The position numbers were made by a program, and so were the translations under genes. This document shows positions 1 through 64,000 of a stretch of DNA of 64,000 bases, in pieces. Position 1 is the stretch's first letter, and the number at the start of each line of letters is the position of its first letter. Origin of the DNA: Lingula anatina (taxonomy: Eukaryota; Animalia; Brachiopoda); the NCBI GenBank assembly GCA_051362555.1, contig CM120641.1, positions 12,772,001 through 12,836,000 of the forward strand. Reading direction: 5' to 3'. The notes below the pieces were generated by a model. It had not been told where the DNA came from. It searched no databases and saw only the letters and a list, made by a program, of their open reading frames with translations.

Positions 1-321
1 CCTCCCGAGAGCACCTTGGAGGATAGAGACATGGATGCAAGCTTTAACTTTGCCAGGCGCTCACAGTCCTTTGGGCATCTTTGCAGCACGTTGGAGCACT
101 CAGGGGTGACGCCAGTGTTAACGTTGTTACAGGGGAATAGCTGACGCCGCTTCTTGGATTTGAAGAAAGTTGGATAGACGTCGGTGATTTTCTGGTTTCG
201 GATGCCGTCATCAATCCACAGGTCATCTCGGCTCTGCCCGTAGACGAGATCTGGAAGTTGAAGAAGCAAGGGTCCCGTTGTGGTTGATGCTTTCTCTTCG
301 GCATGGAGACTGCACTGACAT
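1..321 (-). CDS. Coding exon running off the window edge (CQCSLHAEEK...FFKSKKRRQLFPCNNVNTGVTPECSNVLQRCPKDCERL...); probable exon 5 of the antisense secreted-protein gene, or part of a neighbouring gene
   Basis: Acceptor tccttacag with AG at 323-322. Frame is open from 321 to the edge with C/G-ending codon bias. Phase 2 entry matches the micro-exon at 744-771. Confidence 0.55.
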
Positions 322-743
322 CTGTAAGGAGCAGACGTACAAGAAATTGATAACTCGAAAAAAATAAGTTCTACCCGCCAAATTGTATGTTAAAAGCACA
401 GGATATGGAGCGGATATTGTATCCAAATAAAGTGATAATTTTTGTGTTCCAAGCTTTCAAAAAATCTTATAAACACCACTCGCAAAATTAAAAAAAAAAA
501 CGAAATCCGATATCATGTGTGGAGCATGATAACGGCAAGATATGATAATGTATTTTGAAGTGGATCACCGGTAATGAACAAATGATCCGAGAAACGCGTT
601 TGATTTCAATATTTTAAATGAATGGACAGGGTGAAGTTGACTTGGGCATGAAGAAAACGTGTCGAAAGCGCGATTAAAGTCCGTTTTATTTAGTGTTAAT
701 AATTCGCCTCTTAATGAATAAAATAAGCGTGATTATAACGTAC

Positions 744-771
744 CGTTCTGTCGCCTGTCCGTTTATAAGGC
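744..771 (-). CDS. 28-nt micro-exon (GLINGQATER) on the minus strand
   Basis: tttttacag acceptor, CG|gtacgt donor. Phase 1 in and phase 2 out joins 1459-1619 to 1-321 in frame. Confidence 0.45.
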
Positions 772-1458
772 CTGTAAAAAAACAATAGAAAAGGATTACA
801 TATTTAAAAAACTCGTTTTTCCTCTCGATTGGAAATGAAATGTTGGAATATGAAATATTTTCCAAGTATTTTCAACAATTTTCCACTACGTACCGACAAT
901 CGCATCTTTGAAGTACAAACTCGGAAATGCTATACATACTTTCTTTTCTGAAAAACTAAACCAGATACACCTCACGTCATTTTAGAACAAACATGGCATA
1001 AAAATTAATCTTCTAGTTAACAGGCCGATTTGATAACTAATGTAGCTATTCTTATTAGCTTTTACATCGTTTGAAAAACATTAACGAGACATATTAGACA
1101 TCAGCACATAATATTGAGAAATCTAATATTAGATATGAATACAACGCACTATACTAACGCACCCATTTAAATAAACCAAAACTGTTTGAAATAAGTGGGA
1201 TTGGGGATAACACCTGTACATTAGAGGGGATGAAAATGAAAAAAAAGTCATGTTGTTTTAGCGGTTACAAGTTATCATTTTCCTTAGTAGGCCTATTTTA
1301 AAATATCTACAACCTAGAAATATGTGTTTGCCAATCAAATTGATATCACGGAACAAATGTGGCTAAGTCAGCGTCGTTCTCATATTCTTTTTGGAGTGGA
1401 ATTATATTAGGATTGCATATTATGTTGGTCTTAGCATAAAATTATTATATTTTATTAC

Positions 1459-1619
1459 CCCCATAGCATTCCATCGGTTTCACCATTAAGGATGCTATCT
1501 CTTCTTCACCATCCACGTCTCTGACTGACACTTGTTTCACTGGTAGATAGCGCTTATCGTCCAGGTACCCCTCGTCGCTTCGCCATTCATAATCATTTAT
1601 GTTGCAGTTACAATCCCTT
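1459..1619 (-). CDS. Exon 3 of secreted CNTNAP/neurexin-IV-type fibrinogen-like domain protein (RDCNCNINDYEWRSDEGYLDDKRYLPVKQV...PMECYG)
   Basis: Matches the CNC..D..W..D.G.L..K..LPV..V...D motif of Caspr-family fibrinogen-like domains. AG acceptor at 1621-1620 and G|gtaata donor; read-through would stop at 1445. Confidence 0.85.
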
Positions 1620-1928
1620 CTAAATTATGAAAAAAAAAAAAAAAAAACAGCATAATGTCCTTAATGAAATATCAATTTTTCTACAGACTTATATTGTTTT
1701 CCATACATAATACCCTCGCCTACATTTCCGTCTAAAATATGCAAACAAACAGCAAAAAAATACAGCACAATGTTCTCAATCAAACATCAATTTTCTACTG
1801 ATTTACGTTGCTCTTCGTGCATTGTTGTTGGCCATGAGACCACGGCAACATATACCCCAAAAGGGTTGATTTGTGAGACAAGCAAAACTTCAGCGCAGAT
1901 AGAAAAAAATATATATATATAAAGGACA

Positions 1929-2090
1929 CGGGCCTGTACCCAGGGGAGAGTTCGGGGGCTTTGAACGAATTGTCATTTTTGCCGGGAAAAGGTCTGCTCA
2001 GAAATTGATCTTTATATACGAAGGTTTCACGGTAAAAATTACACTTTTTAAGTAAAGAACCTCCCTTTGAAACTGCTGATTACGGACCTG
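1929..2090. mobile_element. Degenerate small TIR element (MITE-like)
   Basis: Ends cgggcctgtaccc...gattacggacctg form an imperfect inverted repeat. Flanks ggaca/gaaca resemble a 5-bp TSD. Confidence 0.4.
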
Positions 2091-2374
2091 GAACAATACC
2101 CAAAACACTAGAGCTATTTTCCAATAAAACTATCGTACTACGTAGAGCGATCCAACTCCGTATGGACTCTCTCGCTGACTGCAATCAAATGAACAGATTA
2201 ACACACACTTCCTCTTGTTTCCAACGTACGTGTATAATCTCTTGCTTTAATGTACACTGCTGAACGCCATTAATTGGGAATGGGTCCCAAGAAATTGGAA
2301 GTAATTGAGAGAGAGAAAATAAGTGAGTAAGTCAGTTTTTTTCTATTATATGATTAAAAGAAAACGTTTCTAAC

Positions 2375-2828
2375 CCTGATTTATCACACCGGCCTTGCAC
2401 GCCGCATGCGCACTGGGAGCTGTTGGTCGGAGCCCCACCCCAGTTGGTCATATTCCATCCTTGCCGAGACACCCACCAATGGTCTGAGCCCGAGTGGAAA
2501 TTATACGCATGATGACAGTGAAGCTGCACGAATTGTCGACATTTACTGGAGACCTTAATGAGACTTTCAATTTGCGCCAATGTTGGCTTGTATGTAAATG
2601 TAATATCATGTGTATGACGACCTTCGTCATAAAAATTTATAGGTCGTGGCGTTTTGCCCCCTTGGTGTGTTATGAGAGTGACGCCCTGGCCCGATAAGTC
2701 ACCTCTGGTCGTACAAGTGACTTGGAACGGGTCCTCTCCCCCGGGGCCGTCAGGGTCGATGGTATAGACACCTTCCTTAAACTTGTCGCCAGAAAAATGA
2801 CTTTGCACCTCCCCACACGTTCTGGGAA
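2375..2828 (-). CDS. Exon 2 of secreted CNTNAP-type fibrinogen-like domain protein
   Basis: PRTC...GVYTIDPDGPGGEDPFQVTC...CRQFVQLHC...WWVSRQGWNMTNWGGAP...CACG motifs. ttgtag acceptor, GG|gttaga donor. Phases 1 and 2 fit the neighbouring exons. Confidence 0.9.
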
Positions 2829-3284
2829 CTACAAGAAATACAAATTGCAAATGACGACTTATTTGAGCGATCCATGATCAATTTTTGTAAGTATCGTAAC
2901 ACAGATGTGCATTTAAAAAAATTGAAAATAAAAAAGAAGACTAAAAGAAATACAAATAAAAATGCAAAGACGACTTTAAACGATCCATGGTAGATATTTT
3001 GTAAGTATCTAAATACAGACGTACATTAAAAAACGAAAACAAGAAGGAAATTACATCTTTATTTCACGTTTAAAACTTTGACAGGCGCGACTTCGAGTCT
3101 TTTCATGGTCAAAATAAATATGTATTGTACATTACTATATACATTTTACTTATTTGCAAGCTGTAGCGTAAATTTGAGAGCCAAAAGGTGCAGTTTCGTC
3201 TTAGTTTGCGTCCGAGTTCCGGAACCCGAGATGAATTCGCCCATTCAAAGAATAAGTAGAAACCACAATCTAATTTTTACTTAC

Positions 3285-3390
3285 CTGCGCTGGGAACTAC
3301 AGAGACAGCCGGAACAGGAACTCTCTGTAACTGTACATCTTTCACCGCGAGCAGAAAGAAAACCACGAGTGAAAACTTGAAACTCGCCAT
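3285..3390 (-). CDS. Exon 1 (signal peptide MASFKFSLVVFFLLAVKDVQLQRVPVPAVSVVPSA) of the antisense secreted protein
   Basis: ATG at 3390, hydrophobic core, G|gtaagt donor, phase 1 in frame with exon 2. Confidence 0.85.
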
Positions 3391-4086
3391 AAAGATACTT
3401 CTGCCTTAATAGGGTCTTAAATGACAGTGGTGAATAATTAGGCCGGGTTCCAAATATTATATGATAATATTCGCCCACACTGAGAAAGACGCCATGTGCA
3501 GGCATGCATCAAAGTTTAAGGGCAAGAGTTGAATTGGTATTGATACTTAAATAGAGGTCTAGATGACACGGAAAGTAACAACCTTATATTTAACCCTGAA
3601 GAGCTCCAGATATTATTAACTTGCTAGGGAGCACATTTTCAGTGTTTTTAATCTTTTAACTTACATTTAACTACACATGTAATATATTAACTTTACATAT
3701 ATACTCCTATAGGTCTATATACATAAACACACATGCACCTCCAGTCAGTTAGATTACCTCCCCCCCCCCTTTTTTTTTTCTACGAGATGTGAGCGGATCA
3801 CAGTAGTAGTATAAGTGCCATCAGATGGAAAGATGCTCCACAACTCTGGACATGCCGTTCTTTCTATAGGCCTACCCCTCGTAGTAATACTGCATGTCCC
3901 AATGAGTAAAGTGGTCTGCACCGACCTAAAGCTGTCGTCATTTCCCTAGCCTATTTCAGGAAAATAATAGCCCAAACCAGTTCTATAAAATGTTTGTAAA
4001 GGAGGTTATAAAATATTTTGTTTATAGAAAGACGTCTTATTTTTCTTAATTTTCTTGTTTTATTTACTATGTATATTTCTGTCCAG

Positions 4087-4321
4087 GTGTGCCGAAGCCC
4101 GAGGTGATGTGGTTTAAGGGCGGAGATCCATTGTTCGCTGACGGAGAGAGAATTGAAATTGTTCAGATGGAAGACGAGTACACCCTTACCATTAAAGAAG
4201 CCAAACCTTCAGATGGCGGTGCTTTCACTGTAACAGCGAGCAGTACAGAGGGCTCAGTGTATTACAATGTCAGCGTTAGTGTCATTGCTGTGAAGCGAGA
4301 GAAATCTCCCACACCAGAAAG
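4087..4321 (+). CDS. unc-89: Obscurin exon: second half of an Ig domain
   Basis: ccag|GT GTG CCG AAG; GVPKPEVMWFKGG...DGGAFTVTA; AG|gtaaac. Confidence 0.9.
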
Positions 4322-7300
4322 GTAAACTAAGCTGCAATTATGGCACCGCAGTTCGAGAATAAACTGTTTATGACCTACGTCTGACACGCGGAAAGATTTT
4401 TAGATATTGTTTTAATTAAGGTTACTTAGACACCCATTTTTACCTCTTCATAGATATTTCGTCTATAACTGTGGTTAAGCAAGGATGTATATTCAATATA
4501 CGTCTTTCGGTTAAGTAAAATTGCCCGCGGTGATTAACTTTGTGTCACGTGACCACCGCGTGACTTTGTTCACTTCCGCCTTCTGGTGTACCAGTAAGTA
4601 CTAGCTTGGACATAATAACAAATTATTATGTCGTTATTATGTCCAAGGTACATGTACTAGTAATAAGGAAAGTTTACCACGTATATATTGTGAGTTAATA
4701 AAGCGATCGAATCTTTAGGGTGGCCTTGCCTCTCCACCTTGAGGTACATAATAGGAAATCCCCCATAGAAGGAGTGAAAAAGACAGAAGAAACAAAGCCA
4801 CTATCATAGAATAAACAACCAGATGTACTTAGTTTGCTTTCAAAATATGAGCCTTTGAGTCCTAAATCGTGTGGTATTATTACAGGGAGATACTGGAAGT
4901 TGCCCCAGAATTTATCAAGCAGCCACTCTCACAGAAGATAATTGAAGCTGAGAAAGTCAGATTTTCTTGTCTGGTACAAGGTAAGGAAAGAATCACAAAT
5001 CAGTAAATGGAAATTCATTGGATAAATTGTTGAAATGGATTTGTAACAGATCAAAGTTTTTTCTTAAAATATTTTGCAAAGCACTTATATATCACAGCAA
5101 GATAAATGCCAAATGGGTAAGTCATTAAACTACTTATTTATTATTTTTGCTTTTACTAGACCTATTTTGATAAGTGGATAACCATGAAAATATTGGATAT
5201 ATGATTATACATATATTAAAATAATTTATGTCAAATGCAGGTAAACCAGAGCCAACAGTCACCTGGTTCAAAGATGGAAAACTTCTCAAATCTGACTCCC
5301 ACCGTAAGATCTACAAGGCAGAGGGCCTCCATTTTCTGGAGCTCCCAAAAGCCTCCATTGAAGATGGAGGAGAGTATACCTGTACTGCTAATAACTCTGC
5401 AGGAGCAGTCTACTGCAATTTTGCTCTCACAGTGGAAAGTAAGTCTATGATTTTGGTAGAAATGTTTCTCAAATAACCATAAGGCCCTTGAACCAGACCA
5501 CCATCCAATCTTCCCTCAAAGACTAGTTTAACAAAAGATGCAACAAAAAATTCAGTCTATTTTTACCATGGATAAAATGGTGTTGGTCTACTAAAATGTA
5601 AAATTGTCTGTCTTTTAGAGACCAGTAGTTACTGTATTTGAGGGTTAAGTTTTTGAAAATATGATTCTCCTTTGGTAAGAAATCACTTATTTGGCTATCA
5701 GATTTTTTTTTCATGTGATTGTAAGTCAGACTTGGATAAGCACAAGATAGAATAACCACTGGTGGGCAAAGGCTTTGTGGGTAGTAGAATTCTTTCTCTT
5801 TACATCAGATTTTTTAGGAAAGAAAGGGAAAGAAAAGTGCTGCTGTTCTGAGTTGATTATGTTTTGAAATAAGGGAATTTATGACATAACAATTTCATTA
5901 AATGCCTTTGATCTTTCTATTTAGCAGCATTTAAAAATGTTCTTTGGCATTGCTCTATATTTCCTTTCATTCTATCTTTTGAAGTATTCCTCTTGTGTCA
6001 TAAAGTTTCCATTTCATTATTGAACAACCGTGGGGAAAATAAAATTGGTTGGTTTGATTTGGTCAATTTAAAATTTTTAGTTGTGTTGATTATGTTAGAT
6101 CTTATGAATTTGATGTGACATTTAGTATTTCTCTAATAACTTTAACTCCAGCGGTGTCTGAACATGAAAGCAGTGCTGACCTTGATGAACAAGAAGCTTT
6201 GAGAAAGAAGAAGAAAGCTGCAGATGTAAGGAACAGTACTAGTGCAAATAATTTTTTATGCCACATGTCATTTAAGTTTTTTCATGATCACCTTTATCTG
6301 ATATTCTGTGTATTCATGTTGTAACCCTTAGGGTGCTTTCCCAGAGATTTAGATCGATCTAAAGATTAAGATTTAGATCGACCTAACTCCCTGGGGGTTC
6401 AGGCTAAATTGCAGTCAGCCGAGCGGGCACCATAGTTAATTACCCCCTTACAGCTTTTAGTAAGCGGGACAGACGCCTAAGCCGGCCAAGCTGACAGTAA
6501 TCTAGTGAGACTCCCCACAGGGATAGATCGATCTAAAAATCTATGGAAATGGGGTGTTAGATGTGGGATCACCAAGTGTATCTTCCTGCTGTCAGCAGGT
6601 GCAGCTATGCTGTAACTCAGAAAAAAATGACATATTTATACCACTTGCTTTGAAATATTCACTTGGTTACATTTCCAACTGAATTATTTGATTCACTGCC
6701 TGGGTAATTTATTTTGATTGTATGGTTGTTTATAATGTTTTTTTTCCAAAGTGACAATCTAATTATCTTTTTATTTTGGTATCAATACCCAGGCTGTCCA
6801 GTTCAAGGAATACGCCTTGATTAAGAACTACACCGACCAGGCCAAAAAGATTGCCTTCAGGGAGGGAGAGATAGTCCAGGTCTTGGATGCCTTAAATCCA
6901 GATTCATGGCTGGTCAGGAAGAAGAAAGCCAAAGAACAGGTGAGCTTCAAGTAAAAGTGGAGGGAAAGATATACATAAAATTTTGCCTATTTCTGAACCT
7001 GCAATATGTCTATCAATAGATGTACTATGGCTATGATGATGTTGACTTTTTATTACCTTTTTTCTTGGAAGAGGTCTAGCTGTCTTCACAAATAGTTTTC
7101 TTGGTTCACCTGAGTGATGTTTTAAATTTGTTTTAGTAGTTACAATTTCTGTTTTGATAATCATGTAAGATGTATTTTTCAAGGTAAAATGAATAAGGGT
7201 ACCCTTTTTTGATTTAAAGAACGCTTGAGTAAAATAGGTTCAGGTGTTAAAACAAACCAAATGTGGTTTTTCTCTCATCTTCTAGGTGACCTACATACCC

Positions 7301-10300
7301 TCAGAGTTCTTGAAGAAGAAGGATGGTGTCCCAGATGACAAACAGGCATGGAAAGATGCTCTAGAAGGTAGGGGACTTAAATTGATATGTATGCAAACTT
7401 GGGATATGAAAATTGACTATGGCCTATTAATTGGCTTCTGGCATGGAAAACGGGACTTAGTCATGCTGGATGTTTCAATATTATTTACTTGATTTTGTAA
7501 AATTGAAAAAATCATTGTTTCCTACAATTGTGGCCATGAAAATCTTACAACATCTGCTTTAAGTAGTAGCCCTGACATAAAGTCCTCCTGATATTTTAAT
7601 GTCAAAATAATTGAAGTGAATCATTAATTTTTTAAAGAATTCAGCAAAGAAGATTCAGGTATTATCTTTTTATGATAGAATAGCATAAACAATATTACAC
7701 TTAAGGACCTTTCTGCATTTAAGTGCATCTATACATGATATAAAATCCAAGTATATCTTTGTGTTGGTAGCCTTTTGCTAGCCACCTTATGCATGGGGGT
7801 AGCCATATACACCATTTATCTTGAGAGAAAATACAAGCTGATGACCTTTAAGAGAGAGTTTTATCTCTGTGTGTACTATGGCAATGATGATGGCTGGTGT
7901 TATGATGTGTGGTCTTTGGGTAATGTATGTAAACAAACTAGAAGAGATAGTGTAAACGTATCTCTTGACCATGACTGATGTTGCTTAATGATTTTGATAT
8001 TACAGATTTGCATTTGCTCTGCAGTAAATTTTCTGAGAATCTTTGCAACAACTGCAAATATGCTCAGGTTTATCAATTTATAGTTTCATTTAGATTTTTT
8101 TTTGCAGGAATAGACAAACAAGATATGGGTAATAGAAACTTTTTTGTCTGTTTCTTCAAAATCTGCAAGGTATATAAAGTGTTTGTTTGCTGATTACATT
8201 TGGCAAGAACAAAAGGCTGGAAGTTTGCCAAAGATATATTCTTTATAGAGCATTGCCACTAGTACCCAGAGCATGGTTTTAGAAACAACACAACAGAAAT
8301 ATACTGGTATGATGGATAGATAATGTTGTGCAAGGGATGAAAGATGTTTGTTCATGTAACCCACATGCACGGATATAACTCCTTGAATCTCTGTGATGTC
8401 AGATCTGTATACATAACTGAGAGGTTCCCTAGAAATTCAGGTAAACATAAGTAAGGAGGTTAGAAGACCCAGAGTCTAGAGGTTCTAAAGTAGGAGTGAT
8501 GTATGTGCCTATTTTACCCCCTCTTTGCATTGTTTGCATTCCAAGTTGTTTATTCAACGCCTCTGAGTTACATTAGTTTACCTGGGCCTACCTAAGAAAA
8601 CTTGAGTGGTTCAGTCAGATTTATGACTGGTGAAAGGTGTGCCCATGTAGACATATTGCCAAAATCATTTGGAACTTGTTATTTATTCTGTGTACCTGAT
8701 TCATCAAATGGTGTCCATTAAGTAGTTGCAGTGTTAGCCATGTTATGCTAAAAAATAACAAAACATAAACAGGTTATAAAAACCAAAAAAAAACTGTTTT
8801 ATAGAACCAGTGCTGCTCTCAAGGTAATAATTTTAATAAGAAATAGACCTTATTTAAATTTTTCATTAGTAATGAGATTTGTTTGTTATTCATTTATTTA
8901 GATTTTGAGTATATACTTAGCAAAGATGGAAATATTTACCGTAAATTTTTAGGTCTTTAAGTAAAAATAAGAAATAATAATGAATGACTTATAAGTCATT
9001 TTGATAATATTTACTACTAACGTTAATGAACAAAACAAAATTTTTCAACAAGCGTTTTAAGCAAAAATAATCAAAGTATACCTGGAATCTTTGATGTTAT
9101 AAAAAACAGATTTTCAGCCAACTGTTTTAATCCACTTCATCAAATGGATAAAACATGTGGATGGTGAAATGCAGATGTTGAAATCTTGCAAAATGTTTTA
9201 AGTTTATTTACAAGGAAGTGTTAATTAGAGAAAGACACAGATCTTACATAACTAGCTATAGTGTCTGGGATGAAGAAACTTGTAAGAAAGGTGTTTTCTA
9301 AAAATTTATGCATTTTCAGTGCATTTGAAGCTAAATGAATATGGTGATAAAAAAGTCACACTCTTATTAAATGCCTATATATATATATATATATAGTGCC
9401 CATTGCTCATGTTATGGAAACTAAATAATGTGGATGGTTTAGTTTTGTAGAAAAAGATAAATCTATTAAGGAATTGGTAAATGTTATTTACAATTTCAAA
9501 CTGATAAATAAGATAATATTTCAAGTAAATTCTTATGAAGCATGGAATTGCTATTGAATTTTCCTCATCACTCACTTCCTAGAATGCACCAACAGGCATA
9601 AACTGGTTCTTACCAGATGATTAACTAACTCCTCAACCAAATGATTTAATGTTAAAAGTATTAGCTAGACACAGGATGTTGAATACTTTAGACTGCAGTC
9701 TGCCCTAATATGGGTGCTGTGATATTTTGGTGGAGTGGCGTAGGCTGAGTGATGCTCCTTTTGAACAGCATTAACTGAGCCATTTTGTTGCTTGGCAGTG
9801 TAATCCCACTGAGCTAGAGGTGTCTCAAAGGGCAATGTACCCTCCTGTACAGACTCTAGAATAATATTATTTCTGTGATATGTATTGCATATTTGTAGTA
9901 AATTGGTGCTTTGGTAATCAGATTGGCTTTTTGATTAAATGAAATGGTGGTTTTTAAACAAGTTATCTTTAAAAAAAAACATAATCAGACTTACATGTAA
10001 CACATAAATCAAAGGCACAAATAGGAAATGTCATTTGCCGTATAATAAAATATAATAGATACAAAAGTATTTGAAATGAATTATGTATGGATGATAAGAA
10101 TAAAAAAATATAATAACAGTTTCTCAGTACAAAATGTTGAGTAGATAAGAAAAAAACATCTGTCAGAGATAGAATGATTCACCTTGTCCTTGAAATTGTA
10201 TGTGGAAGCTTTTTCAAGGCACCTAGAACTGGGTTCACCTTGCTTAGCCCAGGCGATATTAGCACAGTAATTGCATTCTTAGTCAGGTTGAGTAAAATTT

Positions 10301-13300
10301 GTTCTGATTTCTGAGAGTGCTGTCATGATGGGGGTATATGTTCTGGACAATAATATGTGACAGCTGCCCTAATAGTTTGGGGGGTGGGGCTGTCAGCTAG
10401 GATTTTTCTTGGGGGGGGGGGGTAAAGCTAAAAGAAGATGCCAATTTTTATAACCTGACAGAAAAAAATACACTAGAATTAAACAAAATGTTTACTGTTA
10501 ATGATCAGTAACAAAAGTTTGGTAAAAAATAAAATAAAACCCGAAGAGAATGAAGTCATTGTATGTGTTCTACATCAGGAACTACTCATGTTTTGATTCA
10601 CATAATTGAATTTATTAAAGAGAATGGTTCTTGTAAACTAAGATGCGGGTAAAGTAAGTAGAGAAAGATAACCAGAGAAATGTCAATGGTTAAGAAGATA
10701 CCCTCATGGTCAGTCAGAGGGCAGTTAGGGGAATGGATAAAATTCAAAGATAAGGAAAGTTAGGTAGAATTTCTCCCATCTCATTGTTTTTTCATTTCCA
10801 CTGGGAATAGAGCACTAATTTTTCTTCAAATAAATTTATTTTTTATTTCATGTGAATTTTCTGTTTAACTTGGATGTCATGTGTTGCCAGATGTTACATG
10901 CCAGGCTCTTGTTAGGATAAATTCTTTAAAAAAACTAATATAGGCAGGTGACCTGAATTGTTGAGTAAACAAAATACTGGTAACTTTGTATGAATTTTTC
11001 TCCAGAAATCTCTGAGGTAAAGGATAGGGACCGAGCCAAAGGCAAACAAGCCACCCCAGAACTGGTGGAAACTTCCTCTGATGATGAAAAAGTAGCTGAA
11101 GGAGAGGTGAGAAGTACATCTGGTGAATCTTCTTAATCCCATGGCCACCAACATTAAAAATTAAATGCTTTTTGAATAAAATGTTTTTTTTATAATTAAG
11201 ATGTTGTCCAAAGATAGTGTTTTTTTTTGTTTACTTTCTATAAATATATAATTTTAAATAATACTTTCACATAAATAAAGGATATTTAATTTATGTTGAT
11301 TATTGGTGCAGGTTTCTGCCAAGAGTGTGACAAAATGAAATAAGAATTAAACTGGTTGAAGAAACATGCAAATAAAACTCACATAGATTATTATTATTAT
11401 CACAATGACCTTTCTGTGTGTTTTAATGTAATTCCATCCATTTCTTTTCAGAAATACCCCATCTATGTAGCAGTGGCTGACTACATCCCGCCCAAAAAGC
11501 AGAGGGACAAGGTCCAGCTGACCGAGGGTCAGTTTGTGGAAGTCCTGGACAAAAAGAACCCAGAATGGTGGCTTGTCAGGACCAAACCCACCAAGTTACA
11601 CCCCGCCAAGCAAGGCTGGGTACCGGCCAGTCGCCTGGAGAAGAGAGACGGGGCTGGGCTGGTAGACAGGAGGAACACAAGAGAGGTGTTCAGGGAAGAC
11701 ATCATACAGATCACCAACAAGGGCCAGGAGGCTAATGTGAAGAGGAGGTGTTTTATTTTGATAGATCTTTTTTGGTTTTATTTTTTGCTCAGTTTTTGTT
11801 TATGTCACTTTCTTTGAATAATTTTAGTTTGGCACAAACAATAAAGATGGACTTAATGCCCTACATAATTAGGTTGTTTTCTTGTTTTGATGAGAGTGTG
11901 TTTGGCTGCTTGTCATATCTAATACAAACATCAATTAAAGCCTTTTATGATATTTTGAAGCTCCATGTTACTACTATAAGAAGAAGTTTTCTCATTTGAT
12001 TTGTCACAGTGTTACACATCACTTTCCTATTTATTTCAGGTATGCTCTGAAGGAACTGCTGGAATCTGAACATGACTACCTGAACAACTTGCACAACGTG
12101 GTCGATACTTGTATCCCTCCACTAGAGGGAGCAGATGTACCAGAGCCCATTAAAGGCAAGAAAGACCTCATCTTTGCCAACTTGGAAGACATAATGCAGT
12201 TCCACCAGGAGTAAGTTGAACATCTCTTTTTATCATTCAAAGGGTTATTAAGCGTTGGTACATTTGACCATATTTTGAAGTCAGAATAAAAAAAATAAAC
12301 AGTCACAAATTTTCTGACAAAATTCTTGTAATCTGGTTTGGCATTTCATGGAAAAATTTAGTACAATTTAATTGTTGTTGGCTTTTATGCAAATCAATAG
12401 TCTTAATTACCTTATTGACAAGACTGATCAATCTTATGGTATCCTGCAAAACTTGTCTTCTTAAAAATGACTGTAAGGTACCTAAACAACTTCCGTAACA
12501 GTTTCTGTAAAATAAAACTGTGAGTTTTTATTTAGTGCTTGACTAACAGTAATTTTAGAATTTCCTTGGTTGATATTTCCTCTTTTTTCAATATTACAGC
12601 ACTTTCCTGCCCCAGATTATGGCCTGTACCAGTGAGCCAGAGGCCCTGGCAGCCTTGTTCCTCAGTCAGAAAGCTAAACTGGAGGAGTACATCCCATACC
12701 TGAAGAACAGAAAAGCTGCTCTGAAAGTCCTCAATACTGAACCAGCCAGAAAATTTACCAAAGTAAGCTACATTTCATGAAATTAATTACTTGCTCTGAC
12801 AGTGTTCAGCAGTTGGATATAACTATGTGAGATAATTATTTCATTTAATACAATATTTTAAATGGTACTTATGTATCCTTTTCTTGCATTTGCTAAGCTG
12901 TACTCTCACAGTAATATGCAAATATGAAAGTGTTGTTTTTTTTTCAGAAAATGAAAGAGAAGAAGGCTGGTGAGGAACAGACCCTCCCAGAACTACTTAA
13001 GAAACCCAAACAGCGCCTTCAGCAGTATCAGTCTGTTGTTAAGGTGAGCTTACACAATACAGCCATCCAACAATGCAACCCCAAATTGCAACCTGAAATT
13101 TTGAAAGACCTATTTCAAACATGAATTCTATAAACAGACACAGCATCTCCAAAATTAGGAACATGATTTTAATATTTTCATTCACATGGTTTAATATGAA
13201 CGTTTTGATCTATTCCCATAAGGACTTTATACGCTACACTGCACGTGCAGGAGCAGACTGCTCCAAGCTAGAAGAAGCACATGATATGCTGGGTGCCATA

Positions 13301-14157
13301 TTGAAACAGGCAGATGACAAATATCACAGAGATCAGATAGAGGGCTACCCTGGAGATTTGGCTGATCTAGGAAACATGGTCAGACATGTAGGTTATGTGT
13401 TTTGTTAATTTCTTTGGCATTGAAATATTATGCAGAGCTTTTTATACACTAGTGTTAATGATTGTTACATTATAGCTAGAAATGTAGCTTGTCCTTACTT
13501 GTTTTTTTTTTTTTCTTGAGCATCTGTACCTTTTGAAATTATGATTTTTACAACACTACATGGTTGCTTTTGGATTTTTAAAATATTTTTATTAGTTGTT
13601 TTTCAGATTTCAAAGATGGTATCCAATAAAATAACATAAATTACATATAATCAGTAAAAATGTTTTATTGACTATTAATTCCAAAAATTACAAAACATTA
13701 GTACGATGCTGAATTGAAGATAAGAATGGGGAGAAAAAACATTAGTATGATGTTGAATTGAAGATGAGAATGGGGAGAAAAAAACAGTAAAAATAACTTG
13801 TTATTCTTTCAGGATGACTTCCAGATGTGGGATGCAGAGCCAGAGGGTCATGGTAAGGACAGACACATCTTCCTTTTCCCTGACAAACTGCTGATTACCA
13901 AGAAGAAAAAGCCAGCTGTAGAGGGAGAGCTCCCCACTTACATCTACAAGGGAATCATCAATGTAAGTGGTGGTAACTTTTTACTTTGTCTTCTTTATGT
14001 AACTTAAAATTGATTGGAATTGTTTGACCTCTCTAGGCATGCTCTTTTCTTTTTATTACTTAACTTACTTCTTTGAATACTTGGTATTTAAAACATCAGA
14101 CAATGGAATTGTGGTACAAAGGTCAAAGACTGAAAATAGATTTATGTGCCTGTCATA

Positions 14158-14242
<85 letters not shown>

Positions 14243-17200
14243 AAAGCAAAGTCAATTGTCTACTTGCAGCTCCCAGATCTTCAGCTGAATGAGGACGCTC
14301 CAGGAGATGACAGGCGATTTGAACTGTGGTATGCTGAGCCCAGTGTGGAGAAAGTCACCTTGCAGCCAAAGAATGTCCACAAAAAACAGGCTTGGCTCAA
14401 AGACCTTAGGGAACTGCTCACAAAATTAGGTTGGTGAAGACAATTACAGGGGCGGATCCAGAGCTATTTACTGACAGTCTTCTAAATTATCTTTGTTGAT
14501 CCGTCCTGTATTTTTGACCGTCTTCCGAGAGAAAAAATTAGATATCTGTCAATGTAAACTTGAAAATCTGACCGTCTTCCAGAAGACCCAGAAGACGGCC
14601 TCAATCCGCCTCTGAATTAGACATCAGCTTGGCATAATGTATTCATGAATTTTATAAAAAAAAACTACTTCCTGTCTATAAATATATATATATAGATGAT
14701 GATTGCGACTATGATATATATGGCTTGTAAAAATGCTAACATGACAATACTCTGAATGTGCATTCTGTTGTTAAACCTCTTAACAACAATAAAGTACCAC
14801 CTATACAGGTAGACAGTGGGTGTCTGTGTTAGACAATGTGTACAACGTGTGTAATTGCAAGTAGTCAGAAACTCTGGACTTACAAGGACTTAGGCTAGTT
14901 GCTGATAACAAATGAAAATTGTATACTTACCTATGTTGTTTTTAGAACTGCGAAGAAGAAAAATAATATATTTCTTCTAAAAAAATGCTCTTTGGCGTAT
15001 AGAAAAATGATAGACATAAATATTCATCTTAAGTGGATTGTAATTTTTACAGGAGTAAAAGAAACTGACATCCCAGATGAGACCCTGGAGCAGCTGAAGA
15101 CAAAGAAACCCAAGGTCCCTTCAGTCCCCAAGAAGAAGCCAGAGAAAAAGAAAAAGGGAACAGATGTTACTGATGCAGCACCCAAAGATAAGGCTGCAAC
15201 AAGTGCTGAGGGTGAGGAAACTTGATCAAACAGACATTTTGTGATAAAAAGTGAAAATTTCTACACATTTTGTAAAAGTGGAAAAGTATTTTCCATTGAA
15301 ATTTATCAGATTGTATGGAGTTACTTTTGATAGTATGGCAATTGGTCATTAAAAATTTATATTTTGGGATGTCATCAGTAGATTGCCATTGTATTGTTCA
15401 GTATTTAGAACTGATGATTTGATGATGATTTAAATAATGTTGGATGAATGAAAACAATTTGAATGTATTGTTTGGTCATGGATGTGCTTGATGACACTTT
15501 TAACACTTACAGCATAATGATTTCCTTCAGAAGTTTAAAATACTTGTTGCATAAAAACTCTTTAAATGGACCTCGTGAATGTTCAAAAATTTACTACTCT
15601 GCCTCTTTTAACTAAAAAAGCTCAACCTGCTCAGCTGGACTTGCTCAAGTTTTAACAAATCAAATTCCCAGTTTTTTCACTTATCTGTCATCCTCTTCTA
15701 GTATGATGTCTGACATCTTTTTGGCCATTTTGTGTAACTGTTCTGGTGAAATGTTTAAATCTTGGGACAGCTTGTTATGTTGCATCAAGTGGAAATTAAC
15801 AGATATATAACTTGAACATTGAGCTGCATGCCAGGCTCCTATTTCATTTTAACTTGAAGGAGTTTGTTTGAAGTGATAAAGAATTATCAGAACTTCAGTG
15901 AAGATTATATTTGCTTTACTGATAATTTGGTACTTGATTTCATGACTGACATAAATGTATAAAGGGATTGCAGTGGGAAATAATAACAGCAAAAGAGGCC
16001 ACAGTACATGTAATTCTAGTTTAAATAGAAGCAGTTAATTTGCACAGCTTATTAAGAATACATGTAGATCTACTGTTAGTAGGCATGTCAAAAAGACTTT
16101 TGGCAAAATGATAATTCTGTGGTCAAAAAATGATGATACGTTTTTAGTGTGCTTTGACTGTTCATGCCTTCTGAGTGAAAAATATAGAATTATGTGCATA
16201 TGCCATTCTGTACATGAAAATAATGCCCTGTGGTTATTTAAAGTGGTGCTTGGTATTCATCAAATTTTCTTGACTAAAAGCATTTTCCTGCTTTGTTTCT
16301 ATGCATGACTTGCACGTGGCATGCTCTTTTCCAGAATACTTCACTGCTGCCTCGAATGAAAGTGAATATTTTACAGCCCCTGGATTGCCTCCAGAGGATG
16401 AGAGGATGAAACCCAAATTTAAAAAGGCACCATTTGACACCAAGGCAAATGAAGGTGACCAGGTGAAGTTTGAGATCCAGGTCACAGGAAACCCTGAGCC
16501 TGAGATTACTTGGTAAGAGGGGGAAGTGTGATGAAGCTGATATTTTTTCCTATTTGAATGTGTTTTTTTTTTTTTCAAAATGAATGTACTATTCAAGGTT
16601 AAAATCACACTGACAAGACAAATAGTGTTACTTGAAAATAAAAGTAATAACATTGAATAAATAAATGAAAATAAAAATATTAAAACAAAAAGAGCAGAAC
16701 TAAGTTTTGAATTTTTTTACAAGAAAAGTTACTATAATGATTTATTGCTATGATGTGCAGATTATAAGATGAAGAGCAAGAGGTCTGCTAGTCAAGTGAC
16801 ATTGGCTGAGAAGTAGGTATTATAAGCTGAATTAAATTTGTATTTTTTTTTCAGGTTCAAAGGTGCCCAGCAGATAGCAGCTGATGGAACCAAATACACC
16901 TTTGTATTTGCTGATGATGAGTTCATGGCTCTGATAGTGAAGGACTTGAAACTCTCTGATGCTGGTCTGTACTACTGCAGAGCTAAGAATTATGTGGGAG
17001 AGGCAGAGGTCAAAATTAAGCTGGAGGTCAAAGGTCAGCCATATTTTTCTATTTCTGTATAATAATTTTGATTAAATACTACTTTTTATGTATTAATTGT
17101 ACTGACAGTTTTACCTCCTTTTGATCATATTCCAATAATATTTCTTGTTTATATGAATGTTTGTATTAGCCCAGTGACTATAAATTGTCCTAATATTTTT

Positions 17201-20200
17201 TCAGTTTTCTGGCAAGTAAATTTGTGCTTATTTATTTGTTCTTTATAAACATTAAAATTGAAACCTGTATAAATCCAAGATGTTTGTTACCAGGCCAAAA
17301 GAGCAAAGATGCTCGTCCTTCCTTCCCAAGCAAGATGCGTTCCAACATGAACATCACTGAGGGCAACCCTGTGGAACTGAAATGTACAGTTGCTGGGTTC
17401 CCAGAGCCAGACGTCATGTGGCAGCTCAATGGAAAGCCATTAAAACCATCAGCAAATATTGAAATGAAGACCGAAGGTGACCAAGCAGTTCTCAGTATCA
17501 AGAATGCCACCCCGAATGACTCTGGTGTATATACGTGCAAGATCACCAATAAGCTGGGGCATGCCCAGTGCAGCTCCACTGTGACTGTAAAACCAGATAT
17601 GTTTAAGAAGAAAGAGGCCGCCAAAGTGGCCCCTATGTTTACTGCAAAATTCAAGGATGTTGAAGTAACCCCAAAACGTGACACCTACCTGGAGTGTAAA
17701 ATCAAGGGGTCGCCAGCCCCAGAGGTTACATGGTACCATAATAACAAACCTCTGAAGGTAGGTCAGCAGTTTTATTTTGCTCACAATTATATTTATGAAT
17801 CTGTCAGACTTATAATTTATAGAATTGTTTGAATCCCATTAGAAACAATGCATATGTCTTGTGCACTTATACTATTCAAAAGTGGATAAAGATCTTTAAC
17901 ATAATAGTTCCAACTACTCTTGCAGGATGGACATGCAATGTCATAATGTATTTTAGTTACTTTTATCACTCTCATATAATACATGTGATTATTATTATTA
18001 TTAAAGGATTCAAAACACATAAAAATGGAGAAAATTGGTGACATGCATATTCTAAACATCTACAAAGTCACCCCAGAAGATGAAGGGGAGTACACCTGCA
18101 AAGCTGTCAACACGGCTGGAGAAGTGTCTCACAGTGCCCGGGTCAGTGTGGCCAAACCCAAGGAGCCTACCTTCAGTGGCTATGCCCCACAGTTCTCCAA
18201 GAAGGTGTACAACGTGGATGCTGTGGAAGGAGAGAAGGCCAAGTTTGAGTGCAGGGTTATGGGGGATCCTGAACCTGATGTACAGTGGTAATGATGTGAC
18301 TTTTTAGGCACAATTACAACTGAGTGTGGTTTCACAAATGGACTTAGGACCAAAAGTTGGTCTTGGCTTTTAGACCAAAATTATGTTTAGTCTTCTTTGA
18401 TTCGAGATAAATCGGGAAAATTCCACTTTTGAATTAATGAAATATTTTATTCAAAGCGATGAGTACTGTTTTTAGATCAATAGTTTAGTGGACATCTCTA
18501 TATAGATTTATCCTGAACTGGAAAAAAATTGGTCTGAAAGTCCATTTATTTTTTAATTAAACCATTCCCAATTGTCAAGTTGCCAACAGCAAAACTTAAT
18601 ATTTAAAAGTGATGTTAAGAGCATTCACTGACATAATTCCTATGTCAGTTAGACTATTTCCAGTTCATGTTAGACCTGATATCATCTCTTCCATTTCATC
18701 TAAAGGTTCAAGGATAGCCAGCCTCTCCAGCCAGGCCGTAAGTACAAGATGGAGAAAGTGAGAGGCAGTACCACTTTGACCATCAGTGATGTGACCAAGG
18801 CTGATGCCGGAGAATACACCTGTACTGCAGCCAACCCTGGAGGGAAAGTCAGCAGTGCTGCCATGTTGGACGTGCAAGGTATTATTGAAATACAGTATTG
18901 TGTACACTTATTTAGTAATTTTGCAATATCTGCATTAAAATGTTTTGTAGGAGTGGATTTGTGGAAATAATCAAAGTCAACATTTATTGAATACTTTAAA
19001 CTGATTATGCACCTGTATTAATTAAAATTTATTGACTTCTTTACAGCTGCTAAACCAAAAGAAAAATCTCCATCTAAAACCTTTGGTAAGGCTGAAGAAA
19101 AGTCAGTTCTTTCTAAGCAGCCAGTGGAACCAGTTGTTGAGAAAAAAGGAGGTGAGATTTGATATTGATTGATCTATATTCTTTAAGTGGTCATACAGTT
19201 GATTATGAAATGCAATTTATTATGTTTTATTAGGTCTACTAATAAAAAAAAATTGTTGGGCTTTATGCAAGAGGTATGCCTTTCTACATAGATAAAAAAG
19301 TAATTAGATTCTTCCTGATTACTGTAATTTAGTACTCTCACATTGGTGGATTTTAATGTGTGAATTCTATATGACATTTCTGTCAAAAGAGACGGCTTCA
19401 TCTCCATCACCAGAGGAAATATTCATGAAAACTCCAGAACCAACAAAAGAAGCCACACCCATTTTAGAAGAAGTAACAAGCAAAACTGAGATTGAGTCTA
19501 AAATGACAGAAGTCATAAACAAAAAGGAAGAGACAACGAAAACAAAATTTGATGATATAATTGAAACTTCAAAAACTGAAGAATTGATGGAAGAATCAAT
19601 CTCTGAAGAAAAGAAGAGCACAATTATAACTGAAGAGATTATACCATCATCAACAGTCACTGCTGAGGAAAGTACTGTTGAGGAAGCTGAGATAATGAGA
19701 GCTGAACATAGCACAATGGAGGTTATGCTTGAAATGTCGTCTGCTAATGAGGAGCTCTTCAGTGAAGGAGGTAACAAAATCACCACACCTCAGTGTGGAT
19801 CACCGTTTTATCATGATTGTTTGCACATTTTGTCTACTTATTATTCACTATTTCTGTTTTATTTCAGCCTATCAATAAATGTAAGGAAAGATTTTAAGAG
19901 CAGTTTGCCGGTTTCTCAACGTCTAGTAAAATTGATATCCCTTGTTTGGCACTAACATGTTCTTGCATTGTGCCAGGAATAAAAATGCAAAATTTGCTTG
20001 ACTTTGAGAAATAGGTGCTCTTAATCTTTCCAACCTTTCCAGGAAACTCCTGCAAGTACCTTAACAGATAAAATTTCTGAATTTTTTATTTTATGTTTCT
20101 TTTCTGTATTATCACAATTTTCTCCTCTTTCTTTAATTTTCATCAGTTCCACCTAGGCCAGTCTCAGACAAACCCACTATCTCAAAGTACACTGGGGATT

Positions 20201-23200
20201 CCCTTACTCTCACATGGCCTACCACCACACTTCCTCTAAATGCAATCCCCACACCCATCACCTACTCCATAGAGTCCAGGGAACCACCCATACCTTCTTG
20301 GACAAAGGTCACTAGTGGCTTGACCACTCCTAAGTACACTGTTACCAGACTGAAACCTGAGAAGGATTATGTTTTCCGTGTGCGAGCTGAGAATCAATAT
20401 GGCCGCTCTAAACCTTCACCTCAGGCTACAACTGCTCTTCAGAAAAGGCCTGGTAATAACTGTCTTAGTTTTTAGTCGTAGTTCTAATTGTTATATAGAA
20501 TCTTTCTGTTAGTGCTTGATATAAGTTTATAAGGTGTTTGTTTACAATAATTCATTTTCTTTTGATTAATTTATGTCAAGGTTTTCCAAATTTTATTGTT
20601 CATTTTGCAATTTTTTATGCAAAAGTAGGTATCTTCAGTAAGTGTTATAGTGAGACAGATCAATAAAAGATTAAAGATCTATTGAATTCAAATATTACTT
20701 AAAATAAAAGAATTACAAAAATATCTGGAATATAAAGAAAAAAAAGCACCCAAAGGTTGCACTTATATTATTGTTAAAAATCTCATTAATGATAATGCCA
20801 AACAGAAAAGAAGTGAATTTTAAACATTTCAGAATTGTTGGGCTGTATACATGAATGTAAATCTAGTATGTTGGTAAATACTTGTAGCAGAGACATCAGG
20901 ACTGCAGTATGGCAGAGATGGCAGTCTACCCAGGATGGATGAACTGGGATATGTGCCTCATGCTGGAGATCTGTATGTGCCTGCAACACCCTATACACCT
21001 AGAGGTAAGGTGCCTAGGATAACACAGAGCTAATACAAGTTAATTTGTTTTGTTGTTGAATGAATAAAATTGCTTTATAGAATATAAATTGTTTTTTTTT
21101 TCATACCATGCGATGAACATAGTCCTGAAATCTTATTTCTTTTTTGGAAAATTACATTTTAAAAACTCCAAAATATTGAGATAACATTAGATGTTAACTG
21201 AAATGCCTTATCTTTGACATAGTCCGCACTCCAGTGATTGAGCGCCCGAGGATTGAAGATTATGCTGACCGCTCCATCAAACTGGCATGGTCACCTCCCC
21301 ACATCCCTGCCCTGGAAGAGAGGTACCGTCTCCCCGAGTCGCGCACCTCCACTCCTATTTCTGTGGCATACACCCTGCCATCTGGGCGCTCGTACATGCC
21401 CAGACCTTCTGTGGAGTCACATGACTACAAACTAAGCTCGAAGCTGCCTGAGGCTGCTTCTTATGCAGTAGAACCACCCAGAAAGTTCAAGTACATCATT
21501 GAAGGACGAGAACCACATGTACCAGAGTGGCGCCGCCTGGTGGACAGACTGCCAGACACTCTGAGTTACAGCATTAAAGACTTGACCCCTGAAAGGGACT
21601 ACATGCTGAGAGTGAGAGTGGAAGATGAAAAAGGCCTGAGTGAACCTTCTTTACCAGTGCTTACAGCTCTGCACAAACCTAGAGGTAAAGGTGCCTTTCT
21701 TTTGACGTCAGCTGAATTAAAATTGCCTTACAGGACACAAAGTGTGCTGCTTTTGACAATGTTATGTACAGTAAGATATGGAAGCATGCAATGATTTATG
21801 ATTTAGAACTTGCATGTAAGATTAAAGAAATAATGTTTGTTGCATTTATCTTTTACTCATTTTTTCATATTTTTACAAATAATTGAACAAAATCATTGTT
21901 ATGATATAATAAGAATTCAAATGAAATTTCATTAAATGCAACATATAAGGGTACAGTAAATCAGTATTTGGCAAATTTTATTACTATAGTAATTGAAGAA
22001 TGTCTCATTATGCTTTTCCAGACAAGAGAGCAGAAGAGATACATGTACCACCAGAGTTCCCCTACCACGAGCCTATCATCACCAACTTCACTGAGAGATC
22101 ACTGGAACTGTCCTGGTCTCCTGCTCGTTTCCCAGACAGAGCACGAAAGACACCCATCAGATATGTGGTAGAAATCCAGGAAGCTCCGTCGTATGACTGG
22201 CGAAAGCTGGTTGACGGGCTGAAGGATACCACCTTTACTGTGCTCACACTGAAGCCAGATAAAGACTATGCCTTCCGTGTCAGGGCAGTGAATGACTATG
22301 GAATCAGTGAGCCCACTTTGCCTGTGTCCACAGCTTATTTGAAGAAGCCAGGTAAGTTATTGTGATAATATTTTTTTTTCTTATTACTATTAATATTGTT
22401 TTGTCAATACAAAATTATTATTAATGAATATATTATGCATATAATCAGAAATAAGAAGAAAGATATGCAACCTAATGTTGAAGCTGGTAGAGCTTGTAAA
22501 ACCACCCAGTGCTTGTGTGGCAGAGGTGCCACAATATGTACGTACTATTGTTATAATGTAATTTTGCCACTGTTAGTCAGATACTAACTCTTACAGTCAT
22601 ACTGTATGGATCAGAATTGGCTGTTATTTCATATGTACTGGTGCCATTATTGTATAAAAAATGCATCTGGCAATTTTAAGGAAAAAAATAATAATGCCAA
22701 AATGTTGCAAGATGGCCACTCACAATTATATTTACCTTAATTACAACCTCGAATTGTTTTTTCCCATTGAAATAAAATTATGTTTTTTATAATTTTTTTT
22801 CATTCCATTAGTCCCTGCTCGCAAAGTGCTCCCCCCACCTCTCTTACTTATGGACCACCCCCTTATCACTGACCTGGATAAAGACTATATCCGCCTAAAG
22901 TGGATCCCATCCTTCCCAGCTGATGCCCATCAGACCTATACCATTGAAATGTCCGAGCCACCTTATAATCAGTGGCTGACCATCAAAGGTGCTGTACAGG
23001 GCACGGAGTACACACTGAGAGATGTGCGTTCGAACAAAGACCGCATGTACAGAGTGCGTGCAGACGGACCGTATGGCCCTGGCGAGCCATCAGAACCAGT
23101 TTCTGCTAAATTGTTCATGAAGCCAGCTGAAGGTACTACACTGGTTTATTGTGAGCAAGATACATTCTGGGAAATTGAGTAGATATGTTTTGCTTTGAAG

Positions 23201-26200
23201 TTACTTTTCATAACCTATTTTTGACTTGTTTCTTTTCCCTATTAGTTTACAGAATAATATTATTTTACAGACTTCCTTTTCTGCTTTTTCTTGGCTTATA
23301 TTCTTTACTGGTTGTTATTTTATTACTGAAAGAACTCTGCTGCCATGTAAATCTTTTGTCAGCCTGTCACATATTTTTAAGGGACAATCCAGTTTTTATT
23401 TACACTTTTTGAAGAAACTTTGATTTTCAAATAATTTGTCACATTATTTAGTACATCTTTTCTTCATTCTTCAGCTGCACCTGAACCTATCCCCCTTGCT
23501 CCCCACCTGTTTGTGGATAAAATAGATAACAAACGTATCTCGCTGGGTTGGTCCCCCACCAGACTGCCAGCATATGACCATTTCTCATCTGTCAATTACA
23601 CAGTGGAGGTCAGCAAGCCACCACACTATGAGTGGCGACCTCTGGTGACCAGAATTAAAGACACTTACTTGAGCATTGACTTGAATGAACCACACAAAGA
23701 CTACTATTTCCGAGTACGTGCAGAGAATGATTATGGTATCAGTGAACCATCTCATCCAATTGCCACTCGAGATTTTTTCAAAGATAGGCTGGAGCCATCA
23801 AAGAGCCTTTTGCCAGATCACAGGAGGCCGTCAGAGTTTGACAGAAAAATGCCTGCTGCCTTTGATCTGGCCAGACCACTCACTCTACCAGAGTTGCATC
23901 ACCCTGGGGCCTTGGGACCTGGTCTGGATGGACGTGGTCAGTTGGTTCCCTATGGAGGCCCTGACCTGGGACTGGACACTATGTTTACACCAGTGTTGCC
24001 AGACACCTCACAATACAGAGGTCTGGACCTGGCTCCGGAACAGAAACTTTACAAACCACCATCTGTGTACAGGCATGCCAAGTTTGATCTGATCATGCCT
24101 CTATCTTCACCTTACAAAGGATTAGACTTGGCCACTGAGGTGTCACTACCAGCACCTCCAATGCAATACAAGCCAAGAGAAATGACAGTTCCAAGGCAAG
24201 TGCAAAGAAAAATGCGTGCACAATCACCTGTCATCACTATTGATGTCATATTGCCTGGAAGACAGGAAAGGTCAACTTATCAGCCGTATGTACCACATAG
24301 CCAGAAGGCTGTTAAAATTCCTGCTATACCAGCAGCAGTAGTGGAATATAAATCACCACCTCTTGTTGCCCACACGGCAGTAAAACCAGCAAGGTCAAGG
24401 AAAAGTTTGGCTGATAAGTACAAGTCAGATCTTGTACCATATAAACCTAAAACATTGGACTGGGATATGGAGTCACCTGAACGTGGATCTGTCTCTCCTC
24501 AAAGAGGACGACTAGCACGGACACCCTCTTTACCCCCTTACAGGCCTTCCTTACCGTCCATTGAAGAACTGAAAAATAGAATCCCATCTTTACCATCTTC
24601 AACCTTACCCACTGTAGACACTGATATATATCAGAGACGCCCCTCTGTTCCTGACTTACGTCGCTCTCGAAGACCATCTGTTGTGGCGGCAGATCTGGAT
24701 ATTTCTAGCAGGCGCCTTTCTGTGCCTGACGTAGGACTAACTAGAGTACCATCTGTCAGAATGGAGGATCTCGACTTAAATGTTTATCGTAGGAGACGCA
24801 CATCTGTTCCTGACTTGAAATTTGACAGGGCATCATCTGCAGTTCCTGATATTGAAGAACCTCTGTATCGCAGACGTCCTTCCATAACTGGAGCATTGCA
24901 GCGGAGAATGGGGGAGCTTCCTGAAGACAACACTTATCGTTTGGAATTTGAAGATTTGTTGTACTATAGACGACCTTCTGTGCCTGACTTACCCTACCAA
25001 CGACGATACTCTGTCCCTGAATTACCTAAAAGACGCCCCTCCACCCCTGATTTGAAAGGTACTGTTTTTCTTTTAGTTCAGTCCTTTTTGTGAACCCTAT
25101 TTTATGTTGCAACTGAATCTGTTGATATGTAAATGCTATTTTGCATCATCAAAAAAGTATTGATAATTTGGCAAATGTTGTTTGCCTGCGAAAAATGACT
25201 TTTACAGATTCTTGCACTGGGACTCTCTGACACATGTATTTATATCTAGCTTTACCTGTTTATTTCTTTGGAATTGCAAATTAAGCACATTTTACTCTGA
25301 AAAATATCCCAAAATGTGTCTACTTGATTTGGTATTTTATTTTTATTTGAAAAGCTTAAATACATTATTTAGGTGCAGGGCATGATTTTGATACCAGTAT
25401 GCCAACAAGAAGAGCAATGGGAGACATGGGTAAGTGGGTGTGATAGACAACAATGGAAACTGTGGCATGGATGGTGGCATTTAAAGGCATACAATGGGCA
25501 TTAATTCTTTATACAGTATAGCAAAAAAAATTTTTTTTTTCAGGAAAATTTTGGAATATTTACCTTTATCACAAAAGTATAGCCTATCCATAAACATCAA
25601 GAAAATTACAATATATAAACCCATTTTTGAGTTATTAATTTCTCATTTCTACCATCATGATTGAAATTTACCAGCCTCTGTCCCAATTACTAGCATGAGG
25701 GTGACTTTAAAACTGGAAACCTATGACTCAAACTCACACGGGTTAATGGATTGCAAATCTGTGAATAGTTTTGTTGTTATTCCTTGCTGCATGCATGATA
25801 AATGGAAATTTTTGAAATTTCAATGATATTTGCTATCCAAGAACTAATGCTCATTATATGCCTTTGCTTATAAATGATTTGTGAAGATGACATAGTGTAT
25901 ACGATATATGTATTTCAGATTAGAAAAAAAAACTCATAAAAATACATAGAAATAATGTTGTCATGGGTGCACCTCAGATTTAAGTTTGTGATCATCAAAT
26001 ATAACTTCAGATGCTCCGCGGGTGATCCTGGACAAGCCTCGTCTTGAGGATCTCGGAGATGGCAGCATTAGAATTACATGGACCCATAGCACCTTACCTG
26101 GGTTCAGCCCACGGACTCCAGAGATAAGGTACATCATTGAGGTCAGTGAGCCACCAAGCAAAATATGGAGGAAAGTCATAGGGGCACTTGCTGAACCTAA

Positions 26201-28108
26201 TTATGTAATAAAAAATCTGCGTCCTGATCAGGATTATTTGTTTAGAGTTAGAGCACAAAATGACTATGGAGTAAGCGAGCCATCGCTACCAGTTTCTACA
26301 TTTTCACTGTGGAGGATTCAAAAGACCCCATACCATCCAATCACAGGAGTGGATATTACTTTTGATAAAGGTAAGAACTAATTTGGCTTTAATTCTTTTT
26401 TCACATTCATTAGTTAAAATGTTCAATGCAATTTAAATATTGTTACAGTACAATAGATGGTTTTTGCCTGCATTTTTTGTTACAGTAATAGTTATATAGT
26501 GCAAAAGAGAATTGTGTGTGTAATTGCAAAGTAATCTGTCAAATTATCAAAGTTCTTGGCTGCCTTTTTTCTTTAATTTAATTTGAAATAAAAACAAAAC
26601 TAAATTGATTCAATGATGTGCAGACATAGTGGCTGTAATAACAATGATAATAATAATGATGGTGATAACCTTTCTCTCAACTAGAAAAATTTTTACAATA
26701 GTCCTCAGGACTATTAAAACAAAGCAAGATAATGATAAAAGATTGCAGATTAAGTAAAAAGTTTAAACAATATGAAAGTTACAGACAAAATACACTTTTG
26801 ATTGTTTATTTAGTGCCTCCTCGGTTAAGTGAGAAACCTTACATCACGGGCTATGACAACCACTCACTACGTCTCCACTGGTCACCAGTGGTCATGCCTG
26901 GACACCTTGGGTCACCACTGGTCACTTACACTATAGAGATGAGAGAGCCAAGTCAGCAGTGGAGAGAACTGGCCACTGGAGTCAATGGGCATCACTTCAG
27001 TGTCAACCATTTAGATCCAGAGAAGGATTACATGTTCCGTGTCATCCCTGTCAATGAATATGGACCTGGTGAACCCTCTGTGCCTGTGCCGACATATTTG
27101 TATAGGAAAAGAGGTGAGTGCTTTGCCATTGGTTCTCCTTACTTGTGACATAGAGGGCATTCTGTTCAATCACTTATTCTTTGCTACACAGACATTATAA
27201 ATTAAAATGAAAAAGGAAGGATCATTAAGTAGAGCTTTCACAAGACATCCATCCTTGTATCTTTTGGTTTCCTTTTGATTGTGTATTTGAAAAAGACAAT
27301 TCACTATACCAGTTTAGTTTTTGATTATATTTTGAAAACAAAAATTAGAAAAACAAAAGCTCATTTGGTTGATAGTGTGGGCCTTGGTTTAAAGACTTGG
27401 TTTATGTTTTCTTCAGCTCCATTTGATTATCGTCCATCGCCAGATTTTTACAGAGACAGGAGAGCTGAAGGTAGGTGGTGGGGAGGTAATAACCAGCTTC
27501 TTTAGTACAAATTCAAATAGTGTATTTGCATTTATATATCTGAATATTCTATGGAGAATCTCTAATCTTTCTATATCATATATTAAAACTTCTGAATGTC
27601 AAGCAGGTATTTGAGTGTTATTACTACATTTTTGGAAAATCACAGTTGAAGTCCTTTATGTATTTGCAAAAATTATTTTGATCATAAGAATTTGTTTTTA
27701 CAATGCTTTTGATTAATATGATTGGTAAATTTAAAGTCTACCTTAGAAATGCTTAATACTCTGCGATATTTGCCTGAGAAAACATTCAGAATTTTCAAAT
27801 CGGTATATTTGTAGAAATAAATTCTCTGATATCTAATGATACAATACTGCACCCATATTGGCTGCAGACTATTTCTACATTTTCTTAAAATCAGCTGGGC
27901 TTTATCTTCTATTCACCAATATTTTCCTCCAAAGATGTCAAAAATGCTATCTTTGATATTTTGGCAACTGCACTTATTTATTTTAAGTTAACTGATTTTG
28001 AATTTACAGCAGTTCATTCTTTGAATCAATTAGTTGAGTAATTTTTAATAAGGACAATATTGGTGATTAGATTTCACTTTCTTTTCTCTTTGCAAGTGTC
28101 ATTTGTGC

Positions 28109-28139
<31 letters not shown>

Positions 28140-31100
28140 GTAGAATTTTAGTAGACTTTTGTCTTGTGGTCACTGATTGCAGATATCTTCAGCATCAACT
28201 TGTTTTGCTATTTGCTTCAATGTAGCAGTAGTAAATTTATTTTATTCCACTTTTGATATTGTTTATCCTATCTTTAAGTTTTTAATACAATTATAATGAA
28301 GTTTGTTGTTTTTTCTCTGTGTGTGTGGAATGCTCAACTTGATTCACCCTTCAGATTATGATAAATCCAGAAGATGGTCCCTTCCCTATGCCCTTTCACC
28401 TTGGTTCACTGAAGAACCTTCACCAGCACCACCGGCACCATCCCGGAGCCACACTAGAGCCAGGAGTCCTTCACCTTCCTCTTTGCCGTCTGCTCTTATT
28501 GGACTGTCGTCTGCTCTCATTGGGTCATCACCCAGAGCAACGTCAGTGCCACCTGAAACTCTTTATTCTTTTGACACTTCTGATATTAATGACTATGGTG
28601 GTAAGGGTTTGTGTTTTGTCTTCTTTTTACTCTCTTCTGTCTTTACTGTCCTGTGTTTGAGAAATCACTTGGGCTTTGAATGTGTTTTGAAGTTGATTAT
28701 AGAATTTAATGGAAATACAGTACATGTATGTGTTTGACTCTAAGAAAATACAGAAATTAAACTGATGCATTTAACTGGAATTAGAAAAAAAAAACAAAAA
28801 AAACAAGCGGCTATTGGAACTTGATGTGCAATCATTCCATATTACTGAACAGAACATTGCGACCAAATTAAAAAGATGTAAAGAAAAAGGTGACAATGTT
28901 TATACTTGTGATTGCATATGAAAGAATTGCATGGGCTGCCCTCTGTCTGAAGTGTTATTGTGGTGCTGTGTCTTGTGTCATGCTCTTTGTGTTTATGATC
29001 TGACAAGAAGGACTGGATATTTTTTTAACATGAATAAATAATTGTATTAAGTATAAGTGTTCTAAGATTGTAGTAGCTGTTGTTTTATTGACCTGAATGA
29101 ATTATTGTTAAAAAGAATTAATGATAAACAATAAGATGTGGAAGGCGATCTAATTCATTTTGGCCAGAAACATTTTCAGAATGAAGAGAATTATTTTCTA
29201 ACATAGAAACACCACATCATTCCAGCTCCACCAGAGTTCCTGCCTCACAAGCCCACCATCTGTGATTACCATGGTGATTCTTTCAAACTGTCATGGTCAC
29301 CAGCGCAGACGTCAGATAAGGGTATCCCATCAGCCATTACTTACATTGTGGAGTGTCGGGAGCCACATCACACTGACTGGAGACAGCTTGCCACCAATCT
29401 AACTGATTTCTGTTATACTGTGAGAGGACTGGATAAGAACAAGGACTACATACTGCGTGTGAGGCCGGAGAATGAGTTTGGAATTGGCGAACCAACCTTG
29501 CCAGTATCCACATACTTGTTCAGAAAACCAGGTAAGAATTTTACTGCTTGAAAGGAAAGAGAAGAAAAACTCTTCTTGATATTTGTGTAGGACATATTCC
29601 CAACTTTATCAGTTATTTTTACGGTTGGTAGCCATGTTTGTTGCTGGACCATTCTTGGGTATATGTTTTACCTGTTCTCATGGATACCTGTGTGAGCATC
29701 ATGCTCTGAAATTTTAAGGGTGATCACAGACAGAAATGCAGCATTCCTGAGAACTGACAACAAATTGTTGGATATAGATGAATTCTTTCCTCGCACAGAA
29801 CATTCTCTTAGAGTATATACCAATGTTTAGCTGTCAGGTTACCTTTCCATGCTATTTCCTATGCACAAATAACTATACTCTGTACATCTAATTCATCTTC
29901 TTTTGTAATAATATTGCACATCTTACCCTTCCTCTACTTTCCCTTGCACAGATAAGGAAGACTATGGACTATATTACAAACCAAGAAAGGGTAAGTGGCA
30001 TAGAGGATGAAATATAATATGTTTTAGGTGTAGAAATGTAGTAGACTCAGAGGCTTTATTATGTTTTACCCATGCAGTCTATATGACAGACATATTTATC
30101 CATAAAATTTGGATAAACCATTTCTTTGATTTCAGATTGCTCAGAAATATTGGCTGCGATGCTCCTAATGTATAGAGAATCTTGCACATTTGACTCTGTT
30201 TAGCAGTGATCATAACAAATGTAACTAATCCCCTTCAATACAAATATAGCCAATTGCTTTATATATAGTTTCCATCATAACAACATGCTTAGGACTAAGA
30301 TTATTTGATTTCTATACAACAGACATGCGTACTTAACACAGCTGTCTAATGCTAGCTAGCTAGATGCATGCCTGTCTCTTCCTGTCCTTTTAGCCCCAGT
30401 CTTTTTCATCGACAAACCACGAGTCTCCAGATACGACGGCAGGCGAGCAGAGCTCAGCTGGTCACCTCCTAGCACGCTACCCATCTATAGACCCCCAAAG
30501 CGCTACTCTTACGTCGTTGAGTTTGCTGATCCTTCTCTCAATGACTGGAAACCCCTTACAAGGGGTCTGCATGATAATAGATATGTCATAAGGGAGCTGA
30601 GGCCCGATAAGGAATATTTGTATAGAATAATAGCAGAAACTGAACGTGGTGTCAGTGAACCCACATCTCCTGTTGCGATCAAGGGAGCTGCAAGACGAGG
30701 TAAGTTTGACACTGCCTGTTGATTTCAAGTGTCATTGTTGAAGATGGGAAAATATTCTTGAAAATATTTTTTTAAAATCAACTTAAAGAGAATGTTCAGG
30801 GTTTGTAATTGCGTTATGTTTATTTATGTCTAAATGCCTAAAGGTATGTTGCATCTCTTTTAAGTACTGAAATAACTGATCATAATAACATGTATTTAAT
30901 GAAAAATAAAAATGCAAAGAATGCATGTAACCATATACTTGGCTTGGTTAAGGAAAAAGAACTGTTAAAACATGCAATAGGGTGTGTTTTTTTTATCCAG
31001 CAGAGTGATGGTTGACAGGCAAATTTGTATAATAATTTTTTGTCCCAAAATTGTATATGCTGTCCTCTTTGTGTTCAAACCTAAAAACTATGTTCATTGC

Positions 31101-34100
31101 TCCAAATTATGAATCATGTGCAACTATTAGCAAAGTGTATTTTCATATTAAACACTTATTTTTGTATTGATCTACAGTAAATCTGTATGATATATACTAA
31201 GCTTGTCTAACATGAATAAGTAGTTTAGACATAGGGAATAGTGCTGTAGTATCTTATATTTCTATCTGTAATTAGTTGAATGAATACTAAATCTAACAAC
31301 TGATTCCAATTATGCATTGAATCAACATATCTTTATTATTGGTAAAGGAATTTTTACAATTCATTGGTGCTAATTTTGCATTGATTCAGCATTTCCATAA
31401 TATTTTTTGTACAGAAATATTTATTTTCATTCTGTTATCCATTGATTAATAAACCAAAACTAAACATAGCTTTATAAATTGAACTTATACTGTATAAATT
31501 AATAGATCTTTATTTGAAGTGTACAGTGAAATGTGTTATTTGCACTTTTTGAAAGTGTAAAATGAGTACATTTAGCAGTGACCAGAACAATATAAACAAA
31601 CTTTAACTTTAAAGCCACAGAAATGTGTTTTAACTCTCTGTTTCTTCTGTCCACATTCCCACTGGTTCTCCCATTCCTTACAGCTTCTCTCCCTGCTCAC
31701 ATGAGGGATGAGTACTCTCCAAGAAGCAGATCCTACTCTCCAACCACTGCTGGCAGATCCCCTCTGACTAAAATAACAGGTAGAAAGCTATAATATTCAG
31801 CTTTAGATGGGTAGCTCAATATTGAAATATAGGCTCTTAATATTGGACAGACTCATGCATTTAAAAGACTAATTTTTATCAATTTTCAGATAATCTTGAA
31901 CAGTGCCAAGAAGTTTGTTTCATTTTTTTGCTCAGAAGTTTGCACTATCAGTTTTATAGCTATTAAATTTGCAATATTTATAACTGAGAGAGGTGAATAG
32001 CCTGCTATATGATGGAGAGAGAAGGAGAGAGAGAGAGAAAGAAACATGTACAAAGTAACAATTTGAAAGAACTTCTTTTGGTGTGCTGTTATTATTCTTA
32101 TTTATATTCATTTTAGAGAGAGATCTTCCCCCACTCCCTCGTTCTCACTCACTGGATGCAAGACCCACTCAGACCTCTACTGAGAGACCTTATGCACCAT
32201 CAGGAAGATCCTACTCTAGCACTGAGAGATCTTACTCCCCTGTTGGCAGATCCTATACTCCTGTTGATAGATCCTACTCACCAGCTAGTCGATCTTACTC
32301 TCCAACTGGGAGATCTTACTCTCCAACTGGGAGATCTTACTCTCCAATCAGAAGTACCTATTCGCCAGCTGTCCGCTCCTACTCTCCCACCAATAGAACT
32401 AAAGGTTAGATGGGTTTGCTGTCAAATCTGTGATATTTTCATTTCTTTCACACCTACCACACTTAATTGTTACATTTAACACATTTTACTGAAATGCCAT
32501 GTGTACCACACTTCACTTTCACTGCAACTTTTGATTGTCACATCTACCGCAGTTTACTTTTACATTGTCATTTATACCACAGTTTACTGCCATGCTTAAT
32601 TCATCTTATCTATCATTTTTTCCAGTCTATGTTGCACTATTGACCATAATGATGATCATATTTTCTATGTTAAACTTTTCTGTGCTTTAACTCACTATTG
32701 TTTTACAGACTATGAAAGATCCTATACCCCATCCCCATTGGCTTCTGGCAGAAGAGGTAATTTCATCTGCTTGTTTCATGTGGAGCAGTTACATTTGCTT
32801 CTGACAGACTTGTATATGTACACTTAATTGTTGTGTTCTCTATACATTTTATCTTTTAGATTGTTAAGAAAGTGTAAATATAATATAGAGTGCTTGACTT
32901 GTTCTAGGGATATGTCATGGTATTTGACAAAAATGTCATATTTTATATATTCTGACGTCTTGGTACATTTTCATGTATTAGGTTCCATTAGGTTTTAGAT
33001 AATTTTTAACGTTCAAGTTTTAGTCATAGAATTTAATGCTCTCATGCTTTTTTTTTTTTGTAAAATTTATCACCGACTTATGGCACATACATGTGTTAAA
33101 ACAATGCAACTTTTCTGGATTTATTTAATTCCTTACTTTAGAGAGCACATCTCTGTCACCCACCACCTGCACATGCTCTGTTCTTTTCTATTATAGCAAG
33201 TTTACCTTCCGTTTCTCCATTGCCAACTATCAAGAAAACAGACAAATGTAAGATTACTGCACTTTCAGAAAAAATACATTGCTTAAGAATATGGTTTATG
33301 TATTTCTCGGCACTCATTATTTTATTTAATTTTTCATTACATATTTATTTTTGTACATTACGTTTAATTATTTTTTGACCTGTCATTTTGGAGCCATACA
33401 TCATTAATTCTAATGATGCATTCAGTTGCATTTTGATAAAGAAATAATTTTTGTTTTATTTATTTATTTATTTATTTATTGTCTTTGAATCAAATAAACT
33501 CTAGGAATTTTCACATCTTTTCCAAATGATGTATGACTGACATGTGTCATTTATTCCCCTTTCAGACTCCACCCACCACTACACCCCTCCCACCAAACCT
33601 CCCCTTACCACAGACAGACCATTCTCAGGTAATGTATCTGTTTGTTTGTTTTTTCAGTGAAACACTCACTTTTTGTTTAAGCATTTTCAGTAACACAATG
33701 AGCAAAGTTTGAGTCTTAACAGGAATTTTGATTCAGATATGTTATACATCAGGAACATTGGCTGTGAAATATGTTGATGTTATACTTTGTTTTCTTTTAT
33801 TCTGTCACTCAGAGATAACACTGACACATTGTACCCTGCTTTCAAACACAAAATTATTAATAAATTCAGATGACTAAAATTTTGGTTCAGCAGTGTTAGG
33901 AGGTATAAACTTGCATGTAGAAGCTTCAAAACTCTAAATGTCAAAGAACATGTTTATAATTCTCACTGCTTTTTGACTGATGAGATGAGTATCACTGTAT
34001 GTGCTGTTCATTGCTGCTATGTTAAAAAGGCTTCCATGTAATTTATACATGTATAATTCATGTTGAAACTAGCTGGTTTCAAACTTTATAATGCTCTTGC

Positions 34101-36726
34101 AATCTCGCTATATTTTTAGCTAGTAATATTCCCACTCCCTCTGTTGTAGCTGTTGTTGTATAATATGTTAATGTATAATATTTCAAGCTGCTTTCTCAGC
34201 ACCTGTAAATTTAAAATGTCTATATGTTCATTCCCTGCAGTTTAAGCACTTATAGCAGTTCTACTACATGTAGCTTGCTGTTTTTGATCTATACTTCACA
34301 CTTATATGAGTTTAGCTCTGTTATCACAGTGGATTTCATCTCACTATATATATATTTATATGTTCTGCATCTTCCTATTTTGTCACCCCATTGCAGCTAA
34401 AACCTGGTTACTGCTAGATAAATACACTAAACCCTTGCCGCCTAGCTCTACACGGTCCAGAGGTAAAGTTATTCACTTTTGTAGTGTTATATGCACTGCA
34501 TGGGCTGTAGAATGACAGGCAGTAATGAAGATGAAGATTTTAAGGACATCCATATAACTTTGAGAAATAAAAATTTAATTTACATTTAGTTCTTAAGTCA
34601 TCTCTGAATAACTCTTCAGATGACCTTAAGTTGCAAAAATCATCTTTGTTAAGACCAATTAATTTTTAAAATGTGATTTAGTAACATATGTCTAAACAAG
34701 TTTTGATTTTTGATTCATACTAATAAGTACCTGTTGCAAAATAATATATGAAAAAAACATTATTTCTTCTTTCATGTCTGTCAATTTATTGATCCCATGA
34801 CTTTATTTATTGCTTACAGACTACTTAGTTTCATCATTGTTTATCTTTGTCTGTATGCTCTGTTATTATTGTCTTTTTTAAATCTACTTGTCTGTTTTAT
34901 ATTCTTTCCTTCTCATATTTTCTTTTAATCTCATATCAGTTGACCTTTTTTATCATATTTTTCATGTTATTATATAGAATTGCAAATTTTGAGGCTTTCC
35001 ATTCTTATTCACATAGTGGAAATGCTGTTCAAAAATTAATGCAACTAAAACCACCAAGTTTTTTAAACTAGTTGGAGGATGGATTCTGTAGATGATAAAA
35101 CAATTATATAGGTCAACAGCTGAAAGTCCCAGATTATCTTGGACTGCTATATTTAAAATATACCATTTTTTTACTCATCTTATTCTATACATTTTAGTCA
35201 GTTACATGTACTTCAGGTTGGAGAGTAGTATTGCACTGTTATAGATATCTATTTGAAATCAGATGATGTCAGGTGAAACTCAGTTTTCATTTCATGTAAA
35301 ATATATGACGTAAAAGGATATCTTGCCCTCTGTACCCCCTTGCCACCTTAGCTAGTCTGTTCACTTTATCATGTTCTCCTTACCTTCCCTCTTTCAGAAT
35401 ACACACCAAGTTCTTCAAGGCATAGAAGGAGAGGTACATGAAGTGGTTTTTATATTTTTCTTCTCATAATGAGATTAGAAAATATAATAATGGTGATAAT
35501 TTTACAAGCCAAAATAAGAAAAGACTTATTGCACCCAGTTTATTTTGAGTTATTGAATAGTACCATTAAGTTATTTTTTTTTCGTTAATTTCCATCCGAT
35601 TCTGTAATCATTTAATTAGAGGTAAGGAATAGACACAACCCTGAGAATTTCCATATTTTTACACTTTTTAGTTCCACCACCATTAATTTTTTATTTAGAT
35701 ATTTTTAAACCAGCCCTATTAATACTAGCATTATGCTACACACTGTTCACCTCGTAGTGGTCTTCACACCAACATTCTATATTTTTCTGTAGCCTCGGAA
35801 CCTGCTGTCCGTCACCCTGTCTCCACTACCACCACTTACATCAGAGGTAAAAAGTTTTCAACTCTTGCATGCATCACTTCTATTCTGTTGTCTTAGACTA
35901 CTTGTATTTGAACCTCACTGTTCTTTATAACATGGCTTGTGAGAAAAGGGGAACATTTAAGTACTAGACCAGTACTGTTAGAGGGATAATTTACTTGCAT
36001 TTTTGGTGCTTATTATTATTGTTATTTATTTATTTATTCATTTATTTTAGACTTCATTTTGACCTTTTAACCAATATACAGCAAATATCTTGTAATGAGG
36101 CGTGTAATGTTCTTTCTGAATATAGCAGTTTTTCTATCCCATCCCTTATCTTCATCATCTTTTAGATTATTCTCCCTCTACCTATACCCCCCACACAGGA
36201 CCCTCCACATTTAGGGTGAAGAAATATACTGGTGAGTTTTATATCTTTTTCTTCAACATATCTTCATAAACTGGAGTATGTTTTTCTCTTTAGAAAGCAG
36301 ATTTATTAATGTTTTATTCTTTATAGAAACCTTTGGCACTGTTTATTTCCGTCTTTTCTTATCAAACCATTTGATTAATAGCACATGCACTACTAGTTAC
36401 CCTACTTCACTGTTTCAGACTTCTCTCCCACCCCTCCTCCATCCTCCAGAAAAACCAAGTCCAGGTCCAGAGGTAATGTATTCCTCTTTCAGTTGTGTCA
36501 GCACTGTTTTACCTAACACACTGAACACAATTGTTGTAACATATTGCTGTCTCAACTAACACAATCAGAACAATTTAGAAAACCATATTTTGAAATGCTA
36601 TTTGAATAATCACCAAGCACATGGTTGATTGCATACAGGTGGTTGAAAAATATAGATGCTACTTTATGTTATATGAATGAATGTTTTTCTGTGCCATCTA
36701 AGGCTTTGGCAGATGGGTTCATTTTT

Positions 36727-36790
<64 letters not shown>

Positions 36791-37723
36791 AATTTTCAGT
36801 TTTCAGGCACCATTATTGTACAGCTTATCAATTTAGACATTTTCTGACCCTAAGTCTACCTTTTCATTCTGTACACTGAATGTCATCTGTGACAGTGTAA
36901 TTTCAGGGGGAAAATGAATATTTTGATTTGTTCATTTGCAAGATAAATGCCAGAGATTTATTTTGAAAATACAGAATTACTGAAACATTGTTACCCAGCT
37001 TAAAAACTGTATAAGGAAATGGTATAACATTATTTGAATATTAACATTTAATTTTATCTTTTTCTCTTATAGATTACACACCAACTGAAGTTGGGGATGC
37101 CTCCATTAAACCAAGAAAGCAAAGAGGTAAGATAATGGTTTATAAATGTCAAAGTCTTTGTTTATTTCCTTAATTTTTTTTCAAAATTTGTCATGTCATT
37201 TATACTCCTAAAAATTGTAAGACATGACCGCAACTTTGGTTTTCAGAAAATATATTTGAATGTTACTTCAGGTATTACTAAGAAATGATTGCTGAAGGAA
37301 TATATTAATACATTAAATAAATAACTTTTTATGTGATAATTTTGTAAAAAAAAAAAAAAAAAGACTTGCCAAACTTCTGTTCGAATATTCATAATCAAGA
37401 AGAAAGCATTTTTACTGAATTTTCATTGTTTATTTTTAACTATTTTTCATTTTCTTGTTTTTCAGAGAGATCACTGGATTCACCCCGGAGGTCTCAAACA
37501 CCCCAAACTGTGGAGAAACGTAAGGAAAAGCACACTTTTCAAATGATGTTTACAATTTAAAAACAGTCTGGCTTCACTGTGTTTCTTTCTATGGAGATAG
37601 TTGCAGGACTTAGTTCATTTTGTATAAAATTTTACATCACTGACATAACATACCAAGCTTATCATAAATTTAAACAGGATTTTTCCAGCTAACACAAATT
37701 TGCATAGAAGCACACACTAATAA

Positions 37724-37771
<48 letters not shown>

Positions 37772-40118
37772 TGTATAATGGAAATCAATTTGAAACAATT
37801 TCTGTCTCTACCAGCCTGTATCCCCTATTTCACTGTGGACAACCCTACTCAGTATGCTGCAGAGACCAAAGCAGCTAAGATTATAGTGTACGTCCATGCC
37901 TACCCACCACCTAAGATCAGGTGGTACAAGGGCGAGGAGAAGCTCCCTCTTGGGGAACGATTCAACTCCTACTTGGCTCCAAATGGACTTTGTACCCTGG
38001 AGTTTAATAGGATGACCCCCAAGGATGTGGGAGACTATAAGATCTGGGCTCAGAATGACCTTGGTCAAGACTGCACGACCATTAGGTTGGAACTGGCAGG
38101 TAAGTTATGCTGGTACATTGGTTTTAATATGATAGTTTTAAAATGAAAAGTCTGTGTGCTACCTGTGGTTGTGTAAGTTAGTTTTAACATGACAGTACAG
38201 TTATTGTTAGGGACTTTGTGTGAGAGCTATAGTTTGAACATGATATGTAGACATTAAGACCCCATTTCCATAGATTTTAGATCGATCTATCCCTGTGGGG
38301 AGTCTCACTAGAATACTGTCAGCTTAGCCGGCTTAAGCGTCTGTCCCGCCTACTAAAAGCTATAAGGGGGTAATTAACTATGGTGCACACTTGGCTGACT
38401 GCAATTTAGCGTGAACCCCCAGGGAGTTAGGTCGATCTAAATCTTAATCTCTGGATCGATCTAAATCTCTGGGAATACACCCTTAGTAGATTTAATCATA
38501 TCTGCATGTACCAGTACTAGTACATAGTATATATCATGACAGACCTAAGTTTATGCACTGAATCAGTCAGAGAGTAGGAGTGTATCTTTATCATTGACAA
38601 ATTGTTATAAATGACCATGATACATTTTTAGTGTATGTTTGTACTGGGATACTTGTGAGTATGTGGAGAGGGGGGTGTTACCTTATAAGTGGTATTTTGC
38701 CAGTCACTCTTGTTACAAAACATACATTTTGATTAATTAAAGTCTAATATACATGTATATCTTTCAGATCCACCAACATTCTTAGAGCCAATTAAAGACA
38801 TTTTCATCCCAGTGCGTACGTCAGGACATCTGGAGTGCCGGGTCGACGGCATCCCGTATCCAGATGTAAAGTGGATGAAGGACTGGCGGGCACTGCCAGG
38901 ATCATACCGTGTCAGCATTCAGCAGGAGGGGCCAGACAAGTGGACGCTGAACATCAACAACGCCATAGACAAAGATGGCGGCCTGTACACTTGCGTGGCA
39001 GAGAACCTGGCAGGGAAAGTGTTCTGCTCTGCTAATGTGCATGTGGAAGGTAAGGAATATCTTGTCCAGTTTTGAAAAATGTCTGTTAAATACAAACATC
39101 TGACAATGTATAGGAAATATCAACTAATTCTTTTGGGATGGCACAGCATTAACTACTGTACCTTCATATACTGGTACTCATTTATGTATTTCTGTTTGTA
39201 GAAATGCTTTATTCAGATATTTTACATAAATTATTCATCAGTTATCATGTTATCATGGTATTTTTATTGTAATAAAAAGGGTTATTTATTTAAAATTCAA
39301 AATAGCATTTTGATCTGTTGATTGCTGTTCTTTTACTTTCAAGACCTGCCCGAACCTGTGGAAATTGAATTTAAACCTTTGTATCTTGAGGACCACTATC
39401 ATATTCTGGAAGAGCTGGGAAGGTAGATATTGACATTTGCTTTGAATTGGCTTTGAGACCCCAATAAAGAACTTTCTTGAGCCTTGTAGAATGCAAAGCC
39501 TTATGGCATATTACAAATGTACTAATACTTGGTTATCATAGATATTTTGAGTATTGCCAACTTCTCTGTGTATTTGCAATTGTGATAAGATATTTTTGTT
39601 AGCAGTTTTATGAAGCTTTTCTTTTGTTATATTGCTTATGAGCTCAGTTCATCTTGCAAATTAACTGATTTTGTAATTAACAATGTACTGTTCCATCTTA
39701 AATCCTAAAAGAAATGTGGTAATTACTCACAAACTTCAAGCACTATATGTATATTTTGATTTTGAATAAATGTTGCTCATTTTCAGTGTTTGTTGCAAGC
39801 AAAGGATATTAAAGTAAATCTTGCATGTAATTAAATCTTTCAGCAATGAATTGTATCATTTACTTCAGGGGCTCATGTGGTATTGTCAGAAGAGTAATAG
39901 AGCGGTGCACTGGTCACGAGTATGCTGCTAAATACCTCCAGGTGCGGGATGAAGATGACAAGCAGGACCTCCGCCCCATACTGGACACATGGAAGAAAGC
40001 AAATCACAGGCTTATAGCAAAACTGGTGGATGCCTACGAGACACCCAAGAGACTGGTTATGGTTTCTGACCTGTATCTTTTGACTTTGTTGTGAAAATGC
40101 AAATTGTTTGTTGAGGTT

Positions 40119-40172
<54 letters not shown>

Positions 40173-43100
40173 TAGTGAGTTACATATGCAGAATGATCTC
40201 GCAGAAGGGTTACTTACAAAGCTTCTATAATGACACTTTTCAGTCCACTGGTCACTCATAGTAGTGGGTTTAAGAGTAAACAGTCAAAATCAAAATTAAC
40301 AAGCCCAAAGAAATATAAAAATAATGAAAAAACCATCTAAATTAAGTGGTAAAATTTCAACCAGTTTAATCAGTTTAGTAACTAAGAAAAATAATTAATA
40401 GAGGATTAATAGAGGGCCATCCATGATATCTCTAGGGAGGCATCTACCTTATGAAATATATCAGGTGACTACATTGTCTAAAATGGAGGGTAGATGTTTT
40501 CATTCTGTTGATTATAGTTACTAAAAACAGATATTTGATCATCAAATCATCTAAAATTAAAAATAGGAGGTAAGGAGTGAGGTCACTGATCCTTATTTAA
40601 ATATTTTATTTCATTGTGTGGCAGATGTACTTGGAATTGAATTTGGTTTAGGTTCTTAGCCATTTCTCAATTAAGGTCAAAAGGGGGTAAAAAAATCATA
40701 TTTTTAGAAAGAAAAATCCAGTATCTTTGGAAATGACTGGCTATAGGCCAGTAATTACCAGACATGTATGTGATAAAGAACAGATTATTGGTGCAATTCA
40801 ACATGAATGCTTTATGTATGAAGTGGTATTTATATTACATAAGGGATCTTCATGTGGTTTACTACATCTCTCAGTATAGCACCAGGTTTGATTTATAACT
40901 TAATTGACTTTGCTGCTGTGTCTATCAAATCTGACCCCCTTCCTTTGAAAGTTTTAGACAGCATTCCCACAGATTTTTAGATCGATCTATCCCTGTGGGG
41001 AGTCTCACTAGATTGCTGTCAGCTTAGCTGGCTTTTAATGTCTGTCCCGCCTAGTAAAAGCTGTAAGGGGGTTATTAACTTTCGTGCATGCTCGACTGAC
41101 AGCAATTTACCATGAACCACCAGGGAGTTAGGTCGATCTAGATGGATCGATCTAAATCTGTGGGAACCCAGTCTAACACTCTAGTCTGTCACAGGAATGA
41201 GTACAGATAAATTTCAATTACTTCTACCTGAGCAATATGTCATTGGTTTCTGAAAAATGAAAATAATGGTTATAAATAAATAATAATGATTTGATAAGAT
41301 GAATAAATTAGTGTAATGAGACAAAGAAAAATGAATCAGACTCAAATAAACTACACTTTGCTTTGTTTTACCGTTTTGATTTAGAATATTACCTGCTTTA
41401 GCAAGGATATGTAAACACTGCTTTATCACGTAATGAGTTTGTCTAACTCCTAACCTCTCATTGATATTGTATGACCATGTGCTTAAATTATATTTATACT
41501 GTAACCCCGTCAACACCTTAACACACACACACATACATGTCATGGGTGTTTGTAAGAAAGAATACAAGTTATTTAAATCGTTAGTGTAGTGATGTACTCT
41601 TTCTAGCATAATAAGTTGCATAATTATCCTGCTCTCTTCAATGCATTATTAATGCCATTGTTGATTGTAATACTCTCAAAATAAAAGCCCTGTTTTTTAA
41701 CAAGCATCACACGGATAACAGAAACTATAAGCCAGCGCACTGACAACTGAACGCGAATGCCGTTTTAGTCAATGACAATATTGCAGATTAGATGATTTGA
41801 GTGGGTGCACATAATATAAAGTATTTGTTTTCGTGTTAACAGGCAAAACAGTTGATGAAATCAGTGATGATAATGAAACGATATTAATATTAATCTGCGA
41901 CGTTCTGTGCACAGCTTTGACGTGTAATGCGCATGGTATATATTTGATTCATGGATCTGGGATAGGTGACAGTAATATGAGAAGAGAATATTTACAGCGA
42001 TTGTCCTCGTCACGTCACGTGTCAATATTTAAAGAAGCGTCCAAGGCTTATTATATTTGATTAAAAATCCTATCGTTGACCTTACTCCAAATGTAAGGTG
42101 TATTTTTAGACTGTGTCTACATGTAGGCCTATACTTCTGCTTGGAATTGGTGTCGTCTGCTCCACTGTGTATAGATTTGGGACATACGCATATTTGTGTA
42201 GAAGTTGTAAAGACGTCATAACGTCAACGCGTCTATAAATACACAGGCGACTGGAGCACCTTATTCAAACTGAAGTTGTCCTTATATTCTAATCACGATC
42301 AAAATGCACATTTGGCTAATGTAAATGGAATAGTTGAATGGCACAAACAAAAACACATCCGAGGAGCCTGGTGTGAAATAACTAACAGGACATTGTGATT
42401 TTGAACATGTTGCTCCTTGACGTCGTATCCCAGAGCCACTGGAGGTGAACTCTTTGACAAGGTCGTCCACGAGGACAACCTCAACGAGGCTCGTGCAGCG
42501 TTCTACATTCAACAGCTCTTGGAGGCGCTGCAGCACCTTCAGGACAACAACGTGCTACACCTCGACTTAAAGGTAGGTGGACATGATGGGTATTTGGGAG
42601 TTAGGGGGAAAGTTGTGTGTCGTGTTTTTGAAAGTTCTGCACACTTTGGCCTATATTGGCATAGATTTATGATCTTGTGTGAACTATCGCTGTTGAAACA
42701 GCATCTACTTAATTTTTTTGTATATTATTGCTGTTGATATCATACATGGTAAACAGGGTATCAATAGCATTCTTGTTCACTGCTCCACGTCGAGGTATTT
42801 CATATAAGAGCGACCATCGTTTAAGAATTTTACAATCGCATCCCACGTTTAAAAGACTGGCATTCTTTCCGACCGGAGTGAATTGGCCCATGATTAATTT
42901 TCTGTTATAAATGCAGTCACGATATTTTTTGCATTTAGATTGGAAGAAAGGGTCATAGAATATTAAACCAGTATGATCCCCGCGATTCCATTGAAACGTG
43001 ATTGCAATATCCAGCAGCACTTTTATTTCTTCCAAAATATACCTTATTATGTGTGTATAAAAAGACATTATCAAATTTTTTATTTGAGCCCCGTCTGCCA

Positions 43101-46100
43101 AAGTGATGCTCGAACGGACACATTATCAAGTCCCAATGAATTAACTTATTCGTTACGTGAGCTCGAGTTGGTGTAATAATACTTTGCTTGCTATAAGTGA
43201 AACATTTTCAAGCGCTGGAGTGGAGGGGTAGCAGGTATAGGCACCTGTTGCTACAGTACTTCAGATAAGTACAGGTGTGGCAGGTGTAGACTGTGCGTCA
43301 ACGTCTGTGAGGTGTGGGTACATATATTCGTGTATTAGCGAGACGTGCTTCGTATTTGTTGATAAATTGTTAATTATGTGGCAGTCTTACTTAAATGCAG
43401 AATTTTTAAAACGGGTGACTGACACTTAATTCGCGTGTAGAGAGGTTCAGGGGGTCAGTTTTTTAAATATTCATAACATTTACTTAACGCTCATGCCCAT
43501 AAAATACGGATGCTTTAATGGTAAAATATTTTTTTTATTTTTAAAAGTACTTCATTAAAACTGTCAGGGTCACTTAGACTTTTTTCTGCTGTTATCCTAA
43601 ACCCCTTTAATTGCTCATGATATCAGATACACTTCCCACTTTAACAATTGGGAAATTTGCTGGCTGTAAGGGAGAATTTCGAGTACATAGGGCACTGTGG
43701 TTGCGATATGCCCTGAAGGAGGTCATGCGACAGCATTATAAAAAGTAGTTTAATGCTTAATTTCACACAGTTTAGGTGCAATGCGCTCCGTTGTTTAGAG
43801 CGCCTAAATAATGGTCAACCTTTTGGTCAGGTCAAGCGAACGATCACTAAAATGTTGCAAACTTGTAATATGGAATACGTTTCCCAAACTTTTCTTGATG
43901 TATTTCATATTTTTACTCATAAAGTCGAATTTGCACAGAAATTTTCGTTTGTCTCTTTTTTAAGTGTATATGAGCTTAGGAGGCGGATTTGCGATGCAGT
44001 CTTAAAAACCAACGATTGTCCTTTAGTTCCCTTGCATTTGAATTAGGGAAATCCAGATTATATTCTGTATCGAAGATGCCTTAGATAAATGGCAACCTTG
44101 CAACACCGGTCTCAGCTGACGTGTAGAAATATAATGTGGCTATTCAGTGACACAAACTAGGCCGATTCACAGACTAAAGTTGTCCTGTATCAAGAGGACG
44201 AACATCGTCTGGTCGTAGTATGTAGTACAGTATAATATACATGTAGCCCATCGTCGCCCAGCATTTTGGTCTGTTTCACACGTTCATGTCTGTCGTTACC
44301 CAAGTGTGTACCTCTAGGCTACTGAGGATTTTTTTCAAGAGCTGCTGCTGTTCATTGTTGTATTTCGCAAAAAGCACTCTGTTAAAGGGATAATAACTCT
44401 TCGTTCCGGCCAAAAAATGAATTCCTGGAGTAAACAACAATTTTCCCATACTTACCAATGGTTAATGAATCCATTTTTACATTCAAAGTAAGTCCCTGGT
44501 TTTTTTCTAAAAAGTTTGTTTTTTTGTTAAAATCTCTTAAGAGATTTTAACAGAGCATAGCCATCAATGGAGGTCACGTGGTCTAAAGACAAGCTCAGAT
44601 ATCAGAATAATAGCTATAACTGTCATTTTTGTGGTAAAACATAACATATGATATTTCTATGAGTTATTCACAATGTTTTTATTGTGAAATATAGATCTCA
44701 TACGAAGAGTTATTATCCCTTTAATGTACTGGTTAAAGTTACATCAAGTAATCCCCATACCCAGCTCACGGGACAAGATAACATGCCTTCCCACCTGCAA
44801 ATACATTTAAAAACTTAGCGCTTGTTTCTGAAAGGATCAGAAGACCATAGATGTTGACAGATGCGTGCCTGCGTCAAAATAAATGGCAGTTTTTATAATA
44901 CTTGCGGAAAACATGTAAGGAGAAGAGTGAAATTAATCTGGAAATCGCGGTTCAGTGCGCGTAATTTTCATCACCAATGTGAAAGCTTCCTTTCATGTAA
45001 AGCATGATGATAAAGGCTATAACACGGCGTCAGCTTGGGTCTTTATGAAATATAATCTTGTATTGGAAAAGTAGGATACGAGGTTGATGACAATTATGGA
45101 TCCTTTTAAGAACGCTTGTTGGGGGATAAAGCAGACATTCTGTGCCCAAATTACCTCAAATCATTGGGCAGGTGGGACTTCCCGATACCTGGCCAAATAA
45201 TACAGACCCCTATGTGTTCTTATTTCAATAACGCAGACCAGTTTTTATATCACAATTTGTTTATTTTCAGCCGGAGAACATTCTCCTGTCTCGACACGGA
45301 TTAAACGACATCAAATTGATCGACTTCGGCAACTCTCGTATCTACGACCCCAAGAAGAAGCTGCTGGTGAAATACGGGAACCCGGAGTTCGTAGCGCCAG
45401 AGGTCGTGCGCGGAGACCCCGTGGGACAGGGGACGGACTTGTGGGGTGTCGGAGTTGTGGCCTACGTTCTGTAAGTGCTGTGGGCTTCCACGAAGATTTG
45501 TCTACGTCGATGTATATAATACAGATTAGCCTTTGTATATTATGATGATTGTTACTGGTTTTAACTGTGTTGTATTCAATTCTTAATAAGAATGAAAGCT
45601 GCTGCCCTTTTTGTGTTTGATTTAGCAGTAGGTATAATTATTAAGCCCTTTGCTATCAATATATGAATTTCTAAACACAAAAACACGATGCGACAGCACC
45701 AAATTCCAAGTATAGAATATATAGTAGCGATTGGGGCATTTCGAACAGTTGTCGACAAGAAATCGCACAATAAAACGACAGCGTCTTTAATCTGACCACA
45801 CCACCGACTGTATTCATTTCATAGAATACGTTCCACTGGACCGCAGTTATCTTTTAGACTTGAAAGTTTGGGTGACCACATTACAGCAGACGGGACACGA
45901 TTCCACAGTGATGGATGTAAAGATATTGTATTATATAAGTTTCTACAGCGCCTGTGTGCACTAAAAAGTAGAAAGTGTAAAATTGTCCTTACAGTGGAAA
46001 GCTGTCATTATAGTAGAAAGTGTGCGGTCACCAAGTTACAGTCGTAGGTGTGGTCAGTTAGAGTCCTCAACACTTGACCACCCAGCCTTGACCTGTCGAC

Positions 46101-49100
46101 ACGTTAGTCATTAACTTTATTGTACTATGGTGAGACGCAGTGCACTGATCTTGTCTTTACTCGTTTACTGCTAACACAAAGAAATCCGAAGAAATTGCAG
46201 AACCATAGGCGTGAGAGAGGTTGAACGAAACTCTCTGCCACTCTAATTGGGCTCATAGCTCGCCACCTACATATAACGATGTATGACAAGTAATTAATAT
46301 TGATATATAGGTGAACCGCGTGTTATCGTTTTAGGCTTAGCGGCGTGTCACCCTTCTTGGGCAAGACTAACCGTGAAACACTGGAGAAGGTCAAAGAAGG
46401 CACCTGGACATTTGATCCCGAGGGGTTTGCAGGTGTCTCGGAAAAAGCCAAACAGTTCATCGGCGATCTGTTGAATCCTGATGAAAGGTAAGTTAGAATT
46501 ATTTCTATTGGCATAGGGACCGTTGCATACTTGGTGAAATGGGGTTGTATTTTGTCTTGATATCTAGTGGGAGGACTATCATATCTACCAAACCAAATGT
46601 TTTCGGAGGTTAGCTGACAATAAAACTCCAGCTGATTATTTCCGCGATTGTGAAATCTTAGTTGTAATAGTGTACTGTTCCCAATGAGGGTTACTGATGA
46701 CTGGGTGGGTATGGAAAATATGGCCACGAGTAAGTTGTTTAATATGTAGTTGATATTGTTACCGTTTCGTGGTGGACCACGAGATGTTGATCTAGCAGAC
46801 AGTGGGCCTCTCAGTATTAAAATGTTACATTAACAGCGACCGTGACTTACTCTGACGACGACTGTGTTAATTTAGTGGTTTCAGTGGTGGTCAGTTAGCT
46901 CTACTAATCATTTTTGTGTTCAGTTTAGTAATGTATACCATTAACTTGTACATTATCTTGCATTTGAGCAAGTTGATTCAAGTGCCCGTTTCCGCGTTTT
47001 TATTTGGGTCAATATTTCACTTTGCTTCCTATTCGCACGGTATATATACACAATTATGACTCGTTCATTAAAAATGTGCTTTTTAGTTGGGATTCTATCT
47101 CATATAGGGCCTACTTGTGTACGAGAATACGCTACCACTCGTTTTATTTTATGAACGTATTGTACAAATACAGACACACACTACATTGTAAATATTACTT
47201 GTATGTCATGCAATGCTCATGATTAATGCACTCATTGTGTTTTATGATCTCCCTGTATAATGTCAAATGGGGTTCATTTGGTTTTATGTGATTATGCTAG
47301 GTTGTTTTGAATAAAAAAATCTAAGGAATACATACTTTGAATTTAAATATCAAACTCAAACTTTATCGGAACCAAGTAGAAAAGATAAATATTACCCCCC
47401 TCCCAAACTTATAATAATAAACGTGAAATCTGTAAATATTGTCAACAGATATTTTTATCGTTTTTCGTGATTTTTGTAATAAAAGTTGATATTCTGGCGT
47501 AACCCTGAAGTTAGGAGCTTTGGCAGTAAGTCGCATCTACCACCAAGCATGTTTATCAGCCATCCGTGAAAAAAGTCGTAGAGAGCAGAGGAGAGTTTGA
47601 AATTTACGGTGTTAGTCAGTCGTTGTGCATGGTGTATCATTTATCGAGGCGAGATAAACTCAACTGTTCAAACTGACAAACATTGCTCTGACAAATATTG
47701 TAAACCACATAAAATAATGTGCACATTAAGCTTTTAGCTCAATTTTCTAAACATTAAACGAAAACTAGCTGCGAACCGTTTCATCATTTCACAATTTATG
47801 TGCAGCGTAAATAAGGTAAATTTGTCTTTGCTTGTTATGTCGAATTTTGAACGGATCCCAACTTTGAACTGGACTGAATGAACATGCTCACAATCAAAAC
47901 TGTAAATTAGCTGCTAAATGATTCTAACAATCAGCGTCGACTTCTGTTTCAGCAAGCGCCCCACACTGTCCCAGTGCCTGAAACACCCTTGGATCAAGCT
48001 GGCGGACGTGGATGCTCCCGGGACGAGATTACCCACGGAGAAACTGCGAGAGTTTGTGTCTAGGAGAAAGTGGCAGGTGATTGTTGCACATATTTTGCTA
48101 AAACATTCTTTTTGACCTACATTATGTGGAAGATGGTTTTGAAATGCTAGTGTACGTACCCGCACCCTTTACAAGGGCCCACCAAAGTGTTTGATGCGTC
48201 ATGCTTGCTATTAATGTGCTTCACATTATGCTAAACATGGACAAAATTACGAATTTTGTTGTCCAAGTACTAAGGCGCAAATTGTTACGATCCGTTGCAG
48301 TCAGATTTTTGTGACACAACAATTAATAATTGCAGTGTCACGTCATTTTGTACATTCCAGTGGTTATTTTTTAGAGATCAGTAACGCGGTTTTACATGGC
48401 CCACTTTTAGCATTCAGTGTTGCCTTTGTGGTCTTTTCAGTGCTTGATGGCACTTCCTTGTCCGTTTTAACGTGCCTAATAATAGACGACACTCGAGTGT
48501 TAATGCATGAAACTTCCTTTGTCTCGACAAAAACGCGCTGAACACTTTGATGCTATTGTTCTTTAGTGGATTTCTTTTGATGTGTAGTAAATCTGGTATT
48601 TCATTTGTTTTTTAATGAAGATCCACTAACATGAAAAGTAAGTTTCGCAATATAAGGTTCATAGGTTCTATTCACACCACCAGTGCCTTCTGGTGTCAGG
48701 TCATCTACGTCTACGCTCCTCTCATGGCAAGATACATGTGCAGGTATTCGTGAAACGAGTTGCAATTTACAAGCAGTTAGCAACACAGAACTTCAGGTCT
48801 TGGTTTTTATTTGTGTTTTTACATTTTCACTGTAAAAATAGAAATATTAAAACGAATTTAGTTGTCCACTTGTCGGGTTGTGTAATTATAGTTCTCTTTT
48901 ACTTTGCTTTTAATTCTATTGCATTTTTCGTTCTAGCGCACTCTGGGAGCGGTGAAATTCACAGTGAAACTGAAAACAATAGAAGACCTCTTGGCAGAAC
49001 CAGACGAGGAGATGCCAGCACCCCCTGGTGACGATTTCTCATCTGGCGAGGAAGACGCTTGGTACGAGTGGTACACACGTTATCAAGGCGATGACACAAA

Positions 49101-52100
49101 ACTTTTACCTACTGTCGACTCCATGCCCGTGAGGCTGCGCGAATATCGCCGAGAACAAGGCGAGAAGTCGGATATAGACCTCCCGATACCCGAAGGGAAG
49201 GAATCCGACCCCGAATTAGTCCGAAAGAAGACGATGAAAGCACGCCAGCACCTCGCTGATGTTGAAGAAGAGGATGCTGCGAGACGCGCCCTGGCCGGTG
49301 CCGCAGCCAAAGTCGACGATCAGATCTCGCAGATGAAAGCCAAGAAACGAGAACAGCAGCTTCGCATGGTGGAGGAAGGTAAAACGCGTCAGGGTTTTGG
49401 TGATGATGACGTCGACTTGCATGCCGATTGTGACGTTAGCATGGTGCCAGCTGATGCGCTGACAAATACTGTTGAAAGAAACAATTTGCAATTATCCCCT
49501 GCCGCACCACTTGAAAAATGTATGATTTGCACTCAACCTCATCTTAATAGCACTTTAGTATCACCACAGACACTTCCCGCAATGTCAGCATGCAATTCAA
49601 GTAGGGACAAGTGTAGTCCACGCATGCGTGTTGATCCCCTAAGCATCGCTTCAACTAACTTCTTTAGTTTGGAATCTAAAGCCTACACGGAGACAGCCGA
49701 GTGTACGCATGTGATGTTTTATACGGAAGGAACAGAAAGACTTTGCGAAGCTCCACCACCCTCTGACAAATCAAATAACAATAACGTCGCTGAAGGTGAC
49801 GGAAACAAAGAGCCGGAATTGCCCGAGTTCCAATGTGTTGTTGATAATGAGAACGACAATACGACTGCGGCAACAGTTCGGCAACGAAAAACAGGAGTTG
49901 CCTCGATGCAAACACCTAAATCTGATACAGATCTTGCTAAATTTCGATTGCCCAAAATGATCAGTGTTGTGGACACAGTCATGGACAAAATGAAGGCACC
50001 ATCAACGGATGCTCGCGCAGTGAACAACAATAATAATTCTCCGCAAGGGAGTGCCGAAGAGAAAGGTCCAAATCTTCTCCAGCTACCTACCAACGGGTTC
50101 CAACCGGAACTCCACCAGTCGAGTTCGTGCCCGACCTTACAGGAAGGTGACGTCACCAGCGGTGGAGTGAGAAGAGTAAGGCGGAAAAGTGGAACCTTCA
50201 GAAAATACAGCACACCAAATCCGGAACTGTTCTCAGAGGACTCTGAGGAATTACTAGATAAACACCTCGACTGTCTGCTCGAGACTAACCCCATCCACCA
50301 CGCCCAGCTTTCCATACCCGTGCACGAAAAAGTGAAGCAAGATTATTACTACACTCTTATATTCATCGTGTCTTTGCTGTTTGGCGTGGGGTTCGGCTGT
50401 CTGTGTATATTTGTGTACAAACATTACCTCAAAAGTTGACGCTTATCAGAGAACAGTTTTGTACCTCTTGATTTGAACGCATGCTTTAAAACTGTTTATT
50501 TGCTTCATCGTGGTGTTCGCTTCCCAGTCATAATCATTTTAACTTCGTTCATACCAACTAAAAACCACCATCTACCAAAGATCGACTTTTTTCCAAATTA
50601 TCAATCTATATAGGTGCCATCATGGCATCCGTTGCAGAGCCTTTTTTGGGTGCATGAACTGTGATGACTGGAGAAGCGCGTTAATGCGCTCCTTGATTGA
50701 AATTCTCAATTGAAGTGACGTTATTTCATAGTTGTATATTCATTCTTTACGTATAAACATATGCAATTCTGTTTTTGTGTCTGTTTCACGATTTTGGTTT
50801 TGCCGAATCAATAATTTCCTACATAATTTTTCTATTATTCTGGCATTTAAAAGTTTTGTGAACGAGTTGTATTATACATAAAGAAAAGGGAAAGAAATCT
50901 CCCCGAAAAGGCATTTTTATTGTTTGAAAAGCAAAAAAGGGTGTAAAGTGTGTAAAGTAAGGGAATATAAGTGAAAACTGGTGTAAGTAGTGTTCATGTA
51001 ATGTCTTTGCAAGAAAAAAAAAGACCTCAATGACACAGTAAGATTTTTCCTTACCATCTCGCTTTAATTTGTCGTTTTTCGTTGGTAGACGTGAACAAAT
51101 TTTTACAAAGAAGCTGTTTAAATGACTGATAAAACTTGACTGTATTCGCTTTTGAAAAGAAACAATCGAAACAATTTTTTCTGAAATCAAAATAAAATAG
51201 TGGCTATATTTATCATAAAACAAAACTATTTTTTCCAAAAAAAAAAAAATCAAAATAAACATTTACTGTTTTGAAGCTCAACAATTTTACGTTTTGACCA
51301 GAGATTGTGAGGTCGAGATCTGACAAGCTAAATGAAGCTTTTTGATACTTTGTTCATGATTCTAAAATAGTATCAGATATCTGGAGAAGCATTGTTCTCT
51401 GGCATATCCGTTCAAGTATAGCTGCAAATAGAGCATGTGTTTGAAGTTAAGTCGCCAACTGGGCTGTTAGTGCTTTTGAACAGAAAGCATAAATAGATTA
51501 CCATGTGTTTGAAATTGATCCGTTTTTATTTTAAAAAGCCTATTCTACTATATATGGTAAATTGGTAAATGGTTTTACAGTCCCTGATCAATATATAACG
51601 TTTAACAATAATTTAAAATATTGTGGACGAAATAATGTATATCAAAGTATTCTCTTTTTCTCATCTGTTTACATTTCGTAAAACTTTATTCAGGGTTCCC
51701 ACCTATTTTCCGAGAGAAAATCAAAGACCGTGCGTACAACGTGGGCGAACCCGTAACTCTCAGATGTCACGCGCTCGCCAGCCCACCGCCAACCATCTCC
51801 TGGTACAGGAACGACCAAATGATCACCAGTTCAGACGACACCAGTGGCGCCAGCAACCGCGTGCGGGTCTCGCAATCAGAGGACGGCCACTTAACCTTGA
51901 CCTTGCTGAACACGTTACCCAATGACTCGGGAGTGTACAAGTGCGTTGCCAGGAACAAACTTGGAACCGCCACGTGCAGGGCGAGGCTGATGGTCGGAGG
52001 TAAGGTGAATGCTTTTGATAGCATTGAAATTCAAAGTTAAAACTTCTTATCTTTTTTAGGTTACTTAATATGTCATCTTTGTATTGTACTTTAATTTTTA

Positions 52101-55100
52101 AAAAATCATGTTGTTTTGCATTGCTTTTTTTAAATTAAAAATTTATTATACATAATATTATTTAGGCCTAATGTTAAAAATTTGCCCCTTTCACTTTATT
52201 TTGTTGTATGTTTACATGCGTTTATGAAATTTGGGCCTTTATTTCTTATAGCCTATAGTTTTTAGTTTCTTACTTTCTTAATGTTGTATTTCAAATAGAA
52301 TTTCTTTCAGATAATGTAAGTTCGTGATTTGTTTTACATAAATTAAGTTCAATTTGCTTTTCCGTAAAACTTGTTTATTAGGCTTTTTGTTACTCTTATA
52401 CAATCAGTGCTTTCTTACCTTCTTTCCCTTTGTTGTTACTGTAACGCACATAAAACTCATTTTACTGTGTTGATAATTCGTCGCTCATTCCTTATGTTGT
52501 TAATACAACATCTCACTTATTCCATTGTACTAAGTCTTATTGTACTAAGTCTTTACTTATTTCCAATATTGTTGCTGTAACTCGTGTATTAGTTCTACCT
52601 AGCTTTGTATTTCTAATGCGAACGTTTCATTATATCTCCTTGTTCATTTTTTCTTAATGTTTATATATCTTATCCTACGGTGTAATTAACAGACGCTATG
52701 TTTCAGGTGTTAGTCCGACTGCTCTCCTCAACCAGGCGCTGGCTAGTCATGGCGATGGCAGGAGTATTTAGAAACATGTTGCTAAGCGCTTTATTTACTG
52801 TCTTTGTTGTCTAGGTGACGGCACAGCAACAGTGTCAGAATCACAAAGCACAGAATCTCTACCCGATCTACCGATACTATCCACACTGCGTGGTAAATAT
52901 TTTAGGGGTGTTTGCGTAATGGCTCTAGTATGACGCTTGTCCTTCGGGATTTATCCCTAAAAATTAAGTAGCCTAATTTTGGTCATTTTGTGTATGTAAA
53001 GGACATTACGCAGAAAGAGCAGGTCTGTCCCTCAATCTAAAGAATTTGCGTTTAAGCAGCATCAGAACAACTTATTTGACGCAAACTGCTGCAAGCTAGA
53101 AGTGCTCCACGGGTGTCCATCTTTTTGGTATGGGCATACAGCATACGAGATATTGTTATTGAATAAAACGCTTGGGACTGATCTGCTTTGTTATTGCGCA
53201 AACAAATTTGATGATGCCATTACACAAACACACCAACCTCGTTTTTTAGATCTGACGTGTTATTAAAACACCCTTGAGTGGGCTGAACTCAAGAATGTGT
53301 TTCTGACCTTGTAAACACAAAGAGTCATGTAGCCATGTGTGCAACGATTGTGCTTCTCAGATGCCTTATTTGCATTTGTTCTGTGTGTCATATTTTCTTT
53401 TAAGTTCTTTTTGACAGCACGTGCCCTCTCTATTTCTCCTTTTTACTTGCATTACCGTGTAAAGTTATATCTTCTCAAAAAATAAAACTAAAAAATATTT
53501 TGATTTTAAGGTGTTAACTAAGAACGATGCATGTCACCTTGATAACATAAATGATATGGATTTAGTAAGATAAAAAGGAACCCACTGTATTTCTATTTTG
53601 TGTTATTTTAATTTTGTTGGGGCATGAACATGAACAGAAATACAAAAAAAAACGCTTTACTATGGCTATAACCGTCTGGCTGACAATATCTTTTTCACCT
53701 CAACAGTAACCTTACAATTACTGAACCTGAGTTGTTAAACTTGTGATGAAAAAATTATACTTAAAAAGGCAATTTGTTGTCTTTCACCACATTTATTCGG
53801 TTTATTACTCCTTCGTTGTCCTGAGCTCCCCCCCCCCCCCCCAACTCGAACACACACAGTTCCATTGCCCTGCACATCTGCGTCACCTATCGAACCGCCG
53901 AAATATTTCATGTACTCCAACAGTTTGGTTTTTTAATTCACCAATCCAATTTCTGGCACCACCGACTATTAAGACGATTTGCAATATTTCCTAGATTTAT
54001 CAGCCCCCCATTGCACAATAGGAAAACCACCCTTATGTCCAAATATTCATATTTCAGTCTTAAAACGACAAGACAAGCAGACTGCAGTAGAAACAATGCC
54101 CAGTTTCCAACCGACAGGACATGTGGTTTGGTGTTTTCATCACTGCTTTTTCGAAGATATTTCCTTGCTGATTTTATTAACATTGCTCGGGCGTTGCTTT
54201 TGAGCTTCAGTGCGGCACTTCTCATTTAGTACTTACTTTACACGTTAAACGAAGCTTTACACGTACTTCTGACATTTCAGATGTCCCAGATCGTCCAGGT
54301 CGTCCCGCGGTGTCCCAGGTGTCTGGGACGGAGGTTTTCCTCATTTGGGACGCTCCCAAATTTGACGGGAATACGCATATCATTGCCTATAAAGTTGACT
54401 ACAGACGTGAAGGTGGGTGATGTTCAGAACTTCTTTTGGTTGTTGGGGGAAAACCAAGAGGAAGCGCGTATGCCTTCGTTAACATATAATTGCTCTGAAT
54501 ATTGTAAATATTTAGAAATATGAAGAAAATATCTGTAGATGCAATTAAAACGTCACTCAACAATCTTAACTTATTTCTTAATTAAAAAGATAGTCAAAAA
54601 CGAGACAGAAGTGTTTGACTTTGTTCAGGATACTAGCCGTATAAATGAGGTAATTAAATTAAGATCATTCGAATCAACAATGCCATTAAAGACAGAACAC
54701 TTCACCAATGTCAAGCCAAAAGGAGTTTGCTCTGAAACAGTTATAGGGTTATTTTAATCCACCAATATACCACGAATAATTTATAACTCCTATTTCGTCA
54801 ACGCAACGTCTTTAATCTCACAGGAGAGGAGCGCTGGACGACGGCGTCGTACACCATTGACGAGTGCGCCCTGGTCACAGATTTGAGCCCGGAAACAGAA
54901 TACCGCTTTCGGGTATCTTGTCTGAACAGATTTGGGGTCAGCCCGTACAGCTGGTCATCGCAGGAAGTGACCACGAAGTCGGCAGGTAAACGCCACTGTG
55001 TTTATTCTTTCCCAGAGACCAATGTGTAAATGTGTAGATGGTTCCTGTTTCACCATAGACCTTAAAACCGAACGTTGATCTAAAATGTTAGGAATGATTT

Positions 55101-56615
55101 TTAGTCTACTTTTAAGCAAGCCAAATCAGAAGTAATCCAACGAAATGCAAACGCGTATGTTTTCGTTGAAATGTATTATAGTTAGGTTGTAGCATTTTTG
55201 CGAAAGGTGCGCCAATAAAATTTTACTAATTTTTTAACTAGAAAGCTGAAATACGAAAAATTAATTATTTTTCATTCATTACAAAAGCCTTCTAGCACGT
55301 CATAGACATTGCTACATTTAAGAATAGGCATTTTTATTGCTGTTCAAAACAAACCACACTCACCTGCCTTTTCTTAAACCCGAACAAAGTTGAATGATTA
55401 TTGAACATCTCTAATATACCACATTGTATATCAAGGTGAAGCGCCTCTGAGTAGAGAGAAAATGCGTCAGTGCAAGAAGATTGACATTCAGGGTGATGCT
55501 GACCTGTCCCCTGAGCTGCGTGACTTCGAGTCTGCTCGGGAGAGAGGAGAGGTGCCCCTGATTGAACGGAACCCAGCTGAGGACTACGAGTTTGCTGGGG
55601 AATTATGGAGGTTTGTGACTAATGTTAAGGCCTGTAAAGTTAAAGAAGACAGTGAAAATGTTATTGACAAGGAATTAAATGAATTGGTTGTTTTTAAAAC
55701 AAATCGCATTTATTCTGAGTGATACAGACGCATAATATGGCTTGAGAATCAATACCCTGTGAAACATTGCTTAAGGTTTTTTAATTTATGAAAAGCGAAT
55801 TGATATCTTTTTTTTTTTTAATTTTGTAGAGGCAATTTCTCCGTGGTTCGAAGCTGCGGCAGGAAAGACATGCCGGCGACTCTTGCCGCCAAAATAATTG
55901 CTTTCACACCAAGCAACCGCAGCCAGGTTCTCCACGAGTTCGAAATTCTGAAGACGCTGAATCAGGAGCGAATTGTGAGACTCCACGAAGCCTTCACCAC
56001 GCCCGACCATCTCATCCTCATCATGGACAGGCTGTACGGAGAAAATATCCTGCAGTTCCTGAGCTACAAGAATAAGTATACAGAGGAGACCGTGGCTAAA
56101 GTCATGAGACAGGTAAGTAGTTAAGATGATTAAAATGCGTTTTAAAGACTTTTTAAGAGTCTTCTTAAAAGGGCAGTTAGAAGCACAGGCAAAATGCTGT
56201 TATGGTCTAGACCTACTAACTTTTTTCGTCAAGTTTTTTTAGATTAACTTCATTCACTGATAGGCCTATGCTTTAAGATTTTTTTTACATTTTCTATGTT
56301 TTGAGGAATCATTTTGCATTTCTGATGGAATTTTTGGGTGTATCAGCTGATGATCAATTTCTATATAATAACATCATTGAACTTCGGTATATTTAAGGTT
56401 ATCGATGCTGTGCAATACCTCCACCATCAAGGCGTCGTGCATTTGAACATACAGCCAGACAACGTGATGATGGCGAGCAGACGTCGACTTGACGTCAGGC
56501 TCGGTGATTTTGGGTGCGCGCGCATCATAACTGACCCCATGGGAGAAAAGATGACACAAGTTGGAGCGCCAGAGTTCATGAGTAAGATGGTTGTGGAAAG
56601 TTTAATATATATAAG

Positions 56616-56663
<48 letters not shown>

Positions 56664-58446
56664 TGCATTTACTGAACTCCGGTATTTGTAAAACGCGCGG
56701 AATAAATGTTTGGTCGCTGCTACTAAATATGTGCTGAATTCCATCGTTCTCAAAATTCATTGTCGATCATGGGACTGTTATTCGGTTACTGGTGTTAAGT
56801 ATTTTAATAAAGAACGTGCAAAATATTTTAATTTGACTCTCTAGATACCAAATACTAAGTGTGTGTGTGTCTGATAACTTTTAGGTCCAGAAATGGCATG
56901 TGGAGAAAAGGTCGGATTCCCGTCTGACGTCTGGCAAGTTGGCGTATTGGCGTTTATTCTGTAAGTATTCATTATATGTTCATAAGAATATTAACCAAAT
57001 ATGTAGAAACGAAGTGCAGTTATTTTTGTTGGACTTATATTGTCCGGGTGATTAAAGAAATACCCTAAATTTCAGGTTTTATTTGTAGCATTATGATATT
57101 TATAACCAGCTGGTGTTCAGTACACTGCTCTGAATATCAGGGTGTAAAAAAACTAAAATTGATTGTGCCTAACTTACATGAAATGTTTCTAGATTTCTGT
57201 GATCATTTTATTATCCAGCCTAAGTGGAGAGTCTCCATTCCTCGGAGAAAACGACGAAAAAACACTAGAGAATACGAGGTCTGTACGTTACGATTCTCAC
57301 AGCCTCTACGAGAATATCACTAAGGATGCCTTCAAGTATATACAAGAGACTTTAAAGCGAGAGCCAAGGTAAATCATTTGATGGTTTACAATATATATAA
57401 TGGAAGAAATCGGTCTCAGAGGTTTAAAAAGTCTGTAGTTACTAGTCAACAGCTTTTCACAATTATGCTCCATTGCCCCTCTTTTCTTCTCAGTTGCAGT
57501 TACCTGGTTAGTGGCATTCATTAATTTCATTACCAGTGTTGAGACGATAGTCCAATTTTGTTCTTACGTGTATGGGGGGGGGGGGTACCCAGTGTATAAG
57601 CACATAAATTGTAATGATGTTTTCATTTAAGTATAATGACAAACATTAGGGCCATTTCCATTGGAGATGGGTAGAACTAACTTAGCCCTAGATTACATTT
57701 ACCACGTATACGATTTTCCGTGCTATTTTATATTTTTTATTCTATTATTATCTATTATATTTATCATTATTCTTATTATTATTGACACTGCAAGTGGCTA
57801 AAGCGAACGGAAAATGTTGGAAAATAATCGTTCGACGGTGTTTTATAATTTAATTTTTAGTTTACTTATATAACACACGTGCAAACTGAGGATTAAGTAA
57901 ATGCATTCAGGTATTGCCAAAAATGAACTCCCTGCACACCACTATTACGCCAATTATCAAATTAAACAAAAGTTTAGTTCATTTCGTCAGAGCTACGATT
58001 ATTCTATAACTTTTGGCTTTTCCCTTCTCAGTCACCGCCTGACAGCAGACGAGCTGCACGAGCATCCGTGGCTACAACTGACCGAAGCCATGGTCAAGAA
58101 GCGAGAAGCTGCACGTTTCGTCACCAACAAACTTCGACAGTTCGCAGATGAATATGGAAAGAGACGCCAGGCTGACGCCACCAAGTCTGAGAAACTTATC
58201 AACGCTTTCGGCCCGCCGGCTGGTGCTGCTGCGGTAGACTCCGACTCCGATGGGGAATTCACCCCAAAGTCCCCCATAGCTGTCAGGAAGACGAGTGATC
58301 AGACACAAAGACAGAGACACACCGAGAAACAGCTAGTGCTCCCCGAACCCAAGGGTGACAGCGACAGTGGAATAACCACTCAAGATTCCGATACAAGTTC
58401 TGTCGACGGACGTCCCATACCAAAAATGACTAAAAGACACAGATAA
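4087..58446 (+). CDS. unc-89: Obscurin/UNC-89-like giant muscle protein (5' incomplete; about 66 coding exons, about 4,500 aa in window)
   Basis: Frame-continuous exon chain encoding Ig, 2xSH3, DH, PH, Ig, FN3 and two CAMK/MLCK-type kinase domains. SH3-DH-PH plus dual kinase is diagnostic of obscurin/UNC-89. Confidence 0.92.
4544..4580. promoter_or_regulatory. Candidate internal promoter elements: palindromic E-box GTCACGTGAC and ETS-like ACTTCCG
   Basis: Motifs lie in a CpG-rich patch just before the CpG-depleted domain, with a gtaagt donor at 4594. Confidence 0.3.
4605..4647. repeat. Mini inverted-repeat element CTTGGACATAATAA...TTATTATGTCCAAG (related copy at 59611-59635)
   Basis: 15-bp perfect inverted repeat; the same termini recur at 59611. 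Confidence 0.6.
4886..4980 (+). CDS. unc-89: Obscurin exon: Ig N-half (APEFIKQPLSQKIIEAEKVRFSCLVQG)
   Basis: tacag acceptor, G|gtaagg donor, phases 2/1. Confidence 0.9.
5241..5438 (+). CDS. unc-89: Obscurin exon: Ig C-half
   Basis: GKPEPTVTWFKDG...DGGEYTCTANNSAG; A|gtaagt donor. Confidence 0.92.
6152..6225 (+). CDS. unc-89: Obscurin linker exon
   Basis: ctccag acceptor, GAT|gtaagg donor, phases 1/0. Confidence 0.8.
6331..6556 (+). mobile_element. MITE copy 1 (~225 bp, PIF/Harbinger-like)
   Basis: Imperfect TIR containing AGATCGATCT; TTA on both flanks; three more copies in the window. Confidence 0.85.
6793..6939 (+). CDS. unc-89: Obscurin exon: SH3 domain 1
   Basis: YALIKNY...IAFREGEIVQVLDALNPDSWLVR; CAG|gtgagc donor. 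Confidence 0.88.
7286..7367 (+). CDS. unc-89: Obscurin exon: end of SH3 1 (VTYIPSEFL)
   Basis: tctag acceptor, G|gtaggg donor. Confidence 0.85.
11006..11106 (+). CDS. unc-89: Obscurin linker exon
   Basis: ctccag acceptor, GAG|gtgaga donor, phases 1/0. Confidence 0.8.
11452..11747 (+). CDS. unc-89: Obscurin exon: SH3 domain 2
   Basis: YVAVADY...LTEGQFVEVLDKKNPEWWLVR...GWVPASRL. Confidence 0.92.
12040..12210 (+). CDS. unc-89: Obscurin exon: DH (RhoGEF) part 1
   Basis: YALKELLESEHDY...LIFANLEDIMQFH. Confidence 0.92.
12600..12762 (+). CDS. unc-89: Obscurin exon: DH part 2
   Basis: TFLPQIMAC...YIPYLKN; AAA|gtaagc donor. Confidence 0.88.
12948..13043 (+). CDS. unc-89: Obscurin exon: DH part 3
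   Basis: LPELLKKPKQRLQQYQ (CR3-like). Confidence 0.88.
13223..13387 (+). CDS. unc-89: Obscurin exon: DH end and PH start
   Basis: DFIRYT...IEGYPGDLADLG. Confidence 0.88.
13694..13783. repeat. Two-copy ~44-bp tandem duplication
   Basis: aacattagtaYgatgYtgaattgaagatRagaatggggagaaaa x2. Confidence 0.8.
13813..13962 (+). CDS. unc-89: Obscurin exon: PH part
   Basis: GKDRHIFLFPDKLLITKK...YIYK. Confidence 0.9.
14159..14238. repeat. (GT)n(GA)n compound microsatellite
   Basis: Direct reading. Confidence 0.95.
14270..14429 (+). CDS. unc-89: Obscurin exon: PH end
   Basis: GDDRRFELW...KKQAWLKDLRELL. Confidence 0.9.
14447..14614. mobile_element. Small TIR element (MITE)
   Basis: CAGGGGCGGATCC...AATCCGCCTCTG inverted ends with AATTA on both flanks. 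Confidence 0.7.
15053..15211 (+). CDS. unc-89: Obscurin K/P/E-rich linker exon
   Basis: ttacag acceptor, G|gtgagg donor, phase 1/1. Confidence 0.85.
16335..16512 (+). CDS. unc-89: Obscurin exon: Ig N-half
   Basis: PKFKKAPFD...EGDQVKFEIQVTGNPEPEITW. Confidence 0.9.
16855..17033 (+). CDS. unc-89: Obscurin exon: Ig C-half
   Basis: DAGLYYCRAKNYVG. Confidence 0.9.
17294..17757 (+). CDS. unc-89: Obscurin exon: one Ig plus N-half of the next
   Basis: DSGVYTCKITNKLG; PMFTAKFKD...KGSPAPEVTWY. Confidence 0.92.
18007..18287 (+). CDS. unc-89: Obscurin exon: Ig C-half plus Ig N-half
   Basis: DEGEYTCKAVNTAG; GDPEPDVQW. Confidence 0.9.
18706..18878 (+). CDS. unc-89: Obscurin exon: Ig C-half
   Basis: DAGEYTCTAANPGG. 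Confidence 0.9.
19047..19151 (+). CDS. unc-89: Obscurin linker exon (possible alternative donor after 19085)
   Basis: ttacag acceptor, G|gtgaga donor, phase 1/1. Confidence 0.8.
19390..19770 (+). CDS. unc-89: Obscurin acidic E/T/K/S-rich exon
   Basis: Open frame, caaaag acceptor, G|gtaaca donor, phase 1/1. Confidence 0.75.
20147..20452 (+). CDS. unc-89: FN3 repeat 1
   Basis: SLTLTW...LKPEKDYVFRVRAENQYGRSKPS. Confidence 0.9.
20888..21004 (+). CDS. unc-89: Spacer exon (NAGNAG acceptor 20888/20891)
   Basis: G|gtaagg donor, phase 1/1, open frame. Confidence 0.75.
21223..21684 (+). CDS. unc-89: FN3 repeat 2 with ~50-aa internal insertion
   Basis: SIKLAW...[insert]...LTPERDYMLRVRVEDEKGLSEPS. 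Confidence 0.9.
22022..22351 (+). CDS. unc-89: FN3 repeat 3
   Basis: LKPDKDYAFRVRAVNDYGISEP. Confidence 0.92.
22812..23132 (+). CDS. unc-89: FN3 repeat 4
   Basis: YRVRADGPYGPGEPS. Confidence 0.9.
23475..25058 (+). CDS. unc-89: FN3 repeat 5 plus long P/S/R-rich disordered region with RRxS repeats
   Basis: 1584-nt phase 1/1 exon; YYFRVRAENDYGISEPS. Confidence 0.9.
25373..25429 (+). CDS. unc-89: Small cassette-type exon (GAGHDFDTSMPTRRAMGDM)
   Basis: tttag acceptor, G|gtaagt donor, 57 nt phase 1/1. Confidence 0.65.
26011..26370 (+). CDS. unc-89: FN3 repeat 6
   Basis: LRPDQDYLFRVRAQNDYGVSEPS. Confidence 0.92.
26814..27113 (+). CDS. unc-89: FN3 repeat 7
   Basis: LDPEKDYMFRVIPVNEYGPGEPS. Confidence 0.92.
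27417..27470 (+). CDS. unc-89: Small spacer exon
   Basis: cttcag acceptor, G|gtaggt donor, 54 nt phase 1/1. Confidence 0.7.
28355..28600 (+). CDS. unc-89: S/P-rich spacer exon
   Basis: ccttcag acceptor, G|gtaagg donor, 246 nt phase 1/1. Confidence 0.8.
29226..29531 (+). CDS. unc-89: FN3 repeat 8
   Basis: LDKNKDYILRVRPENEFGIGEP. Confidence 0.88.
29952..29990 (+). CDS. unc-89: Micro-exon (DKEDYGLYYKPRK)
   Basis: Pyrimidine tract + cacag acceptor, G|gtaagt donor, 39 nt phase 1/1. Confidence 0.7.
30394..30699 (+). CDS. unc-89: FN3 repeat 9
   Basis: AELSW...LRPDKEYLYRIIAETERGVSEP. Confidence 0.9.
31684..31779 (+). CDS. unc-89: Small exon array 1/12
   Basis: 96 nt phase 1/1, YSPRSRSYSPT. Confidence 0.75.
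32117..32404 (+). CDS. unc-89: Small exon array 2/12: RSYSPTG heptad repeats
   Basis: 288 nt phase 1/1; 21-bp DNA repeats. Confidence 0.8.
32709..32756 (+). CDS. unc-89: Small exon array 3/12
   Basis: 48 nt phase 1/1, DYERSYTPSPLASGRR. Confidence 0.7.
33197..33247 (+). CDS. unc-89: Small exon array 4/12
   Basis: 51 nt phase 1/1, T|gtaaga donor. Confidence 0.6.
33566..33628 (+). CDS. unc-89: Small exon array 5/12
   Basis: 63 nt phase 1/1, HYTPPTKPP. Confidence 0.7.
34397..34462 (+). CDS. unc-89: Small exon array 6/12
   Basis: 66 nt phase 1/1 (possible inner acceptor at 34418). Confidence 0.65.
35398..35433 (+). CDS. unc-89: Small exon array 7/12
   Basis: 36 nt phase 1/1, EYTPSSSRHRRR. Confidence 0.65.
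35793..35846 (+). CDS. unc-89: Small exon array 8/12
   Basis: 54 nt phase 1/1. Confidence 0.65.
36166..36231 (+). CDS. unc-89: Small exon array 9/12
   Basis: 66 nt phase 1/1, DYSPSTYTP; G|gtgagt donor. Confidence 0.72.
36419..36472 (+). CDS. unc-89: Small exon array 10/12
   Basis: 54 nt phase 1/1, DFSPTPPPSSRKTKSRSR. Confidence 0.7.
36722..36787. repeat. Poly-T followed by (GT)n microsatellite
   Basis: Direct reading. Confidence 0.9.
37073..37126 (+). CDS. unc-89: Small exon array 11/12
   Basis: 54 nt phase 1/1, DYTPTE; G|gtaaga donor. Confidence 0.72.
37466..37519 (+). CDS. unc-89: Small exon array 12/12
   Basis: 54 nt phase 1/1, C|gtaagg donor. Confidence 0.72.
37725..37769. repeat. 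(CA)n microsatellite
   Basis: Direct reading. Confidence 0.95.
37815..38099 (+). CDS. unc-89: Obscurin Ig exon
   Basis: AYPPPKIRWYKG...DVGDYKIWAQNDLG. Confidence 0.9.
38258..38482 (-). mobile_element. MITE copy 2
   Basis: Reverse complement of 6331-6556; flanks TAA/TTA. Confidence 0.85.
38768..39049 (+). CDS. unc-89: Obscurin Ig exon preceding kinase 1
   Basis: GIPYPDVKWMKDW...DGGLYTCVAENLAG. Confidence 0.92.
39344..39422 (+). CDS. unc-89: Kinase 1 exon a (YHILEELGR)
   Basis: ttcaag acceptor, AG|gtagat donor. Confidence 0.88.
39869..40072 (+). CDS. unc-89: Kinase 1 exon b (N-lobe)
   Basis: GSCGIV...YAAK...LVMVSDL; ends at U12-type donor GTATCTTT. Confidence 0.88.
40957..41173 (-). mobile_element. 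MITE copy 3
   Basis: Same family; TIR gacagcattcccacagattt / aaatctgtgggaacccagtc; flanks TTA/TAA. Confidence 0.85.
42200..42270 (+). promoter_or_regulatory. Candidate internal promoter (CRE-like GACGTCA, TATAAATA at 42234, Inr-like TTATTC at 42261)
   Basis: TATA to Inr spacing is about 29 nt, located near the start of the CpG-rich zone. Confidence 0.4.
42434..42572 (+). CDS. unc-89: Kinase 1 exon c (ATGGELF...HLDLK)
   Basis: Catalytic loop HLDLK; AAG|gtaggt donor. Confidence 0.92.
44458..44487 (+). CDS. Candidate alternative first coding exon (MVNESIFTFK) joining PENILL of kinase 1
   Basis: ccaATGG start, in-frame upstream stop at 44431, AAA|gtaagt donor in phase 0. Confidence 0.4.
45271..45470 (+). 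CDS. unc-89: Kinase 1 exon d (PEN, DFG, APE)
   Basis: PENILL...IKLIDFG...YGNPEFVAPE...DLWGVG. Confidence 0.93.
46335..46487 (+). CDS. unc-89: Kinase 1 exon e
   Basis: LSGVSPFLG...VSEKAKQFIGDLL. Confidence 0.92.
47953..48076 (+). CDS. unc-89: Kinase 1 end and regulatory tail
   Basis: KRPTLSQCLKHPWI...RRKWQ; CAG|gtgatt donor. Confidence 0.9.
48937..49378 (+). CDS. unc-89: Inter-kinase exon (spliced form)
   Basis: ttctag acceptor in phase 0; GAA G|gtaaaa donor in phase 1 joins 51694. Confidence 0.85.
49379..50439 (+). CDS. Read-through extension: alternative terminal segment ending in a transmembrane helix
   Basis: 354 further open codons ending TLIFIVSLLFGVGFGCLCIFVYKHYLKS*; AATAAA at 51191 and 51254. 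Confidence 0.7.
51694..51999 (+). CDS. unc-89: Ig exon before kinase 2
   Basis: PPIFREKIKD...DSGVYKCVARNKLG. Confidence 0.92.
52815..52892 (+). CDS. Candidate cassette exon (GDGTATVSESQSTESLPDLPILSTLR)
   Basis: gttgtctag acceptor, G|gtaaat donor, 78 nt phase 1/1. Confidence 0.45.
54281..54412 (+). CDS. unc-89: FN3 (pre-kinase 2) N-half
   Basis: DVPDRPGRP...LIWDAPKFDGNTHIIAYKVDY. Confidence 0.9.
54824..54985 (+). CDS. unc-89: FN3 (pre-kinase 2) C-half
   Basis: LSPETEYRFRVSCLNRFGVSPYS. Confidence 0.9.
55436..55610 (+). CDS. unc-89: Linker and kinase 2 start
   Basis: DYEFAGELWR; AG|gtttgt donor. Confidence 0.85.
55830..56112 (+). CDS. unc-89: Kinase 2 N-lobe
   Basis: GNFSVV...LAAK...HEFEIL. 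Confidence 0.92.
56398..56581 (+). CDS. unc-89: Kinase 2 catalytic loop (HLNIQPDN, DFG)
   Basis: Direct translation. Confidence 0.92.
56620..56662. repeat. (TA)n microsatellite
   Basis: Direct reading. Confidence 0.95.
56885..56960 (+). CDS. unc-89: Kinase 2 exon (SPEM...DVWQVG)
   Basis: ttttag acceptor, CT|gtaagt donor. Confidence 0.9.
57219..57368 (+). CDS. unc-89: Kinase 2 exon (LSGESPFLG)
   Basis: atccag acceptor, AG|gtaaat donor. Confidence 0.9.
58032..58446 (+). CDS. unc-89: Last coding exon (HPWL plus acidic/Ser tail, stop TAA)
   Basis: HRLTADELHEHPWL; stop at 58444-58446. Confidence 0.9.
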
Positions 58447-59414
58447 AAAGGTAAAGGTGGAGATCTTCCTATTTGTACTTAACCATATCATTTGGCTCCT
58501 ACTGATAAACAGTAATTTTAGGTTGTCGTTGTCTATGATTCAGTTCTACATGTACCTCACCTTAACGACATGTAGATGTTTTTCACGTGTTTCGTCCATA
58601 TTTTCCTTGCCGCACGAATCGGTATGTTTTATGATTCTTTCCTCGTAAAAATAGCATAGTTTCTACGCTTTGTGAAAATGTCTAAGGATTTAATTCTTTT
58701 TTCAGGAGGAAGTGCTGTTCAAAAACTGTAAATAGCTGACCGCTTTCAAATAGGACTGCACCCGAAAACCAAACTCAGCTCTAGATCACGTGGTCTCAAC
58801 AATATTACATCACGAATTTAATATATTAGACCTGGGAAAGTTAAACTAAATCTATCCAGGACTTAATTTATAACTGGATCTGCCTGGGTTTGTCTTACAT
58901 GAAGCATTTGAACTATTGCAATTGTTTTTGGAGTGGTTTGATGATTTTTGAATGATCTTGTATTGGCTACATACATTTGAAGTGCAATAAATTTTGACGA
59001 GGCATTCTTTAGACGTGCAATAAGTGTTGTAAAACTTATCTCTTTTTTTTTTAATATAGAAACGTCTAGCTTCTAAATTAAATTTTTGTGTATGTACTCT
59101 TTTAAATTGTGCTTTGATTGATTTTTTTTTAATTTTGTGATATTCAACTTTTCTGTTCGTATTACATGTAGTAACTTGTGTAGATGAAAATTAGGGATCA
59201 TATTACGTATATTAGTTACTTTTTTGATAAATGATAAATCAGCATAGCGTGTAGTTTTTTTGGATGCACTCTCATATCACAAACAAAAATTAATTGACAT
59301 GCATGTTACTTTGGCGTCCTTTTGCAGAGAGACCATGTATTAAGCCACCAGCTATTTAGTTAACCTGTTCGATATCTATATAGCTTGTGTGCCAAGAAGT
59401 CCAGCCTGTAGAAT

Positions 59415-59420
59415 AATAAA
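59415..59420 (+). terminator. Candidate polyadenylation signal of obscurin (alternative at 58986)
   Basis: AATAAA followed by a GT/T-rich tract. Confidence 0.5.
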
Positions 59421-59669
59421 GCTTCCAGTCCCTTTTGTCGTCTGTGTTATTTAATTTGAAAATATACAAGCTGGCAAATTGTCCATGGGTATGGTAGCAA
59501 ACATGTTTTTTCCAAACAGGGATTGTTCAATTACAGTTTATCGTTGTCACCTTTTTTTGGCACAATCCACCATTTATTGCGATACTCAGTGCCAACTGAT
59601 ACGCCTACAGCTTGGACATAATAAATATGTCCAAGGTCCACATTTTTCCAGACAACCTTTTTTTGTGAT

Positions 59670-62600
59670 AGTCAGAACGTCAATACGCTACGTGCATCAA
59701 CATATCATAGAAACAAATAATAGCTGAATTTTTCAATCGAGTTTTTACGTACAAATTTTATAGTCATAATTCTAAAACTAAAACCGCCTTCGCGACGAGA
59801 ACGAAGGGTTCTTATCTGTATGCTCTTGAACCCGATAGCAAAACAGTCTACCTGTCTTTAATTTTCCATGAACGAAAACGAGATGACAGTTGAAGAGATC
59901 CATCTACCCCCGGTACCAGTATATTTTGGCCATATCTAATTGCTACCGTATTGAGTATAGGTGATATATCACTTTTTCAAAATGAATACGGTAAATTTAC
60001 CAGAACCAACAACATAGTTGATGCCTTTTTATGTCTTTGAAATTGTTTTGCCTAAGAGTTCCATTTTACACGTTTCGCCTCATTTTTTGCAACAATTAAA
60101 AGTATATTTCTTACCTTTGCTTGTACTTGCAGCTCTTGGTGTATAAAACATCACTCACTTGATCTGACACTTTCTAAGAGGTACTCTTCCTCGTAACCAG
60201 TCACGTAGATCTAACATAGCAAAACAAACATATGACCTCACATCCTCTATGAGATCATGACGTTGCTTACCTCAGAACGTCACGTTCCTACGTTCACGTT
60301 CAACAAAACATACCTTGTACAACCAACACCTATAGATATTCCACTTGATGTTGCAAACTGAGATATGCGGACCTCATGTCTAAAATGTACTCTGCCATAG
60401 CGTCATAATCTAACTGTCTCATGATGTAAAAGAGTATGCAAAAATTCTACAATTAGCCAAAACAAGGTGACCATTCACTCACCTCAGTAACATCAGGGAA
60501 AACGCACATGACCTGTGACCTCACACCCTTTATGTGATCATAACGTCGCTTTCGTCAGAACGTCACTACGCTACAGGTATCAACAGCAATCATAGAATCA
60601 AGCAAAATCGAATATTTGGCTTGCATTTTGACCTACCAAATTGCTCGTTCTCGGGGGTTTATTTTTGAACGCTGCTTTCAATTTTACATCTTTCTTTTTG
60701 TGAATATTCATGAACGAAGGCAAATGACAGGTGAAAAGATCCATATATCATGATATTTTGATCATATCCATATACTACGACTAATAGTCTACCGTATGGG
60801 ATCATTAGAAACGGTATTATCATTTTTATAACGATGAACTTGATGAACACAGCTAATCTACCTCAGATCCAACCACACAATAGATACTTTACAATATCCC
60901 CAACAAATTATATTTTGGCAAGAATTCCAATAAAATGCTTGCAATAATTTATCGGTCTTTCTTACCTTTGGTGAATTATGTCAAGTATAGAGCTTGTTCT
61001 TTGCGGCGCTTGTTGTATTTAACATCTCCCAATTGATATGTAATCCTTTAAGTTTCCCTCTTCCTCGTAACCAGCCTTGTAACATAACATAACAAACACA
61101 TGACCTCACATTCTTTATGCGATCATTACGTCGATTACGTCAGAGCGTAACTTCCCTACATTCACGTTCAACAAACCATATACATAAACAAGCAACAGCC
61201 AGATGCTCCACTTGAAGTTGCAAACTGAAGGATATGGATCTTATGTCTAAAATGGATGTGGCCATAGCATCATAATCAAACAATTTCCTTTAACATGATG
61301 TCAAATGTATTAGTAAATTTCTACAATGTGCTTCTCTGTAGATTTGAGGGAACTGAAACAAGGAAAACGCGTATGACCTCAGATCCTTTATGTGATCATA
61401 ACGTCACTTTTGTCAGGACGTCACTACGCTACATGGATCAATAGATATCATAGAAAAAGCAAAAGCTGGATATTTGGCCTGCGTTTTGACGTAGTAATTT
61501 GATAGTTGTTGATTTTCAAATGGAAACCGCCATCGAGACGTTAACAAGCAGACATATTCATAGGGTTTACTTCTGAATGCTTTTTAATATGTCAGAAAAA
61601 CATCAGCGGTAGGCCTATATATCTGTTTAAAAATATCGATGAAAGAAGACGTGACGACAGTTGAAAAGATCCAGCTACCATGATACTTTGACCATATCCA
61701 AATGCTACGACTAGTAGTCTAAAGTATGGAATCATTAGAAGCGGCGACATATCATTTTTTAACGATGAACTTAATTATCATGGAGAATAAACCTCAGAAC
61801 CAATCACACAGTTGTCTTGTAAAATCCTCATAATTATACTTTGCCAAAAATTTTATTACATTTTGAACTTTCTTGCAATAATTGAAAGGTCTTTCTTACC
61901 TCTGATAAGATTGTTTCTTGCACCCCATTTCCATAGATTAGATCGACCTACTTTAGATCGACCTAACTCCCTGGGGGTTCACGCTAAATAGCTGTCAGCC
62001 GGGCGGACACGAAAGTTAATTACCCCCTTACTGCTTGTAATAGGCGGGACGGACATTTAAGTCGGATTATCTGAAAGTAATCTAGTGAGACTCCCCGCGG
62101 GATAGATCGATCTAAAATCTATGGGAATAGAGCCTTGTAGTGCTTGTTGTATAAAACATATTCCAGTTGATCTGAAATTTTCCTAGATTCATTCTTCTTC
62201 GTTACCAGTCTCAGTCTCTTTTACCTATGTTTACTAGTGATCCATGGAGCGAAGTGACATTCTGACAAAAACGACGTTATGATCACATAAAGGGTCTGAG
62301 GTCAAATGCGTTTTCGCAGTTGTAACGGAGATGAGTGAATGGTCACCTTGTTTTAGTTCCGTCAAATCTACAGAGAATCAAATTGTAGATTTTTGGCCAA
62401 GTCTTTTTACATCATGCAAGAAGAAACTGTTCAATTATGACGTCAATGGCAGCATCCATTTTAGACAAATGATCCATATCCCTCAGTTTGCAACATCAAG
62501 CCCAACATGAAGCAGCTACAAAAATAGTTCTGGAATAAATAAGCTGATAACTGCTCACTATGCCACTCAGGTGTGACACCTGAATATACTCACTCATGTA

Positions 62601-64000
62601 ATTCTGGGTCACATTCATCTACACTCAGACCACGCTCAGACCAGTCTCAGACCAGAGAGGGTGTACAACAGTTTCTTTCTCTGAGACTCCACAATTATGT
62701 AAGTTTTATTTTAATTTCATGTATTTATTTCATGTATCTGTTTTATTGTAAGGTATTTTGTACTTTTTTGTTTTAGTGACCAGCAATGTACTACCAGCAG
62801 CACAATATGGTGATACGCAACTTTCAAAATAAAGACGAGAAACCAAGCTGCGTTCAATTAAGTCTTAGAACTATCCCGATACAGTCTCAGCCCAATTCCA
62901 ATAGTCAACAGACAGCTCACTTGCGACAAAAGGCTTGGGCCTGGATAGCTAATAAAAAAAGTGATGCCTAAGGAACAATCAAAGTAGCGGCAAAGTCCTA
63001 AGAACAAGCCATTAGTATGGGAAAAACAGTGAAGGCTTCAGATAAAATATTAGAGAGAAAATACCTGCATTTTTTTTTTTTTTTTTTTTTTGAAATAACA
63101 AATGAGTAATATATGGGGAGACAGTAGCGAGTATTGAACACAAGTTTTTTTCCAATATGCACTTGGACCAGTATGATGAACATGTCAAAAACACTTACCT
63201 TAACGCAATCAAGATGTACAAACAATACAGTAAAAATGTAGATGAAAATTCAGACTATCCCATATAACTAAAAAAGGGAGATTCCCATATGTACAGGTTA
63301 CAGAAAGGATTGGTCAGAATTTAAAACAATATGGCAAAGTAATTACTTCCATTTGGTCCACTTTATGAATTCTTACGATCAAAGTTAGGGATTCTCAAAC
63401 AAACGGCCAATGATCAAGCATTATTAAAACCTGTCAAAACACAAAAACAAAGTCATAGTCACAATGTAAGAGCACTTCAGAGTGACAGTTGTTTTTTGCA
63501 CAATAGCAACTCTCATACCACTAGTCAGTGTAAACTGTTTTTATGTCTTTCAGTGCCTGCGTTCTGGTGTAGTAAATTTTAATGTACTATAAAAATAGTT
63601 TTTCGATTTAAAATGGAAACAGCTATCAAGACGTGAATAAACATATTCAAGGGTTTATTTTTGCATGCTATATAACATGTTTGCAAAACATCTACGGTAT
63701 ACCTGTTTGTGAATATTCATGAACGAAGACGAGACCATCTACCATGATATTTTGACCATGTCCAAATGCTACGACTAGTCTATCGTATTGAAACATGACA
63801 ATCGGTGACATATCATTTTTATAACGATGAACTTGATAACCATGGCTTATTATATAAAAAAAAACAGCAGTTGATGACATTCTTTAGAATATTAGAATAT
63901 TCTCAAACTTTTATTTTGGCGAGAATTTCAATTTAACGCTTTTTTTGCAATTTTTTTTTTTTTTACCTTAGGTATGATATGACAAGCAGGCCTACACAGC
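59670..64000. repeat. Diverged ~870-bp tandem repeat array, interrupted at about 62.2-63.6 kb
   Basis: Landmarks recur: gtcagaacgtcactacgctac near 59670/60553/61412; ttacct near 60110/60961/61895/63962; gggttt near 59806/60655/61563/63651. Confidence 0.8.
61921..62134 (+). mobile_element. MITE copy 4, inserted into a tandem-array unit
   Basis: TTG on both flanks; the neighbouring unit near 60994-61017 shows the empty site. Confidence 0.88.

Follow-up and report, generated by a model that had tools for sequence, protein, structure and literature searches.

Could an invertebrate obscurin gene supply its own membrane anchor? This question is raised by a locus of Lingula anatina within the 64,000-nucleotide stretch of DNA that we analyzed (hereafter, the window), where a first-pass annotation had proposed that a splice donor between two kinase domains is read through into a tail-anchored form of obscurin. 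All features described below lie on the forward (+) strand. By domain architecture, the host gene is of the UNC-89/obscurin type, as that annotation had claimed. Pfam matches above the cut-off form an SH3-DH-PH triplet (SH3, 11401-11814; RhoGEF, 11951-12211; PH, 13768-14004), and the C-terminal part consists of kinase 1 (Pkinase pieces, 39831-45471), a linker without a domain, Ig (I-set, 51636-52037), FN3 (fn3, 54787-55026; E = 8.7e-5, just under the cut-off) and kinase 2 (Pkinase, 55822-56688), which is the order found in UNC-89/obscurin (bioRxiv 2020.04.03.023374). When a kinase-2 exon was compared with PDB sequences, the best matches were to DAPK1, and obscurin was found at E = 2.4e-6. The inter-kinase segments of UNC-89, obscurin and SPEG are 647-742 residues long, of low complexity and free of helices (bioRxiv 2020.04.03.023374), a trait that describes the family rather than strictly defining it; here, the spliced inter-kinase segment comprises ~175 residues with a predicted 55-residue helix and is not a long, helix-free stretch.

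The inter-kinase exon common to both forms (48937-49378; 147 codons) encodes an acidic stretch, a conserved tryptophan motif and the predicted 55-residue helix, and is followed by a phase-1 donor (49379-49380); the kinase-2 form is spliced at this donor, and the anchored form continues through it. Downstream, the acceptor of the next exon opens at 51694, and the Ig, FN3 and kinase-2 exons left out by the anchored form (51694-58446) match Pfam I-set, fn3 and Pkinase. Read joints 48076→48937 and 49378→51694 were both present, and the frame remained open for 353-354 codons past the donor, so that the splice to the next Ig exon and the 354-codon extension proposed earlier are borne out. The whole frame (48937-50439) is open over 500 codons and ranks second in length among 119 listed stop-to-stop frames. 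The probability of meeting no stop in 352 codons was 4e-9 with the local base composition and 6e-12 with that of introns, in line with the earlier view that a chance origin is very unlikely, and the five other frames contain 9-33 stops. The read-through coding extension (49379-50439; 353 codons) comprises a predicted disordered linker, short conserved motifs, including a basic serine motif at aa 415-418, and a juxtamembrane helix. Neither the 500-codon frame nor the related sequences P0001 and P0002 described below had a Pfam match. A synonymous-codon test placed the open frame clearly best in none of four held-out true exons, except for one marginal case.

The frame ends in a predicted tail anchor (50353-50439), composed of a 22-residue hydrophobic helix, a 6-residue tail and the stop codon. 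The 22-mer (aa 473-494) has a GRAVY value of 2.43, and the tail contains two lysines and no proline, which agrees with the hydrophobic helix of about 22 aa and the short basic tail originally noted. The highest 19-residue hydropathy window reached 2.72, compared with 0.70 for the runner-up elsewhere in the 500-aa frame; none of 20000 residue shuffles attained 2.72, and a C-terminal window of that hydropathy was found in 7 of the other 1170 ORFs of at least 30 aa in the window. As in tail-anchored proteins, the only hydrophobic helix lies at the very C-terminal end and is followed by a short tail, and hydropathy, used here in place of a dedicated predictor, indicated no signal peptide or second membrane helix upstream. 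Both single-sequence structure models placed helices at the N-terminus, showed extended disorder and predicted a helix at the C-terminus with confidence; their mean pLDDT values of 47 and 45 denote low confidence overall, and the helix predicted at 460-499 had pLDDT values of 89-97 over aa 471-500. KASH proteins have, behind the membrane helix, a luminal peptide with a proline-rich end motif, and the 6-residue, proline-free tail without a Pfam match does not have this form. In mammals, ER targeting is favored by a hydrophobic helix and a low tail charge (PMC5450235). The tail charge of +2 is nearer to the mitochondrial than to the ER mean of that study.

We compared the frame with P0001, from a distant relative, and P0002, both of which we infer to belong to an obscurin gene. 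In P0001, the read-through frame is open over its full length and the terminal helix is preserved, with 31% identity over query residues 6-495 (E = 5.5e-23) and 28% over the extension alone (E = 2e-17). The extension scored 181 against P0001, compared with 72 for the best of 1000 shuffles, and 146 compared with 78 when the helix was removed. The P0001 helix has a hydropathy window of 2.42 (next best window, 0.66) and is followed by 10 residues. Within the inter-kinase exon, identities amounted to 60 of 119 aligned residues for P0001 and 40 of 142 for P0002. Significant similarity of the extension was restricted to P0001, since 82 of 1000 shuffles scored as high against P0002, whose helix is weaker (1.87) and has 57 residues behind it. 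The extension contains 24 listed variant sites (10 synonymous and 14 missense, with no stop or indel), giving a pN/pS of 0.42 (P = 0.025). Word-index searches for homologues were empty for the extension against proteins of 876-2500 aa, the whole frame against 275-875 aa and the core against 876-2500 aa; metagenome scans gave no match, and in the ESM Atlas the tail had no usable match and core scores were all <0.8. A transposon or retrocopied fragment was rejected, given the lack of a Pfam match, the absence of a second copy within the window and of the read pile-up seen on true repeats, and the intact frame of P0001; the earlier concern that the ORF might be mobile or disrupted is thereby answered as far as the window and this distant relative go.

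RNA reads were taken from 5 of 9 species-labelled runs (X1, X2, X3, X4 and X7) belonging to three studies; X1-X3 come from one study and are the runs in which the anchored form dominates. The extension was covered in all five runs, and the stranded runs placed these reads on the sense strand. The joint 48076→48937 was supported by 7, 3, 5, 349 and 76 reads in X1, X2, X3, X4 and X7, respectively. The kinase-2 joint 49378→51694 had 1, 0, 323 and 104 reads in X1, X2, X4 and X7, and reads crossing 49386 numbered 9, 6, 2 and 1. The corresponding ratios of extension to core depth were 1.07, 2.7, 0.005 and 0.026. Depth per 1e9 letters was nearly constant for the extension (4.1, 3.0, 1.8 and 2.3) and ranged from 1.1 to 389 for the core; that is, the anchored form is low and steady between runs, whereas the kinase-2 form varies ~350-fold. 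Anchored-form depths are low (5-10-fold), and mean extension depth in the kinase-2-rich runs was 2.2 (X4) and 3.8 (X7). Because reads are absent from the introns on the 5' side (zero depth over 48182-48886 in four of four runs) and the signal lies on one strand, it does not derive from pre-mRNA or DNA. Full intron retention was rejected because no reads were found in 51336-51690 at 90% likeness. We likewise rejected a simple switch of the muscle transcript between tissues, because the extension level is independent of the level of that transcript. These results indicate that a transcribed read-through form replaces Ig, FN3 and kinase 2 with a predicted anchor-like end, as had been suggested.

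Read depth was undiminished across the helix and the stop codon, at which the G+C fraction falls from 0.42-0.57 to ~0.33. In the 3' untranslated part (50440-51001), depth fades from ~50580 and is zero beyond 51001, so that of the coverage expected over 49379-51300, the extension and its junction with 48076 were recovered and the distal part was not. In 51191-51259, next to an A-rich run, two AATAAA words (at 51191 and 51254, as annotated) are candidate poly(A) signals by sequence; no reads cover either word (51222-51270 was masked as a repeat).

We further examined where this transcript begins. The reads give an exon chain of 46335-46487, 47953-48076 and 48937-50439. The two kinase-1 exons that carry the catalytic loop and DFG (Pfam Pkinase; 42434-45470, with exons at 42434-42572 and 45271-45470) were at intron-background depth with no joints listed in X1-X3, and the latter exon had a depth of at most 0.4-0.6-fold, compared with 8-16-fold on the next exon. 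With these exons missing in X1-X3, an intact kinase 1 cannot be translated from the transcript. The late kinase-1 exon 46335-46487 is the 5'-most one seen where the anchored form dominates (depth ~16-, 8- and 13-fold in X1, X2 and X3), and is joined to the last kinase-1 exon, 47953-48076, by 18, 8 and 8 reads (46487→47953). No joint into 46335 was listed in X1-X3 over the stretch from 40200 on, compared with 34 and 15 reads for the next two joints; the table of loose read ends around 46335 was swamped by repeats. The 5' edge of this exon tapers in X1 (depth ≤3.4 versus 15.7, P = 0.0015), weakly in X3 (P = 0.06) and not in X2 (P = 0.97). A TATA-like word at 46304-46310, ~30 nt before the exon, is a weak candidate promoter element. 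The first in-frame ATG of the short transcript (49012-49014), a putative start codon preceded by two short upstream ORFs whose context is poor, leaves 475 aa to the stop. The dominant anchored transcript in X1-X3 therefore probably starts near 46335 and encodes a product of ~475 residues.

Our preferred reading, to which we assign a probability of roughly 0.57, is that this obscurin/UNC-89 gene makes a low-level read-through transcript, likely started within kinase 1, for a short, kinase-less, tail-anchored protein. An internal promoter near 46335 would drive this second transcript, the donor at 49378 would be read through into the conserved coding extension, and translation from the ATG at 49012 would yield a kinase-less protein of 475 aa. 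Its C-terminal helix is predicted to be inserted post-translationally, most likely into the ER/SR, being very hydrophobic with a low tail charge. The motif and long helix of the inter-kinase segment, which obscurin normally displays at the sarcomere, would then be held at a membrane on a flexible linker of ~300 residues. The protein may thus be a spacer or an adaptor, and phosphorylation of the conserved basic serine motif would be a likely switch.

On a wider proposal, which we consider doubtful, the obscurin locus of this animal lineage would encode its own membrane anchor: a conserved alternative last exon of ancient origin would supply a tail-anchored inter-kinase protein, and in some muscles the giant scaffold or kinase 1 would carry this exon as well. 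If the muscle giant were joined to the anchor, it would form a direct M-line-to-SR tether doing the job of small ankyrin-1 in vertebrates. The first-pass annotation had used the anchor to fasten the M-line protein or kinase 1 directly to the SR/ER or mitochondria. We consider it unlikely that a giant or kinase-1-bearing muscle form ends in this way, because in the runs dominated by the anchored form (X1-X3) the catalytic exons of kinase 1 have background depth and no joints. Moreover, the extension stays at 1.8-4.1 per 1e9 letters over the full range of the core and reaches 0.5% of core depth in X4. The frame nevertheless permits such a product, extension reads also occur in the kinase-2-rich runs X4 and X7, and, according to an excerpt of PMC12812942, UNC-89 and fly obscurin do not have the ankyrin-binding site, so that another membrane link is conceivable.

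Read placement began at 40200, and a joint into 46335 from farther upstream could therefore not be listed. This leaves room for a long anchored form that keeps SH3-RhoGEF-PH, Ig and FN3 and skips the three middle exons of kinase 1, which would yield a RhoGEF scaffold tethered to the membrane and carrying an inactive kinase. Loss of 39869-45470 would shorten the coding sequence by 543 bases without shifting the frame, and the gene part at 5-41 kb is CpG-depleted, which is typical of broadly expressed invertebrate gene bodies. We regard this form as rather improbable, however, as it requires near-complete skipping of three exons, the taper of depth at 46335 in X1 is more easily explained by a start than by a splice, and the nearest upstream donor (40073) resembles the minor-spliceosome type and is an unlikely partner of the 46335 acceptor.

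It is quite improbable that the extension, although coding, has no working anchor at its end, or that it mainly acts to lengthen the inter-kinase spring and is spliced from a later donor back to the Ig exon. Such a spring would suit the shortness of the spliced inter-kinase segment, the two phase-1 donor-like sites inside the extension (49795 and 50146) and some Ig-exon depth in X1 and X2 despite 1 and 0 junction reads; against it, no joints from inside the extension were listed in four of four runs, depth runs on through the helix and stop, and the helix is kept in P0001. Finally, a functionless product of a leaky donor, a retained intron or a mobile or retrocopied fragment would accord with the low abundance, the missense share (14/24) and the lack of a Pfam family, but is highly improbable given the empty neighboring introns, the unread stretch 51336-51690, the single copy in the window without pile-up and, above all, the frame and motifs kept at 28% identity in P0001, which largely refute it.

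Our literature search found no membrane-spanning product of obscurin, UNC-89 or SPEG, although supplementary isoform tables might hold one, and the word 'transmembrane' is absent from the main text of two obscurin reviews (PMC12812942 and PMC7957886). Vertebrate obscurin is tied to the SR through an ankyrin-binding site that invertebrate obscurins do not have (PMC12812942, excerpt), and the latter may reach internal membranes by another route. The short, kinase-less anchored protein favored here, whose frame and terminal helix are conserved in P0001, would be a concrete candidate for an invertebrate obscurin-membrane link. The inter-kinase segment would then also stand out as a portable module for binding, beyond its role as a spring.

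Junctophilins and similar ER/SR tethers consist of a helical part, a long disordered linker and a C-terminal membrane helix; the likeness is one of layout only, with no MORN or other Pfam match here. Solo/Trio8 likewise ends in a hydrophobic anchor. This short membrane-associated isoform of a related RhoGEF-kinase giant retains the N-terminal SEC14, spectrin and GEF1 parts, unlike the form described here (PMC4536496 and PMC3547891, excerpts). In DMPK, a muscle kinase gene of an unrelated kinase family, alternative splicing produces C-terminal membrane anchors (forms A-D) or a soluble end, and the forms keep the kinase, whereas the dominant anchored transcript here is without catalytic exons (PMC2778554, excerpt). 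Telokin/KRP, a non-catalytic C-terminal product of the MLCK-family gene MYLK, is made from an intronic promoter and is thus a precedent for an internal start, but is a soluble 17-kDa protein identical to the C-terminus of the kinase, with no new exon or anchor (PMC4530952, excerpt). Within the same gene family, unc-89 of C. elegans uses three promoters, and UNC-89-C and UNC-89-D begin with a partial kinase 1 followed by inter-kinase, Ig, Fn and kinase 2, paralleling the start that we infer inside kinase 1; these isoforms keep Ig-Fn3-kinase 2 and reside at M-lines, whereas the present form drops those domains and ends in a hydrophobic helix (PMC4865318, excerpt). The alternative last exon, the internal start and the tail anchor each have a precedent in other kinase genes. 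The vertebrate obscurin locus is linked to the SR membrane through small ankyrin-1 (sAnk1.5), a partner from another gene, whereas the predicted anchor here lies within the obscurin gene itself (PMC12812942, excerpt).

Pfam matches placed SH3, RhoGEF and PH pieces at 11.4–14.0 kb, followed by Ig and FN3 exons, and, in the 3′ part, kinase pieces at 39.8–45.5 kb, Ig at 51.7 kb, FN3 at 54.8 kb and a second kinase at 55.8–56.7 kb. By its predicted domains, the host gene is of the UNC-89/obscurin type, whose layout is given in excerpts from bioRxiv 2020.04.03.023374 and PMC4865318; this domain order bears out the first-pass annotation of the gene as obscurin. Two SH3-like exons lie 5′ of RhoGEF, at 6794–6939 (by eye only) and 11451–11650 (Pfam match). 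A 552-codon exon (23435–25093) encodes an FN3 domain and, after it, numerous basic serine repeats; at 32206–32346 a tandem repeat of 21 nt encodes a Ser-Pro-rich motif. The serine-repeat part and the Ser-Pro repeat are likely phosphorylation-rich linkers. In the N-lobe exon of kinase 1 (39869–40072) the usual helix C glutamate is missing by eye, and the catalytic loop and DFG downstream appear intact; in kinase 2 the catalytic loop is altered, with asparagine replacing aspartate. Between the Ig and FN3 exons, a small optional exon (~52815–52892) was entered by 295 reads and skipped to the FN3 exon by 81 in RNA run X4 (121 and 10 in run X7; loose ends).

The forward strand from 48937 to 50439 contains 500 codons without a stop. 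The donor after 49378 is used as proposed, its junction with the acceptor of the next Ig exon at 51694 being carried by 323 reads in X4 and 104 in X7, both rich in this kinase-2 form. No stop interrupts the 353 codons that follow the donor in this frame (354 in the first-pass annotation); at local base composition the chance of such an open extension (49379–50439) is 4e-9, and the other five frames hold 9–33 stops over it. G+C is 0.42–0.57 until the stop codon and ~0.33 immediately 3′. The terminal helix of ~22 residues with a short basic tail was likewise recovered: of the last 28 residues, 22 form a hydrophobic stretch (GRAVY 2.43) and the other 6 a tail that includes 2 lysines. An equally hydrophobic window appeared in 0 of 20000 residue shuffles of the frame, and 7 of 1170 other ORFs of at least 30 aa in the window end in one. 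The AATAAA words reported at 51191 and 51254 on the forward strand are present as candidate poly(A) signals.

We mapped reads from five of nine listed RNA runs (~6% of each of X1–X4, 25% of X7). The extension was covered in all five, as expected of a transcribed read-through, almost entirely on the sense strand in stranded runs; the upstream intron 48182–48886 had zero depth in four of four runs. The extension/core depth ratio was 1.07 (X1), 2.7 (X2), 0.005 (X4) and 0.026 (X7), the core being the shared exon upstream of the donor. Because extension depth per 1e9 letters was steady across runs (4.1, 3.0, 1.8, 2.3) while core depth varied from 1.1 to 389, the anchored form behaves like an independent transcript at a low, constant level rather than a set proportion of the kinase-2 form. 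Depth passes through the helix and the stop, declines at ~50.6–51.0 kb and is zero further 3′, as read with 51222–51270 omitted and over a highly polymorphic untranslated part. Full intron retention had no support, with zero reads over 51336–51690 at 90% likeness in three of three runs.

The chain upstream was joined from 46487 to 47953 by 18, 8 and 8 reads in X1–X3, respectively, and from 48076 to 48937, a junction anticipated earlier, by 7, 3 and 5. Among the joints listed in these runs (at least 3 reads from 2 starts), none entered 46335 and none linked the kinase-1 exons 42434–42572 and 45271–45470. Depth over the DFG-bearing kinase-1 exon was at most 0.4–0.6-fold, as in the adjoining introns, and that of the next exon was 8–16-fold. 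Where the anchored form dominates (X1–X3), the transcript lacks the kinase-1 catalytic loop and DFG. These runs, all of one study, give no support to the proposal that the anchor tethers the giant M-line protein or kinase 1, which we consider unlikely.

The simplest reading of the 5′ end is an internal start at the 46335 exon. Its 5′ edge showed a depth taper in X1 (≤3.4 versus 15.7, P = 0.0015) and a weak one in X3 (P = 0.06). On the forward strand, the exon is preceded at a distance of 30 nt by a TATA-like word. In X2 the edge had no taper (P = 0.97), and the exon may instead be spliced from one upstream of 40200; the loose ends listed for the 5′ side were dominated by two repeats (486 further rows). 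Such splicing might yield a long form that keeps RhoGEF and skips the kinase, which seems quite unlikely. With an internal start, the first in-frame ATG (49012, forward strand) would give 475 residues, and two short upstream ORFs precede it.

The donor of intron 40073–42433 and a branch-like word immediately 5′ of its acceptor resemble the minor (U12) spliceosome consensus, and this intron could be a slow step between two gene halves. CpG observed/expected was 0.0–0.47 over 5–41 kb and 0.6–1.07 outside, with a sharp border within the same intron (5001–41000 versus 41001–64000). The border suggests, from composition, that the upstream part (SH3-RhoGEF-PH-Ig-FN3) is a broadly expressed unit, perhaps terminating at this point. 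Such a mosaic CpG pattern, together with the gene's architecture, is probably that of an invertebrate. Introns over 41352–45959 had low sense depth (0–2-fold) in X1–X3, possibly the trailing end of an upstream transcript, and introns further 3′ were empty. At 42210–42245, ~190 nt 5′ of the kinase-1 exon at 42434, CRE-like words followed by a TATA-like word form a second candidate internal promoter, inactive in X1–X3. Dispersed repeats at 40962–41174 and 44382–44724 reached hundreds-fold depth on both strands, with like copies near 6340–6560 and 38270–38480; that at 40962–41174 has inverted ends by eye, resembling a miniature transposon.

Word-index searches, metagenome scans and Atlas gave no usable homologues, and HMMER, run exhaustively over 1.84 billion representatives, matched two proteins, both Logan singletons and compared as protein sequences. 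The first, P0001 (477 aa), from a distant relative that appears to share the read-through, aligned with residues 6–495 (31% identity, E 5.5e-23), runs past the same Glu-Glu-Gly donor position and stays open for 336 further residues. Its C-terminal end has just one hydrophobic window (2.42), followed by 10 residues. The extension alone matched it at 28% identity (E 2e-17), with a score of 181, where 1000 shuffles reached no more than 72; without the last 35 residues the score was 146, and shuffles did not exceed 78. Kept blocks include a two-cysteine stretch (aa 254–273), an acidic stretch (near 305–310), a basic serine motif (415–418) and tyrosines preceding the helix. The second, P0002 (531 aa), is significantly alike in the core and has an open extension of similar length. 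Its extension is not significantly like that of Lingula, for which 82 of 1000 shuffles scored at least equally well (against P0001, 4 of 1000 did), and its hydrophobic segment is weaker (1.87), with 57 residues after it. Within the species, the extension differs at at least 24 sites; the 24 listed comprise 10 synonymous and 14 missense differences, with no stops or indels, and pN/pS (0.42, P = 0.025) lends modest support to coding constraint. A coding extension whose end is not anchored fits the terminus of P0001 poorly and is very unlikely. Noise, for which the low depth might speak, is hardly credible for a sense-transcribed, conserved frame.

We observed the exon chain, sense transcription, loss of the kinase-1 catalytic exons in X1–X3, and a conserved frame with its terminal helix. 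In the proposed mechanism, an internal promoter would start a short transcript, a start codon on it would open a short protein, and the tail would be inserted into its target membrane. By mammalian rules on helix hydrophobicity and tail charge, as excerpted from PMC5450235, the very hydrophobic helix and weakly basic tail lean towards the ER; the tail charge of +2 may be compatible with mitochondria too. Single-sequence AlphaFold models of the 500-aa frame and P0001, of low overall confidence (mean pLDDT 47 and 45), both predicted a long helix ending the shared exon (residues 92–146 and 99–146, respectively), then ~250 residues of disorder and a short helix, and gave the helix at the C-terminus with confidence. 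We give a probability of roughly 0.57 to the product being a kinase-less, ER/SR-anchored adaptor whose flexible arm presents the inter-kinase module of obscurin.

Among the literature matches listed, mostly titles and abstract openings, there was no transmembrane or tail-anchored obscurin isoform, and the word 'transmembrane' is absent from the main texts of PMC12812942 and PMC7957886. We judge the anchored form to be a real and conserved variant among the products of a known gene family, and apparently one not yet described. According to excerpts of the respective papers, the UNC-89-C/D isoforms open with part of kinase 1 (PMC4865318), an intronic promoter yields telokin (PMC4530952), alternative splicing of DMPK selects tail anchors (PMC2778554), and the short Trio isoform Solo/Trio8 associates with membranes (PMC4536496, PMC3547891).
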